Assembly: GCA_045635225.1 (NCBI GenBank)
Contig: JAZRBV010000060.1
Coordinates: 91,534-155,533 of the forward strand
DNA length: 64,000 bases
Reading direction: 5' to 3'
Origin: Eubacteriales bacterium
GTDB taxonomy: Bacteria; Bacillota; Clostridia; Oscillospirales; CAG-272
This document shows, in pieces, positions 1 through 64,000 of the stretch. The notes under the pieces were generated by a model. That model was not told the DNA's origin. It searched no databases and saw only the letters and a program-made list of their open reading frames with translations. A program made the position numbers and the translations under genes. The first letter of the stretch is position 1. The number at the start of each line of letters is the position of its first letter.

Positions 1-501
1 TTTAACGGGAGGCTTGAGATACTGAACGTTCTCTGCCACTGCAGTTACAATATCATCTGATCTTACGTATGAAGTCGTAATAATTGAGAGCGCTGTTTCC
101 AGCTCTTCTTGAATGTGCTTATCATAATAATTGATTGTTCGCTTTGCAAAACCAAACGGGATCAAGGCAAACGCAAAAGCAAACACAGGTATGAGGAAGT
201 AGTTATTGATAGCTACCGCTACAACGCATCCGGCTATGATACCGAGTAGCGAAGCAGCACATGCAACCGTAAACTGTGATCCTTTACCCGTTGAATATAG
301 AGCGTCTCTTATTCTGTTCAGCTCTACTGTAAGTTTTCTTGATTTCTTTTTACCTCTTGCCGTGAGTACCTTATCACGAAGTGTTTGTTTCGGAGAAGCA
401 AAACGCATGATATCTTCGGTTATGCTTTCCGGTGTTAAACCAAGAAGCAGTACTATGGCAATTGCCATTAGCAAAAAGCAAACGAGGTACACAATTGTCA
501 T
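1..501 (-). CDS. TadB / type II secretion F-family pilus platform membrane protein, partial (runs off window start)
   Basis: Absent from the ORF track because it has no stop in the window. My translation from ATG 501-499 (RBS AAAGGAGAG) gives MTIVYLVCFLLMAIAIVLLLGL...TVACAASLLGIIAGCVVAVAINNYFLIPVFAFAFALIPFG. It is hydrophobic and lies directly downstream of the CpaF-like ATPase. Confidence 0.5.
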   Translation of the reverse strand, partial: MTIVYLVCFLLMAIAIVLLLGLTPESITEDIMRFASPKQTLRDKVLTARGKKKSRKLTVELNRIRDALYSTGKGSQFTVACAASLLGIIAGCVVAVAINNYFLIPVFAFAFALIPFGFAKRTINYYDKHIQEELETALSIITTSYVRSDDIVTAVAENVQYLKPPVK

Positions 502-515
502 GTGTTACTCTCCTT

Positions 516-1808
516 TCATATAAATCTCTTTAGGATTTCCAAAGGTACTCCCGAACGCATTAGCATCGTTTGGAGGTGAGGAGAGGGCGGATTCACCTTC
601 TCAAAATGTCCTTTGATTTTGAACTTTCCGTCAATATACTCGTTCTCAGTAATGTTGTATCGATATAAACATCTGTACTCCGCTTTTCCTTCGGGAGTTA
701 CGAAGCACTCGGTTATATCCATTACCTTTCTTGAATTGTCCTCGCATTTATGAGCGAATACAACTACGGGGAATGCTTGACGAGACTGCGAGAGGGAAAC
801 TTCCATACCGAGCTGGAATCTTCTCTGGCAAAGCAGTGAGATTCTTCCGTGTGCGGACTCACCAGGCCCGGAGTGCACCGTTGTTACTACTGTGTGTCCG
901 GTTAGCGATGCTTCGACTGCGGAGTTTGCTTCCGCATCTCGAATCTCACCTACGACAACAATATCCGGATCGAATCGAAGAGCCGCTACAACGAGATGTT
1001 CCTGGCTGATATTGAATGCCGAATTCTCACTAGGCCTGGAGAGCGTATGAACAACGTTGTTCTGTATCTCTCCAAATCTGTTTCTCTTTACTAGAGACAG
1101 TTCTCGTGCACCCGACTCTATCGTATAAATACGCTTCTCATCGGGAATGCTCGTCAAGAGTGCGTTTAGGAGTGTGGTTTTACCCGAAGAGGTTCTACCT
1201 GCTACAACGAGCGATACTCCGTATCGGATACACATCTCGAGGAATTCAACGATTTCCTCTGTTGCCATACCGCTATCTATAATGCACTGTCTATCTACCC
1301 TCTGCGGATGAAGCAAACGGATAGATACCGCAACCGCTGCATCGATGTCCACAATGGGATCTTTCAGCGCAGTGATACGGGTGTTGTTGGGAAGATGTCC
1401 TTGTGCCATCGGAGTGGCATTGTCGATTATCATGTTTGAGTGATGCAGAAGTCTCTTTACGATATCTACCGCATGCTGTGGACTGTGGAAGTGCTCTTCC
1501 ACCTTCTCCATTCGACCATCGGAATATGTGAGAACCACGTCATCCCAAGAGTTGATGTTAATCTCGTCAAGGTCTTTAGATTCGAGATAAGGTGTAAGTA
1601 TCGAATACTCAACCATCTCTGAATATATTCGATTAATGAGTCTATCCTCATTGTAGTTATCTACTATATATCCGTTGTCAAGGATGAACTTCTCGATATA
1701 CGACTTCAGCTCATCATGCTTCGACTCATCAGTCAAGGCTAACGCATAGTACTTTGAGATGTACTTCTGTGTTTCGGTTAGTACCGTCCATAAATCAGTC
1801 CTGACCAT
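516..1808 (-). CDS. cpaF: CpaF/TadA-type pilus assembly (type II/IV secretion) ATPase
   Basis: Walker A GRTSSGKTTLLNAL, Asp box DIVVVGEIRD, His box TGHTVVTTVHSG. ATG at 1808 (RBS GGAAAGGTGG 6 nt upstream) is preferred over the TTG at 1829. Confidence 0.85.
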   Translation of the reverse strand: MVRTDLWTVLTETQKYISKYYALALTDESKHDELKSYIEKFILDNGYIVDNYNEDRLINRIYSEMVEYSILTPYLESKDLDEININSWDDVVLTYSDGRMEKVEEHFHSPQHAVDIVKRLLHHSNMIIDNATPMAQGHLPNNTRITALKDPIVDIDAAVAVSIRLLHPQRVDRQCIIDSGMATEEIVEFLEMCIRYGVSLVVAGRTSSGKTTLLNALLTSIPDEKRIYTIESGARELSLVKRNRFGEIQNNVVHTLSRPSENSAFNISQEHLVVAALRFDPDIVVVGEIRDAEANSAVEASLTGHTVVTTVHSGPGESAHGRISLLCQRRFQLGMEVSLSQSRQAFPVVVFAHKCEDNSRKVMDITECFVTPEGKAEYRCLYRYNITENEYIDGKFKIKGHFEKVNPPSPHLQTMLMRSGVPLEILKRFI

Positions 1809-2550
1809 ACATGACCACCTTTCCGGCAATCTCTTTCATTCTTCCGTCAAATCTCTTGTCCTTTGTCGGCTCAATAAGAGTTCCCTTCTGCATCTGCAGT
1901 TTTACCTCACCACAGAAAGGGACTGAAAAGCTCACGTCTTTGAGGTGTGCTTTTGTCTCTTCGATAGGCATAAATACATCCGCATTTGGAGTATTGATTC
2001 CCTGAATATGTTCGTTGAGTCGGTATTTGACATCAGCATATACGGGAAACTGCGACAAAAAGAAGCTGATACTTTTAAGATCGGGAGAAGCAAGTCTGAT
2101 GATCTGCTCCGCGAGTTCAACTCCTACCGCAGACAATACGTTGTTTTCAAGATTGCTCGTGCAATCCACAATCACATAGTCAGCGAGTTCACAGAGAACT
2201 TCGAGCAGTGCTTCGGCTTTTGCTCTACCGAATTTAGGATAGGTGAATTTATTATCCCCTGCGTGATAACCGATGAAGCCAAAGTTCTGTCTTGACTTGG
2301 TCATTACAAGGTTTTTGATGACATCATCCTTATCGATTTCTGCCTTTGAAAGCGGAAATCCGACAGTTCCAACGTCTTCGGGATTCTCGTTAGGGAAAAT
2401 CACAGGAAGAACGGGAGCTTCAAGGTCTGTATACAGAACAATTACCGTTGCCTGATAGTTGTCATAGATGGCAGTTGCGAGTTTGGTGGCAAAGGTCGTT
2501 TTACCTGAGTTGGGTGATCCCCATACCGCAATAATCTTGCCGTTTTCCAT
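1795..2550 (-). CDS. TadZ/CpaE-like ParA/MinD-family ATPase of the tad locus
   Basis: Deviant Walker A WGSPNSGKTTFATKLA. It sits between the CpaB-like and CpaF-like genes. ATG 2550 lies 9 nt after AAGGAGG. Confidence 0.7.
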   Translation of the reverse strand: MENGKIIAVWGSPNSGKTTFATKLATAIYDNYQATVIVLYTDLEAPVLPVIFPNENPEDVGTVGFPLSKAEIDKDDVIKNLVMTKSRQNFGFIGYHAGDNKFTYPKFGRAKAEALLEVLCELADYVIVDCTSNLENNVLSAVGVELAEQIIRLASPDLKSISFFLSQFPVYADVKYRLNEHIQGINTPNADVFMPIEETKAHLKDVSFSVPFCGEVKLQMQKGTLIEPTKDKRFDGRMKEIAGKVVMYGQD

Positions 2551-2555
2551 TCTCA

Positions 2556-3290
2556 TCAACCTCCTTTTCCGAAGTAGGCTGCCTGTTCGTCAAGGTATTT
2601 CTGCGCTGTCGCAGAATCTCCTCTGTATTCGAGTGCAAAGTGTATCGTTGCAGTCTGCTCAAGGAGCGCCAGCATCTCTGCCTGTTCCTTGTTAACGATA
2701 AAGGTTACTGTTACAGGCTGAGTGTTATCCGTTACATCAGCCTTATCGATGCCCTTTGAGGTCGTAGAAGTTACAACCTTAAGATAGTTGAGTTCGGGAG
2801 GGGTGTATGTCTCGCCCTTCTTTGCATTGTAGACGATTACCGATACGATATCTCCTGTTTCCAGCTTACCCGAAAGACCTTGTGCGAAGCTTTCAATCGT
2901 AACGGAGATTACCTTCTTATCACCGTCAAGTGCTCCAAGAATGTCCGATGCAGTGTTCTCATCGGTTGTAATCTTCTGTGGGAAAAGATAATCGCCTTCG
3001 TAAAGGTCAGTAGTACAGTATGTACCTACAACGTCCTCTGCTTTGGTGATTACACCAGCAGGTAAATTGTGACTTCCAACTTCAACTACTTCGATATCAT
3101 GTGATGTAATCAAGCTTCCCTGCGGAAGAATGTTAATCATACGAACTACCGTTGTTTTTCCATCGGAAATCTTATTAACGAGAGGTGCAATACCGAAGCA
3201 AATTGCGAGTGCAACTACAAGGCAAATAATACCGATTATTGTTCGGTTGCTGAGTGCCTTACCTCCAATAGATTTCTGTTTCTTTGCCAT
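2556..3290 (-). CDS. cpaB: CpaB/RcpC-like Flp pilus assembly protein (SAF domain)
   Basis: N-terminal TM helix (IIGIICLVVALAICFGIAPL) followed by a SAF-like segment LPQGSLITSHDIEVVEV...VVGTYCTTDLYEGDYL. Tad operon context. Confidence 0.7.
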   Translation of the reverse strand: MAKKQKSIGGKALSNRTIIGIICLVVALAICFGIAPLVNKISDGKTTVVRMINILPQGSLITSHDIEVVEVGSHNLPAGVITKAEDVVGTYCTTDLYEGDYLFPQKITTDENTASDILGALDGDKKVISVTIESFAQGLSGKLETGDIVSVIVYNAKKGETYTPPELNYLKVVTSTTSKGIDKADVTDNTQPVTVTFIVNKEQAEMLALLEQTATIHFALEYRGDSATAQKYLDEQAAYFGKGG

Positions 3291-3306
3291 TTTTTATCCT
3301 TTCTAC

Positions 3307-3984
3307 TTAAAACATAAATAACACCATTGCCGCTATCGAGAGGAACGGAACGAGGGCGAATGCATTTTCTTCCTTAGTCTCGGTTTTCTTTACACGGTTG
3401 TAGATTGCCATATAAATTACTGCGATTAAGAGACCTGCTACGAAGCCAATAATACCTCTCTCCCATCCAAGAAGGAATGCGAGAGCCGTAGAGAGTTTAA
3501 GGTCTGCACCACCGAGAGGCTTACACTTAGGAATAAGTGCCATTACAATCTGGGGAACAAACACAGCAAATGCTCCAAAGAGCATCGAGCTAAGTCCTAC
3601 CGTTGCCATACTTGCAACACCGAGAGCGAATACCAAAAGCGGAACGTAGTCATCAACCGTATGAGAGGTTAGATCCGACCATGTCGCATACATCAACACG
3701 AACATAAGGAATACACCTTGAACAAGTTCTAGCGATGCTCCATATCTAAGGAATAGTGCAATAGGAATCACTGCCGAGAGGATTAGATTCACCGTGAGGT
3801 TTGTCTTGAATCCCTTGTTTACCATCATTCTGTTGAGCACCCATCCAACAAGGAGCGTTGCTCCTACAATTGCGAGAAGTGCGAGAATGCCGATAATAAA
3901 CTCGGTTGCGAAGTTCTCTGTTTTTACGATAGTGGTTGGTGAAAGTGGTCTTGTAGGCTCAAGACTTGAAAGTAAACTATTCAT
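3307..3984 (-). CDS. A24-family prepilin peptidase (CpaA/TadV-like)
   Basis: Polytopic membrane protein with the two Asp motifs WSDLTSHTVDDY and PLGGADLKLSTALAFLLGW. It lies next to the pilin genes. Confidence 0.7.
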   Translation of the reverse strand: MNSLLSSLEPTRPLSPTTIVKTENFATEFIIGILALLAIVGATLLVGWVLNRMMVNKGFKTNLTVNLILSAVIPIALFLRYGASLELVQGVFLMFVLMYATWSDLTSHTVDDYVPLLVFALGVASMATVGLSSMLFGAFAVFVPQIVMALIPKCKPLGGADLKLSTALAFLLGWERGIIGFVAGLLIAVIYMAIYNRVKKTETKEENAFALVPFLSIAAMVLFMF

Positions 3985-4050
3985 TTTTTACTCCTTTCTG
4001 ATAAAAAAGGAGGCGATTGCTCGCCCCCTAATATTCTACGGTTTTATGTA

Positions 4051-4281
4051 TTAGCCACCGTAGTTGAACATATCAGAGATCTTACCCTCAAGGGAAGGAA
4101 GGATCGTGGTGTTGAAGAGTGCATAGAGACCTGCAAGAATAACACCACCGATAACTACACCGATGATGATCTTAACGCCGGTATCCACATAACCCTCTGC
4201 CTTCTTAGATGCAAGTGTGGTCTGCACACTTGCTACTGCTCTCTCTGCTCTGTTCTTAATGTTCTTGAATAACTTTCTCAT
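4051..4281 (-). CDS. Small Flp-like pilin (76 aa)
   Basis: Basic leader, then KKAEG/YVDTGVKIIIGVVIGGVILAGLYALF hydrophobic helix. Near-identical paralog of 5507..5740. Confidence 0.55.
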   Translation of the reverse strand: MRKLFKNIKNRAERAVASVQTTLASKKAEGYVDTGVKIIIGVVIGGVILAGLYALFNTTILPSLEGKISDMFNYGG

Positions 4282-4301
4282 TTTTTAAATTCCTTTCTTT
4301 A

Positions 4302-4862
4302 TTACAATTTTGCGTACGGCATTCCATCTGAAGTCCAGTTAATACCGTCTCTACTTTTTATACATTGAAGCAATGATTGTGTTTCGTATGAACCCTTAAA
4401 CATACCGGTTGCTTCATCCCAGTATAAGTTCGTTTTAATTACCGCTGTAGACCATGCCCTTCTCTGTTCCCAAGTCTTGCCACCATCTGTTGAAGAAATA
4501 AGATACACGCCTTCGCTATCTTTTACAGTGGCACAGAATGTCTGACTTTGCGAAACAAATTTCATGATTTCAGCATCTTCGTCATATGACGGAATATTTG
4601 GCTCTACCCAGTCTCTTCCGTTATATGTAATTTGAAGATCTTTTAGGTATTTAGAGTCATTGTTCACTCTCACCGCTGAAACTTCAGCACCATAATCCAT
4701 CATGCCTTCGATTTCATCGTTGAGCTTACCCATTACTCCGTCTTCACCTGCAAAAAGAAGATAAAGACCACCGAGTATCAGTGCTCCTATTACTACAGCG
4801 ATAATAATTTTTACTCCGGTGTTAATATAACCTTCACCGCGATTGTTGAATAAATCCTTCAT
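4302..4862 (-). CDS. Pilin-like N-terminus fused to a globular domain with Asp-box (BNR-like) motifs
   Basis: MKDLFNNRGEGYINTGVKIIIAVVIGALILGGLYLLF leader and helix. C-terminal part has SSTDGGKTWEQ (SxDxGxTW) and SRDGINWTS. Confidence 0.5.
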   Translation of the reverse strand: MKDLFNNRGEGYINTGVKIIIAVVIGALILGGLYLLFAGEDGVMGKLNDEIEGMMDYGAEVSAVRVNNDSKYLKDLQITYNGRDWVEPNIPSYDEDAEIMKFVSQSQTFCATVKDSEGVYLISSTDGGKTWEQRRAWSTAVIKTNLYWDEATGMFKGSYETQSLLQCIKSRDGINWTSDGMPYAKL

Positions 4863-4872
4863 TCAAACCTCC

Positions 4873-5448
4873 TTATGAGAAGTAATGAATTCCAAGGTTG
4901 TCTGTTGTCCACTTAATACCATCTGAACTCTCCCAGCTATTGCCCCAGTCATTTCTTCTGAAGACAGCGTAAAAGTGACCGCCATCCGCATCGTCAACCC
5001 ACTTAAGAATCGTGCTTTTGTCGTATCTAACGTTTGTATAAGCTTTATGCTTCGTCCACGTTTCACCATCCGGAGTTGAGATTAGGTAAGCAGTATCACC
5101 CTCTTGGAGAATCATCGCTGCCATACTCTTGTGAGAAACAAAGTATTTAACTTCTGCATCCTCGCTGTAGCCAACTACGTTAGCTTTGTGCCATGTCTTG
5201 CCATCATAGGTAAAAGAGATGTCATTGAGTGTCGTATACTCATTTATCTGAACCTGATATCCCTGAACTTCGGGATCGTAGTCCATCATCTCATTAACTT
5301 CGTCATCAAGCTTACCCATGATACCGCCATCACCTGCAAAAAGCAGATAGATGCCTCCAAGAATTAGTGCACCGATTATGACTGCAATAATAATCTTTAC
5401 TGCGGTATTAATGTGACCTTCACCTCGGTTGTTAAAAATGTTCTGCAT
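4873..5448 (-). CDS. Pilin-like N-terminus fused to a globular domain with Asp-box-like motifs (paralog of 4302..4862)
   Basis: MQNIFNNRGEGHINTAVKIIIAVIIGALILGGIYLLF, then STPDGETWTK and SSDGIKWTT. Confidence 0.5.
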   Translation of the reverse strand: MQNIFNNRGEGHINTAVKIIIAVIIGALILGGIYLLFAGDGGIMGKLDDEVNEMMDYDPEVQGYQVQINEYTTLNDISFTYDGKTWHKANVVGYSEDAEVKYFVSHKSMAAMILQEGDTAYLISTPDGETWTKHKAYTNVRYDKSTILKWVDDADGGHFYAVFRRNDWGNSWESSDGIKWTTDNLGIHYFS

Positions 5449-5506
5449 ATTACCGTCCTTTCTTTATTAGTAACACGGAGGCATATGCCCCCGTGTTAGC
5501 TTTTAA

Positions 5507-5740
5507 TTAGGTTCCGGAATAATTGAACATATTACCGATCTTCTCGGTAAGGGTGGGGATGATGGTGGTGTTGAAGAGTGCGTAAAGACCTGCAAGGATT
5601 ACACCACCGATAACTACACCGATGATGATCTTTACGCCAGTGTCAACGTAACCCTCTGCCCTCTTGGATGCGATGGTAGCCTGTACATTGACTACCGCCT
5701 GATTAACCTTGTTCTTAATGTTCTTGAAAAACTTTCTCAT
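5507..5740 (-). CDS. Small Flp-like pilin (77 aa)
   Basis: MRKFFKNIKNK...KRAEGYVDTGVKIIIGVVIGGVILAGLYALFNTT. Same core as 4051..4281. Confidence 0.55.
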   Translation of the reverse strand: MRKFFKNIKNKVNQAVVNVQATIASKRAEGYVDTGVKIIIGVVIGGVILAGLYALFNTTIIPTLTEKIGNMFNYSGT

Positions 5741-5780
5741 TTTAATTACCTCGTTCTTTCTTTGTTTTTAATAGTTATGT

Positions 5781-6200
5781 TTACATTTTCTGCACGTGTG
5801 CAGTGGTTTCTTCGGGAGCTACGCTCTGCTCCGCTTCTGCTTTCTGACTCTGTTCGAGTGCCAAATTGTACTCGTCTACTACAGCCTGACCGAGTCTAGT
5901 CTTAGCGGCTGCGGTTGTTGCATGGAACAGATCTTCGTACTTGGTATTACCATCGGCATCCTTGTACGAAGTCTGAGGCATCGATACCCAAAGCCCCTTT
6001 TCGTTCTCAAGCACCTTAATACCATGGATAGCGTACTCACCGATATTGGCACTTGCAATTGCTCTAAGAGCACGAGACTCGTCTGTAAAGAGCTTATCAA
6101 TTCGCGCCTTGATAGCTACTTCAGTCATTCGAGACTCCTCTTCCTGAACGATCTTTTCTTTAGGAGATGCCATTGATGCACCACCTTTCTTCCCAGCCAT
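5781..6200 (-). CDS. spoVG: SpoVG-family protein with N-terminal extension
   Basis: LRAIASANIGEYAIHGIKVLENEKGLWVSMPQTSYKDADGNTKYEDLFHATTAAAKTRLGQAVVDEY matches the SpoVG core pattern. RBS AAAGGGGGTGA precedes ATG 6200. Confidence 0.6.
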   Translation of the reverse strand: MAGKKGGASMASPKEKIVQEEESRMTEVAIKARIDKLFTDESRALRAIASANIGEYAIHGIKVLENEKGLWVSMPQTSYKDADGNTKYEDLFHATTAAAKTRLGQAVVDEYNLALEQSQKAEAEQSVAPEETTAHVQKM

Positions 6201-6229
6201 AAATTCACCCCCTTTCAGCTGAATTTTTA

Positions 6230-6277
6230 TATAAAAAAGTCAAGCTCATAGGTTGATCAGTCCTATTTGCTTGACTT
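6230..6277 (-). terminator. Rho-independent terminator after 6285..7013
   Basis: 9-bp stem (+ strand AAGTCAAGC 6237-6245 / GCTTGACTT 6269-6277) followed on the minus strand by a T run. Confidence 0.6.
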
Positions 6278-6284
6278 TGATATA

Positions 6285-7013
6285 TCAAAACCCAAAGATG
6301 TTAAATCCGCAGTCGTTCTGCACTTCTTCCGGACTAATGTCTTCGGGATTCTCAAACATTTTAGAGTATTTCTCTATTTGCTCGTCTGTGAGGTCACAGA
6401 AACCTCCGCGACCATCATCATTTACAATAAATAAAGGTCCGGCATAAATTGACTCACCGAACCTTCTATTACCTTCCATACCTATGAGCTTAGCTTCCTC
6501 ATTGCCTACGACTACAGCGTTATCTTCAAACGGATATGTAACTTCCATCATTGAATCTTCGCCTTGTCTACTTACGGCTTTTTGCCAACTTTCAAGTTCG
6601 TCTACAACTCTTGTTTCAATAGGTTTTTCATGGGGAAGAATCATCAATGTACGAAGACCATCCATCTTTTCACACTTATCCGTGTCAAATTTAATGTTCT
6701 TAAAGCCTACTGAATCACAGAAGTAACAACCTTTCATCGTAGTTGCTCCCCTCGACGAAACAATATCCTCTTCAAGCTCAACGATATCTGACATGGACAG
6801 CGAGTGTCCTTGATAAGTTCCAAGATAATCTTGATCATAAATGTTTAATGCTTCGTAGACATCTTCCAGATCCTCTCCCTTTATAAATCCCTTAAATACG
6901 CATTTATATATTGAGGGATCAATCTCTCCATATGATGTTGCATGTCTAAAGTCTCGAAATTTAGTACGGTTGATATCTTTCTCGCTGTCTACTTGATAGA
7001 TATTAACTCTCAT
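6285..7013 (-). CDS. YodL-like N-terminal domain plus DUF3846-like C-terminal domain protein (conjugative-element type)
   Basis: MRVNIYQVD...DLEDVYEALNIYDQDYLGTYQGHSLSMSDIVELE resembles YodL-like domains. MILPHEKPIETRVVD...AVVVGNEEAKLIGMEGNR...PLFIVNDDG resembles DUF3846. Recalled from memory. Confidence 0.45.
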   Translation of the reverse strand: MRVNIYQVDSEKDINRTKFRDFRHATSYGEIDPSIYKCVFKGFIKGEDLEDVYEALNIYDQDYLGTYQGHSLSMSDIVELEEDIVSSRGATTMKGCYFCDSVGFKNIKFDTDKCEKMDGLRTLMILPHEKPIETRVVDELESWQKAVSRQGEDSMMEVTYPFEDNAVVVGNEEAKLIGMEGNRRFGESIYAGPLFIVNDDGRGGFCDLTDEQIEKYSKMFENPEDISPEEVQNDCGFNIFGF

Positions 7014-7732
7014 TATAAGCTTTGCACCTCGCTTTCTCCTTCGCCAATGTCACCTCTTATCTCTTCAAGCTTCTCGAATGCCCACTCTGGAAGTTTGCTT
7101 TCATCCGCTATGCCTACGAAAGCACCTCGGTGGAAATGAGTCTCTTCTCCGTCATAGAGAAATTCTCCAAACACCTTAGTTCCTGTTGCGGTGGGATCGC
7201 ATCCGAATCCACTTGTTGCATAGAAATACTGATACTTACCTTGCTTGAATTCGTCTTTTAATGCACTCGCTCCGAGAATAAGAAGTCTTCCCGAATAATC
7301 TTGAGGCTCATCGTAAGGAATACAGTCCGATCTATCGAGCAATCCCAAATCCTGTCTCAAATATCTCCTGTACTGAGAGGTGAGACCATTAACTATTTCG
7401 GGATGGCAGTTGATGCAAAAGTCTCGATTTTCAGCTTCTTCGGGAATAAACACAGAGTTTGCCCATTCCTTATTATCCGGTCTATATCTACCGTCTTCAA
7501 TGTTCTCTACTATAGTTGTGGCGAGAACTCTTTTAACACGGTCTATACCATAGGTGTCGCAAAGCTCCTTTGCAATATCTCTACCAAGACTCATACCGTC
7601 ATAGTTTTCACGGATTGCTTTTTCGATTCCTTCCTTGCATTCTACGTTTGCCTTATGCGATTCCAGCCACTTCTCCTCTTCTTCGAGTTCGCGTGCCTCA
7701 GTTAGCGAATAGTTATACACAGGCACTTTCAT
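7013..7732 (-). CDS. Conjugative-element protein, DUF3849-like N-terminus
   Basis: PVYNYSLTEARELEEEEKWLESHKANVECKEGIEKAIRENYDG pattern. Good coding continuity. Confidence 0.4.
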   Translation of the reverse strand: MKVPVYNYSLTEARELEEEEKWLESHKANVECKEGIEKAIRENYDGMSLGRDIAKELCDTYGIDRVKRVLATTIVENIEDGRYRPDNKEWANSVFIPEEAENRDFCINCHPEIVNGLTSQYRRYLRQDLGLLDRSDCIPYDEPQDYSGRLLILGASALKDEFKQGKYQYFYATSGFGCDPTATGTKVFGEFLYDGEETHFHRGAFVGIADESKLPEWAFEKLEEIRGDIGEGESEVQSL

Positions 7733-8016
7733 CTTTCAATCTCCGGCTCAGTGAGCTTCTTAGCAAGATATCTAAGCACCTCTCGCTGCTCTGCAAGATT
7801 GAGGCTATTGATAACATCGAGGAGCGAGGTCTCTTTTACGACCTGCTTTCCTTCACAACAATTCGTGCAGAGTTTTTCTCTCTTAATGATAATGGTATCA
7901 TTGTCCTTCGCTTCAAAAGAGATAATATCGTTCTGCGCAATACGCATCTTCATGCGAAGCTCAAAAGGAATGGTTGTTCTTCCTTCCCTTCCAAGTATTC
8001 TTAAAATCTTTGACAT
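7729..8016 (-). CDS. AbrB/SpoVT-domain DNA-binding protein
   Basis: ILRILGREGRTTIPFELRMKMRIAQNDIISFEAKDNDTIIIKRE is a swapped-hairpin AbrB-type motif. The start at internal ATG (MSKILR) removes the overlap with the upstream gene. Confidence 0.6.
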   Translation of the reverse strand: MSKILRILGREGRTTIPFELRMKMRIAQNDIISFEAKDNDTIIIKREKLCTNCCEGKQVVKETSLLDVINSLNLAEQREVLRYLAKKLTEPEIER

Positions 8017-8017
8017 C

Positions 8018-8308
8018 TCACTCCTCCTCTTCGTCAACAATAATGCAGTTACCACAGTGAGGGCAGAAATACTCACAGTCTTCACAATTTCTTTTCGTGC
8101 AGTCTATGTAGTTCTCATCCTCTTCATCCTCGTAATCGTAATCATCATCTTCGTCCTCGTAATCATCATAATCAGAGGAAGTCAGAATCTTGCAGACATG
8201 AAGAGTACCGTCTTCGTAATATGCATCAAAAATAGCATGTTCATCAATGCCGAGTTCCTTGATAACCTCGTCAGAGAGCTTGAATTTCAGTTCGTAGTTT
8301 TTTTCCAT
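8018..8308 (-). CDS. Small, highly acidic protein with C-terminal Cys cluster (possible DNA mimic / anti-restriction)
   Basis: SSDYDDYEDEDDDYDYEDEEDENYIDCTKRNCEDCEYFCPHCGNC. It lies next to the orphan methyltransferases. Confidence 0.45.
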   Translation of the reverse strand: MEKNYELKFKLSDEVIKELGIDEHAIFDAYYEDGTLHVCKILTSSDYDDYEDEDDDYDYEDEEDENYIDCTKRNCEDCEYFCPHCGNCIIVDEEEE

Positions 8309-9162
8309 ATGATTTTCCTTTCTTTTAATAGTTTTTCTGTTTCTTCTTGATCTTCGAATAAGGTTAGCTGCCTAGTTGACATCAATCCTTCCTCGTAAGT
8401 ATTGTAGTTAGATATAAATAATTCTGGGTACTGCGATCCAGCTTCGAATCGTTGGGCAATGTTATTTATTCGTGTAGTACTTTCTATCATGATTCCTGTC
8501 TGGCAATACAGTTGCCTAATCTCTGGGCAATCATTATATGAAAGCAAGAACTTTCCTTTTATATTCATCAAAGCGTTACACAGTCTTTTATGGTCTGCAG
8601 TTGTAAATCCTACATCCTCGTAGTAATCTTCCGTAGCGTAATACGGTGGATCTAAATAAAAGAGTGTATTTGGTCTGTCGTACTGCGCGATCAGCTTCTC
8701 AAAGTCTTTGTTCTCAATTACAACCGTCTGCAGTCGTTTTGATGCTTGGAATATTAGGGGGAAGTTTCTCCACATATCATGAGGCTGTGCTCCAAATGAG
8801 TCAAGTCCTGATGCGTAACTTTGCCTTATTATCTGATAGAAGTATGCTGCACGTTTTACATCTGGAATCTCGGTTCTCGTCTTAAGCACTTTTCTTATGT
8901 GCTCAAAATCTGTTCTCGAATTTAGTGAGTATCTCAATTCCTCGCACAGCTCATCGGGACAGTCTCTTACACAACGATAAAGGTTAGCGAGGTTTGGATT
9001 AAAATCGTTATATACCTCGAATTTAGTTTGAGGTTTATGGAATAATACCCAACCGCCACCGCCAAATACCTCTACGTACCGGTCGCAGTTTACGTTGAGT
9101 CGGAGGCAAATCGCATCTCGAAGCGCTTTCTTACCACCAACCCATGACATAAAACTGTTCAT
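8287..9162 (-). CDS. dam: Orphan Dam-family N6-adenine DNA methyltransferase
   Basis: N-terminal SWVGGKKALRDAI, EVFGGGGWV (AdoMet site) and catalytic LDPPYYATE (DPPY). No adjacent endonuclease. Confidence 0.85.
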   Translation of the reverse strand: MNSFMSWVGGKKALRDAICLRLNVNCDRYVEVFGGGGWVLFHKPQTKFEVYNDFNPNLANLYRCVRDCPDELCEELRYSLNSRTDFEHIRKVLKTRTEIPDVKRAAYFYQIIRQSYASGLDSFGAQPHDMWRNFPLIFQASKRLQTVVIENKDFEKLIAQYDRPNTLFYLDPPYYATEDYYEDVGFTTADHKRLCNALMNIKGKFLLSYNDCPEIRQLYCQTGIMIESTTRINNIAQRFEAGSQYPELFISNYNTYEEGLMSTRQLTLFEDQEETEKLLKERKIIWKKTTN

Positions 9163-9182
9163 AGCATCCTTTTAGGATGTCT

Positions 9183-9220
9183 TGCGAAAAAGCCGTTTTG
9201 CGAAGCCTTTTCGCAAAACG
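9183..9220 (-). terminator. Hairpin terminator after 9313..10428
   Basis: Perfect 11-bp stem (+ strand CGTTTTGCGAA 9194-9204 / TTCGCAAAACG 9210-9220), then CTTTTTC on the minus strand. Confidence 0.5.
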
Positions 9221-9312
9221 ACCCAATTATCATTTCTCCTTTCTGTTAATTTGGAATAGGCACATCATAAATACTCCCAATGTACCGCCTACCATAAGTC
9301 CAATTATAAAGC

Positions 9313-10428
9313 CTAGCATAGAGTCTCCCCCATACCTTCATCGAGCTTCAAATTTCCTTCAATAAAATCTTGCATCGATATCTCATACCCGTAGAAGTTA
9401 GGGGCATTTTCTTCGCTAGCGAGATCAATATAATCATTAGCACCGAAGTCTAGCTCTTCTTTCATTATTACAGAACCACCGTGATTTACATCTACTTTTG
9501 GTTCTATGGTTGCAAACGCATCTCCACAATCGTTATCTCTTAAATGATAAACATATAACCCCATGGGAATATCTGCATCCGTTAACCTTGCGTTAGAGAA
9601 AAGAGCATGTTTTCCAAGAATGGATATTAAGTCATATTCTTCATTGGAAGGACACACATAATCTGTACCTCTTGCATTAAGATATAAGCCGAGAGTCTCT
9701 CGTGGTTCATATTCCCATACTGAACATGCGAAATCAATAGCCTCTTTGTTTCCTTTGGGATGATATTCCTCTACGATATCTCCTCCTGCAAATCGCAGTC
9801 TTCCGCAGTTTGAGCCGATATCTTCATCTGCATACTGCATTTCCATCGGGACATCCGGATACATCGAGGAAAGTTTTTTTATAGCTGATTTAGGTGCACT
9901 CCATGCTGTCTGGCAATATATTGTATCTCCGTTATCATAGAAGTTGCTGTAGCTATTCCACTTTGTTCCCCAATTATCTCTTCTCCACTCAAACCATGTC
10001 GGTGCTCCATACTTCTGGAAGTTTTCTACCGCCCTCTTTCCGAGTTCTAACGTTCTAGATTTTGTATCCGCATTATCGAACATATTATCCATCTCATATA
10101 TGGATAGTTCATACTTATACGGATATCGCTTTCCTTCGTTTATCTTATTGATAAGCGCATCGAACTCTTCGGCATCCATTTTTTCTTCCCCGAAGTATGT
10201 AGCTCTGGGATTCAGAGAAGTCAGATACATCTCTATACCCTCTGTTGTTCGGGAGCCGCTTTCGATGTCAAGCTCGGGTGGCATTGCAATGATTCGCTCG
10301 AAGTCTATCGTTCCATATCCACGGTCTTCGTTGTCTCCATTTGGATCATACATTATAGCTTCAAGTATTTCTCTTAACCGTTCTTCACTGCAAAAGAACT
10401 TTATATTGTTCTGTACATGATTGGGCAA
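9313..10428 (-). CDS. Hypothetical conjugative-element protein (possible DUF1281/Api92-like N-terminus)
   Basis: MPNHVQNNIKFFCSEERLREILEAI...GTIDFERIIAMPPELD pattern. Long uninterrupted ORF. Confidence 0.35.
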   Translation of the reverse strand: MPNHVQNNIKFFCSEERLREILEAIMYDPNGDNEDRGYGTIDFERIIAMPPELDIESGSRTTEGIEMYLTSLNPRATYFGEEKMDAEEFDALINKINEGKRYPYKYELSIYEMDNMFDNADTKSRTLELGKRAVENFQKYGAPTWFEWRRDNWGTKWNSYSNFYDNGDTIYCQTAWSAPKSAIKKLSSMYPDVPMEMQYADEDIGSNCGRLRFAGGDIVEEYHPKGNKEAIDFACSVWEYEPRETLGLYLNARGTDYVCPSNEEYDLISILGKHALFSNARLTDADIPMGLYVYHLRDNDCGDAFATIEPKVDVNHGGSVIMKEELDFGANDYIDLASEENAPNFYGYEISMQDFIEGNLKLDEGMGETLC

Positions 10429-11508
10429 TTATTTATCTCCTTTCAATCTTAGTATTTCAAGCACGAGCTTGTTCGCTACTGCTGTGACCACATTGGTTGT
10501 TACTGAATTTCCAGCCATTTTATAAAGCTGAGTTTCTGGTAGTTTTGCATCTACCAACATGTTATACTGTTCATCAGTATAACCCTGCAATCTAAAGCAC
10601 TCGATTGGCATCAGCCTTCTTACCCTTCCGCAATATGTAACTCCGTGCTTGTCCTGTGCAGTCAGTGTAAACATATCCTCGTTGGGCAACTTTATCCTTC
10701 TTCCGTGCTGACGAATTACTTCTCTTTCGGGAGTCAGCACTGCTCTTGCATCAATAACACCGGAATGTTCTCCTTTTCGATGGCACACTCCAGCGTTCTG
10801 TCTAGCAGTTATGCAACGTGCTTCATGGGTTACTATGGGTTCTGGATTCATATCTATAAAATAGAGTCCAGTCTTCGCCCCCCATCCACCGCCTTGACTT
10901 GTCAGACATGTGCTTACTCCGTCAGTAGAATAAATTCTGCTCCCTTGTGAGCCTCCCGCGATTTTGATAAGATTACCGCCGCAGCCTTGTCCGACAGGAA
11001 ATATTTTTCCGGACAGTCTTTGATCAAGATATCCGATAATGTATACTCTTTTTCTCTGCTGTGGCACACCAAAATCGGAGCTGTTAAGCACACACCATTC
11101 GATACTATACCCCAGCTCATGAATTGCGGTGAGGATAGTGAGGAATGTTTTCCCCCCGTTGTGATTGAGTAACCCTGGAACATTTTCAAGGAGAAGATAT
11201 TTAGGCCTTTTTGCTTTAGCCACTCTGATGATTTCATGAAAGAGCGTGCCTCGCGTATCAGCAAATCCAAGTCTTCTTCCGGCAACTGAAAATGGTTGGC
11301 AAGGGAATCCTGCACATATAAGATCAATTGATGGCAACTCATCGGTGTCGATTCTCGTTGCATCTTCACAATAGTATTCACCTCCTGTATCATAAAGTGT
11401 TCTGTATGCCTTAGCTGCATATTTATCTATTTCACACCAGCCAACAGGCAAAAAAATATCGCCTAGCTTAGAGAGTCCTGTTCTGAACCCACCAATACCG
11501 GAGAACAT
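10429..11508 (-). CDS. dcm: Orphan DNA cytosine-5 methyltransferase
   Basis: Motif I MFSGIGGF, motif IV GFPCQPFS, motif VI LLENVPGL, motif VIII QQRKRVYIIG, motif X GNSV. Confidence 0.9.
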   Translation of the reverse strand: MFSGIGGFRTGLSKLGDIFLPVGWCEIDKYAAKAYRTLYDTGGEYYCEDATRIDTDELPSIDLICAGFPCQPFSVAGRRLGFADTRGTLFHEIIRVAKAKRPKYLLLENVPGLLNHNGGKTFLTILTAIHELGYSIEWCVLNSSDFGVPQQRKRVYIIGYLDQRLSGKIFPVGQGCGGNLIKIAGGSQGSRIYSTDGVSTCLTSQGGGWGAKTGLYFIDMNPEPIVTHEARCITARQNAGVCHRKGEHSGVIDARAVLTPEREVIRQHGRRIKLPNEDMFTLTAQDKHGVTYCGRVRRLMPIECFRLQGYTDEQYNMLVDAKLPETQLYKMAGNSVTTNVVTAVANKLVLEILRLKGDK

Positions 11509-11524
11509 ATCAAAGTATTTAATT

Positions 11525-12280
11525 TTAATAAGTTATACCTCCGTTCTGATTCATACCTTCCGAAAAAACTTCATCTATCATTTCCCTAATATCTGGAGGG
11601 CATGATTCCAAATCCGTATGATGATCTCCATCAAATCCTACTGTATACCAATATTCGTATGGTATCATCTTGTTTGAATATTGTTTTGCCAATGGATGAC
11701 ACTTTTCCTCGTCTTGATATATGCCATACGGAGTTAAAAAGGTCGTTCCCCAATGCTCTCCAGAAGACATAGTATCAAGATCAAGGAGTGCGAGACATAT
11801 TTCGGAGTTCCCCCCTAATACCACTCCTGGAACTGAAACAAATCCCATATCCTCATTTAATGTATCAGTACCATATGCAATAATGAATGCATTGTGCATT
11901 TTTTGAAGAATGTCCTTTACATAATTAAAATCTCTTTTTTCATATGCTTCTGCAAGGTCACCCCAAGAAATATTCGGAAAAATATCTTTGTTTAAGGCAT
12001 CATAAAATCTTTCCTCTTTTTCTCTGCATTTTTCATCATAACATTCTTCAGGAGTCAAAACTCGGAACTTGTCTGTATCAACATTAATTGGCAAGGTTCT
12101 TTTGTTATCCCAAAGCATGTGGATTTGGCCGATGTCATCGATGAAGTGCACAGTTCCTCTTGTGCCTGCCTCAACAGGAGAGAACTCTTCTTTCATACTT
12201 ATCAGCTCAAGCCTAGTACCTGGCGGATATTTTCCTCGCAATTCTTTTGCGAGATTTCTAAGTCTATCGTACTCACTCAT
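11525..12280 (-). CDS. DUF4314-like domain protein (conjugative-element type)
   Basis: GTRLELISMKEEFSPVEAGTRGTVHFIDDIGQIHMLWDNKRTLPI pattern. Confidence 0.4.
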   Translation of the reverse strand: MSEYDRLRNLAKELRGKYPPGTRLELISMKEEFSPVEAGTRGTVHFIDDIGQIHMLWDNKRTLPINVDTDKFRVLTPEECYDEKCREKEERFYDALNKDIFPNISWGDLAEAYEKRDFNYVKDILQKMHNAFIIAYGTDTLNEDMGFVSVPGVVLGGNSEICLALLDLDTMSSGEHWGTTFLTPYGIYQDEEKCHPLAKQYSNKMIPYEYWYTVGFDGDHHTDLESCPPDIREMIDEVFSEGMNQNGGITY

Positions 12281-12283
12281 TGC

Positions 12284-12565
12284 TTACATACCTCCCATGC
12301 CGACATCTTCACTTCCCATGTTTTCTTCTATCTCCTGTTGCATCGGTATCAGCACCTTAAGAAGCTCTTCTCTGTATTCCATATCAGTTATCTTGTTGAG
12401 AAATAATCCAAATGTATTGAGCAAGAGCGCACCGTTTTCTTGAAAGATAGACACATCGCTGTGCTTACCTTCTTCGCAGATAAACTCCGCAACCTCTTGA
12501 ACTGAGAATAGTTCTCTTTCATCGTAGTCAGAAATACCGAATAATCTTGCATACGATTTTGCCAT
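12284..12565 (-). CDS. Hypothetical protein
   Basis: Tightly packed ORF in the co-directional chain. No motif recognised. Confidence 0.4.
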   Translation of the reverse strand: MAKSYARLFGISDYDERELFSVQEVAEFICEEGKHSDVSIFQENGALLLNTFGLFLNKITDMEYREELLKVLIPMQQEIEENMGSEDVGMGGM

Positions 12566-13062
12566 TACATCGCCCCCATTCCTTGAGATTCAATTTGTTC
12601 GACAAACTCTTCCTCTGAATAGATTTGATAATCATCACTCCATTTCCAAAAGTGCACATTTAGGATACCTTCATCTACTCTGATGTCTTGCTGCTCGAAA
12701 CCTTCTCCGAGTCCATCTGAGTTTTGTCCGGTAATATAGTCCTTTATCTCTTCATCTTCTTCATGTGTAATATCCGAATTCAAGGTTACATCTACAACGC
12801 CCCATAATGCGTTGTTTACGCTTTCGAATCCCCACTTCATTGATTCAATCTTTTGCTTAAGTGGAGTATCTCTGAAATATGTAGCCATGTCTTCGTCACC
12901 TTCTGTGTAGGACGCGAACTTAGACTCTATATCATCCGCGTAGCTCTCAGCGAATCGACCATCATATTCGTTGCCCTCATCTCCTATATCCAAGCCGCCA
13001 TACTCATCGTATTCGAGAAGATTGACGGTCAATGGAAAGTAATATTTTCTATGACTTATCAC
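12565..13062 (-). CDS. Hypothetical acidic protein (GTG start)
   Basis: ORF abuts the downstream gene. No motif recognised. Confidence 0.4.
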   Translation of the reverse strand: MISHRKYYFPLTVNLLEYDEYGGLDIGDEGNEYDGRFAESYADDIESKFASYTEGDEDMATYFRDTPLKQKIESMKWGFESVNNALWGVVDVTLNSDITHEEDEEIKDYITGQNSDGLGEGFEQQDIRVDEGILNVHFWKWSDDYQIYSEEEFVEQIESQGMGAM

Positions 13063-13244
13063 TTTTTATACCTCTTTCATATTTTCTTTTATCATTTTCG
13101 TTTCTTAGGGGGGATCTCGTCCGAATCTTGTCTTCAAGGCAGCAACAGTGTTTGATAAAACATTTTCCATCTTTGAAAAAACGGCAGTATTTACAATCAC
13201 AATCTGCCTTTGAGTAAACATAATCTATATCACTCTCCCCTTCC

Positions 13245-13643
13245 TTACTGAATAGTTATACTTTCGTCTTGATACATCTCAACGTAATCAAGAACAGTAT
13301 CCGCTATTAAATCTCTTTCGTTTTGTGAAATTGGGAGATACCACTCATCCTTACCATCGACATGCCAAATATGAGGATCAACCTTATTGTTGTAGGCAGT
13401 TCTCTGCGTACCGATTATATCCGCAAATTTGAATAGTTCGGTGTCCACCTCGCCTTCTGTTCTGTTTATAATCTTAACTCGCAAGGCAGAATAAACATCA
13501 GCAACACCCGTTGTCACGAAACTTATTTTCACTCTGAGATCCTCATCAAGCCTAGCTATCATACTCTTTCCGGAGTAGGCTTTTTCTTTTATCAAATCGC
13601 TTGAATCGAACATGTTTTTCAGTTCTTTTTCAAATAATGTCAT
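13245..13643 (-). CDS. Hypothetical protein
   Basis: ORF in the chain. No motif recognised. Confidence 0.4.
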   Translation of the reverse strand: MTLFEKELKNMFDSSDLIKEKAYSGKSMIARLDEDLRVKISFVTTGVADVYSALRVKIINRTEGEVDTELFKFADIIGTQRTAYNNKVDPHIWHVDGKDEWYLPISQNERDLIADTVLDYVEMYQDESITIQ

Positions 13644-13710
13644 ATTTTTCTCCTTTTTTAAAAAATTTTGAAGAATTTTCGTAATAAAATCAGTATTAGT
13701 ATATATGGGG

Positions 13711-14046
13711 TTATTTTAGACTCATCAAAAATCCGTTCCCATCCACCGCAAGAACATCTAATCCCTTATCAAGTAATAACATAATCTCCATATAAGTTTT
13801 ATTGTTGAAACATAGCTCAGATAGTTCCTCACACACTATACAGTCTAGTTTTTTTGCTTCATTCATACTCATCAAAAAAGGTCTTTGCCACACGTAAGAA
13901 TCGGAGTCTATGAGAACTCCTATCAGCTTGAGTCTTTTGTCTCGTGTTACCAACTTAACTAAGCGATAGAGAGTCTCATAGATTGCATTTAGTTCTCCTT
14001 CTTGATTGCGTATGTATATGATAGTTTTCTTGGGTTTCTCTATCAT
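13711..14046 (-). CDS. Stand-alone resolvase-like (serine-recombinase catalytic-domain-like) protein, apparently lacking the catalytic Ser
   Basis: TIIYIRNQEGELN...GVLIDSDSYVWQRPFLMSMNEAKKLDCIVCEELSELC...LLLDKGLDVLAVDG follows the YxRxS...RP...D.vv...l.R pattern, but has NQ where the VS(T) nucleophile is expected. ATGA overlap with the DinG-like gene. Confidence 0.35.
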   Translation of the reverse strand: MIEKPKKTIIYIRNQEGELNAIYETLYRLVKLVTRDKRLKLIGVLIDSDSYVWQRPFLMSMNEAKKLDCIVCEELSELCFNNKTYMEIMLLLDKGLDVLAVDGNGFLMSLK

Positions 14047-16325
14047 TTACTCTCCTTTTGACAACTATCATTTGCAAAATATTCAGTTTCCTTAACAGTG
14101 TGCATAAAGTTTTCAACTTCAGAGAGTGTAGTCACCATCGGGTATTTACGCAACACGTCTCTCACTTTTTTCTGATAAGGGCCAATAGAAGCTCTAGCAT
14201 CTAGGATGCTGACCACGCCAGTATCATTCTCGGTTCTTATCAGCCTACCTACACCTTGTCTAAGTTTTATAATCATTTCTGGAACTGCATATTTATTAAC
14301 GAAATCTCGCAAACAAGGACAACCGTTTTTCTTGTCTTCCATAGTTGCTGTTCTTAAAGGGAAAGGTAATCTTGCGATTATAACAGATGAAAGGCAATCA
14401 CCTGCGCAGTCAACACCTTCCCACATGGCACCGGATGCAAAGATTACTCCGCTTGAGCTTTTCTTAAACTCTTCGATAATATTTCCGCTACCTTTAGTCA
14501 TTTTAAATACTTCATATCCTGACAACTTTTCAATAGCAATGTTATAGATTTCAGTCAAAGCTTTATATGATGTGAAGAGTACTGCTGTGTGACCATTCGT
14601 TGCCTTAACTAAAGATACTATTTTATCTGCCATTGTTCTATAATACTCTTCGGTATCCTCCGGTATTGGAGCGTCTGTCGGGATATATAAGCGTGTATGC
14701 TCTTCATATCTAAATGGTGAAGGTGTACTCTTCTCTAGAATGTTATATCCCTGTACTCTGGATATTCCGTTTTCCTTCTTAAAGAATTCAAAGTCAACAC
14801 CATCGCTCATTGTTCCCGAAGTTAATACATGGCTTACATCTTTACTCCAAACCTTATCATAGATAATATCTCCAATGTTTTTACTTGCCGAACACAACGT
14901 AATCACTCCGTTTTCATCTTTTTCGACCCATACATTCAAGTCGTATGTATCATCAAAAGTTTCAAGTTTTTCAATTAGTTGATCACACCAATTTCTATAC
15001 TCAAATGGCATCTCATCACTGATCTCGTTGAATTCTTCGAGGTATTTTATTACTTGCTCAATTAGTGCCTTCTCCCTATTGGTTAATTGTACAAGAAGTT
15101 TCTTATCGTCTTCCTCATCTTCCTCTCTTGCATACTTTTCAAGAGACTTCATCAAGTTTTTCACGTGTAGAGCAAATTGATTTAATGAGAACTCCCAATC
15201 GTGCATCCAACCGTTTTCCTCAACCACGTTTCTAACAATGGTTAGGATTCCTTTCAGTTCTTTCGATGAAATCCTTGTCCCGAATATATCTAAAGCTGCA
15301 TCCTTCAACTTGTGCGCTTCATCTATAACTACAAGACAACTGTTTCTGAGAATATCTTCTGAATTTCTCTTGCGAGATACCAAGTATAGATTGTGATTTG
15401 TAACCTGCACATCGATATTTGTTGCTCTCACGCAGGTTTCTTTGAAGCAACCGTACTGACATTCTTCTGCAAGAGGACAACGAGAACATGATCCTTTAAC
15501 ACATATTTTATCTTTTACAGATGGAGGAAGGCTTGTCCTATCGAGGTCAAACCCTTTTTCTGCAAACTTGTTCTTCTTGAAATATGCCAAAAGATCTTTG
15601 TATTTCTTGGGGTATTTCTTGATGTTGTCATGGAATTCTTGATATCTTCTCAAACACATATAGTGCTCTTTACCTTTTCTTAAAACCGCATTTAATTTAC
15701 GGCTGATATATCCGTTATCCATAAGCATCTTCGATATCATGGGAATATCCTTTTCAATAATAGACCGTTGAAGCTCTATGCTTGAAGTTGATATTGTTAT
15801 CGGCTTACAGGACTTGTAGGTGGGAAGTTGAGTTCGTGCCACAATAGCTGCAACAAGGTAGGCGAGTGTTTTTCCTGTGCCAACCTCAGCTTCACATAGT
15901 CCTATCTTCTTATCAACAAAAGCTTTATACATTGCTTTTGACAAACGAATCTGCTCTTCTCTGACTCGGTAACCGAATTTCGGCATAATCATTGTAAATA
16001 TCTGTTCTATCGCATCTTCGGGTGTGGGACTAATCGGTGAGATATATCTCGTGTCTCCGGTGTATTTGATGGACTGCAATATCTGGGGAATCAGCGACTT
16101 GTATTCGCTAGAGTCTACCTTCTTCATATTGTTGCGTCTAACCACAACAGAACTTAGTCCAGTATGCATGTCAAGTGCAATATATACGATGTCTTGCTGG
16201 TTATAGCAGTGATAGACTAAGAATCTATCCTCAAATGTAAAATCGTATTCGCCATCTTTATATGCTCTTCGGTTTTCCTTAAAAACCTCAAATAAATCTT
16301 TATCGTTTTTTGTTATTTCGTACAT
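14043..16325 (-). CDS. dinG: DinG/Rad3(XPD)-family ATP-dependent DNA helicase
   Basis: Walker A CEAEVGTGKTLAYL, DEAH box VVIDEAHKL, Cys cluster (CLRRY...CVKGSCSRCPLAEECQYGC) consistent with an Fe-S domain. Confidence 0.75.
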   Translation of the reverse strand: MYEITKNDKDLFEVFKENRRAYKDGEYDFTFEDRFLVYHCYNQQDIVYIALDMHTGLSSVVVRRNNMKKVDSSEYKSLIPQILQSIKYTGDTRYISPISPTPEDAIEQIFTMIMPKFGYRVREEQIRLSKAMYKAFVDKKIGLCEAEVGTGKTLAYLVAAIVARTQLPTYKSCKPITISTSSIELQRSIIEKDIPMISKMLMDNGYISRKLNAVLRKGKEHYMCLRRYQEFHDNIKKYPKKYKDLLAYFKKNKFAEKGFDLDRTSLPPSVKDKICVKGSCSRCPLAEECQYGCFKETCVRATNIDVQVTNHNLYLVSRKRNSEDILRNSCLVVIDEAHKLKDAALDIFGTRISSKELKGILTIVRNVVEENGWMHDWEFSLNQFALHVKNLMKSLEKYAREEDEEDDKKLLVQLTNREKALIEQVIKYLEEFNEISDEMPFEYRNWCDQLIEKLETFDDTYDLNVWVEKDENGVITLCSASKNIGDIIYDKVWSKDVSHVLTSGTMSDGVDFEFFKKENGISRVQGYNILEKSTPSPFRYEEHTRLYIPTDAPIPEDTEEYYRTMADKIVSLVKATNGHTAVLFTSYKALTEIYNIAIEKLSGYEVFKMTKGSGNIIEEFKKSSSGVIFASGAMWEGVDCAGDCLSSVIIARLPFPLRTATMEDKKNGCPCLRDFVNKYAVPEMIIKLRQGVGRLIRTENDTGVVSILDARASIGPYQKKVRDVLRKYPMVTTLSEVENFMHTVKETEYFANDSCQKESK

Positions 16326-16348
16326 TTTTAATCTCCTTTATAATTCGG

Positions 16349-16402
16349 ATTAGCAGTAGTATGGTGAGCACAAATCTTTATGCTCACTACACTACTGCTA
16401 AT
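16349..16402. other. Long imperfect hairpin just upstream of the DinG-like start codon
   Basis: 22-nt arms ATTAGCAGTAGTATGGTGAGCA / TGCTCACTACACTACTGCTAAT, 10-nt loop, only two non-Watson-Crick positions. Confidence 0.6.
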
Positions 16403-16419
16403 CATTTTTGTTAGTAATA

Positions 16420-16860
16420 GTGTTTGCCATATTTATATAACCCCCTGGCAAATAATCTTTTGATTATTATGGGGAGGAATGCCAAGTATTCCGTAGCATC
16501 TATCGCTCGACTCATTTCTTACGAACGGACTTCACATGTGTGTAACAGACATCAAGTTCCAGCCTGAGTACCCGCATCTCGCCATAGCTAATTCGACGAG
16601 CCGTGTCCAACACGGGAGTATCATTATTCACCAAAGACCTGGTCATGGCCTGCCGTACAATGCTATTTACAGTACGGTCCGGCACGCAGTTTATCGCTCG
16701 CTCAGTTTTGCTGAGGTCATGGCGCCTGTTCCGGCGGCTATCCTTCAGGGATAGGTCTTGGAGTTCCCTCGACATTCCTTATATTCAATTTTCAAAGAGC
16801 GAGAGGCTTTATCGCCCCCTCACTCCTCTAGTGCGAACTTTTTTTGAGTTTTGTACGAAA
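16420..16860 (-). ncRNA. Candidate structured non-coding element (unclassified)
   Basis: 530-nt gap between the sigma and DinG-like genes. My counts for three consecutive 60-nt lines (16561-16740) are 57, 47 and 60% G+C, against AT-rich flanks. Overlapping ORFs on both strands and many local hairpins (CCGTAC..GTACGG, CCGTGT..ACACGG, CTCAG..CTGAG, TATCC..GGATA). Confidence 0.3.
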
Positions 16861-16864
16861 CTTT

Positions 16865-17413
16865 TTACAAAATTTTTTTCATTTTCTCAAATGCTCTCTT
16901 TTTGATGCTTTGAACTGTCATAAAAGGAATGCCTAATCTGTTGGCAACTGCCCTTACGCTCAAGGTTTCTTCGTCAAAGAACATTGTTGTTATCACCACT
17001 AACTCTTTTGGTGTTAATTCTTTAAGTGCTCGTCGAACAGATTCTCTTGTTTCTTTCTTTGTTACTTTTTCAAACACATCTTCATCCGGATCTGCAATAT
17101 GACTCTCTAGCGATTCATCTTCATCTTCACTCGCTGGTGCATTAAGTGATAATATTTGATACCCTTCTTGCGTGTTTCTAAGATATCGAGCATGGTCTTG
17201 GTCTGCTCTATAGCTCGCAACCATGTGTTTTGGCAGTTCAACAGCAACTAGGTTTTCTCTCTCATCAATTGTTTTCATAAAATAAACTTGATTTGCTTTC
17301 TCGCTCTTCATAAAACGATCCAAATTCTCACCCCGAAGCGCCGTATATCTAACATTCTTATCTTCGGAATAAACATCTCCACTGGGGTCTATAACATAAT
17401 AAATTGCGCTCAT
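16865..17413 (-). CDS. Sigma-70-family (region 4 HTH) factor typical of Firmicutes conjugative elements
   Basis: C-terminal LTPKELVVITTMFFDEETLSVRAVANRLGIPFMTVQSIKKRAFEKMKK is a region-4 HTH. Confidence 0.65.
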   Translation of the reverse strand: MSAIYYVIDPSGDVYSEDKNVRYTALRGENLDRFMKSEKANQVYFMKTIDERENLVAVELPKHMVASYRADQDHARYLRNTQEGYQILSLNAPASEDEDESLESHIADPDEDVFEKVTKKETRESVRRALKELTPKELVVITTMFFDEETLSVRAVANRLGIPFMTVQSIKKRAFEKMKKIL

Positions 17414-17656
17414 TTTCTAATCTCCTTGAATTTTGAATTAATTTGTTTGTAGATGAAATTCAAAATTGGAGATTAGGGGTATTTACACAAGTACTGCTCG
17501 AACTGTTTCATTCTGTGCTCCTGAAAATTGATACTATATAATCGTTTTTCGAAGCAAAAATAGTCCAAGCTGCTTTTCTTCATTGTTTTAGGCATTAAAA
17601 AATTGCTTCCTTTCAGATTTCTCTGCCGGAAGCAATTGAGATTTATCGGTCTGCCG

Positions 17657-17730
17657 AAAAAACAAAAAGCCACCGGCAAGACAGATCCAACTATCTACTG
17701 ATAGCTATAGACCTATCTTGTCGGTGGCTT
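17657..17730 (-). terminator. Strong rho-independent terminator
   Basis: Minus strand: GCCACCGACAAGAU...AUCUGUCUUGCCGGUGGC (13 bp, one mismatch) followed by TTTTTGTTTTTT. Confidence 0.7.
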
Positions 17731-17853
17731 CACAACTTAGCTTTTGCAATTCTGGCATTGCCTACCGATATGTCATCACGTATGACCTACCACAAGGACT
17801 TAACTTAGCACTATTTCAGCCAGGCCTTTGGTGTCGTTACGCTCTATTCTATT

Positions 17854-18063
17854 TTATGCACGTAGTCTTGTCATGCCATCGGGTATTGTAACCTCGATTA
17901 TGTCGTGCCTTCTGTTCTTATACATTCGTACCATTACCATCTTGCATCTGGTACATTGAAACTTAACTCTGCCCTCTTCGTCCTTATATCCTGTGTTAAG
18001 GGTAGCACAATTCGGGCAATACATGGATACTGTTTCCCACGTTCTGCGATTGTTTTGATTCAT
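17854..18063 (-). CDS. Small zinc-ribbon protein
   Basis: CPNC...CTRC pairs. ATG at 18063 lies 9 nt after GGGGAG, so the longer ORF-track start is unlikely. Confidence 0.45.
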   Translation of the reverse strand: MNQNNRRTWETVSMYCPNCATLNTGYKDEEGRVKFQCTRCKMVMVRMYKNRRHDIIEVTIPDGMTRLRA

Positions 18064-18259
18064 TCTTTTCATCTCCCCACTTAAGCATGTAAAAAACCAT
18101 CCGCGAAATTCCTTTCTTGATTCTGAAAAACTCGATCTCATTATCCGCAAATCGATTGCTCGAGATTCTTTCTGGATTTGCTTCGCACTTTAACGGGTGT
18201 GGGATGCTATTCAAATCCATTATATACACATCCGACTTCGGCTCGGAGGGATATATCAA

Positions 18260-18883
18260 TTAAATGGGATAATCTTCTATGTTTTTATATATTCTTACTG
18301 CTTTGCCTAGAATCCTTACCTTGTCCACAATAATGTCATCTAAAGCACTGTTTTCGGGATGTAAAATATACCGTTTGTTTTCTCTATCTCGATAGAATCT
18401 CTTGAGTGTTGCAGTACTCTCGTCAGAATACTCATCATCAATCATAGCAACCACTATGTCACCATCATCTGCAGTATCCTGTCTTCTTATGAAGATTATA
18501 TCACCACTGTGGATGCCAACATCTATCATGGATTCACCGTCTGCCACAAGGCCAAAGTATTCTCCATCAGAGAGTGATTTATCGAGAGGAATATAGCATT
18601 TAATATCTTCTACGGCTAGCTTAGGCTTACCACACGCTACAGCACCAATGACAGGCATCTGATATGGCGCAAAATAGTTCTGTTGTGTTACAACTTGATA
18701 ACGACCAAACCTCTCTAACCTTCCCTCTTCAACTAGCCTAGTTACGAATTTTGATACAGTAGATTTTGCAGTTTTGAATTCATCTGCGATCTCTTGGGTT
18801 GTCGGACTAACGCCAAATTCTTTAATATACTCATTTATGAATTCGTATATAGCTTCCTTCTTCTCATCATTTTTCGGTCTCAT
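18260..18883 (-). CDS. lexA: LexA-like repressor / S24 self-cleaving peptidase
   Basis: N-terminal wHTH (FGVSPTTQEIADEFKTAKSTVSKFVTRLVEEGRLER), cleavage-region VIGAVACGKP, S24 motifs GESMIDVGIHSGDIIFI and ATLKRF. Confidence 0.8.
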   Translation of the reverse strand: MRPKNDEKKEAIYEFINEYIKEFGVSPTTQEIADEFKTAKSTVSKFVTRLVEEGRLERFGRYQVVTQQNYFAPYQMPVIGAVACGKPKLAVEDIKCYIPLDKSLSDGEYFGLVADGESMIDVGIHSGDIIFIRRQDTADDGDIVVAMIDDEYSDESTATLKRFYRDRENKRYILHPENSALDDIIVDKVRILGKAVRIYKNIEDYPI

Positions 18884-25884: not shown

Positions 25885-26779
25885 TTTTCTGTTTTTTTAG
25901 CTTTTCTATGACTAAATTTCGGAAATTTTCAGATCCTAATACTTCCACAAGTGGACCAAACGATAGTATTCTGATAACCATTTCCGTCTCGTCAGCTAAT
26001 GCATATTTAATTTTTACGAGGTAATGCTTCTTGTCAAGCTTCTCCGCTTGCTTCTCGAAGTGAGCAAAATGGAGCATAACTCTTTCAAGTGCATTTCTTT
26101 CGTCAAGCACCTTGAGAGTCATCGTGTCGTACTGCACTTCCCTCTCCTCACCCTCGAGAGTCTTCGGTCCGGTATAATGAACGCAGGAGCGCATCTTTGC
26201 GATGTTAACCGTTGACACCGCGTGCCATCCTGCAGTAACGACTCTGAACTTATCATCCTTCTCGGAATACTCAATTCTTTTCGGATGGCATCTGACGAAC
26301 ATCGATTTTCCGTATCTGTTCGTCATCTCAAACTTGATCTGCGTGCCGTTCCTAATAGCTTCAAGTATGACTCTAAATTTCTTTATGTACTCCTCGTCTT
26401 CGTACGGATCACCGTCACTGTACTTATCGTAAATGTGGTAGTCCTCAGAGGTGAATAAAGGTTCAACGTCATCAAATCCTTTGAATTCTACTCCGAATAG
26501 CTTAATTCTTGGATCGAGTGAAATTGCCTTGAGCCACTGCTTTTGTATTGTTGTCAGAGGCATCGTAGGCTTGTGCTCGATTGTAGTAGTCATATCCGAG
26601 TGAACAAGCTGCCATTTTTCGCTCTTGAGAGAAGGCATTATTGTTAGAATACTTTCTCCAAAAGCTCTATCTACAACCGCTTTTTGCAGTTCCTTTTCGT
26701 TATGCTCTCCGTCAATAATCCCCGATAGAATATCTGCTATCGCATTATAGTACGCTGAATAAAGCTCGCTGAATATCAT
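25868..26779 (-). CDS. WYL-domain protein (second of an overlapping pair)
   Basis: GKSMFVRCHPKRIEYSEKDDKFRVVTAG...STVNIAKM is a WYL-type beta-barrel pattern. ATGA overlap with the upstream gene. Confidence 0.55.
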   Translation of the reverse strand: MIFSELYSAYYNAIADILSGIIDGEHNEKELQKAVVDRAFGESILTIMPSLKSEKWQLVHSDMTTTIEHKPTMPLTTIQKQWLKAISLDPRIKLFGVEFKGFDDVEPLFTSEDYHIYDKYSDGDPYEDEEYIKKFRVILEAIRNGTQIKFEMTNRYGKSMFVRCHPKRIEYSEKDDKFRVVTAGWHAVSTVNIAKMRSCVHYTGPKTLEGEEREVQYDTMTLKVLDERNALERVMLHFAHFEKQAEKLDKKHYLVKIKYALADETEMVIRILSFGPLVEVLGSENFRNLVIEKLKKQKNCGLF

Positions 26780-28032
26780 TTGCCCACCTCCCCTATTCCG
26801 TACATGCGATACATTGTATCAAGATCAGACTTGAACTGATTTTCAAGCGTCTTGCTTGTGAAGTTCATATCTATTATACGGCATATAAAGGTTCTGATCC
26901 AAGGGATCATCTCGCTTACATCATAAACATCGGCTGTAAAGCGATAGGTGTTATCATCGATCTTCTCAACCTTTCCTACACGCTTTTCCCTCTCCAAACG
27001 TCTAATAATGTGTGCTTCGTCATCGGCAACCTTGACAGTGAAATCAACGTGCTCGAGCCTTTCAACACCCCATTTATTACGTTTGGTACTGACTCCCCAC
27101 ATCTTATCTTTCATACCATCGATCTGCGCACGCAACTCGTCAAAGCGAGGAGTTTCCTCTTCAAGCTTTATATTCGAGAGATAGTCAATGCGGTATGATT
27201 GGAAATTATTATAATCGGGCAGGTATGCAAGCAGATGCTGTCTGCCGCTTTGAACGCTGATGAATACCCTTAGCGGTATTATGCGATTTCTTCTCGGAGT
27301 ATCCTTTCTGCGACTAAGGTTAGAGACGCTTATAATTCTCTTTTCTCTCATCGCACAAAATATAGACGCTAACACGCCGCTATCTATCGCACCGGTTATA
27401 TAATGATGCTTGAAGGTAAAGGCTTCGGTATCTAACTCTTCCTTATCTAATATAAACGAGCCAATAACTCCGCACGGAGCAACCTCCGAATAATAGTGAA
27501 GAACCTCGTTCAGATCTTTTACGTCGGTGTCTTCGCTTCGACTATAAGAAACCTTTCTACCAACCTTTTCGGTTACTATGATACCTGCTTCGGTATACTC
27601 CTTCAGCTTCTTGCGCACAGTTGACTCGTCAAACATCATCGGGTTTTCAAATCCCGATAGATATTTCTCGTCTATCTGCTGCATGATTTCCGAAAGAGTG
27701 TATTTTACTGATGGATCATGTAAGATGTCGAATAGGATGAAATGGAGAGTAACGTCTCCATCGGTAAAGCTCTTAGCCTTCCATGCATTATAGAAAGGAT
27801 TATGCCTAATTGAACGGCTATCTATGGATATGAACACGTTCTTGCCTTCAGGAGTCCTGACGAAGCTCATGTGATCTCCAAGCCAACTTTCAATTCTGCG
27901 ACGCTCGTCATCATAGGAACGAGAGCTTTTCTTGCTATAATCGTCACGACTCTTGAAGCCATAAATATAGAACTCACGCATATAAGCGCGAATCTTTTCA
28001 AAGTTTTTAATTAACTCGCTGTATGATGACAT
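26776..28032 (-). CDS. WYL-domain protein (first of pair), putative regulator
   Basis: RNRIIPLRVFISVQSGRQHLLAYLPDYNNFQSYRIDYLSNIK is a WYL core. N-terminal FYIYGFKSRDDYSKKSSRSYDDERRRIESWL is typical of a Clostridial WYL family (from memory). Confidence 0.6.
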   Translation of the reverse strand: MSSYSELIKNFEKIRAYMREFYIYGFKSRDDYSKKSSRSYDDERRRIESWLGDHMSFVRTPEGKNVFISIDSRSIRHNPFYNAWKAKSFTDGDVTLHFILFDILHDPSVKYTLSEIMQQIDEKYLSGFENPMMFDESTVRKKLKEYTEAGIIVTEKVGRKVSYSRSEDTDVKDLNEVLHYYSEVAPCGVIGSFILDKEELDTEAFTFKHHYITGAIDSGVLASIFCAMREKRIISVSNLSRRKDTPRRNRIIPLRVFISVQSGRQHLLAYLPDYNNFQSYRIDYLSNIKLEEETPRFDELRAQIDGMKDKMWGVSTKRNKWGVERLEHVDFTVKVADDEAHIIRRLEREKRVGKVEKIDDNTYRFTADVYDVSEMIPWIRTFICRIIDMNFTSKTLENQFKSDLDTMYRMYGIGEVGK

Positions 28033-28154
28033 AACCTTCTCCTTTCTATGTTTTTATAATCAAGTTTCTGTATTTGTCTACCTATTACTAGTACACAACA
28101 ATATCACACCAAGAACGAAAAGTCCAGGATATGTTTTCTAAAATTATCAGTTTT

Positions 28155-28718
28155 CTATTTACCCGAACAGCTTCCACCTTGAAACGGATGTTTAATCGCC
28201 CATTGAACGCTGTTAGGTATCTCTTCCTTTTCATATTCCTTTTTTCTATTAGACCCTACAAAACCTTCTACAACGCTCTGAGGAAGTGGTTTTCCGGTCT
28301 CTGCAGAAAGAAGCTGATATTTTTTAAAAAAATAAGAATTGGCACGTCGACTTTCTGATGATATGAAGAATGAATTGCACTTCGGGCACTTCTTTATAAC
28401 AACTTTAACCATTCTACCTTCATTTTCAAAATAAAATGGAATGTTTTCCAGAGTTACTTTTCCGCATTTATGCCTAGTGCCAACAAACAATCTTTCTTCA
28501 ACAGGATATTCAACAATGGATCTATCATTATCCCTCTGTTTTTCAACAAACATATCATTTACACACTTTGCGCATATCAACTCAGAGGAATCTTCACTTC
28601 CCTTTCTATATACGGAGGTTGATTCAGTTATATACAGACCACAATTTTGGCAGTAACCATCTTCATGTCGCTTTTTCGGATAATATGTTACACCATTAAT
28701 CGTTTTCTTTTTTGCCAC
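28155..28718 (-). CDS. Hypothetical double zinc-ribbon protein
   Basis: CQNC...CAKC and CPKC motifs. No family recognised. Confidence 0.4.
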   Translation of the reverse strand: MAKKKTINGVTYYPKKRHEDGYCQNCGLYITESTSVYRKGSEDSSELICAKCVNDMFVEKQRDNDRSIVEYPVEERLFVGTRHKCGKVTLENIPFYFENEGRMVKVVIKKCPKCNSFFISSESRRANSYFFKKYQLLSAETGKPLPQSVVEGFVGSNRKKEYEKEEIPNSVQWAIKHPFQGGSCSGK

Positions 28719-28756
28719 TTTCCCACCCCTTTTATTTTACATTACAAAGTCGATGC

Positions 28757-29182
28757 TCATATAAGTATTCCATTGCAATGATCAATTTCATGTTGAATAA
28801 TCTGAGCAGTCCAACCGTTGAAATTCTTAATATGAGTTTTCATTTCAAGTGTTTGAAATTTCACTTTAATAGTTTTATATCTCTTACACTTACGTGGATC
28901 TCCGAGAAGAGATAGACAGCCTTCTTCGGCTTCATATATCCCCGACTTTGCAACAATCCCCGGATTGAGCATCACCGTGTAAATCGGAGCTCGTCCACTT
29001 TCATCAAGGAATGCGATAATACGCTTCCGCACGCCAATCATGTTAGCCGCCATACCAACACATCCCTCTCGATGTGCTATAAGAGTATCAAGCAAGTCCT
29101 GTGCTACATGCAAATCTTCTTTAGTTGCTACTTCCGATTTCCCAGCAAGGAATATCGGATCGTGCATTAGTTCTTTTATCAT
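28757..29182 (-). CDS. def: Peptide deformylase
   Basis: Motif 1 CVGMAANMIG, motif 2 EGCLS, motif 3 QHEIDHCNG. Confidence 0.85.
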   Translation of the reverse strand: MIKELMHDPIFLAGKSEVATKEDLHVAQDLLDTLIAHREGCVGMAANMIGVRKRIIAFLDESGRAPIYTVMLNPGIVAKSGIYEAEEGCLSLLGDPRKCKRYKTIKVKFQTLEMKTHIKNFNGWTAQIIQHEIDHCNGILI

Positions 29183-29520
29183 TCTTCCTCCAACAAGCGA
29201 CTCTCAAATTCGAATGGAAAAATTACACCGCAAGGATAAAGATCATCCACCTTCCATTCTGTATCATTAGCATATTTTTCTTCCAAATTACCGTAATCAC
29301 GCATTTCTTCTGTCATTTGATCGACGGCAAGATTGTAAATTCTCTCGTAGATATCCGAAAGTTCTTTGCACTTACTAAATCCGTTATAATATATTTCTGG
29401 CTGTAATGCATATCTTTCAAGTCTATCTGCCTCGTCATCAGATAATTCCACATCTATCCATGATTCACCAGAATCACCTTTGCCGAAAGTACAATAAGCA
29501 GTAAATGTATATTCTTTCAT
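29179..29520 (-). CDS. Hypothetical protein
   Basis: ORF overlapping def by 4 nt. No motif recognised. Confidence 0.4.
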   Translation of the reverse strand: MKEYTFTAYCTFGKGDSGESWIDVELSDDEADRLERYALQPEIYYNGFSKCKELSDIYERIYNLAVDQMTEEMRDYGNLEEKYANDTEWKVDDLYPCGVIFPFEFESRLLEEE

Positions 29521-29536
29521 CCTGCACGCTCCTCAT

Positions 29537-29908
29537 TTAACAATTTACGTAACTAGCTATTGCTGTCGAAGCGAATTCGGCAGTTCCTTCTCCGTATTTG
29601 TCTATATTCTTCTTGAATCGCTCATCAACAACATACATCTTGCCAAGTCCCGCAAGAATCTCAGCGGTACATGTATAATAGTTGGCTGTTATATGCGCCT
29701 GGAGCTTGACAACAAGAGATTGAACTCTGACAGAATCTGCACTCATGCCACTCTGCATATAGTTTGCAAACTCAGCAAATATCTCCATCAGTCCTTCGTT
29801 TGCCTCTGCCCATTTTTCTTTTGTGTAGTTTTTCGTTTTGTGTTCGTGCTCTCTATAGGCAGCAGTGACACCATAAAGTTCACGAACTTCATTATCAAAG
29901 CTTTTCAT
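29537..29908 (-). CDS. TipAS-like (antibiotic-recognition) domain-only protein
   Basis: ...WAEANEGLMEIFAEFANYM...LVVKLQAHITANYYTCTAEILAGLGKMYVVDERFKKNIDKYGEGTAEF pattern. ATG at 29908 lies 6 nt after GTGAGG. Confidence 0.5.
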   Translation of the reverse strand: MKSFDNEVRELYGVTAAYREHEHKTKNYTKEKWAEANEGLMEIFAEFANYMQSGMSADSVRVQSLVVKLQAHITANYYTCTAEILAGLGKMYVVDERFKKNIDKYGEGTAEFASTAIASYVNC

Positions 29909-30290
29909 TATAAACCTCACAAATCTTTGCAAGTATTTCTTCATCTGCCGGGCAGAACTCATAGTTCGAGATCTCGCTTGGCGTTATCCATTTAATATCG
30001 TTGTGTTCTATTTTTTGCGGTTCACCTTCTGCTATAGTAGCGTTAAACAAAGTCAAATGCACCTTCAAATCTGGATACTCGTGAACTACATCCATAAATG
30101 CATCATCAACTGAAAGAATGATATTCAATTCTTCCTTGCACTCGCGAATGAGAGCTTCTTCTTTTGTTTCTCCTGGTTCTACTTTGCCCCCAACGAACTC
30201 CCAAAGCAAAGCTCTAGCTTTATTAGCAGGTCTTTGGCAAATCATAAACTTATCGCCCTTCCAAATAAGAGCTGCAACAACTTCTGTCAT
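29895..30290 (-). CDS. Nudix (MutT-like) nucleoside triphosphate pyrophosphohydrolase
   Basis: Nudix box GGKVEPGETKEEALIRECKEELNI. 1-nt overlap with the upstream Type IV enzyme gene. Confidence 0.8.
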   Translation of the reverse strand: MTEVVAALIWKGDKFMICQRPANKARALLWEFVGGKVEPGETKEEALIRECKEELNIILSVDDAFMDVVHEYPDLKVHLTLFNATIAEGEPQKIEHNDIKWITPSEISNYEFCPADEEILAKICEVYNEKL

Positions 30291-33200
30291 TATCCTACCA
30301 CCAACTTGTTAGTCTTCTTTAAATATTTAGCTGGAATAGCATCATCTAATCTCCATGTAACATTCATAGGGCGAGAACCGTTGTGTGTCACATAGTTTGC
30401 AGTTCCTAAGTATGTGTATGGAGCTGTATTTCCGTAAACATCATTTTTGAACTCGCGTACAAAGAGCAACACTTTGCTTCCCATGCTTCTATGTTTAATG
30501 TACCTTTGTCCAACGCTTCCCTCTGCATTAGTTGTACTCTGGCTCTGCCAATGGAAGAGCGTTTCATTAATTGAATAGTCGTTATACATCGTAGTGGGAG
30601 AATAATCCTTATCCGACTTGTTCAATGTAATGAAGAAAACATCAATCTTCTTATCTGGCAACCACTTAACGCCTTCTCGAACTGTATTAGGCTTTAAGAA
30701 GTCCATTGCCACCAAAAGCTGATCACGCGAGTAAGTGCAATGCAAATCAAGGGGACAATCAAATCCCAAATTCACAGGTGAATCTATGAAATCTATTCTA
30801 TTGAAGTTATACTCTAACAATTCAATTAACTCGTTTCTTACTACAGGACTATCGGACAAAGCATATAAGTTGTCAAAAACCTCTTCCGATTCCAAATCCT
30901 CAGTCGCATTTCCCCAAATGGTAATGTAGAACATCTGGAACATTCTCTTTTCGATGGGCGAAAGTTTTGATACATCGAAATTATCGATATCGTTCAACAT
31001 TTTCATCATGAATGAAATCCATCTGCGAGAATCTACAGAAGCGAATCTACTTAATGCTTTGGTAACAGCTTCTTCAGCCGGTTCACTGTAATCGTCAATT
31101 ACACCTGCTCTAGCACAAAGTCTAGAGAACGAATCGAATTTATAAAGAGATCTTGCGTCTATTCTATAGTGGTCGAGGAAATTGCTTAGTGTTAGCTTAA
31201 CACCCGTGTCTTCCTCAAAAGTCGCAATTCTTGAAACAAGACCCGCGCTGTTTCCATACGATGCCCTAATATTATCAAGTATGTACTTAGCTGCCTTCTT
31301 TTCAAGCTGAATATAGCAACCCTTAGGTAAAGAAACAAAACCATCTTTTATTTCTCTAGTCACACCTCTAGTTGTGTTAGAAAGAAGCGCAGAAAACTTG
31401 TCTTCAAAGTTATACTTTTTATTAGCCTGTCCTATGAAATCAAGAACTGTCAAACACTCCTTGTCCTCAGACAATCTCAATCCACGACCCAACTGCTGAA
31501 GGAATATTGTTAAGGATTCAGTCGGTCTTAAAAATAGAACAGTATTAACTTCCGGTATGTCTACTCCTTCATTATAAATGTCGACTACGAATATAAAACG
31601 CACTTCTCCACTTACCAGTTGATTCCTAGCATTTTTACGTTCATCGTCCTTTGAAGCTCCGGTAAGCACCATGGATTTTATTCCGCGTTTATTGAAGTGA
31701 TCAGACATGAATTTAGCATGTTCAACTGTTACACAGAAGCCTAATCCTTTAACAGCATCTATATCAGTAACGTATTTCAGCACAGAACGTACAACCAAAT
31801 CGGCTCTTTTCTCTGCTATTATTCCGCTTAAAGTATATATCTTTGAGAGCTCATTTCTATCGTATCCACCAGCCGCCCATTTCAATTTATCGAGATCGAC
31901 ATTATCGGTTACTCCAAAATATTGGAAAGGACACAACAATTTTCTATCAATTGCTTCTGGTAATCTAATCTCAGCTGCTACCCTGTTGTTGAAATATTCT
32001 AAGATGCTTCTACCATCCATTCTCTCGGGAGTAGCAGTCAAACCTAATAGAATTTTCGGAGTATAGTGTGCCAACAAAGCTTTGTATGAGGGTGCCGCTG
32101 CATGATGGAACTCATCCACTACAATATAATCGTAATAATCAGCGCTTGTTTTTTCAACAAAATCTTTAGAATTAAAGGTCTGAATAGAGATAAAGAGATT
32201 GTCAATGCTCTCCGGTTTACTATTACCTACGAACAGTTCACCGAAGTTTGCATCCTTCAAGACAGCGCGAAATGTGTACATGCTCTGTCTAAGTATTTCT
32301 TCTCTATGGGCAACAAATAACAGTCTACACGGTTTGCCTGGATTCTGTTTTCTAAACCTCTTGTAGTCCAATGCAGAAATGATTGTTTTTCCGGTTCCGG
32401 TTGCTGCTACTACAAGATTCCTATACTGACCTCTTACTCTACGCTCTGCGTCTAGTCTATCAAGGATTTCTTGCTGATAGGAATACGGCACTATATCCAC
32501 CGTGTACATTTCAGCATCATTAGTATCAAAGTATTTTTCTGCTTTCAAAGCTCGCGCAAGTCGTTCTTTTTGATCTTCTGAATAATATTCGAACTCTGGA
32601 GAATTCCAATAGCTTTCAAAAGTTGCAGAAATCTTTGTTATAGTTTCGGGCAAATCTTGTTTTGTTACTTTTACATTCCACTCCAAGCCGCTTGACAAGG
32701 CTGCATTTGACATGTTAGAAGAACCAACATAGGCTGTTGTGAATCCTGTGTCACGATAAAATACATACGTTTTAGCATGTAAACGAGTCCTCTTGGTATC
32801 ATAACTAACCTTAATCTGTGTGTTTGGCAATTTGCGAAGTTCTTCTATAGCCTTAACATCTGTCGCACCCATATATGAGGTCGTGATAATGCGAAGCTCT
32901 CCACCTTTTTGCGTAAATGCAGTAAGCTCGTCCATGAGCAAACGCAGTCCACTCCACTTAATGAAGGAAACCAACATATCTATTCTATCGCACGATACTA
33001 TTTCCTTCTTAAGTTCTGTGTACATCTGAGGCTCATGGATTGCTCCCGTAAACAGTGAGCTTTGTGCTATGGAGGTTTCCGGTCTTGTTACTTGAATGTT
33101 ACCATCAAATGCAGCCATAGTATTTCTTGTATCTACTAAAGCAAGCAATTGCTCGGCTCTCTCATCTACCGCCATACCCGCAAATTCTTGCTCTGAAGTT

Positions 33201-33451
33201 TCACTTCTAATTGTCGATACAATTTTGTTCGCAAGAGAAATCTGGCTAAATATATCTCCACCATTATCGGCTACATTGTCGAGACCTTTCTCTACAATTT
33301 CTGCGATATATTTGGAGAGTATCTTTGAAGCTTCAGCTCTATCTATAGGCGCAGTTTGGGAGGCTTGATCCACTAATGAATCAAGCTTTTCACCGAGCGA
33401 TAGATTAATTACTTTTTCGTACAATCCGGGTTTTAACATAACATTCTCCAT
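30290..33451 (-). CDS. SauUSI-like Type IV modification-dependent restriction enzyme (PLD nuclease + SF2 helicase + DUF3427)
   Basis: HKD motif LHAKTYVFY...GSSNMSNAA. Helicase motifs VVAATGTGKT, VVDEFHHAA, LGLTATPER, QQLGRGLR. C-terminal FFITLNKSDKDYSPTTMYNDYSINETLFHWQSQS...VLLFVRE is DUF3427-type. Confidence 0.7.
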   Translation of the reverse strand: MENVMLKPGLYEKVINLSLGEKLDSLVDQASQTAPIDRAEASKILSKYIAEIVEKGLDNVADNGGDIFSQISLANKIVSTIRSETSEQEFAGMAVDERAEQLLALVDTRNTMAAFDGNIQVTRPETSIAQSSLFTGAIHEPQMYTELKKEIVSCDRIDMLVSFIKWSGLRLLMDELTAFTQKGGELRIITTSYMGATDVKAIEELRKLPNTQIKVSYDTKRTRLHAKTYVFYRDTGFTTAYVGSSNMSNAALSSGLEWNVKVTKQDLPETITKISATFESYWNSPEFEYYSEDQKERLARALKAEKYFDTNDAEMYTVDIVPYSYQQEILDRLDAERRVRGQYRNLVVAATGTGKTIISALDYKRFRKQNPGKPCRLLFVAHREEILRQSMYTFRAVLKDANFGELFVGNSKPESIDNLFISIQTFNSKDFVEKTSADYYDYIVVDEFHHAAAPSYKALLAHYTPKILLGLTATPERMDGRSILEYFNNRVAAEIRLPEAIDRKLLCPFQYFGVTDNVDLDKLKWAAGGYDRNELSKIYTLSGIIAEKRADLVVRSVLKYVTDIDAVKGLGFCVTVEHAKFMSDHFNKRGIKSMVLTGASKDDERKNARNQLVSGEVRFIFVVDIYNEGVDIPEVNTVLFLRPTESLTIFLQQLGRGLRLSEDKECLTVLDFIGQANKKYNFEDKFSALLSNTTRGVTREIKDGFVSLPKGCYIQLEKKAAKYILDNIRASYGNSAGLVSRIATFEEDTGVKLTLSNFLDHYRIDARSLYKFDSFSRLCARAGVIDDYSEPAEEAVTKALSRFASVDSRRWISFMMKMLNDIDNFDVSKLSPIEKRMFQMFYITIWGNATEDLESEEVFDNLYALSDSPVVRNELIELLEYNFNRIDFIDSPVNLGFDCPLDLHCTYSRDQLLVAMDFLKPNTVREGVKWLPDKKIDVFFITLNKSDKDYSPTTMYNDYSINETLFHWQSQSTTNAEGSVGQRYIKHRSMGSKVLLFVREFKNDVYGNTAPYTYLGTANYVTHNGSRPMNVTWRLDDAIPAKYLKKTNKLVVG

Positions 33452-36400
33452 TAATTGTGCTTGTTCTTTCTATAATGAGGACATAAGTTAATAAACAACT
33501 CTCTTAATTCTTTTTCGTCATCAGTCTTGTCTAGTATGTATTCGAGAAGTTCCTCTTGCCGTGCCTGGCCTAGAGTAAGTCGATACAAGGATAGAATCTT
33601 GATCATTCTTTCATAAGCAGAAATATCTCTACTGAAAGGATACATTGGAACAATTCTTTCGATCCTAACCATATCTTCGGTTTCTGGCACACCCCAAAAA
33701 GGAATGAGGTCAGAGGAATGCTGATTTTTTCTAGTTGTATCTTGAACCGCAATCTCGAACATCTCGCTCCATACATCATTTGCAAATGTTGAACTTCTGT
33801 ATCTTTCCGCAATATTCTGCCTTATAGCGAGGCATTCAAAACGATTTATGCGACCTTCACGTTGTTCTAGATCAATCGGATTTGATGGCAAATTCCAATG
33901 CACTATCTTTCTACAATAGTTATGGAAATCTAACCCCTCTTGACCAATTGATGTTGAAGCAAGTACAAAAGGCCTAAATGGAGAGTTGAACGCATTACGA
34001 ACGCTTTTCTTACGATCTGTCGATTTATCAGAATTACCCTCACCTTTAGTGAAAGCTACTGCAAAATGAGTTCTCAGTGTGGTAGGCTTTGCTTTTCCGC
34101 CTGATACTCTTTGCTTGAATGCATTAAGAGTATCGATGCCATATAGCGTTGTTCTAATAGACATTGAATCTACAATAACATTATGCAATCTTTGAATGGT
34201 AGTTTTATCTTTATCCAATCCGTTCGTGATAAGATGTGCGTATTCATCAAACATAGCTTGAATATTACCATCTTTACAATAGCTGATAAGATTACGCCAA
34301 TGCGCTTCCTCTGACTTGCCATAGCACAGTTCAATAACCGCAGTTGATTCTGGGGTGTTCATACGATTAATAAAAATCTTTGCTACATGGCTAGCAAGTA
34401 CAGAATCACACCCATTCTCTCCATATAGATATCTTCTATATGTACGGTTAATGCATACTGCAGGTGAAGCGATTGCCATATCAGTTAATACTTCCACTAA
34501 ATCTTCTGGCATTTTACCAAGAGAATCTGCATTTGATATCAAATCCAATCGAAGCTTTAACAAGGCCAATACATGCTTCATGAAACCTATCTTTTTCTTG
34601 TTTCCACCTTCACTATCTTCCGTTTCGGATAGTGAACCAATCTTATCAGACCAAGAATCAAAGTAGGTTTCAGAATCAAGAAGCATCGGGGCATAATAGT
34701 ACCATCTTTTGTCGACAACACCTTCTTCAGTTGTCTTAAATTGGTTCAATGCCTCTTTGATTATTGCTTTTACTCGGCTTTCTATTTCCCGTAATGAAAG
34801 TCCTTCATTAAGACATTCAATGGGATCATAGCAATTAGTGAGAAATTCAGATGGATAGATCAAACAAAATAACGACATCGCATTAGGCTGATCATCATTA
34901 ACTGCAAAGTTTAATCGTGGTAATGGGAATCGTCTTCTTTTTGCGTTAGCACTAGCATCCTCGGTGTAGAAGTAACGCACATCCTCGCCTATTTTTTTTG
35001 CTAATTTTCCGACTGATTTTCTCTCGGCTTCATAGGAAAGCATTCCAGCAATCATTCGCGGAACCATCTCCCATGATGAGAAAACTAGCACTTTACTAAA
35101 GTGCTCAGCATCTTTGTACGCTCCCCTAGGCTCATAGTAAGGTAATGATGGCGGAACCCATAAGAGCATCTCAGCATTCTTTGCGAATGCGTGTTTTTTT
35201 AAAACTTCAAGACGAGCATTTCCACTTGGAATTTGCTCATACAAGTCAAGCTTATTTTTATTGATCCAAAGAGCTGGTTTGTTAACCTTTCCAACTTCAG
35301 CTGGCTTGGATTTGAAATACTTTTCTATATTGCGCTTTAGCTGATAATCTCTCATGAAGGTCATCAGATAAGGTGTAGACTTTATGTAATCGACTGGTAC
35401 GTGGTATGATGCTCCTATCTCATCAAGGAGCTTTTGCGCGGAAATATATGCTACCACATCCTGTTCCAAAACATCAACAGGCACTTTTACAGACGAATCA
35501 TCAATAATATCTGCATTCTCAGCTGCGGATACTCTTTCTGTTCTACACACCTTTTCATACATTGCATCTTCCGCTTCGCTCTTGGCAAGCAACAATGTTG
35601 CATCGCCAGAAGATAACTCCTTGAGCTTAACAGAATAATTATTCCAAACGCTCTTAAATGCCTCGTGCTCCTCTTCGCCATTGTTAAGGAATCCCATGAC
35701 ATCCAAAAACTCAGAATAATGCTCATCCACCTGATTATCGTCAATTTCCTCAAGTGTTGAATACATCTTATATGGTGTGGCGGAAAGCAAGAGCATTCTT
35801 ACATTATTTGAACCAAAGAATTTTCTTGCCAACATTCCTGTCTCAGATTCCGGATCGGAATTTATGAGATATTTGAAGCGCTGAAACTCGTCCATTATCA
35901 CTAGATCTGGTTCTAGTTTATCAAGACTAATTTTCGAATACAAAACTCGAAGACCTCCAATAGCAGAATTGTTATTGGTTCTCTTCATCCCATTAGCACG
36001 GATAGAAAGACACATTTCTATTATCTTCGAAAGAAGCGTTTCACCCTCTGCATTCACTTCATACAATCCGCGTTCTGTAGCTTCTAACATATATTGCAGG
36101 TAAGAATTGTTCGAAGTCTTATCACAAGATACAACCTCTTGTTCATACCAATCCCTATATGATTCCCAAGCACCAAACGCCCAGTCCATCATTGCTACTT
36201 CGAGTTCTGGCAAATACTCTTGTAATGATGGTATTCTGCGCAAAAATGCAAACATAAGTGCTCGTTCTGCAACAGTTCCAGCTCCAGCTGTTATCCTAAA
36301 TGATGTGTCGGGAGTAAGCGGAATCAATTGAATATATCTGCTTAACAGGTCTGTATCGTGTTCCTGTTTAAAGATATTCAAGTGCTGCATAGAAAGGCGA

Positions 36401-36729
36401 GAGGAATTCATGCTTTCGGTACGAAGTTCGCTTGTAATTCTTAATTTGTTCAGATTCTGTTCTGCTATTGCTGCATTAGAACATATATAAACAACTTTAA
36501 CTAGATTGTCTGAATTTTCCTTTTGCAGAAGAGCGAGCTTTGCTACCGTTCCTCGTGCAATTAGTGTCTTGCCTAAACCGACTTCATCCGATACAAGAAC
36601 TCGTCTTTGACCATGCCTAAAAAGATAATCTATTCTCTCAACGGTGGCTCTCTGAAAGTCTTTCAAGCCAGACATTATGCTTTTTTCAATATCTGTCAAT
36701 TTACTTGAAACATCAATCACGATAACCAA
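33451..36729 (-). CDS. SNF2-family helicase (defence-associated)
   Basis: SDEVGLGKTLIARG, VIMDEFQRFK, C-terminal SIGQEGLDFHNYCRKIVHWNLPSNPIDLEQREGRINR. Exact start uncertain (TTG 36729, GTG 36720 or ATG 36675). Confidence 0.75.
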   Translation of the reverse strand: MVIVIDVSSKLTDIEKSIMSGLKDFQRATVERIDYLFRHGQRRVLVSDEVGLGKTLIARGTVAKLALLQKENSDNLVKVVYICSNAAIAEQNLNKLRITSELRTESMNSSRLSMQHLNIFKQEHDTDLLSRYIQLIPLTPDTSFRITAGAGTVAERALMFAFLRRIPSLQEYLPELEVAMMDWAFGAWESYRDWYEQEVVSCDKTSNNSYLQYMLEATERGLYEVNAEGETLLSKIIEMCLSIRANGMKRTNNNSAIGGLRVLYSKISLDKLEPDLVIMDEFQRFKYLINSDPESETGMLARKFFGSNNVRMLLLSATPYKMYSTLEEIDDNQVDEHYSEFLDVMGFLNNGEEEHEAFKSVWNNYSVKLKELSSGDATLLLAKSEAEDAMYEKVCRTERVSAAENADIIDDSSVKVPVDVLEQDVVAYISAQKLLDEIGASYHVPVDYIKSTPYLMTFMRDYQLKRNIEKYFKSKPAEVGKVNKPALWINKNKLDLYEQIPSGNARLEVLKKHAFAKNAEMLLWVPPSLPYYEPRGAYKDAEHFSKVLVFSSWEMVPRMIAGMLSYEAERKSVGKLAKKIGEDVRYFYTEDASANAKRRRFPLPRLNFAVNDDQPNAMSLFCLIYPSEFLTNCYDPIECLNEGLSLREIESRVKAIIKEALNQFKTTEEGVVDKRWYYYAPMLLDSETYFDSWSDKIGSLSETEDSEGGNKKKIGFMKHVLALLKLRLDLISNADSLGKMPEDLVEVLTDMAIASPAVCINRTYRRYLYGENGCDSVLASHVAKIFINRMNTPESTAVIELCYGKSEEAHWRNLISYCKDGNIQAMFDEYAHLITNGLDKDKTTIQRLHNVIVDSMSIRTTLYGIDTLNAFKQRVSGGKAKPTTLRTHFAVAFTKGEGNSDKSTDRKKSVRNAFNSPFRPFVLASTSIGQEGLDFHNYCRKIVHWNLPSNPIDLEQREGRINRFECLAIRQNIAERYRSSTFANDVWSEMFEIAVQDTTRKNQHSSDLIPFWGVPETEDMVRIERIVPMYPFSRDISAYERMIKILSLYRLTLGQARQEELLEYILDKTDDEKELRELFINLCPHYRKNKHN

Positions 36730-38527
36730 CCGCCTTTCTGAATATTTTGTAAGTTTCTTCGAACTTTGCTGGAATCACACCATCTTCAGCTACTGCCTTT
36801 AATAAGTAGTCAATTTCCTTGAACTTTTCTGGCTCTTCTACCGCAGTCTTTAACATTTTCTCATAAAGTGCAGGTAATATTGTCGTATGTTGCTTAGAAG
36901 CTGATGTGCTGGCCGTGTAATCTTCTATTAATTCCCCTCCAGCAAGCGATAAACTATCTCCAAGCAAGAAAGACACATATTGATAGAAACAATTCTTATC
37001 CTTTACTATACCTGATACAATCTTTTTCTCTCGTTCTTCCGGAATTCCGGTTGTAGGAATCATAATTACTCTTGTCAGCGAGTTGTTACCATCTGATACC
37101 GTTACTTTGTAAAACTCTGACAATTGAACTAAACTAAGATCAGAAAACTCAACACGGGTTGCTAGAGGAGCGCTCTTGTTCAAGAACAATGGTGATATCG
37201 TTATATTATTGCCCTCGATTGTTTTGTCAAATACAATTTCAATATTATACGTTTCTCCGTTGGGGATTACTGTAGCAGTTGCCTTAAGTCGAGTGACGTC
37301 TTTAATAATTACCGAGAGAAGCTGCTCTGGTTCTGCTTCCGCTTTGACAACTTTATTCATATCTACAAGTTGGAAGGGATTATTCGGGTTACCTTCATTT
37401 CCGCAGAATAAATCCTCGGTAAGTTTCGTCATATTTAAATGGCGGTTCTTCGCTTTTAACCTTATAACAAACTCGATATTTCCTATAATTGCATTTCTGG
37501 AAGCATTTAATGAACCTAAATATAATTCAGAATCAGCATATTTACGCAACATAAATACTTTCGCATGAATATCTTGTTTTTGAATATTGTTTTCTTCTTC
37601 GGATACTATAGATTCTCCGTCAATTACACTGTCTTTTATAGTGTATATTCGGAATTTATCGCAATTTTCCGGCTTCAAGCTCGACAATGACATCGCACGT
37701 GTAATTAGCACGCGTTCTGTCTGCGACAAACTTCTCTTCTCATCATTTAAGCCTTTTATTATTTCATCACTCAAGAAAGGAGACATAACAAAAAGTTCAT
37801 TGAATGTATAATTCGAAGAGAACAAAGGGTAATCCTTGATCGTATAATATGATCCATCGCTCTTCTTAACTCCGACTGGAATAAAGTCAAAATCGGAAAA
37901 TCCCTTTACCCCTACATCAAAATGGACATACGAGAGTTCTTTGCAAATTTGTCTTATTTTCTTCTGTTTTTCAGCATTCTTCTTTGCAAACGATAAGGTG
38001 TATGAAAGAAAATCCTTTATAGGATCGTTCTTTGTTGTTTCAGAACTGTTCTTTACACCTTCCATGCAGAAAGTAACATCCCAGCTTCTGTCAAAAGTGA
38101 GGTTTCGACTTAAAACGATAACTCTATACAAAGGATTGTTTTTATCATCTACATATCGTATCAACCAAAACTTGGGATGGAATGAAGGATACGTACCAAT
38201 CCCTTTTGTTTTCGGGGTTTTTACCTGATACACCATCTGCTCTAAAAGAATGTACAGAGGTGTTACCTTGCTTGGCATATGTATTTGCCCTGCTTCGCAG
38301 AACAATGCTATCTTATCTCCGGTCACTCTCAATGCCTCAAGCAAAGCAATCGGATTGTGGGCAATTTTGCTATCTGTTTCCTCAGAAAGACCAAGTGCAA
38401 GACTCGCTCCCACTAAAGCATCTAAATCAAGAGAATATGTCGTTCCTATAGCAAAATCTAATTTATATTTGTCGGGAGCAGACAAAATCTGACCGTAATC
38501 TAACCTGTCATTGTTCGGATTCAGCAC
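36713..38527 (-). CDS. PLD-superfamily (two HKD-like motifs) nuclease-type protein
   Basis: FHPKFWLIRY...VLSRNLT and IHAKVFMLRKY...LGSLNASRNA. Confidence 0.65.
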   Translation of the reverse strand: MLNPNNDRLDYGQILSAPDKYKLDFAIGTTYSLDLDALVGASLALGLSEETDSKIAHNPIALLEALRVTGDKIALFCEAGQIHMPSKVTPLYILLEQMVYQVKTPKTKGIGTYPSFHPKFWLIRYVDDKNNPLYRVIVLSRNLTFDRSWDVTFCMEGVKNSSETTKNDPIKDFLSYTLSFAKKNAEKQKKIRQICKELSYVHFDVGVKGFSDFDFIPVGVKKSDGSYYTIKDYPLFSSNYTFNELFVMSPFLSDEIIKGLNDEKRSLSQTERVLITRAMSLSSLKPENCDKFRIYTIKDSVIDGESIVSEEENNIQKQDIHAKVFMLRKYADSELYLGSLNASRNAIIGNIEFVIRLKAKNRHLNMTKLTEDLFCGNEGNPNNPFQLVDMNKVVKAEAEPEQLLSVIIKDVTRLKATATVIPNGETYNIEIVFDKTIEGNNITISPLFLNKSAPLATRVEFSDLSLVQLSEFYKVTVSDGNNSLTRVIMIPTTGIPEEREKKIVSGIVKDKNCFYQYVSFLLGDSLSLAGGELIEDYTASTSASKQHTTILPALYEKMLKTAVEEPEKFKEIDYLLKAVAEDGVIPAKFEETYKIFRKAVGYRD

Positions 38528-39749
38528 AGTTCTTCTCCCCCTCGAAAATGTCGTTTATAATTGTTTTTGCATCACCGAAGCGATAATCTAATCTTTTTCC
38601 TCCGAACCAAGAGGTAGAATCAAATTCGCCTGGGTGCTTGGTCTTCGCGCGAGATGCACCTTTAAGATGAACTTCGCGTTTAATGATAGTATCTTTCAAG
38701 GAATCGATATCAGATGCCTTCATGTGTTTTTGGCAATCCAACAAAAAATGATGCAAAAGTGGGTTAACAATATCAAGTCTGTGGTAAATAGCATCGATAT
38801 CTATTTCCGCGATATCATTTAACACGGGTTCTAGCTTGCGCCACTCTGCGTTGGCTTCTTCATTCTCTCCATTAGATACTATGATGTTATACACTACTCT
38901 AAGTGCATAAACAAATTCAGAAAAAGAGACTGCATGATAATAATCGGTTTGAATCTCTTCTGGGAACATTGATATAAAAGTATTGTTAAGCTCCTCAAAA
39001 CTTTCAACGTTAACAATATCATCCATGTGCTCTTTCATTATGTGAGCAAACATCGTTCCTTTGCAGTTATCAACAATCTGCTTTTTGAGAAAATCAGCTT
39101 CTTCTACTGTCAATTCGATGGTAAGCTTGTCCATCCAATCCGATGTATAAGTTGGTAAATTCCACATCTTCTTGTATCGATCCTGCCCAGCATCGATATC
39201 ATCACGCTCGTTTTCTTCCGAATTGTCATTTCTGTTTCCAAGATTCTTGAGTGTTCCCTTTTGGTTGTTACTAGCACTAACAAAACGAATATACTCGGAC
39301 AAAGACAAGTTTCCACCTACGAATATCCCTAAGCGCCTAATACCTGCCCAGTAGATATCAGAAGGTGCGCGTTTTACCCACGATCCAGTAACCAATGCAC
39401 GTCTGCCAATAATACCATCAGACTTCGGGTTATCATGAAAGAGTTTTTTTCCACAACTTTCTTCTACTGCTGACAACGCTTTGAACATACGATTGGGATT
39501 AGTTTCGCCGCTTCTCTCTAAGTCTTTTAATGCATAAGGAACACAGAAAAAGTATTTTGCTTTAGTCTGGATCGTAGAGGTGCCAGGAAAGAAAAGGTTA
39601 GCGTATCCGTCTCGAATGGGAGCTATTCCAAGCTCGTCCAAAGTACCTGCTTCCGAGAGCAAGTCCAATACATTCAAAACTTTACTTCTTTCACTCTTTG
39701 AAAAGTCAATCCAACCTATTTGCATTCTCGACACCTCTAATTCAATCAA
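38508..39749 (-). CDS. DUF6361-like protein
   Basis: WIDFSKSERSKVLNVLDLLSEAGTLDELGIAPIRDGYANLFFPGTSTIQTKAKYFFCVPY matches my memory of DUF6361. Probable start at the MQIGW ATG (39725). Confidence 0.5.
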   Translation of the reverse strand: MIELEVSRMQIGWIDFSKSERSKVLNVLDLLSEAGTLDELGIAPIRDGYANLFFPGTSTIQTKAKYFFCVPYALKDLERSGETNPNRMFKALSAVEESCGKKLFHDNPKSDGIIGRRALVTGSWVKRAPSDIYWAGIRRLGIFVGGNLSLSEYIRFVSASNNQKGTLKNLGNRNDNSEENERDDIDAGQDRYKKMWNLPTYTSDWMDKLTIELTVEEADFLKKQIVDNCKGTMFAHIMKEHMDDIVNVESFEELNNTFISMFPEEIQTDYYHAVSFSEFVYALRVVYNIIVSNGENEEANAEWRKLEPVLNDIAEIDIDAIYHRLDIVNPLLHHFLLDCQKHMKASDIDSLKDTIIKREVHLKGASRAKTKHPGEFDSTSWFGGKRLDYRFGDAKTIINDIFEGEKNCAESEQ

Positions 39750-42664
39750 TAGTACTGCTCAATATATCCGTAAGCTTTATCGAACAATTCCTTATCTTTA
39801 ATCTTATATTTTACCATTACAATGCTTCGAAGAGCTTTCTTTACTTCTCTACGACCTGCGGTTGTATCTTGCCATCCATCGAAACGAACAAGTCTTACAA
39901 TATCATCGATATCTGTTACAATTCGCTCAACGATGACAGGAGTATGCGAATTCTTAACAGAGTGGAACAACTCAGTTAGAGCTGCTTTACCCTTATCCAC
40001 CTCTTCCATTGGAACAACTTCTTTTTCCGCTTGAGCTGCATCATGAGCTAGTTCGAGCAAATGTTTAAGGAACTCAATACTCGTTACTAATCCTTGCGCA
40101 TGTTTTTCTCGCAACTCTTCAAGTCTTTTTCCAAGCTCGATGAATCGTGGATCATCATTATGGCCAAGAATTCTGGCAACTAAATCTATTTCAACTTTCC
40201 TAGCTTTTTTCTTCGCATCGGTGTTGCCTTCGATGAATTCCTCAATCAAATCAGCATCGAGCGCTAAGATTTCCTCTTCGGGTGTTTCTTTTACATCCTC
40301 GACAGAAATATTCTCATGCACCAACTCAAGAGTTTTTGCTCCTAAAGACGCCCATATTAATCCACCGCGACCATCGACAGGCTTAATGGATTCATAAACT
40401 TTTGATAACCACTTGTAATCATAGCGGAAAGGAGCAAGACATCCATCGGGAGACAATGCATTCCAAACTCTGTTAAGAACTCTATAATCTGCACCAAAAG
40501 CGTCTTTTTCTTTATCCGTAGGAAGACAATCTTGAGCTGCCATAAGTCCTTCCCAACCATCAACTGTTCTGTCTACACCTGGGAAATGACCAAGGCACTT
40601 AGCTACCAATGAAGGCAATTCATTCTTTACTTGCTCAATATTGGTAATAACGGTTTGCACACTCTTCTCATCGAAGTCGAGCGCATTAGCAACATCATCG
40701 AAAATACCAATATAATCTACTATTAAACCACTTGACTTGTCTTGACCATATACGCGGTTAGTACGACAAATAGCTTGTAAAAGCGTATGATCCTTCATGG
40801 GTTTATCAAGATACATCGCCTGTAAAATGGGAGCATCAAATCCAGTAAGCAACTTAGAAGTAACGATTACTATCTTCAAAGGATGACGCGGATCTCTGAA
40901 GCAATCCAAAAGTTTCGCTTCTTCGTCACGATCTCGTCTCCACTGCTTATAACGATCTTCTTTGTCGTTGTTTGTATCCATAACTATGGTAGTTGCATAC
41001 TCACCCAAGAGCTTATCGAGTTCTTGCTTATATAATACACAACATTCGCGGTCATAGCACACAACTTGTCCTTTGAATCCATTAGGATCGATTTTGGTTA
41101 AGAAGTGGTTTGCAATATGCTCACATACCTTGCGGATACGCTCGGGAGATTTCATGATTGCTTCCATACGAACTCTACGAGCCAAATCAGATTTCTCTTC
41201 ACGTGTGAGACCTGCGTTGCGTGTTAACTCGTCAAACGCCTCGTTAATAACATCTTGATTTACATGAAGATCGACGGGTACAGGCTCAAAAATCAAAGGA
41301 AGAGTTGCACCGTCACGGATAGAATCAGCGAAGGAATAACGGCTCATATAACCGGAAGTATCTTCGGTTGCACCGAATGTAAAGAACGTATTCTTATCCA
41401 GCTTGTTGATAGGTGTTCCTGTCAATCCGAAGAAGAACGCATTAGGAAGCGCTTGTCTCATCTTATCTCCAAGGTTTCCTTCTTGAGTTCTGTGTGCCTC
41501 GTCAACCATGAGAATGATGTTATCACGAGGATTAAGCATTCCATCAACTTCACCGAACTTGAATATAGTGGTGATTAGAATTTTACGCATATCTCCCTTA
41601 AAGAAGGAAATAAGCTCTTCTTTCGATTTTGCACTCGCAAGGCCTGGTATATCAGACGCATTAAATGTTGCAGTAATCTGAGTTTCAAGGTCTATTCTAT
41701 CGTCAACGATGACAACAGTAGGATTCTTCAATTCTGGTGTCATTCGGAGCTTCTGAGCTGCAAAAACCATCAGCAATGATTTTCCACTTCCTTGGAAGTG
41801 CCAAATCAAACCTTTTTTAGGCTTTCCAGCCTTAACTCGTTCAACAATCATATTTGCGCCTTCATACTGCTGATAGCGACAAATAATCTTATATTTTCTG
41901 TATTTTTTATCCGTAGCAAACATGGTGAAGAACTGGAAAATATCCATAATTATTTCCGGTTTCATCATTGCTTTAAGGCTTCTCTGCACATCAGCAAGTG
42001 TTCCCTCGGATTTGTTTTCGGGAGTATGCCATGGGCCCCATACAGAAATGGGGGCGTTTATAGAGCCGTAACGGAACATCTTTCCTTCGGATGCGAAGTT
42101 AAATATATTCGTTACGAACATTTGAGGGATACTCTTCTCATATGCGTGAATATCGCCAGCACCATCTACCCATGAAATTGCGTCTCTAACAGGAGTTTTC
42201 AACTCACCAATAGCAATCGGGAAACCATTGATAAGCATAACGATATCAAGTCGTTTTCCACCTTCTGCTTTTGGGAATACCCATTGATTAGTTACCACAT
42301 ATTCATTCAAAGCGAGATCTTCTTTCGTTCTTGTACCGAAGAAACGAATAGGTGTCATTCTTCCATCCTTGCCGAACGGGAATGAGTTCTTTTCGAAAAT
42401 GAGCTGCTTAAAAGCCTCGTTTTGTGTAACGAGGTTATGTGGCTGTACAGACAAAATAAGAGAACGTAATTTATAAATAACTTCATCTGCTCTGCTCGGA
42501 TCTTCTGCTATTTCCGGGTTCAAACGAATAAGTGCCGATTTTACCATTGGTTCTACCAGAACGTCCGAATACAATCTAGGTAGCTGTTCGGCAGGTATGT
42601 ATTTCCAACCGTTTTTCTCAATGGTTTCATACACCATTTGTTCTAAATCTGCTTCACTAAACAT
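39746..42664 (-). CDS. hsdR: Type I restriction enzyme R subunit
   Basis: Walker A QGSGKSLLMVF, DEAH MVDEAHRTQ, LTGTPI, typical HsdR N-terminal nuclease region and C-terminal helical tail. Confidence 0.9.
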   Translation of the reverse strand: MFSEADLEQMVYETIEKNGWKYIPAEQLPRLYSDVLVEPMVKSALIRLNPEIAEDPSRADEVIYKLRSLILSVQPHNLVTQNEAFKQLIFEKNSFPFGKDGRMTPIRFFGTRTKEDLALNEYVVTNQWVFPKAEGGKRLDIVMLINGFPIAIGELKTPVRDAISWVDGAGDIHAYEKSIPQMFVTNIFNFASEGKMFRYGSINAPISVWGPWHTPENKSEGTLADVQRSLKAMMKPEIIMDIFQFFTMFATDKKYRKYKIICRYQQYEGANMIVERVKAGKPKKGLIWHFQGSGKSLLMVFAAQKLRMTPELKNPTVVIVDDRIDLETQITATFNASDIPGLASAKSKEELISFFKGDMRKILITTIFKFGEVDGMLNPRDNIILMVDEAHRTQEGNLGDKMRQALPNAFFFGLTGTPINKLDKNTFFTFGATEDTSGYMSRYSFADSIRDGATLPLIFEPVPVDLHVNQDVINEAFDELTRNAGLTREEKSDLARRVRMEAIMKSPERIRKVCEHIANHFLTKIDPNGFKGQVVCYDRECCVLYKQELDKLLGEYATTIVMDTNNDKEDRYKQWRRDRDEEAKLLDCFRDPRHPLKIVIVTSKLLTGFDAPILQAMYLDKPMKDHTLLQAICRTNRVYGQDKSSGLIVDYIGIFDDVANALDFDEKSVQTVITNIEQVKNELPSLVAKCLGHFPGVDRTVDGWEGLMAAQDCLPTDKEKDAFGADYRVLNRVWNALSPDGCLAPFRYDYKWLSKVYESIKPVDGRGGLIWASLGAKTLELVHENISVEDVKETPEEEILALDADLIEEFIEGNTDAKKKARKVEIDLVARILGHNDDPRFIELGKRLEELREKHAQGLVTSIEFLKHLLELAHDAAQAEKEVVPMEEVDKGKAALTELFHSVKNSHTPVIVERIVTDIDDIVRLVRFDGWQDTTAGRREVKKALRSIVMVKYKIKDKELFDKAYGYIEQYY

Positions 42665-43185
42665 GTGTAGCCTCCTGTTATGTGTTGTATACGGTGCATA
42701 GCACCAAATAATTTTGATTTATCGCTCTGCTCGACAAATGCGATAAACTGTTTTTGAATGGCAACATCTGGTATGGAAATAGAGTATTCTTTCCTTATAA
42801 CAGATGGGTGTGCCTTATGCAAATAGTCATAAACCTTTTTATCCCATTCGTTCATTAAAGCATGATATAGGTATCTTGTTAATATTCCAGTATCATTCAC
42901 CTTCAACCATCCACAAACATTGGTTACTGAGTATTTGTGCGGCGCACGATAGAAAAATTTGCCTCCACCATCTATGCTCCACGTGATTTTTTCATCGTCG
43001 AACATATATTGACTATATCTTCCTATTTCTCCGTTATTCGTAGCAGAACTGGAGTAGACAGGGTAATCGCCTGGGTTATCCATCATTTCTGTTTTGCTGA
43101 TGACTTGTCCTCTACCAAGGGTTATGCGTCCGCTATCCTCTAAATCTCCGAGCAAAAATTCTTCATGTTCGGCCATTGAAATCAT
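42643..43185 (-). CDS. hsdS: Half-size hsdS cassette (one TRD plus distal conserved region)
   Basis: Ends with FIAFVEQSDKSKLF. The in-frame sequence just upstream of its ATG reads KSQFIEM (central conserved repeat), so it resembles the second half of an hsdS. Confidence 0.6.
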   Translation of the reverse strand: MISMAEHEEFLLGDLEDSGRITLGRGQVISKTEMMDNPGDYPVYSSSATNNGEIGRYSQYMFDDEKITWSIDGGGKFFYRAPHKYSVTNVCGWLKVNDTGILTRYLYHALMNEWDKKVYDYLHKAHPSVIRKEYSISIPDVAIQKQFIAFVEQSDKSKLFGAMHRIQHITGGYTCLVKQI

Positions 43186-44213
43186 CTCGATAAATTGCGA
43201 TTTGAAACGACAAATTTTGATTTATCGCTCAGTTCTACAAACGCTGCAAATCGTCTCTGCGATTCTAATTCTGGTATTGGTATCATAATTTGCGCTAAAT
43301 CTTTAGCATAGACATGTGGCTGTCCTGATCCACGCTGCATAGCAAATATTTCGTCTTGCATGACCTTCAGCCTGCAATATAGAAAAATGCTATCTACTTC
43401 CGTGTTTTTGGGAAAAACTGTATTACAATCGGAAGCAAATATGGGAATATCCCAATAATTTACATATCCTGCATTTGCACCAGAAGCACTAATCGTGATA
43501 GCTCCAGCTGGTCTATTACTCTGATTATGATAACAACTGGGTTCGATTCCTGCAGCTACGACAGGTACATCTCCTTCAATTACATTATCTCTTGTGATTG
43601 TAGTACCTTTTTCGATAATCGCACATTCTCCGAGTTTTAACTGTTTTCTTTCACCCGAGAACATCTCGATAAATTGCGATTTTACCAACTCATCCGTGCG
43701 AGAAAGCAAAGCTTTATATGCGTTTTTGGCTTCGATGGCAGCCCAAATCAACGGTGTGATGCGACGCTGTTCTTCTATTGTTGGAATAGTAAATTCCAAA
43801 TCTTTAAGATCTTTCCAGTTAACCGTTGGAGACAACGATCCAACTGATATACGAATCGCCTCGTTTAAGAAGTAATCCGAACTGATAAATAACGGAAAAT
43901 ACTCTTTTGTTATTACATTTTCCCGTGGACGCAACACCATGCCATGAGCAGAAAAAATACCATCGAAAGGAGCTATGCCCACCTTCTTTTGATATGCTCT
44001 TCTTTTACCAAACAACACATCTCCCTTTTTCATGACAAGTTTTTCGCCAATAGGTGCAACATCCGATCCCCAACGAGATACGGTCAACGTTCCTGTATCA
44101 AGATGCTCTAGGCCAATATATGTTTCTTTATCCGCTTCTACCGGTTTCTTCTTTTCGGTGCTGTTAATAGCAATTTCAGTAAATCTAAATTTAGGCATAA
44201 ACCGCACCTCCAA
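43182..44213 (-). CDS. hsdS: Type I specificity subunit copy 2 (two TRDs)
   Basis: TRD - ELVKSQFIEMF - TRD - FAAFVELSDKSKF. Confidence 0.75.
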   Translation of the reverse strand: MEVRFMPKFRFTEIAINSTEKKKPVEADKETYIGLEHLDTGTLTVSRWGSDVAPIGEKLVMKKGDVLFGKRRAYQKKVGIAPFDGIFSAHGMVLRPRENVITKEYFPLFISSDYFLNEAIRISVGSLSPTVNWKDLKDLEFTIPTIEEQRRITPLIWAAIEAKNAYKALLSRTDELVKSQFIEMFSGERKQLKLGECAIIEKGTTITRDNVIEGDVPVVAAGIEPSCYHNQSNRPAGAITISASGANAGYVNYWDIPIFASDCNTVFPKNTEVDSIFLYCRLKVMQDEIFAMQRGSGQPHVYAKDLAQIMIPIPELESQRRFAAFVELSDKSKFVVSNRNLSR

Positions 44214-44246
44214 TCGCTATTATTTGCCCGATAAATTGCGACTCGT

Positions 44247-45245
44247 TTATCCGATATATCGGTGATGAGATAGTTTAACGTTGTTCTGGTTGACCATTGC
44301 ATATTGAAGTGTTGTATCGACACTTTGATGCCCCAGAAGCTGTTGCACTTGCTCAATGGGCATTCCTTTATCAATTGCCATGGTTGCTAATGTCCTGCGG
44401 AATTTGTGCGGATGCACTTTGGTTAACTCTAATTTTTTGCCTAATTCTCGCAGCCTTATCTCTACGCCACTAATTAAGAGTCTATTAAACGGATTTTGTA
44501 GTGAAACAAATAATGCTTCATTATCATCACTACGACCACGCAAATAATTCTGTAGATGTATTTTTGTTCTTGCATCAAAATACACACGTCTTTGCTTATT
44601 GCCTTTACCTAATACGATACACTCACGATTTTCAAAATCAACATCACTACGGTTGAGTTTTACTAGTTCCCCAACACGAATACCCGTAGATGCCAACATA
44701 TCTATAATTGCAAGGTCTCTTATTCCCTCAGAATGATCGCGCATCAACTCCAGAGCCTCGTCCGAGTATGTTTCCTTAACGGTTTTACAAGTTTTCACCT
44801 TATGTATTCGTCTCACCGGACTTTTTACAATGTAATCTTCATCCTCTAGCCAGGCAAAAAAGCTAGATAGTATACGTCGAATGTTATCTATTGTGACTTT
44901 GCTGGCATTGCTACGCTTTTGATATTCGTCTAGATAAACGCGCAAATCATCCGTTGTAACGAATTTTACCTCTTTTCCTATAGCCGTAAGGACATTTCGT
45001 ATAGTAGAGTCATAATAACGTATCGTTTTTTCCGAGCATCCTTCAACACGCTTAGCTGCTAGAAAAATTTTCAAATAGCTCTGTGTATCATTTTCACAAC
45101 TCTCTGTTGTTTCTTCAAGCATACATTGTACAAGCGTGTTGTGAAGGATCTCTTTTTGTACGTCATCAAGATGCATAAACATCTTTTTTTCAATTTTTTC
45201 AATAATTTGTCGTGTCATGTTGGTTTTTCTCCTTTTTACCAACAT
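44247..45245 (-). CDS. Tyrosine recombinase embedded in the Type I R-M locus
   Basis: ASTGIRVGEL (R), GKGNKQRRV (K), HPHKFRRTLAT (HxxR), LLGHQSVDTTLQYAM (H...Y). Confidence 0.85.
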   Translation of the reverse strand: MLVKRRKTNMTRQIIEKIEKKMFMHLDDVQKEILHNTLVQCMLEETTESCENDTQSYLKIFLAAKRVEGCSEKTIRYYDSTIRNVLTAIGKEVKFVTTDDLRVYLDEYQKRSNASKVTIDNIRRILSSFFAWLEDEDYIVKSPVRRIHKVKTCKTVKETYSDEALELMRDHSEGIRDLAIIDMLASTGIRVGELVKLNRSDVDFENRECIVLGKGNKQRRVYFDARTKIHLQNYLRGRSDDNEALFVSLQNPFNRLLISGVEIRLRELGKKLELTKVHPHKFRRTLATMAIDKGMPIEQVQQLLGHQSVDTTLQYAMVNQNNVKLSHHRYIG

Positions 45246-45260
45246 CCTACGCCATGATTT

Positions 45261-46364
45261 TTATTCGTTTTCTTGTTGAATCAAGGATTTAATGAGCTTA
45301 TCGATCCGAGAAATCGCTTCAAGTAGTTCAAATTTTGATTTATCGCTCTGCTTGACAAACTCCGAAAATCTTTTTCGTGTTCTTGAATCTGGCATCGGAA
45401 TAGTGAGTTTTCTCAATATTGAGAGATTTATATTGTTTTGAGCAGCACCTCTACCTATTTTGAGAATCGTTTCCTTCAGCTGCGTTAATGCAATATATGT
45501 ATACTCGATATCAACATCGCATTTCGGCTCTAATCCTGCAATAGCTTGGTTGGTTGTTGCATCTATATTTAGTATGCTAACTTCGCCAAGTGTAGCAAAT
45601 ATTGACAGTAAAAATGTCCCTTTTCTATATAGCTTTGTTGATGAATTTGATACGCCTAACGCTGTTATTTTTTCTTCTGTTACATCCAGGTACATGGATT
45701 TCATGTCGGAAATCTTCACCCACGGGATAGTTCCATGATCCCAATACTCACTCTTGCTACGAGTGGGTGTACCTCCAGAGGAAATATCGAAAATTTCGCC
45801 CAGTTCAACTTTAGGTATAGATTCGTCGTTTATTATCTGCTCGATAAATTGCGATTTCACTAGTTCATCGGTAGCAACAAGTTGCTTTTTATACGCATCT
45901 TTTGCACAATTTGCTGCTTTTAAAAGCTCAACTAGCGCTTCTTGCTTATTCAATTCGGGCAGTTCAAATTCATAATCTTTCAAACTCTCCCACTTTACAC
46001 GCGGTGAAAGCGAACCTGCTGAATTACCAACTGCGTAATCGAATAACATATCATTTTGAATGATGAATGGCAACAGTTCTGGATTAATCTTTTCTGGAAT
46101 TGCTTCTATAACTGTGATATCTCCCGAACATATACCATCAAAAGGAGCTTGAGCTGCTTTTTTGAGATATGCTCTGCGACGGCCAAAAAGCATATGACCT
46201 TTTTTGAATCCCTTAGTAAATGTGTTTTCTGTATCAACATCCCAATGCGAAAGTGTAATTTCGCCTGGAGTTAAATGTTCCAAACCAACAACAGGGAGTC
46301 CGTCACTCTTTTTCACTGTTGCTTTGTATTCGCGGGCAACATCACCGAGTTTAACTCTTGCCAT
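45261..46364 (-). CDS. hsdS: Type I specificity subunit copy 1 (adjacent to hsdM, presumably expressed)
   Basis: TRD - ELVKSQFIEQI - TRD - FSEFVKQSDKSKFE. Abuts the hsdM stop. Confidence 0.8.
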   Translation of the reverse strand: MARVKLGDVAREYKATVKKSDGLPVVGLEHLTPGEITLSHWDVDTENTFTKGFKKGHMLFGRRRAYLKKAAQAPFDGICSGDITVIEAIPEKINPELLPFIIQNDMLFDYAVGNSAGSLSPRVKWESLKDYEFELPELNKQEALVELLKAANCAKDAYKKQLVATDELVKSQFIEQIINDESIPKVELGEIFDISSGGTPTRSKSEYWDHGTIPWVKISDMKSMYLDVTEEKITALGVSNSSTKLYRKGTFLLSIFATLGEVSILNIDATTNQAIAGLEPKCDVDIEYTYIALTQLKETILKIGRGAAQNNINLSILRKLTIPMPDSRTRKRFSEFVKQSDKSKFELLEAISRIDKLIKSLIQQENE

Positions 46365-47849
46365 TTATTCATCCTCCTGTGTTAGCATTGAAATCAACGA
46401 GTCAGTATGCTCTCTAAGAGTCTCGCTCTGAGAAATCCAGTCATCTACACATTCTTCAACCGAAAGAACCGGATCAACAATAACTCCGTCTCGAACATAG
46501 AGTGCTATATTCAGAGAGAAATCGGTTGCTTCAATTTCATCATAGCTTACTACTCTTGCGTAATTTTCCTCATCTACATAATTTTTATATGCAGACGCAA
46601 TATGCGCTATATGTGCTTCCTCTAGATAACTCTGTGCGTTTTTACGCGTTACCTCTTTAACTGCATTTATAAATAAAATCTTTCCGCAACGTTTTGGTTC
46701 TTTTCTTGTACGACAAATAACAATACAAGCTTCCATCGGTGCATTAAAGAACAAGTTGGGGCCGAGTCCTATGACGCATTCCACCATATCACTTTGTATT
46801 AGTTTCTTACGCATCTCTTTCTCTTCATTACGGAACAGAATTCCATGAGGGAAAAGTATTGCGCATCTACCTGAGTTAGGTTTCAAACTCGCCAAAATAT
46901 GTTGGAAGAAAGCATAATCTGCTCTACCTTGAGGAGGAGTCCCTAAGAAATTTCGTCCATATTTATCCGACTCAAACGCTGCTCTATCCCATTGTTTAAT
47001 CGAATAAGGAGGATTTGCCAACACCAAATCGAATTTTTGGAGTTCTCCCTCTTCAATGAAAGCTGGAGTTCTTAAGGTATCATCGTTGACGATGTGGAAG
47101 TCCTTAACACCGTGAAGGAACAAATTCATTCGTCCAATAGCAGATGTCAGCTGATTTATTTCTTGTCCATAAACCTTTACATTACGCCATTCTTTATTAT
47201 TAGCTTTCAAATATGCAATGCAAGATATAAGCATTCCCGCGCTACCGCACGTAGGGTCGTAGATTGACTCACCTGGCTGAGGCTGCAACATTTCGGTCAT
47301 AAGGTGTACGACAGTTCTGTTGGTATAGAATTCTTGCGCTGTATGACCACTATCGTCAGCGAACTTTTTGATCAAATACTCATATCCTTGTCCAAGTTCA
47401 TCTTCCGGGCAATTTGCTATGGATAATACCTTCGTACTAAAATGCTCAATTAAATTTTTGAGAAGCGCGTCCGGCAAACGATTTTTGTTTGTCCACGCAC
47501 CATCACCGAATACACCATGTAATTGCTCAAGGTTGGCTGATTCTATTGCATGGAACGCGTTTACGATTGCTATTCCTACGTTTTCTGGTACTACGCGTAC
47601 ATCATTCCAATGATGCCCCTTTGGAACAACGAATGTATGTAGTTCTTCCTCGTCAAATAAATCAACATCGTCACCATATTTTTCTACAGCGGTTGCCGTT
47701 TCTTCATCATAAACATCGCAAATTCGCTTAAAGAAGAGCAATGGGAAAATATACTGCTTGTACGCACCTGCATCAATGTTACTGCGTAAAAGCACTGCAG
47801 AATTCCACAAGTACGACTTTAATTCCTCTATAGTTATACGATTACTCAT
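46365..47849 (-). CDS. hsdM: Type I N6-adenine methyltransferase subunit
   Basis: HsdM N-terminal YIFPLLFFKRICDVYDEE, AdoMet site DPTCGSAGML, catalytic LANPPYS. Confidence 0.9.
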   Translation of the reverse strand: MSNRITIEELKSYLWNSAVLLRSNIDAGAYKQYIFPLLFFKRICDVYDEETATAVEKYGDDVDLFDEEELHTFVVPKGHHWNDVRVVPENVGIAIVNAFHAIESANLEQLHGVFGDGAWTNKNRLPDALLKNLIEHFSTKVLSIANCPEDELGQGYEYLIKKFADDSGHTAQEFYTNRTVVHLMTEMLQPQPGESIYDPTCGSAGMLISCIAYLKANNKEWRNVKVYGQEINQLTSAIGRMNLFLHGVKDFHIVNDDTLRTPAFIEEGELQKFDLVLANPPYSIKQWDRAAFESDKYGRNFLGTPPQGRADYAFFQHILASLKPNSGRCAILFPHGILFRNEEKEMRKKLIQSDMVECVIGLGPNLFFNAPMEACIVICRTRKEPKRCGKILFINAVKEVTRKNAQSYLEEAHIAHIASAYKNYVDEENYARVVSYDEIEATDFSLNIALYVRDGVIVDPVLSVEECVDDWISQSETLREHTDSLISMLTQEDE

Positions 47850-50262
47850 TGAGCAAGCCCTCCTTTTTTAATAATTCCTTCAAGTGTTCTTCGGCTGCTC
47901 TTACCTCTTGTACAGCATCAAAATATTTTTGTCTCACAACAGCAGGATCTACTGATTCTTGTTGTGTTTTTTCGATATAAGTATTTACTGAAAGAGTATA
48001 GTCCTTTGCTGCAATTTCCTCAATAGTAACTACCTTTGCCAAATCTACAACATCTTCATAATTACAATAAAGATGATATACATCAGCTACATTATCAGCT
48101 GTCATAATGTTTTGAGCACGCTGTGCTGTGTAAAGCGTAGATCCGTCTATCAAGAGCACTTTACCTTTGTGTGAGGCAGGTTTATTGTTATTCAAGCAAA
48201 GAGCACAAGCTGAAACACCAGCTCCATAGAACAATCCACCAACAAAAGTAATTACTGCCTCCAATTTATCGGATTCAATAAGCTTCTGTCTAATTTCGCC
48301 TTCCTTGCCTCCATGGAACAAAACTCCTTGTGGAAGAATAACGGTACATCTACCATTGTGTCGATCCATAGATTTTACCATGTGCTGTAGCCATGCAAAA
48401 TCTGCATTAGAATCACTGGGTGTTCCCCACATGTTTCTTCCATATACATCAGAACTAAAAGCGTCTGCACCCCAATTCTTTAACGAGAACGGAGGATTCG
48501 CAATTACACAGTCAAATGTTTGCAACTCGCCTCGATATAAATAGTTAGGTGCACGCAGTGTGTCTCCCTGCGTTACCTTGAAGTCTTGTGCTCCGTGAAG
48601 GAATAGATTCATTCTGGCAATAGCAGATGTTGCAAGGTTTTTCTCTTGACCATATATTCTGCCATAAGTAGCTCTATCATCGTTCATATAACGAATCGCT
48701 TCTATAAGCATACCACCAGTACCACACGCAGGGTCATATACCGTTTCACCAGGCTTGGGTGCAAGTATCTTTACTAGAAGAGAAACTACAGATCTAGGTG
48801 TATAGAATTCACCCGCATTTTTCTTTGACAAATCTGCAAATTTCTTTATTAAGAACTCATAAGCATCGCCCATTACATCCGCTGAATAATTCATGTTGCC
48901 GACCTTAAGGCTATGCATATGCTCAACCAAGCGTTTCAGTCTATCGTCAGAGAGCTTTGTTTTATCCGTCCAGTTTGCATCATCAAAACTGCTGAAAAGA
49001 CCCGAAAGCGTATCGGGATTTGCTCGTTCAATACCGGTCATTGCATTTACAATCGCAACTCCGACATTTTCGCTTTTCTCATGCACGTCACTCCAATGAC
49101 ATCCATCTGGAATCATGAACTTGTGGATTTCGTCTTCATCGAAGTCAACCACATCATCGCCATACTGCTCTTGTGCAAGCAAAGTTTCTTCATCATATAT
49201 ATCAGAAATTCGCTTAAAGAATAAGATCGGGATGACGTATGTTTTAAATTCATCCTGATTTATTGGGCCACGAAGAATGTTACACGCTTCAAATAGGTGT
49301 AAAAACAACTTTTGGCTTGTTGTTTCTTCAGATTCAACCGTTGTTTCTGCTAAATCGGTGTCCGCTATTTTTACTGCTGATTCTATCATTTCAGATCGTT
49401 CTCCGGTCGTTACTTTGTTTTTTGTTCTTGTGGTGGTGGCAGTGGTTCTAACACCACGAACCTTCTTCTCCATCAAGGGTGCATACACATTTTCAAAATC
49501 AACAAGTATTTTCATCAATCTTTCATCTAGGAAAGTAAGTGCATGCTTTCTTATTTCGGTAGGTATTCCATAGTATGCCTCTGCTATTCCACCAGTAATA
49601 GCTGCAATGGTATCACTATCACCACCAATTGAAATAGCGTTTCTAATGGCATCTTCAAAATCTGTGGATTCCAGAAAAGCCATAATTGCTTGAGGCACTG
49701 TTTCCTGGCATGTTTCGTTAAATTGATATGTATCTCTAATGCCATCAAGAGTGAAATTCATCTTATAATAATGTGCATCAATGTAATCTCTTATCTCAAG
49801 AATACTGTACCCTTGCCTAGCCAAGAAAATCGCAACAGCTGTTGCTTCTGCTCCTTTGATGCCCTCCGGATGACCGTGTGTTACCTTTGTTACTTCATAT
49901 GACAACTGCTTCGCTTCTTCTAAAGTATTAGCCGCGAATCCACACGCACTAACCCTCATTGCCGCGCCATTTCCATAGCTATTATACGGCTTGGGTTCGT
50001 CTGAATAAATCCACTCGTAGAACATACCACCAAAACCGGAATTAGGATACGGTCTTCCTATTTCTTGCATATTTTTGATAGCATTTTCTGCAAGTTTTGA
50101 ATAATCTCCATTGCAATCTAATATCGCCTTAGCAATCGCCAATGACATTATTGAGTCATCAGTGAAAAAGCACTTGTATGTCAAAAAATCAAACGACTTG
50201 CTTCTATTGTTGTGCCACTCAAAACGAGAGCCAACAATATCCCCAATAATTGCTCCTAACAT
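47842..50262 (-). CDS. Fusion: N-terminal ADP-ribosylglycohydrolase (ARH/DraG family) + C-terminal HsdM-type N6-adenine methyltransferase
   Basis: ARH: MLGAIIGDIVGSRFEWHN, NSYGNGAAMRVSA, THGHPEGIKGA, IGGDSDTIAAITGGIAEAYYG. A Thr/Glu-rich linker follows. HsdM part: YVIPILFFKRISDIYDEE, DPACGTGGML, IANPPFS. Confidence 0.8.
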   Translation of the reverse strand: MLGAIIGDIVGSRFEWHNNRSKSFDFLTYKCFFTDDSIMSLAIAKAILDCNGDYSKLAENAIKNMQEIGRPYPNSGFGGMFYEWIYSDEPKPYNSYGNGAAMRVSACGFAANTLEEAKQLSYEVTKVTHGHPEGIKGAEATAVAIFLARQGYSILEIRDYIDAHYYKMNFTLDGIRDTYQFNETCQETVPQAIMAFLESTDFEDAIRNAISIGGDSDTIAAITGGIAEAYYGIPTEIRKHALTFLDERLMKILVDFENVYAPLMEKKVRGVRTTATTTRTKNKVTTGERSEMIESAVKIADTDLAETTVESEETTSQKLFLHLFEACNILRGPINQDEFKTYVIPILFFKRISDIYDEETLLAQEQYGDDVVDFDEDEIHKFMIPDGCHWSDVHEKSENVGVAIVNAMTGIERANPDTLSGLFSSFDDANWTDKTKLSDDRLKRLVEHMHSLKVGNMNYSADVMGDAYEFLIKKFADLSKKNAGEFYTPRSVVSLLVKILAPKPGETVYDPACGTGGMLIEAIRYMNDDRATYGRIYGQEKNLATSAIARMNLFLHGAQDFKVTQGDTLRAPNYLYRGELQTFDCVIANPPFSLKNWGADAFSSDVYGRNMWGTPSDSNADFAWLQHMVKSMDRHNGRCTVILPQGVLFHGGKEGEIRQKLIESDKLEAVITFVGGLFYGAGVSACALCLNNNKPASHKGKVLLIDGSTLYTAQRAQNIMTADNVADVYHLYCNYEDVVDLAKVVTIEEIAAKDYTLSVNTYIEKTQQESVDPAVVRQKYFDAVQEVRAAEEHLKELLKKEGLLNE

Positions 50263-50274
50263 CGTTTCTTCTCC

Positions 50275-50481
50275 TTATTCCTCTGGTATTACTTCGACTA
50301 TGTCACCGATATCGACATTAAGCGCAGAACATATCTTGACAAGAGATTCCGTGTTAACGTTCTCATCCTTGCCAAGCTTAGCCATCGTTGCACGACTAAT
50401 ACCAGATAACTCGAGCAAGTCTTTCTTCTTCATTTTCCTGTCAATGAGTAATTTCCATAACTTGTTATAACAAACCGCCAT
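50275..50481 (-). CDS. XRE-family HTH protein (possible controller of the R-M/defence operon)
   Basis: KKKDLLELSGISRATMAKLGKDENVNTESLVKICSALNVDIGDIVE is a Cro/C1 HTH. It lies 13 nt upstream of the ARH-HsdM gene. Confidence 0.7.
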   Translation of the reverse strand: MAVCYNKLWKLLIDRKMKKKDLLELSGISRATMAKLGKDENVNTESLVKICSALNVDIGDIVEVIPEE

Positions 50482-50603
50482 AGTACACCTCCGTGTTTCT
50501 AATGTAACTATTATAACATATTATAATATGTTTTACAATAGAAACACGAGCTTTTTATTCTGCTTTTTATGAAAAATGTTTGCGAAAATGAATTTTAGAT
50601 TCA

Positions 50604-50825
50604 TTATCCAAACAATCTTTGCTTAATGAACTTTATTGCCAGAGATACAATTATAGTGGGGAGTCCAATATATAGAGCTATCATTCCCACTGGTGTAAAG
50701 TATCCCATAATCTTTTTCAGCTCAAGCAGTTGAGGAAGGTTTTCCCATATGATTCTTCCAAAGCAACAAATTATACCCCAAATAAACTGCCACATTACAG
50801 ACAATACATCAAATAATATTTGCAT
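50604..50825 (-). CDS. Small two-TM membrane protein
   Basis: Two hydrophobic helices (VMWQFIWGIICCFGRII ; VGMIALYIGLPTIIVSLAI). Last gene of a four-gene operon headed by the WYL regulator. Confidence 0.4.
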   Translation of the reverse strand: MQILFDVLSVMWQFIWGIICCFGRIIWENLPQLLELKKIMGYFTPVGMIALYIGLPTIIVSLAIKFIKQRLFG

Positions 50826-50836
50826 TTCTCTCCTTT

Positions 50837-51040
50837 CTAGTTTTCTTCTATACTTAGTGTTTTAATAAAAGTTTCCTTGTCGATTGTAGGTTTGCGTGTT
50901 ATCAAATCATAGCTTTTTCCCAAATTTTCATCACATATTGCATCAAGAATAATCGTTGATTCAGCTTTTTGTTCTTTTAGATAACTCATAACAAGCATTC
51001 CCTTTTCGTAATCAGATAACGTTTTAGGGGTATCGCTCAT
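50837..51040 (-). CDS. Hypothetical small protein
   Basis: ATGA overlap with the upstream ORF. Confidence 0.4.
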   Translation of the reverse strand: MSDTPKTLSDYEKGMLVMSYLKEQKAESTIILDAICDENLGKSYDLITRKPTIDKETFIKTLSIEEN

Positions 51041-51432
51041 CCTTCGTTTCCCTCAAGATTGGCAATCAGAGTATATACTTCATCGAGTTCATCTTCTAGT
51101 TCGCTAACTCGGTCTTCCCAATCTTCATATTCATCAGAATCTTCGTCATCCGGTTCTTCTCCCTGGAGTTCATCGTGCTCTTCTTCCAATTCGGAGTAAT
51201 ACTCTCTCAGTTCCTCAAGGGACATTTTTGTAATATCTCTATACTCAATCAAATCACAAACTTCAGTTATTACATTCCCCTCTTTGTCTTTGAATACCCG
51301 AAGTTTTATAGTAGTTCCGTCTGTACCATCTTCATACTTGTTCTCGTAGTTCTGTATCATCTCAATAACTTGTGCTGCACTTTTCTCGTCTCTGCTCAAG
51401 GCAAGTATCTCTCTAAGCGTTTCTCTCTTCAT
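51037..51432 (-). CDS. Hypothetical acidic coiled-coil protein
   Basis: The ORF starts 2 nt after the WYL regulator stop. Glu/Asp-rich C-terminus. Confidence 0.4.
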   Translation of the reverse strand: MKRETLREILALSRDEKSAAQVIEMIQNYENKYEDGTDGTTIKLRVFKDKEGNVITEVCDLIEYRDITKMSLEELREYYSELEEEHDELQGEEPDDEDSDEYEDWEDRVSELEDELDEVYTLIANLEGNEG

Positions 51433-51433
51433 T

Positions 51434-52429
51434 TTACTTATCCTCCGTATAATTACTAGTCAATGAAATAATGTAGTCTTTCAGCTGTTCCTGGATGTTT
51501 TGAGGTGATACTAATCTCAACTTGTTTCCAAAAGAACAACACCATCCAAAGAATATCGGACTAACCTGTACATCTGCTGTGAATCTAACATATTCGTTAT
51601 CAAGCTTTCTAATTTTAGTCTTTTCACCAAACAAATCAAATACGACATCAATTAGCGTCTCATGTATCTCTATCGAAACTTTTTCTGTTTCTCCAGAGAA
51701 CATACCGAATAAAGAACGCTTGTGCTTTCCTATGTTAAGCACTGACTTATCTTCTGGAAGCACAACATCATCTTCAAGAATTTGCACCCCTTCCATTCGG
51801 TCAATTCGATAATGCGATATCTTATCAAATCTACTATCATACGAAAGAAGGTAATAATGCCCTTCTGAAAAGATAGTTGCACACGGGTTGGCCTTATAAT
51901 GATGATGGTCACGCCTATACACACGATTATGGTTGCAGTCGTAATCAAAATAGTAGAAGATTATCTGCTTCTTCTTTCGAATCGCCATGACTATTTCGTT
52001 TACCGAGTAATATATGGATTCGTTTGTGTTCTTTGTCGTATTAAATGCTACGATGTTGCTTTTTAGAACTTCACCTTTTCTACTGCCAGCAAGTGATGCT
52101 ATCTTCTTCACTAATTCGGCAGTTTTATCTTCCGGTATAAAAGAAGCTGCTTGTACAGCATCAAGCATTATATGAAGCTCTGGCATATCGAATCGTCTAT
52201 CAACAACCCAATACTCGTTATTCTTTGAACGATTGGCTTTAATTTCGTATCCCCATTCATTTAACACGTCTATGTACTTATAGAGAGTTCTTCTGTCGCA
52301 GGGGATGTTCATATCGTCCAACTTTTTCAGCAAAACAGTCGACTGCATTGGGTTATCTTCGTCTGTCTCCTGGTTGAGTATTTCCCATATTTTCAGTAAA
52401 ACAATCTTAGATGCTACGCGATTATCCAT
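51434..52429 (-). CDS. HTH-WYL transcriptional regulator (BrxR/CapW-like)
   Basis: N-terminal wHTH (STVLLKKLDDMNIPCDRRTLYKYIDVLNEWGYEI). WYL-type core YRRDHHHYKANPCATIFSEGHYYLLSYDSRFDKISHYRIDRM. Confidence 0.7.
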   Translation of the reverse strand: MDNRVASKIVLLKIWEILNQETDEDNPMQSTVLLKKLDDMNIPCDRRTLYKYIDVLNEWGYEIKANRSKNNEYWVVDRRFDMPELHIMLDAVQAASFIPEDKTAELVKKIASLAGSRKGEVLKSNIVAFNTTKNTNESIYYSVNEIVMAIRKKKQIIFYYFDYDCNHNRVYRRDHHHYKANPCATIFSEGHYYLLSYDSRFDKISHYRIDRMEGVQILEDDVVLPEDKSVLNIGKHKRSLFGMFSGETEKVSIEIHETLIDVVFDLFGEKTKIRKLDNEYVRFTADVQVSPIFFGWCCSFGNKLRLVSPQNIQEQLKDYIISLTSNYTEDK

Positions 52430-52462
52430 ACTTGGATACCTCCATATAATTATACAGTATAA

Positions 52463-52491
52463 ATTATATCACATAATTTGGCGCGTGTAAA
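52463..52491 (-). promoter_or_regulatory. Promoter of the WYL-regulator operon
   Basis: Minus strand TTTACA - 17 nt - (TGA)TATAAT, with extended -10. Confidence 0.6.
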
Positions 52492-52551
52492 CCCCTCTGT
52501 TGTACCCAAACAGCGACATTTGACATTCTTCAATAACAAACTATGCTTTTT

Positions 52552-52569
52552 ACTGAATTAATTTTCAGT
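52552..52569. promoter_or_regulatory. Perfect 18-bp palindrome, candidate operator
   Basis: ACTGAATTAATTTTCAGT, plus a third half-site TTCAGTG at 52579-52585. About 60 bp upstream of the -35 of the WYL regulator promoter. Confidence 0.4.
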
Positions 52570-52632
52570 GAAAAATAATTCAGTGTTTTTGGAGAGGTTA
52601 TTCTTTGTTTTAGGCATGATGTTTTTTCAGAG

Positions 52633-52661
52633 CAAAAAGAGGCTTCGCAAGCGAAACCTCT
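52633..52661 (-). terminator. Terminator after 52668..53291
   Basis: Minus strand AGAGGUUUCGC..GCGAAGCCUCU stem followed by TTTTTG. Confidence 0.6.
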
Positions 52662-52667
52662 TAATGA

Positions 52668-53291
52668 TCAATAAGCTAGGCTATGAGAAACTGTTGGCGA
52701 TCTCAATGAGTCTATCAAATTCAAAACGTTTTTGATTGCCTGTTTCCTCTGGTTCTTCTCATTTCTTCTCTGCGCACTTTTATACCGCCTAGTACCTTTT
52801 CTAGGGGGAGGAGACTCCTTTTTCTTCTTTGGTATGTTAACTGGATGCATCATCCTAAAGTAATCATGCTCTATAATATAATTCAAATATGAAACAATAC
52901 TAGTCTGCTTGACATCGCCCTGCAAATGATAACCGAGTACTTGACTCATAGAATCATTGGGAGTCTCAAATTCATTTTTATGATATAAAATCATTCTCTT
53001 CTCACTATCCAATGTGATTTTCCATTTACTAGCCAATGAAGTGATAGATATGTAACGATTGCCTGAATATACTGACAGCCCCTTCTTAGCACTCATTTGC
53101 AGAATTGCATCGCGCTCTGCCTGGTACTGCTTTTGCATAGGATTGCAGTGTTTGCATAGACGATAACCTTGATCATATGCTTCGTGAAGTGATTCGAAAT
53201 AACCGATGTCTTTATGGCGATCATCAGAAACGTGAAAACACATGTCAGTATGAACGACTTTTACTTTACTTTTTTTGTTGTAGTAAAACAT
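52668..53291 (-). CDS. Protein with Ada-like zinc-binding N-terminal motif
   Basis: CFHV...IGYFESLHEAYDQGYRLCKHCNP resembles the F.s..eA...GYRpCk.C.P Ada metal-binding motif. The rest is unassigned. Confidence 0.4.
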   Translation of the reverse strand: MFYYNKKSKVKVVHTDMCFHVSDDRHKDIGYFESLHEAYDQGYRLCKHCNPMQKQYQAERDAILQMSAKKGLSVYSGNRYISITSLASKWKITLDSEKRMILYHKNEFETPNDSMSQVLGYHLQGDVKQTSIVSYLNYIIEHDYFRMMHPVNIPKKKKESPPPRKGTRRYKSAQRRNEKNQRKQAIKNVLNLIDSLRSPTVSHSLAY

Positions 53292-53395
53292 TTTACAAAA
53301 CCTCTTTCTTTTTGTTGAGATTATTATAAAATACTTAGTGTACGTTAAACCGGACTTATAAATGTTTTTTTGTTATTTTCTTCTTGCAACAAAAA

Positions 53396-53425
53396 AACCG
53401 ATGAGCTTGTAATCACCCATCGGTT
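53396..53425. terminator. Hairpin with flanking A/T runs (bidirectional terminator-like)
   Basis: AACCGATG / CATCGGTT 8-bp stem, A7 upstream, T-rich downstream. Confidence 0.4.
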
Positions 53426-53799
53426 ATATTTGTTTTAGGTATAATAATTCTTCGAAAATTCCTCTCAATTTTTCTGAAAGAATTTTTCTAAAAAGACTTG
53501 CAATTTTCGCTTGAAAGAGTTACAATGTGACAAACGATTTATAGGTATAATTCTATGCGTTTAGGCAATGATTTTCTCATAGATATATAGCTCTCGTGGT
53601 TGTTTTGAACTCGAGAAATTACTTGTGACCACTTTGACCACTTCTAGTAATTTCGAAAGTGAAAAACGACCACTTTTTTGACCACAGTTGGAGTTGTGCT
53701 ATGCGTAAAATTTAACGCTAGATGTGCATATTGTAAACTAGGGTTTACAGAATAATGCCAAATGTGCGTATTTTTTACCTTAATTTGCCAAAAGTTCGG

Positions 53800-53844
53800 T
53801 TGGGGTGGTAGAGGCCGCAAGTTCAAGTCTTGTCACTCAGACCA
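53800..53844 (+). repeat. att-type direct repeat, copy 1: tRNA 3'-end fragment
   Basis: 45/45 identical to 63245-63289: TTGGGGTGGTAGAGGCCGCAAGTTCAAGTCTTGTCACTCAGACCA. It has a T arm GCAAG-TTCAAGT-CTTGT, acceptor strand CACTCAG, A and CCA. No matching 5' acceptor strand within 100 nt upstream. Confidence 0.75.
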
Positions 53845-53846
53845 GA

Positions 53847-53885
53847 AAAGCCTTGAAAACATTGAGTTTTCGAGGCTTTTTCTTA
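53847..53885 (+). terminator. Rho-independent terminator directly after the tRNA-like repeat (also usable for int on the opposite strand)
   Basis: 14-bp stem AAAGCCTTGAAAAC/GTTTTCGAGGCTTT, then TTTTC. Confidence 0.65.
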
Positions 53886-54035
53886 TTTTATCTGCATATA
53901 ATTTTGGCGATTTTCTAAAAATTTCTAAAAAATGATTTTCAATAATCCTTTTTCCTTTAAACTTTTTAGATGCTTTTAACTTGCCTGCCCTACAAAAAAT
54001 GCTTTGGAGTATGAATTGCCCCAAAGCATTTTTGC

Positions 54036-55196
54036 TTATTTAGATGTTTTAGAAAACAATCCGTTCAATGATTCAGAAGCCTCTACAACTTGTCTGTTTT
54101 TGAGATGCGTGTAAATATCCAAGGTTGTTTTTATTTTGCTGTGTCGCATCCACTTTTGCATTTCCATCGGTCTCCATTTATTTGCATATAGAATTGAAGC
54201 TGTGGCGTGTCGCAAATCGTGGAATCTGATATGCTCATATCCTTTCTTCTTTAAGACTCTCTGAAAGGTTCTTGTAAGCGAATCAGGTCTATAAAGACTT
54301 CCATCGGACTTCGTAAATACGTAATCGCTTTCGTAGTAATCTTTGCCGAATAGTTCTCTATATTCTTCTTGCTTTGCTTTAACTTCAAGCAGAAGTTCTC
54401 TTGCATCATCAATCAAAGGGAGCGTGGTAGAACTTGCATTGGTTTTGGTATTATCTACCGCCATAATGCTTGTATATTTTACAATGGTATGATCAACAAC
54501 TATAGTATTTTTCTTGAAATCTATCGCTGACCATTTTAATCCAAGGATTTCTGAGCGTCTTAATCCATACATCAATGTCAGCTTGACTAACGGCTGTAGG
54601 TCATTGTTATCAAACACCTCAATTATTTTGTTAGCTTCATCAAGGTCGATCTCTTTAGCCACAGAATTACTTGACGTTCTTTTAGGAATTGGAACTATAT
54701 CAGCAACATTTTGATTGATATAATCCCTAAGTAAAGCATCATTTAGAACTGCTCTGAAAATAGCGGCGTGCTTCTTGATTGTTTGAGAATCTAATCCGCC
54801 TCTACCATCCGCACGTCCTTTTGTGAACTTGAATTCATAGTAATCTATTAGATGCTGTTTCGTTAAGTCTTCAATGTCTAAGCCCATATTTTCAAAATAT
54901 GGTTTTATATGTGCATTAATACAAACCGAATATGCCTCATAGGTGCTTTGGCGTACTTTTCCATATTGTCTTTTCAGCCATCTGTAAACTTCATCTAAGA
55001 AAAGATGCTTATTGGGATTATATTCTAATCCAATATACCGCTTAATGATGTCGGGTATCATATCTTCAGCCTCTCTCTTATTTCCTTTTGCCTTCAATCC
55101 AGTACCCACCCACTTGGTTTTATGCTTTCCCTCTTCCGTTTTGTAGGAAAGCACTACATACAATTTGTTGTTTTTTTCTTGTACAGAACCTCTCAT
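54036..55196 (-). CDS. int: Tyrosine integrase of element B
   Basis: GLRRSEILGLKWSAIDF (R), HDLRHATASIL (HxxR), MRHSKIKTTLDIYTH (H...Y). N-terminal arm-binding-type domain. Confidence 0.9.
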   Translation of the reverse strand: MRGSVQEKNNKLYVVLSYKTEEGKHKTKWVGTGLKAKGNKREAEDMIPDIIKRYIGLEYNPNKHLFLDEVYRWLKRQYGKVRQSTYEAYSVCINAHIKPYFENMGLDIEDLTKQHLIDYYEFKFTKGRADGRGGLDSQTIKKHAAIFRAVLNDALLRDYINQNVADIVPIPKRTSSNSVAKEIDLDEANKIIEVFDNNDLQPLVKLTLMYGLRRSEILGLKWSAIDFKKNTIVVDHTIVKYTSIMAVDNTKTNASSTTLPLIDDARELLLEVKAKQEEYRELFGKDYYESDYVFTKSDGSLYRPDSLTRTFQRVLKKKGYEHIRFHDLRHATASILYANKWRPMEMQKWMRHSKIKTTLDIYTHLKNRQVVEASESLNGLFSKTSK

Positions 55197-55408
55197 ACCG
55201 CCATTGGCTCCTTTCTAAATAAATAATCAAATAAATACACTTTTGGAATTCTGATTTGGTTTCCGATTCGAATACTTCTGATTTCCTTGTTTCTTATCAA
55301 AGAATAACAAGTAGTTCTTGACACTTGCAAAATTGCACTTAACGCATCAACTGTTAGCACATCGGGATAATTGCTTAAAGCTTTGTTTTTGTGATACTGA
55401 TAATTCAT
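55193..55408 (-). CDS. xis: Excisionase-type HTH protein
   Basis: LTVDALSAILQVSRTTCYSLIRNKEIRSIRIGNQIRIPKVYLFDYL. Overlaps int by 4 nt. Confidence 0.7.
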   Translation of the reverse strand: MNYQYHKNKALSNYPDVLTVDALSAILQVSRTTCYSLIRNKEIRSIRIGNQIRIPKVYLFDYLFRKEPMAV

Positions 55409-55514
55409 ATTTGATTTACAGCCTTTCTACCCATTAGGGATTTTTATTTTATTTTCCATAGGTTTGCCGATGCATAACAAACAGAACAACGCCTGTTTGC
55501 TATGCATCATTGTT

Positions 55515-56039
55515 TTAGCGATTGTCGAGCAAGAAGCCGTAAGATGTATAAAGGCAACTGCTCCCAAGTCTTATGTCACGCCCATACGCTTCATAGCAAA
55601 AATAAGGGCGAATGCTTTCGGGTAAATCAATACTGCAGTATTCCTTTGCGTAGTAATAACCAAGTTCCTCATCATCGGTAACATCGGTGATTAAATCAAA
55701 CTCGTCCAACCTGTCCAAAAGCTCTAACACCTCTGACACGCTTCTGCAAGCCTCATATTCAAGCACCGCCCCCAGCTTGTCAGCCTCATCATCCGACAAG
55801 TCCTCAAGGCGTTGTGCCAGCTCATTTAATGCTTGCACGCTTGAATACTCGGAAATCACATCACCTATGCCAATGATTTCGTTTTCATAGTCGGTAATGA
55901 AGTATTCTTCGTAATACTCGTCGATACCGATTTCCTTAAGCACCTTGTCAAGCACATCTTCGCAGACAGGGAGCTTTACCCATTTTCCAACGAGATAACC
56001 CTCATTGTACCTACCCAAATTAGTAATAAAGATTTTCAT
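55515..56039 (-). CDS. ardA: ArdA anti-restriction protein
   Basis: MKIFITNLGRYNEGYLVGKWVKLPV...EYYEEYFITDYE N-terminal signature. Acidic throughout. Confidence 0.8.
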   Translation of the reverse strand: MKIFITNLGRYNEGYLVGKWVKLPVCEDVLDKVLKEIGIDEYYEEYFITDYENEIIGIGDVISEYSSVQALNELAQRLEDLSDDEADKLGAVLEYEACRSVSEVLELLDRLDEFDLITDVTDDEELGYYYAKEYCSIDLPESIRPYFCYEAYGRDIRLGSSCLYTSYGFLLDNR

Positions 56040-56407
56040 AGTTCTGTTATCCTTTCATTGTCTTGAGATTTTGCGAGACAAGCACTATAATGTAAGTACC
56101 GACATCGCAACTCTCGTGCTGTTCTTTGCCATTCGTATTGTTCTTGCCTTGCATAATGCACACCCTTTCTAACCACGCATATATATGCGTAATATTTATA
56201 ATATATTGTATAAATATCCACCTTCATTTAACACTTACATAAATATTGTAGTGCCGTTTTTTCACTATGAACAGAAAAAATGAAAATTTCCTTCATTAAG
56301 TTATAGTCGCTCATTTTTTACAACAGTAACTAACAGCTACGGCAAAAGGGATTGTATTGTTATTATAGTGCATATATATTCGGATGATAAGGAAAATGAA
56401 AAACTCA

Positions 56408-56445
56408 TAAAAAAACAGCCCTGCCTCCATTACGGAGGCAGGGTT
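56408..56445 (-). terminator. Terminator of the rep operon
   Basis: 10-bp GC-rich stem CCCTGCCTCC/GGAGGCAGGG followed on the minus strand by T7. Confidence 0.7.
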
Positions 56446-56624
56446 GCCCTTTGGAAAATAAAAAGAAAGGAAAAGAAAGGAATAAAAATTTGAAAGACTG
56501 ACATTTTTCTACACCTTACTCAAATTGCTTTCGCAACTTTATATTATTATATAAGGTAGATAATGCAATTATCAATTAAAAGTACGCTAAAACAAATATT
56601 TTATTCCATTGTAGTCCTTTCATT

Positions 56625-56921
56625 TCAACGCACGTATTTTAGCTTTTGCCAAGTCTTCTCCTTATTATAATCATATCCTATGTCAACCATCGCAATACCC
56701 TGTAGATTGCAATACACAGGATTGATCTTGTCTACATCGAGCTTACGCAAGAGCAGATAGGTTAAATAGTGTTCCGCTGACAAGTAAAACGATACGAGGC
56801 TTGGCGGATAATCGGGCTTGTACGATGGCACAAGGAATGTGGCAACATAGCCCTCAATGGTTTCTTTGGTGTCTTGGGAAACAAAGTCTTTTTTTCTTAT
56901 CTCTATTAAGTTAGCTTTCAT
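56625..56921 (-). CDS. Hypothetical protein downstream of rep
   Basis: ORF only. Confidence 0.4.
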   Translation of the reverse strand: MKANLIEIRKKDFVSQDTKETIEGYVATFLVPSYKPDYPPSLVSFYLSAEHYLTYLLLRKLDVDKINPVYCNLQGIAMVDIGYDYNKEKTWQKLKYVR

Positions 56922-56938
56922 TGGTATATACCTCTCTT

Positions 56939-58612
56939 TTATGCTGTTTTATCATTTTTTAATATATCTATTGCCTTTTGTAGAACGGCAACCTTGTTTT
57001 GAAGCTCTTTGAGCAAACAACGCTCAAAATACTGCGTAACCCTCATATCATCTTCAGTAAAGTCAATCGTAATATCGTGTTCCGGCACGGCTGGAACCAT
57101 TCTGTCCTCTCGGACAAAATCTTTAAGCTCTATACGCTTGCCCTCAGAGTCAAGCAATTCACCGCCTGCAAGCTCCTTTGCGTTGTGGTACGCCTTGTAG
57201 TCCTCAAATGTAACAGGAGCACCATTGATGTTGAAAATCACATCGTTTGGCGTACGCATACGCTCTGCCATGTACGTCTTAAACAGCTCGTATTCCTCGG
57301 CATCAATCTTGCCACTCGCAATAAGCGTTTCGGCAAACATATCACGCCCACCACTTAAATCATCAACGGAAATACGGCTTGTTTCCTTTTCGGGCTTGAT
57401 TAGATAAGCAGGATTGACAATCGTTGCTTTGAGCACATTTTTGCCATCTTTTTTATGGTCATATATATAGAACGCATCTTCAAAAGCACGAATGAGCGTT
57501 TTTATACGCCTATGCAACTGAACAAGAGGATCGTCACCGTAATAGCTTGCATCGGCAACATACTTTTTCTTTTTGCCATTCTTTTCATCTTCCTTGTAAT
57601 ACTCGGATAAAGGACAGTATGATGAAATGATAATCGTATCTCCTGTAAATGCCTTGTTTTTGTAGCGAGATTTTACAGAAGTTCCGGTGTATGTACTTAA
57701 AAGCCTCATAAATGACGAATAAGAGAAGCAATCATCTCTCAAGTCATCAAGGATAAGGCACTTTTGCGAGGCATAATCTTGCATAGGATCGTTTTCATCA
57801 GATGTTATATAATACGACCACTTCATATGCTCGCAGAATGAAACGGCAAAGCCCGATTTTCCTTTGCCCCCAGACCCCTCAAGGAAAATGACCTCAAGGG
57901 AACGGCTATGCTTATCTCTTTCGTACAAAGCAATTTTTTGAGCATCAAAGGCTTGTTCGATTTTATTAGCGTAACGAGATTTCAACTCACGATACTCTCT
58001 GTTCGTTGCTAATTGTTCGTTAAATTGATATTGAAGAAGCTTAAAGTCAAGGATATCGTCCTTCAGTTTATCAAAACGATTTTCCCAACTGTTCTTTTTC
58101 TTGACAGACGGAGTGCTCTTTAGATACAAGTCAAGAGTGCCACCATCTATATTAGTAACAATTTCCGATACTTCATGTTGCGTTTTCTCGGGAGCATTTT
58201 TGTGCAATAGATATTGCAGCATATACTCCCAAGTACGCCCCTGCTCAATCTTGCCAACAGGAAATACATTCTTGAGCCTATTGAACTTGAGAGTAGTTCC
58301 ATTCTTGCCTCGTATACATATATGATAATGAGGCTGTTCGGTTTCACCCTTTTCGTTTTTATCGTCCTTATGCAATATGTAAGCGTACTCAATATTGTCA
58401 TCAGAGTATTGGGCGAAAAAGTCTTTAAGATACTGTTCATCATAGGTTAGAACAGTATCACCAACGCTATCAATCAATTCTTGTTTGTTAAGGATGTTAT
58501 TCTCTGTAATACGAATAAACCCTATAGATAGCGTTTTTGGTGCTTTAGAGGTATCTTCCTCAAGCACCCAAACCTTAGGTTCTTTTAATGTTGCCATGTT
58601 TTTATTCTCCAA
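56939..58612 (-). CDS. rep: Replication initiator: HUH-type Rep N-domain fused to a P-loop NTPase
   Basis: EYAYILHKDDKNEKGETEQPHYHICIRG (HUH-like HYH), P-loop LEGSGGKGKSGF. Iterons lie immediately upstream. Confidence 0.6.
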   Translation of the reverse strand: MENKNMATLKEPKVWVLEEDTSKAPKTLSIGFIRITENNILNKQELIDSVGDTVLTYDEQYLKDFFAQYSDDNIEYAYILHKDDKNEKGETEQPHYHICIRGKNGTTLKFNRLKNVFPVGKIEQGRTWEYMLQYLLHKNAPEKTQHEVSEIVTNIDGGTLDLYLKSTPSVKKKNSWENRFDKLKDDILDFKLLQYQFNEQLATNREYRELKSRYANKIEQAFDAQKIALYERDKHSRSLEVIFLEGSGGKGKSGFAVSFCEHMKWSYYITSDENDPMQDYASQKCLILDDLRDDCFSYSSFMRLLSTYTGTSVKSRYKNKAFTGDTIIISSYCPLSEYYKEDEKNGKKKKYVADASYYGDDPLVQLHRRIKTLIRAFEDAFYIYDHKKDGKNVLKATIVNPAYLIKPEKETSRISVDDLSGGRDMFAETLIASGKIDAEEYELFKTYMAERMRTPNDVIFNINGAPVTFEDYKAYHNAKELAGGELLDSEGKRIELKDFVREDRMVPAVPEHDITIDFTEDDMRVTQYFERCLLKELQNKVAVLQKAIDILKNDKTA

Positions 58613-58630
58613 ATAAAGTATTTACTTTAC

Positions 58631-58833
58631 CATCAACTACAGCGTGGTAAGCATACCTTACTATAGTGCAACTGCATTTTAATCAACAGACAACTATGTT
58701 CGAGGGCACAGTAAACCATAGCTTAGTTGCTTTATCATCAACTGTAGCGTAGAAAGCATACCTTACTATAGTGCAACTGTACTTTGACCAACAGACAACT
58801 ATGTTCGAGGGCATAGTAAACCATAGCTTAGTT
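58631..58833. repeat. Two tandem 98-bp direct repeats (105-bp period), iteron/origin-like
   Basis: Copy 1 is 58631-58728 and copy 2 is 58736-58833, with 9 mismatches by my count. A palindrome TGTCCGC-TTGC-GCGGACA follows at 58851-58868. Confidence 0.7.
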
Positions 58834-58877
58834 TGTGTTTATATGTTTATTGTCCGCTTGCGCGGACATATGGACAT

Positions 58878-58917
58878 ATAAAACACAAAGCCCAGTGAGG
58901 AATGATAATCACTGGGC
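58878..58917 (-). terminator. Terminator after the second recombinase gene
   Basis: Stem GCCCAGTGA/TCACTGGGC followed on the minus strand by TTTGTGTTTTAT. Confidence 0.55.
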
Positions 58918-59011
58918 ACGGACTTAGGAGAATATGAAAAACCTTAAAATATAAGTAGTTTTGTAGATATATAGGATATTTTGGAACATATAAAACATAT
59001 GAACATATCGT

Positions 59012-59959
59012 TTAACGCCAATAGTTGTGAAAAATTATTGAGAGGCGGTTATGACTGATCAGTTGGCTGGCGATACCTATGTGCTCTAAATTATGAGCAC
59101 CTGTGTAATTTTGATAATATGGGTGCGAAAGAGCCTTTTCCAGCTTACGCTCGTCTATGAATAGCTCTCTATACTGGTGTAAAGGACTCCAATCGTAAGC
59201 AAGCTCACGAACGACATCTTTAACAAAACAGGAGCGGTATTGGTGAACAGCACAATTACTATCAATGCCGTCCGATAGAGCACACCCCTCGCCAAGCCGT
59301 TCTACACGCTCGGCAACATACTTTTCAATAGCATCCCTGTAATCATAAAGGCAATACGCTAAATGCTCTTTGCCCCCTTTTTCGACCGTCCAACAACCTA
59401 TAATATGACCATCACGCCATACAAGATTGTCGGTAGTCAACTTACCAGCCTCAAGGGAGCTTCTTCTAAAGCCAAACGCTTGTGATAATATCTGTGCCTC
59501 GTTGCGTGCGTAATGGTTGGTGTGGTGCTCTGTATGTATGCCCCTGTTGTTTGTTATATCTTCAGTACGACGTCTGTAATCCCCGAAGTCAGAGAGCTTA
59601 TAGAAATCTCGGTTGTCGGTGCACCCAAACAAACTTCGATTGATAGCGGATAGGTCTTTTGACAAAGTGAAATTGCTACAAGTTTCAGCACGATGTTCTA
59701 TATACTCACGCACGTGCGACTCTGTTATATCGTTAGTGCTTCGGACTTCAGCGTGTGCTGTTTTCATCCAATCCGCAAATGTCGCAACAGAGCTTTTATA
59801 AGTTCGCATACTCGCATATGAATGAATACCCCTAACAGCTCTACCGCTATTGTAGTTCTCAACCCCTCGTTGCTCCTTTTCCTTTTTCTGTCCGATTGCA
59901 CGTTGCTTTTCTAATCGTGTGATAAGCTGTTGCTTTAAGTTCTGTTTGTTTCGTGCCAT
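59012..59959 (-). CDS. Divergent tyrosine recombinase-like protein
   Basis: SAM-like N-domain (MRTYKSSVATFADWMK...ITESHVREYIEH). FGFRRSSLEAGKL (R), VEKGGKEH (K), AVHQYRSCF (HxxR), LISHNRLSIIFHNYW (H...Y). Confidence 0.5.
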   Translation of the reverse strand: MARNKQNLKQQLITRLEKQRAIGQKKEKEQRGVENYNSGRAVRGIHSYASMRTYKSSVATFADWMKTAHAEVRSTNDITESHVREYIEHRAETCSNFTLSKDLSAINRSLFGCTDNRDFYKLSDFGDYRRRTEDITNNRGIHTEHHTNHYARNEAQILSQAFGFRRSSLEAGKLTTDNLVWRDGHIIGCWTVEKGGKEHLAYCLYDYRDAIEKYVAERVERLGEGCALSDGIDSNCAVHQYRSCFVKDVVRELAYDWSPLHQYRELFIDERKLEKALSHPYYQNYTGAHNLEHIGIASQLISHNRLSIIFHNYWR

Positions 59960-60419
59960 ATTATAGCCCCCCTTTCTGTCGAAGTTATTAAGTACAAAAT
60001 GACCACCTTTTTTCGCATTTTAGGGTGCACGAAAGTGTAGCTAAACGATACCCCTATGATGATGAAATTGCCAACGCTGATGGCGTTGCTAATTTCTGCG
60101 TTGTAGGCATACGCCTACTTGTTTGCGTATGAAGAAGCGTAGTTCGCATTTCAAATTGTCAATGCTCACTCCGTTTCTTCATATAACGCAAAAATGTAGG
60201 TTTTGATACTTATTGAATTATCAAAACCCTTTTATCCACCTACCTTTTTTCAAGTCCTTGCCTTTTTCTTTGCCCCTTTCTGTATAGTTAATAGACCAAA
60301 TCTTTTGGTACTTTTATACTATACTGTTTTTGCCCCCGAAATATAAAATTTCAAGGTCAAAGACAAAGTGCGGTGAAAAGCCAAAATCCAAAAACCAGGA
60401 AGAAAAATGAAAGGTGGAA

Positions 60420-60454
60420 ATAAAAAAAGGCACACCCAAAATTGAGTGTACCTT
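60420..60454 (-). terminator. Terminator after 60538..60762
   Basis: Minus strand AAGGUACAC...GUGUGCCUU followed by T7. Confidence 0.6.
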
Positions 60455-60537
60455 ATATTGAATTTCCCGTGTGCTTGTGCCGTTTCACTTGCACCAAATT
60501 TGCACCAATTCACACCAAGATTTAGAGCATTATATGC

Positions 60538-60762
60538 TCATTTCTTTTCACAAATCTCTTTGGCATAAATAGGAGAAATATTCTGCATTTCATCGTAATC
60601 TCCATATATTCTTTCCGATTTAATGAAATCCTCTTTATCATTGTAAAAATAGATATACCTACCTATTCTCTCTACACCGTCAACAACTCTCACTTTTTCA
60701 GAGTAATTATCAACGACCTTGTAATATATGGTTTTTCCTTCACTTGTAATAAAGCTATTCAT
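60538..60762 (-). CDS. Hypothetical small protein
   Basis: ATG 60762 preceded by GGAGAAG. The longer track start would overlap the upstream gene. Confidence 0.4.
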   Translation of the reverse strand: MNSFITSEGKTIYYKVVDNYSEKVRVVDGVERIGRYIYFYNDKEDFIKSERIYGDYDEMQNISPIYAKEICEKK

Positions 60763-60778
60763 GACTTCTCCTAATGCA

Positions 60779-62011
60779 TCATTGGTAAGTATCATAGAAT
60801 TTCAATGTATAATCCCCGGGCTTTAAGTCAAAGAATGTTATGCTGTAAGCGTAGGAACGTCCTATATACTTGAAATCAACCCAAACGTATCCAGTTTCAA
60901 TGCAAACGCCAGCTTCGTTATACAATTCATAATCTATGTTGATATACCCATAGCTCGTATTATACTCGGTCATAGAGACAATCAAGTCAACTGTCATAGT
61001 TACAGTACCATCATAATCTAAATGACCTGTATCTACAGTATAGGTTGCGGAATTAACTACATTCACGTTATAAGCAAGTGAACCATATGTTGGATAATAT
61101 TTGTATTCCTTACCTAATTCATCAATAGTCAATGTTGTTTCAGGCATTTCTACCGATACATTGATTTCGATACTTTTGTCATAACCTTTGATATAGACAG
61201 TAACAACTGTATTTCCACTTGAAACAGGCGTAAATGTAAGAGGAATGACATCACCATCCCACTCACCCCACTCACAACGAACTACACTTGTATCGTCGAT
61301 ATCATATGTAACTGTTTCGCCACCAATCATAGTGATATAGGCAACATCACTATTATCTTCAAGACTGATATTATATTTTGTAGATGTAAGGGTTAATGCA
61401 ATATAATCCGGATCATCTGCTCCGCAAATAATACATTCTCCTTGCATATAAGAATGTCCTATTGGCTCACTATTAGGATCTACTTCAAAACACGCACAAC
61501 AAGATCTTGGTGTAGTGCATGTAGGATTCCCCCAGTCGTGCCCAAGTTTGTTGATTTCTGTTTGCTGTACAAGGATTTCGTTACAGACACTGCAATGTTT
61601 TCCTTCGGTTAAGCCTTTTGTAGTACAAGTTGGCTCCACGGATGCATCAACAACTTCTGTATGTCCTAAAGCTTTGCCATCTGTCTTGTTGCAATTTTGG
61701 CAAATTTTAGGCTCTGTGCAAGTAGCATTAACAAAGCTATGCCCTTTAGCAGTACCCATTGTTTCTTGGCATATTCTGCAGGTTTTAGGATAAGAACAGT
61801 CAGCTTCAATCCATTGATGATTGCATGAATTTTTTGAATCATCAGAAGGCTTTATTAAAGTTAATAATACTATCAGCCCCACAATAACAACTATGCCAAC
61901 AGTTGCAATTATTGCAACTAGTTTTGTAGGAAAGGGCTGTTTAGGATTTGGGGGATTAGGTGGTGTTTCTTGAGATTCATATTCGGGGCTTTGATGATTC
62001 ATTTCGTCCAT
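60779..62011 (-). CDS. Membrane-anchored extracellular protein with Cys-rich GH-x-W/C repeats
   Basis: TM helix LVAIIATVGIVVIVGLIVLLTLI, then repeated C..P..C..C...GH modules. Start at ATG 62011 (RBS GGAAAGGAAA), just after a hairpin-T run at 62027-62061. Confidence 0.5.
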   Translation of the reverse strand: MDEMNHQSPEYESQETPPNPPNPKQPFPTKLVAIIATVGIVVIVGLIVLLTLIKPSDDSKNSCNHQWIEADCSYPKTCRICQETMGTAKGHSFVNATCTEPKICQNCNKTDGKALGHTEVVDASVEPTCTTKGLTEGKHCSVCNEILVQQTEINKLGHDWGNPTCTTPRSCCACFEVDPNSEPIGHSYMQGECIICGADDPDYIALTLTSTKYNISLEDNSDVAYITMIGGETVTYDIDDTSVVRCEWGEWDGDVIPLTFTPVSSGNTVVTVYIKGYDKSIEINVSVEMPETTLTIDELGKEYKYYPTYGSLAYNVNVVNSATYTVDTGHLDYDGTVTMTVDLIVSMTEYNTSYGYINIDYELYNEAGVCIETGYVWVDFKYIGRSYAYSITFFDLKPGDYTLKFYDTYQ

Positions 62012-62229
62012 GAGATATTTCCTTTCCAAAAACAAAAAGTGCGTCCCATTGAGAGACGCACGAAAAACGTACCTCTCAATGTTGCTACACATCTACCCAT
62101 AACAAAGGGAGAGAGAATACATTTTTACCAAAATAGTATTCCCCCTTGTAAGGGTATATTAAGATGTGTAGCGAGTTTATTATATCATATTTTTTAGATT
62201 TTGTCAATGTAATACATAATATTAGAAAC

Positions 62230-62260
62230 GAAAAAATCCCCCATCTAAAAGATGGAGGAT
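62230..62260 (-). terminator. Terminator downstream of the MazF-like gene
   Basis: Minus strand AUCCUCCAUC-UUUUA-GAUGGGGGAU followed by T6. Confidence 0.6.
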
Positions 62261-62373
62261 TGCCGATAAGTCGCCAAACTTATCATAACTGAATGCTATT
62301 GTGCCGATTGACCGCCAAGTCAATCATATCTGTATCTACATTATACACTATATTATATTCATTGTCAAGCGTT

Positions 62374-62916
62374 TTATGAATTTTTTTGTTTGTTTTTTAA
62401 ATATTCACATTTGCCAGTCAAAGAATTAATCACATTATCTCTGCTTTTAATCAAGTTAGTAAGTCCAAAAATATTTAACAATTTCTCGTCTATTTCATTA
62501 ACTTCAGCATTTAATTCGCATACTTTTCTTGAAACTATTCTTTCTTTGCCGATAGTTTTGATTTGACCTAAATCTATTGTTCCGATCAGTTGTTTGGAAA
62601 TTCCTTTATCAGTATATGTATAAGTTCCAGTTATGGGAATTTGTATGTCTGCAATAGTCATCGGGCTTGTCGAAATAATAGCACAAGTAAAAACTGGAGA
62701 AGAAAAATTGTAAGAATTTGCTTGTAACACAACTACAGGACGAATTTTATTTTCTTCGCTACCTATATTTTCACCCAAATCAACGAAATAAACCTCATTT
62801 CGTTTTACCGTCCAAGTCCTTTGACGAGTTTTTCCTATAGTATGATACAACTTTTGGCTATTCCAACTACTAATTCTTTGGGCTTTTTGTAAAACTTTCA
62901 ACTCATCTGGATTCAT
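62374..62916 (-). CDS. PemK/MazF-family toxin-like protein, no adjacent antitoxin ORF
   Basis: VYFVDLGENIGSEENKIRPVVVLQANSYNFSSPVFTCAIISTS signature. ATG 62916 lies 9 nt after GAGGTG. Confidence 0.65.
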   Translation of the reverse strand: MNPDELKVLQKAQRISSWNSQKLYHTIGKTRQRTWTVKRNEVYFVDLGENIGSEENKIRPVVVLQANSYNFSSPVFTCAIISTSPMTIADIQIPITGTYTYTDKGISKQLIGTIDLGQIKTIGKERIVSRKVCELNAEVNEIDEKLLNIFGLTNLIKSRDNVINSLTGKCEYLKNKQKNS

Positions 62917-62965
62917 GATATAGACACCTCGCATCATAAGTAAAATCATATTGTTTTTCGCGTTC

Positions 62966-62994
62966 ATTATACCATATGTCTGATATTTTGTCAA
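62966..62994 (-). promoter_or_regulatory. Consensus sigma-A promoter of the MazF-like gene
   Basis: Minus strand TTGACA - 17 nt - (TGG)TATAAT. Confidence 0.65.
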
Positions 62995-63244
62995 TCTCCA
63001 TAGCAACATTGTTTTTATATAGAACTGTTCAATTCTTTACCATTTGGACTGTGATGCAATTTCAAGTTTGACAATTAACAAATGTGCAACTGCCCCACGC
63101 TATCTAAAAAACATCTAAAAAACTGTTGTTCAAAATTTGAAACCACAGCTCTGTAGCTTCAGAAAAGACTCATTTTTCACAAAAAAGCCCTGTTTTTTTG
63201 ATGGTTTTCACCCAGTAATACCCCCTGTTAAGTACGCCTTCATT

Positions 63245-63289
63245 TTGGGGTGGTAGAGGCCGCAAGTTCAAGTCTTGTCACTCAGACCA
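63245..63289 (+). repeat. att-type direct repeat, copy 2
   Basis: Identical 45-mer to 53800-53844. Flanks diverge immediately on both sides. Confidence 0.75.
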
Positions 63290-63727
63290 AAAATCCGCGA
63301 GAGCGGAACACAATAGGTTGATTAAATCAATCGTATTATCACTATATTTAGTGGTTTTATGGTTATTTAGTCAACCTTTTTTGTTTTCTCTTTCGGGCGA
63401 GTTGCAAAAAAAGTTGCAAAAACATATATCAAAGGAATAATGACAAACTTTTTTGCAGATTTTGTCCAAAATCCTAACGCATTTTCAAAAAGCGCGGTTC
63501 TAAAAAAGAAAAATAGTGTCCTTGTCTTGATTGATTTTTGAAACATTCCTTAAAGATTTTCGATAAGCACCGAAATGGGGGGAGTTGTCGGTTACGGTAC
63601 TATAATGGGAAACCGCAACGGTGAGTACATCATATAGTGCAAACCCACGCACACCGACAAACCACGCTATAAAAGCGGAAACCACAAAAATCTCATTCCC
63701 CCCATACGGAAAGAAAGGACACAAAAA

Positions 63728-64000: not shown

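Follow-up and report, generated by a model that had tools for sequence, protein, structure and literature searches.

In this study, we provide evidence that a Type I restriction-modification (R-M) locus from a Eubacteriales bacterium carries an ADP-ribosylglycohydrolase (ARH) domain fused in frame to M1, the predicted m6A-forming one of its two methyltransferase subunits; the locus lies in a window of 64,000 nucleotides, the whole stretch of DNA that was analysed. Sequence comparison shows that this fusion is both widespread and optional. The two-M Type I layout has already been described, whereas no description of an ARH on M1 seems to exist: full-text literature searches found no paper describing an ARH on an R-M subunit, in agreement with the first-pass annotation, which knew of no role for such a domain, and the string "ADP-ribos" is absent from both papers on PacII-type systems (PMC5100572, PMC9613975). 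The fusion suggests that ADP-ribosylation has a role in the conflict that surrounds restriction enzymes. The features of the locus are the following.

50275..50481, minus strand: 68-aa HTH_26 protein directly upstream of ARH-M1 (Pfam HTH_26, E 5.6e-21)
51434..52429, minus strand: WYL-domain regulator (Pfam WYL, E 2.4e-07)
47842..50262, minus strand: ARH-M1 fusion gene, 806 aa, open frame (Pfam ADP_ribosyl_GH, HsdM_N and N6_Mtase)
49477..50262, minus strand: complete small ARH3-like ADP-ribosylglycohydrolase domain, residues 1-262 (AF2, Foldseek, sequence matches, conservation, dN/dS)
49390..49476, minus strand: connector, residues 263-291, variable, with low-confidence prediction and an SD-like GGAG at 49401-49404
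49387..49389, minus strand: internal ATG, Met292 (length match to ARH-less M1, Met conservation, SD-like motif)
47845..49389, minus strand: M1 proper, residues 292-806, predicted m6A methyltransferase subunit (best PDB match PacII M1)
46365..47849, minus strand: M2, 494 aa, predicted m4C methyltransferase subunit (best PDB match PacII M2)
45261..46364, minus strand: HsdS, 367 aa (Pfam Methylase_S; conserved N-terminal TRD1)
44247..45245, minus strand: tyrosine recombinase between hsdS copies (Pfam Phage_integrase and SAM-like N-terminal domain)
43182..44213, minus strand: second full-length hsdS, 343 aa (Pfam Methylase_S, two stretches)
42643..43185, minus strand: half hsdS with one TRD, 180 aa (Pfam Methylase_S, one stretch)
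39746..42664, minus strand: HsdR, 972 aa (Pfam HSDR_N, SWI2_SNF2 and T1R_D3-like; PADLOC REase_I, E 5.5e-122)

The ARH-M1 open reading frame, from which the 806-aa product is read, is free of stops and frameshifts and encodes the ARH, a 29-aa connector and a full HsdM. That this is a real gene joining a complete ARH to a full HsdM, as first annotated, is borne out by Pfam and by motifs: ADP_ribosyl_GH covers residues 1-233 (E 1.9e-37; score 130 bits, cut-off 26.2), HsdM_N residues 322-448 (E 2.7e-21) and N6_Mtase residues 460-769 (E 1.1e-94), and the reported GGDSDT metal-binding motif is present at residues 213-218, with DPACGTGG at 510-517 and NPPF at 589-592. A survey of domain architectures, as had been suggested, found the same fusion in more than 120 protein clusters (71-98% identity over the full length) and in 80 independent species-representative loci, from which 79 full-length relatives were translated; 78 of these are single-frame fusions of 780-830 aa. 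At least 207 matching stretches occur across phyla in the species-representative genome set, with the frame kept and the length nearly constant. Purifying selection runs across the ARH-M1 junction, with dN/dS of 0.065 in the ARH, 0.134 in the connector and 0.038 in M1. While a frameshift, misassembly or gene-calling error could have produced such a fusion, nothing was found in favour of an artefact, and its chance is negligible given the uninterrupted frame in the window, the identical architecture in independent assemblies and protein clusters, and the selection across the junction. The frameshift or stop between the domains that the annotation had allowed for was not encountered in this conserved fusion, and a sequencing frameshift or misjoin as its origin is ruled out by conservation in independent assemblies.

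Possession of two M genes is what sets apart the non-canonical m6A/m4C Type I systems of the PacII type (Morgan 2016, PMC5100572; PMC9613975), so the presence of two M subunits, first regarded as unusual, follows a published layout. In these systems, which include PacII, DbaKI, BceNI, Mma5219I and others, the upstream M1 (NPPF) makes m6A and M2 (NPPY, beside S) makes m4C (PMC5100572), and structures of PacII_M1M2S are available as 7VRU/7VS4 (PMC9613975). The window shares the upstream M1 (motif I DPACGTGG at 48712-48735, motif IV NPPF at 48487-48498) and the M2 adjoining S, a complete HsdM whose NPPY lies at residue 279 (47004-47015). M1 has its best PDB match in PacII M1 (7vru_A, 461 bits, against 375 for PacII M2) and M2 in PacII M2 (7vru_B, 539 bits, against 429 for PacII M1), and the two are 44% identical to each other, another likeness to the PacII type. 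The overlap of 8 nt noted earlier between the M genes was recovered (47842-47849 is common to both), and overlapping, translationally coupled genes are likewise shared with PacII-type loci. The NPPY protein, described at first as a canonical stand-alone HsdM, is instead predicted to be the m4C-forming M2 of an M1M2S heterotrimer. Residues 3-290 of HsdS align to PacII S (7vru_C, E 1e-37); in many loci its identity is 64-79% over residues 1-177 and 27-48% over the full length, and this conserved TRD1, as in the PacII type, is the predicted reader of the cytosine half-site. Because of the NPPF/NPPY gene order, the reciprocal 7VRU matches and the PacII-like TRD1, together with a typical HsdR, the locus is assigned by sequence to the PacII-type m6A/m4C Type I R-M systems, with M1, M2, S and R and a putative heterotrimeric M1M2S methyltransferase. 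The order ARH-M1, M2, S, R holds in 80/80 species loci, with M2 directly after ARH-M1 in all of them, and the same genome carries a second copy of the whole system. The window differs from the PacII type by a 291-residue N-terminal addition to M1 (ARH and connector), which is lacking in the 499-aa PacII M1 and unmentioned in PMC5100572 and PMC9613975, and by extra hsdS genes and a tyrosine recombinase.

The ARH domain is complete and, as judged from its sequence and model, apparently active. Its metal-binding and catalytic residues (D8, E15, T34-D35-D36-S37, G97-N98-G99, R103, H129/H131 and G213-G214-D215-S216-D217-T218) are invariant in 78-79 of the 79 relatives, and the degenerate catalytic residues once considered as an objection were not found. 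The AF2 model (pLDDT 97, pTM 0.94) has ARH3 as its top Foldseek matches (TMq 0.73-0.80), and MJ1187 and ARH3 are also its sequence matches. With ARH3 and MJ1187-type proteins (PF03747) the domain shares the fold, the binuclear-metal acidic residues TDD[ST] and GGD[ST]DT and the glutamate of an N-terminal GDxxGxxxE; it differs from them in being fused to a DNA methyltransferase and from ARH3 in size (~262 against ~350 aa), and this likeness, at only ~22% identity, does not fix its bond specificity. The ARH fold is further shared with immunity proteins (Tri1 of Serratia; the Listeria ART-ARH pair, 8za7, the latter among the Foldseek matches), which protect by reversing a modification and not by binding one toxin, as we propose for the ARH studied here. 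Unlike them, the window ARH has no cognate toxin gene, and its sequence similarity to Tri1 is weak (29 bits against a cut-off of 490 with the NCBIfam model).

The same ARH clade also includes stand-alone genes of ~262 aa, found in bacteria and often in phage contigs; these proteins reach 72-83% identity, end in ...FENKYPxKxEK, lie in ordinary or phage contexts and interleave with fused forms on the ARH tree. One copy is found in a defence island, and viral contigs contain at least 546 stretches of the clade, which matches phrog_6572. ARH-less M1 proteins, 78-82% identical and examined for gene context in L119-L122, similarly interleave with ARH-bearing forms, and both trees indicate repeated gain and loss, including loss of the ARH within the clade. 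The ARH thus belongs to a horizontally mobile clade and is an optional accessory, probably outside the chemistry of methylation and restriction, with a selective advantage that is conditional.

The connector may be a flexible tether of ~29 aa, since its sequence is variable (the segment 256-315 holding it is 37% identical to the window across the 79 relatives, against 73-74% in the domains) and pLDDT is only 52-63 at residues 261-280. The linker was first called Thr/Glu-rich, which holds for the window copy; across the 79 relatives it is K/E/A/S-rich. Some ARH-less M1 proteins begin exactly at the position of Met292, and the 515 aa left after removal of 291 residues from 806 equal the length of the ARH-less M1 proteins beginning MMxSAxDxAD. 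A Met occupies this column in 71/79 relatives; 52% of these Mets have an SD-like motif ahead of them, roughly five times the 9.6% found for internal Mets elsewhere. Met292 is therefore best read as the native M1 start codon, putatively kept inside the fusion with a relic ribosome-binding site, and possibly still serves as an internal start; an ARH-free M1 made from it would weaken the importance of the tether.

Since stand-alone relatives work without an R-M partner, the fusion may reflect co-inheritance and not mechanistic coupling. A mobile ARH and the downstream M1 would have merged by loss of a stop codon, with only co-transfer and co-expression gained, the ARH acting as it does alone and free M1 perhaps still arising from Met292. 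The join of a full-length ARH through ~29 aa to a full-length M1 at its native Met, the enriched SD-like motifs and the repeated gain and loss all fit. However, the in-frame fusion at nearly constant length across phyla, the clear predominance of fused over ARH-less forms (roughly 95 against 25) among the nearest M1 relatives and the failure to find a separate ARH directly upstream of M1 among the loci examined speak against it, and we consider this explanation improbable. L093, a candidate for a split ARH/M1 locus, was rejected as a frameshift-ridden contig.

We tentatively favour, at somewhat less than even chance, a tethered ARH that strips ADP-ribose placed by an invader's transferase on the R-M complex or nearby DNA. 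A complete small ARH3-like hydrolase, held at the native N-terminus of M1 by the connector, would remove such ADP-ribose, most likely from R-M subunits and otherwise from the DNA being scanned, and so keep restriction and modification working. Of the two roles first suggested, reversal of ADP-ribosylation imposed by phage or toxin transferases on the complex or on DNA is the most plausible class of explanation, and there is little to support a link between methylation and an ADP-ribose signal, since the ARH is missing from closely related M1 proteins. [quoted passage not shown] The window resembles ART-less ARG-centric systems in lacking a cognate transferase, in its conflict context, in WYL regulators near several loci and in the proposed erasure of an extrinsic ART's modifications; those systems, however, pair ARG with phosphatases, chaperones or ARPP domains instead of a Type I methyltransferase, and R-M systems are unmentioned in that paper (PMC9503650). 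Against this reading, the literature searched reports no Type I R-M subunit as a target of ADP-ribosylation; we infer the enzymatic activity, substrate and benefit of the ARH. With close relatives of the ARH in phage contexts, counter-defence, in which ADP-ribosylation inflicted by the host is erased, fits no worse than defence.

No ADP-ribosyltransferase was found within the module. This genome lacks DarT, and 3/50 carrier genomes have it, which rules out the ARH as a resident antitoxin; the ART and ADPrib_exo_Tox families gave no matches in this genome, although the controls for both were also silent. Reversible switches of the DraT/DraG type are an established paradigm, and an ARH tethered to the R-M complex could reset an endogenous ADP-ribosylation switch controlling restriction (restriction alleviation), but with these searches negative, the transferase missing from the module and ARH-less sister systems in existence, we regard such self-regulation as very unlikely.

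ARH3-type enzymes cleave O-glycosidic ribose bonds, and the modelled fold matches ARH3, which would suit hydrolysis of a soluble ADP-ribose derivative. Such a substrate might be O-acetyl-ADPr, a glycocyclic ADPR acting as immune signal or some other messenger made from NAD, and its breakdown would give the carrier mobile element an anti-signalling counter-defence. This would agree with the abundance of the family in viral contigs and with a 77%-identical stand-alone ARH adjoining a homologue of Tad3, a Thoeris inhibitor, in a phage-like contig. Yet the Tad3 adjacency was seen in a single phage lineage, the commonest phage neighbour being an unrelated protein without known function, and fusion to a DNA methylase subunit brings no obvious benefit for a soluble substrate. 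Iyer et al. also argued from phyletic patterns that ARG domains favour macromolecular conjugates (PMC9503650), and we judge a small-molecule substrate quite improbable.

Alternatively, the ARH may act on DNA, stripping DarT-type base adducts or phosphate-linked ADP-ribose ends met by the methyltransferase or translocase, either shielding the DNA of a carrier mobile element from DarT-like defences of the host or clearing ADP-ribose that hinders recognition, methylation or translocation. To our knowledge, the enzymes characterised as removing base-linked ADP-ribose from DNA belong to the macrodomain and NADAR families; the literature found holds no biochemical demonstration of an ARH acting on base adducts, stand-alone relatives have no DNA-binding partner, and DarT is scarce as above. 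On the other hand, through the fusion the hydrolase rides on a complex that binds DNA, and the system is often mobile, lying on an integrase/ArdA/Rep element in the window, on ICE-like elements in L005/L006 and in 20 viral contigs. Type I R-M operons repeatedly contain DarTG modules (PMC8883491; PMC12255303), a DarT system has been described with an ARH-like antitoxin, "DarG3" (PMC13069673), and orphan ADPr-removing antitoxin-like enzymes against DarTG1 are reportedly found in phages (PMC11825919). An eraser directed at DNA is conceivable, if unlikely. With DarTG in Type I operons and DarG3 of DarHTG (PMC12255303; PMC13069673) the window shares an ADP-ribose module physically tied to a Type I operon and, by our reading, an ARH-like protein as eraser or antidote; it differs in that its module has no DarT, and the hydrolase is fused to M1, whereas DarTG stands apart as a toxin-antitoxin pair flanked by hsdS and hsdR.

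By analogy with RptR (PMC12255303), the HTH_26 protein probably controls transcription of the operon; homologues lie upstream in ~14/80 loci and also in L005/L006/L093. Related systems in L005/L006, L081 and L119/L120 have WYL genes beside them, and a link of the WYL regulator to the R-M system is possible. The tyrosine recombinase is found in about half of the related loci.

A co-directional gene row on the minus strand, between 39.7 and 50.5 kb of the window, encodes a Type I restriction-modification (R-M) system in which the upstream methyltransferase subunit is fused to an ADP-ribosylglycohydrolase (ARH) domain.

Genes of the row (window coordinates, strand, product)
50275-50481 (-): HTH_26 protein, 68 aa, directly upstream of ARH-M1
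47842-50262 (-): ARH-M1, 806 aa, Pfam ADP_ribosyl_GH, HsdM_N and N6_Mtase
46365-47849 (-): HsdM (M2), 494 aa, 8-nt overlap with the ARH-M1 gene
45261-46364 (-): HsdS, 367 aa, directly after M2
44247-45245 (-): tyrosine recombinase, between hsdS copies
43182-44213 (-): second HsdS
42643-43185 (-): half HsdS
39746-42664 (-): HsdR, 972 aa, intact

On the 806-aa protein, Pfam placed ADP_ribosyl_GH at residues 1-233 (E 1.9e-37), HsdM_N at 322-448 and N6_Mtase at 460-769 (E 1.1e-94). The first-pass annotation had read GGDSDT and NPPF in this protein and NPPY in the 494-aa one, and the motifs were found where it had placed them. PADLOC recognised only the ordinary Type I components, the ARH part being without a match. 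The joining of a complete ARH to a full HsdM in one ORF was borne out, and an artefact is excluded by the same architecture in more than 120 protein clusters and 80 species loci. These clusters, from a search of 5.8 billion proteins, share 71-98% identity over the full length, all have the same three domains, and carry 'N-6 DNA methylase' as their best annotation. A scan of one genome per species gave at least 207 stretches matching ARH-M1, with gut Clostridia and the Bacillus cereus group among the hosts, and the best 80 were fetched. Hosts among these best 80 are Clostridia, Bacilli (Paenibacillus, Robertmurraya, Brevibacillus), Negativicutes, Acholeplasma, Akkermansia, Sphaerochaeta, Synergistaceae, Deferribacteraceae and the archaeal isolate Methanomicrobium mobile, a breadth in which some host assignments rest on metagenome bins. 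Identity of these 80 loci to the window protein is 65-78%, which indicates horizontal spread. More relatives, found by a search with an ARH-less M1, lie in the Bacillus cereus group, Lysinibacillus and Dehalococcoides. The same 3.26-Mb genome also holds a second complete system on another contig (L094 1196-11913, minus strand) in the order ARH-M1, M2, S, S, recombinase, half-S and R; its ARH-M1 is 73% identical overall to that of the window, with the ARH part visibly more conserved than the remainder.

The first-pass annotation had called two M subunits in one locus unusual; they are explained by the known PacII type, whose layout this is. Type I systems with two methylases form a heterotrimeric M1M2S methyltransferase, in which the upstream M1 (NPPF) makes m6A and the downstream M2 beside S (NPPY) makes m4C; M1 shares 45-55% identity with M2, and the published list of these systems already exceeded 300 (PMC5100572). 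In the window, the upstream protein has NPPF at residues 589-592 and the downstream one NPPY at residue 279, with hsdS directly next, which is the PacII gene order. Searches against PDB gave reciprocal matches: the M1 part scored 461 bits with PacII M1 (7vru_A) and 375 bits with PacII M2 (7vru_B), and M2 scored 539 bits with PacII M2 and 429 bits with PacII M1, the chain identities being confirmed from PMC9613975. M1 and M2 are 44% identical over 491 residues and closer to each other than to single-M HsdM proteins; the next HsdM proteins in PDB (EcoR124, 3lkd) reached only about 200 bits. Residues 3-290 of the window S align with PacII S (E 1e-37). Across loci the TRD1 of S is 64-79% identical versus 27-48% for the full length, and this conserved N-terminal half matches the PacII-type description of a cytosine-reading TRD1 and a variable TRD2. 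M2 directly follows ARH-M1 and is itself followed by HsdS in all 80 loci, with 64-85% identity to the M2 of the window, and HsdR lies downstream or directly upstream wherever the contig extends that far. Two distinct M genes conserved together in 80 of 80 loci rule out classical Type I (families IA-IE, M2S1), in which a single hsdM serves both half-sites. By sequence, the locus is thus a PacII-type R-M system, with a predicted bipartite m4C/m6A site. PacII M1, by comparison, has 499 aa and is without ARH, whereas the window M1 has the ARH added, and the string 'ADP-ribos' is absent from both PacII-type papers (PMC5100572, PMC9613975).

Around this core, three hsdS genes or fragments and the tyrosine recombinase (42643-46364) share one strand, a co-directional layout also present in two related loci (L005, L121). 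A classic inverted-repeat shufflon at hsdS is unsupported, for the copies are co-directional and the repeats direct, with identity of only 67-78%. Of the 80 related loci, about 14 have an HTH_26 homologue at this upstream site, and by analogy with RptR or C proteins the HTH_26 protein is probably a comparable controller of the operon. A WYL gene (51434-52429, minus strand) lies 1.2 kb upstream, and others stand beside related systems (L005/L006, L081, L119/L120), ARH-less forms being flanked as well. The R-M locus is adjoined by an integrative mobile element (54036-59959) that contains a tyrosine integrase, a Xis-like HTH protein, the antirestriction protein ArdA, a replication protein with Rep_OBD and helicase domains, and a second SAM-like integrase fragment.

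The anatomy of the fusion is that of two whole proteins and a connector. Stand-alone ARHs of the same clade end in ...FENxYPxKxEK at about residue 265, and ARH-less M1 proteins of 515 aa start with MMxSAxDxAD exactly at Met292 of the window protein (806-291 = 515); these ends and starts resolve the fusion into an entire ARH joined to an entire M1 through some 29 connector residues. One such 515-aa protein, checked in its locus (L119/L120), follows a WYL gene and a 330-nt gap and is itself followed by M2, S and R. In an alignment of 79 full-length relatives, identity to the window protein was 74% for the ARH, 73% for HsdM_N and 73% for the methyltransferase domain, and 37% for residues 256-315. 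Within the connector, a GGAG lies 11 nt ahead of the codon for Met292, and a Shine-Dalgarno (SD)-like motif precedes the Met292 column in 52% of the family versus 9.6% for other internal Mets, raw figures in which relatedness and Gly-Gly/Glu-Arg codon use are still included. From its sequence and position, the motif looks like a relic of the ribosome-binding site of M1, and a free M1 may also be made from Met292. AF2 modelled the full-length protein with low confidence at residues 261-280 and 308-313 and with a helix at residues 289-307; the pTM of 0.55 is too low to define how the domains are placed relative to each other.

The ARH itself appears to be an active enzyme. It scores 130 bits against the ADP_ribosyl_GH profile (cut-off 26.2), covering positions 3-281 of 287, and its closest solved structures by sequence are MJ1187 and ARH3 (E about 1e-13). 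The AF2 model of the domain (pLDDT 97) has the all-helical ARH fold, and Foldseek ranked ARH3 best (TMq 0.73-0.80), then MJ1187, DraG and a Listeria ART-ARH immunity protein, with E values of 3e-11 to 1e-8 for ARH3, MJ1187 and DraG. E15 is the counterpart of the ARH3 catalytic Glu in the alignment, and E15, T34-D35-D36-S37 and G213-G214-D215-S216-D217-T218 are all present. These key residues are invariant in 78-79 of 79 relatives, so that the earlier description of the domain as complete, with its GGDSDT motif, stands and degeneration of the catalytic site is not seen. Median dN/dS, from sequence pairs 88-98.5% identical, was lowest for M1 (0.038), then came the ARH (0.065) and the connector (0.134). 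The m6A subunit carries an ARH that is under selection, flexibly tethered and probably active.

The core enzyme can do without the ARH, whose origin is a mobile gene family tied to genetic conflict. A search with the ARH-less M1 of a viral contig (L112) returned roughly 25 short proteins (502-515 aa) and 95 long ones (805-806 aa), intermingled at one and the same level of identity, 78-82%. Some 515-aa entries are perhaps shortened gene calls; in about five ARH-less lineages the N-terminus is distinct or the context was checked. The M1 tree requires at least seven changes of ARH state, four of them forced by well-supported branches, although part of these counts of gain and loss derives from gene calls on metagenomes. 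A verified pair of ARH-less proteins sits within ARH-bearing sequences, which indicates loss of the ARH. In the ARH tree, fused and stand-alone forms interleave, with at least 16 changes, nine of them forced, part of the stand-alone set being gene calls from short contigs. No operon with split ARH and M1 was found; the contig L093, a candidate intermediate of this kind, was ruled out because the whole contig is riddled with frameshifts, and the remaining short proteins with ARH alone are either fragments at contig ends or genuinely separate genes elsewhere in the genome.

The ARH family comprises 1,819 clusters at 50% identity (E below 1e-30). Its members include stand-alone genes of about 262 aa that are 72-83% identical to the fused domain and lie in ordinary chromosomal neighbourhoods, in one defence island (DEAD/MZB helicase, NERD, PLD, SIR2-HerA) and on one phage-like contig, and the genome of the window itself encodes a stand-alone small ARH, 50% identical. 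The phage-like contig (L123, with thymidylate synthase, RNase H, ligase, GIY-YIG, intein-containing UvrD and gyrase) has at 6246-7804 a homologue of Tad3, an inhibitor of Type I Thoeris, and immediately behind it an ARH that shares 77% identity with the fused domain. Adjacency to Tad3 is ruled out as a general rule, having been seen in one phage lineage; the commonest upstream neighbour of ARH in phage contigs is another protein, which lacks a Pfam match and does not resemble the Tad3 homologue. In about 24 related phage contigs (viral loci L142-L207, e.g. L157 3335-3961), the ARH lies 41 nt downstream of a conserved protein of about 205 aa, which has no Pfam match and a KYHGxxEGGLFDHS motif, HD-like in appearance. 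IMG/VR holds at least 546 stretches of the ARH family, most of those examined being stand-alone genes of about 262 aa, and the domain matches the phage family phrog_6572 (E 6e-55). Other fusion partners of the ARH are SseB, DUF6508, HD_4, kinases, GNAT, RecA, patatin, HIRAN and TnsA-like domains, and N6_Mtase occurs in only 2 of 98 multidomain representative ARH clusters in the domain-architecture survey.

No ADP-ribosyltransferase (ART) was found among the conserved module genes of the 80 loci. DarT (PF14487), a DNA-modifying ART, was detected in 3 of 50 carrier genomes, in none of them placed at the module, and is absent from the genome of the window, which rules out a resident DarT partner and a DarTG toxin-antitoxin pair. 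The antitoxin of DarTG is also a macrodomain or NADAR, whereas the hydrolase here has the ARH fold. The ART and ADPrib_exo_Tox families gave no match in the genome of the window in a search whose controls were silent as well, so this is weak evidence. An ADP-ribosylglycohydrolase (ARG, the same family) without a cognate ART is a feature shared with the ART-less ARG-centric systems; these, however, have a coupled phosphatase, chaperone or ARPP, none of which is among the conserved module genes of the window (PMC9503650). A Nudix- or WYL-domain transcription factor is also described near such systems; beside the present R-M family, WYL genes accompany forms with and without the ARH.

According to a published argument, ART-less ARG domains target macromolecules that bear the modification of an extrinsic transferase, typically a viral one (PMC9503650), and the T7 kinase provides a precedent for a phage protein-modifying enzyme that disarms defences broadly (PMC13645617). 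We favour the reading in which the tethered ARH would clear ADP-ribose from the R-M complex or from the DNA on which the complex works, because that argument fits best and has this precedent; its substrate side is what we infer. That ARTs of phages or plasmids hit Type I complexes or their DNA as a widespread, unrecognised anti-restriction strategy, with ARH-M1 as the built-in countermeasure of the host or mobile element, by which a restriction enzyme would bring its own eraser, is a bolder proposal that we put forward tentatively and hold to be rather doubtful. A serious rival is that the ARH strips ADP-ribose from DNA: DarTG modules nest in Type I operons (PMC8883491, PMC12255303), an ARH-like DarG3 has been reported (PMC13069673), and orphan ADP-ribose erasers against DarT are reported in phages (PMC11825919). 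The R-M system is, moreover, often carried on mobile elements, as with the integrase/ArdA/Rep element here, ICE-like loci and 20 viral contigs. It is also possible that the ARH acts against soluble ADPR signals, or that ARH and M1 are mechanistically independent and merely inherited together.

In the literature searched (ARH with Type I restriction, HsdM, anti-restriction and DNA ADP-ribosylation), we found no paper on an ARH-R-M fusion. The 'ADP-ribosylglycohydrolase' of SCCmec, which goes together with a permease and a ribokinase, is an unrelated gene, and in the conjugative transposon PvCTn an ARH gene and a Type I system are both listed in a paper that draws no link between them and describes no fusion. 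The R-M system type is thus known, and the ARH addition is new to the searched literature and unnamed in the sampled databases.

In this study, ARH-M1, common and clearly under selection, hints at a layer of anti-restriction that may have gone unrecognised. With a conserved, selected ARH on the methyltransferase core, it becomes conceivable that restriction complexes, or the DNA they scan, are attacked through ADP-ribosylation. Few bacterial defences have been studied as well as Type I R-M systems, and the known routes of anti-restriction are DNA mimicry, DNA modification and proteolysis. The fusion also gives a handle on an abundant, uncharacterised family of small ARHs (about 1,800 clusters, with hundreds of phage-contig copies). 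The question is testable, as natural ARH-less sisters and Met292 define the exact ARH deletion, and PacII-type systems are already functional when cloned in E. coli.

Accessory genes were seen at several related loci. An ARH-less sister (L119, 5361-6624) has a 285-aa gene without a Pfam match and a NUDIX hydrolase between hsdS and hsdR, an insert that may be another accessory related to nucleotides or ADP-ribose. Some relatives carry extra genes before M1 (L001 8273-9895, L121 5033-6944), encoding a degenerate N6_Mtase that is fused to a Methylase_S-like TRD in L001 and preceded by one in L121. In the window itself, 60779-62092 (minus strand) encodes a 437-aa protein, predicted to be membrane-anchored, with many repeated Cys-x2-Cys ...GH motifs.
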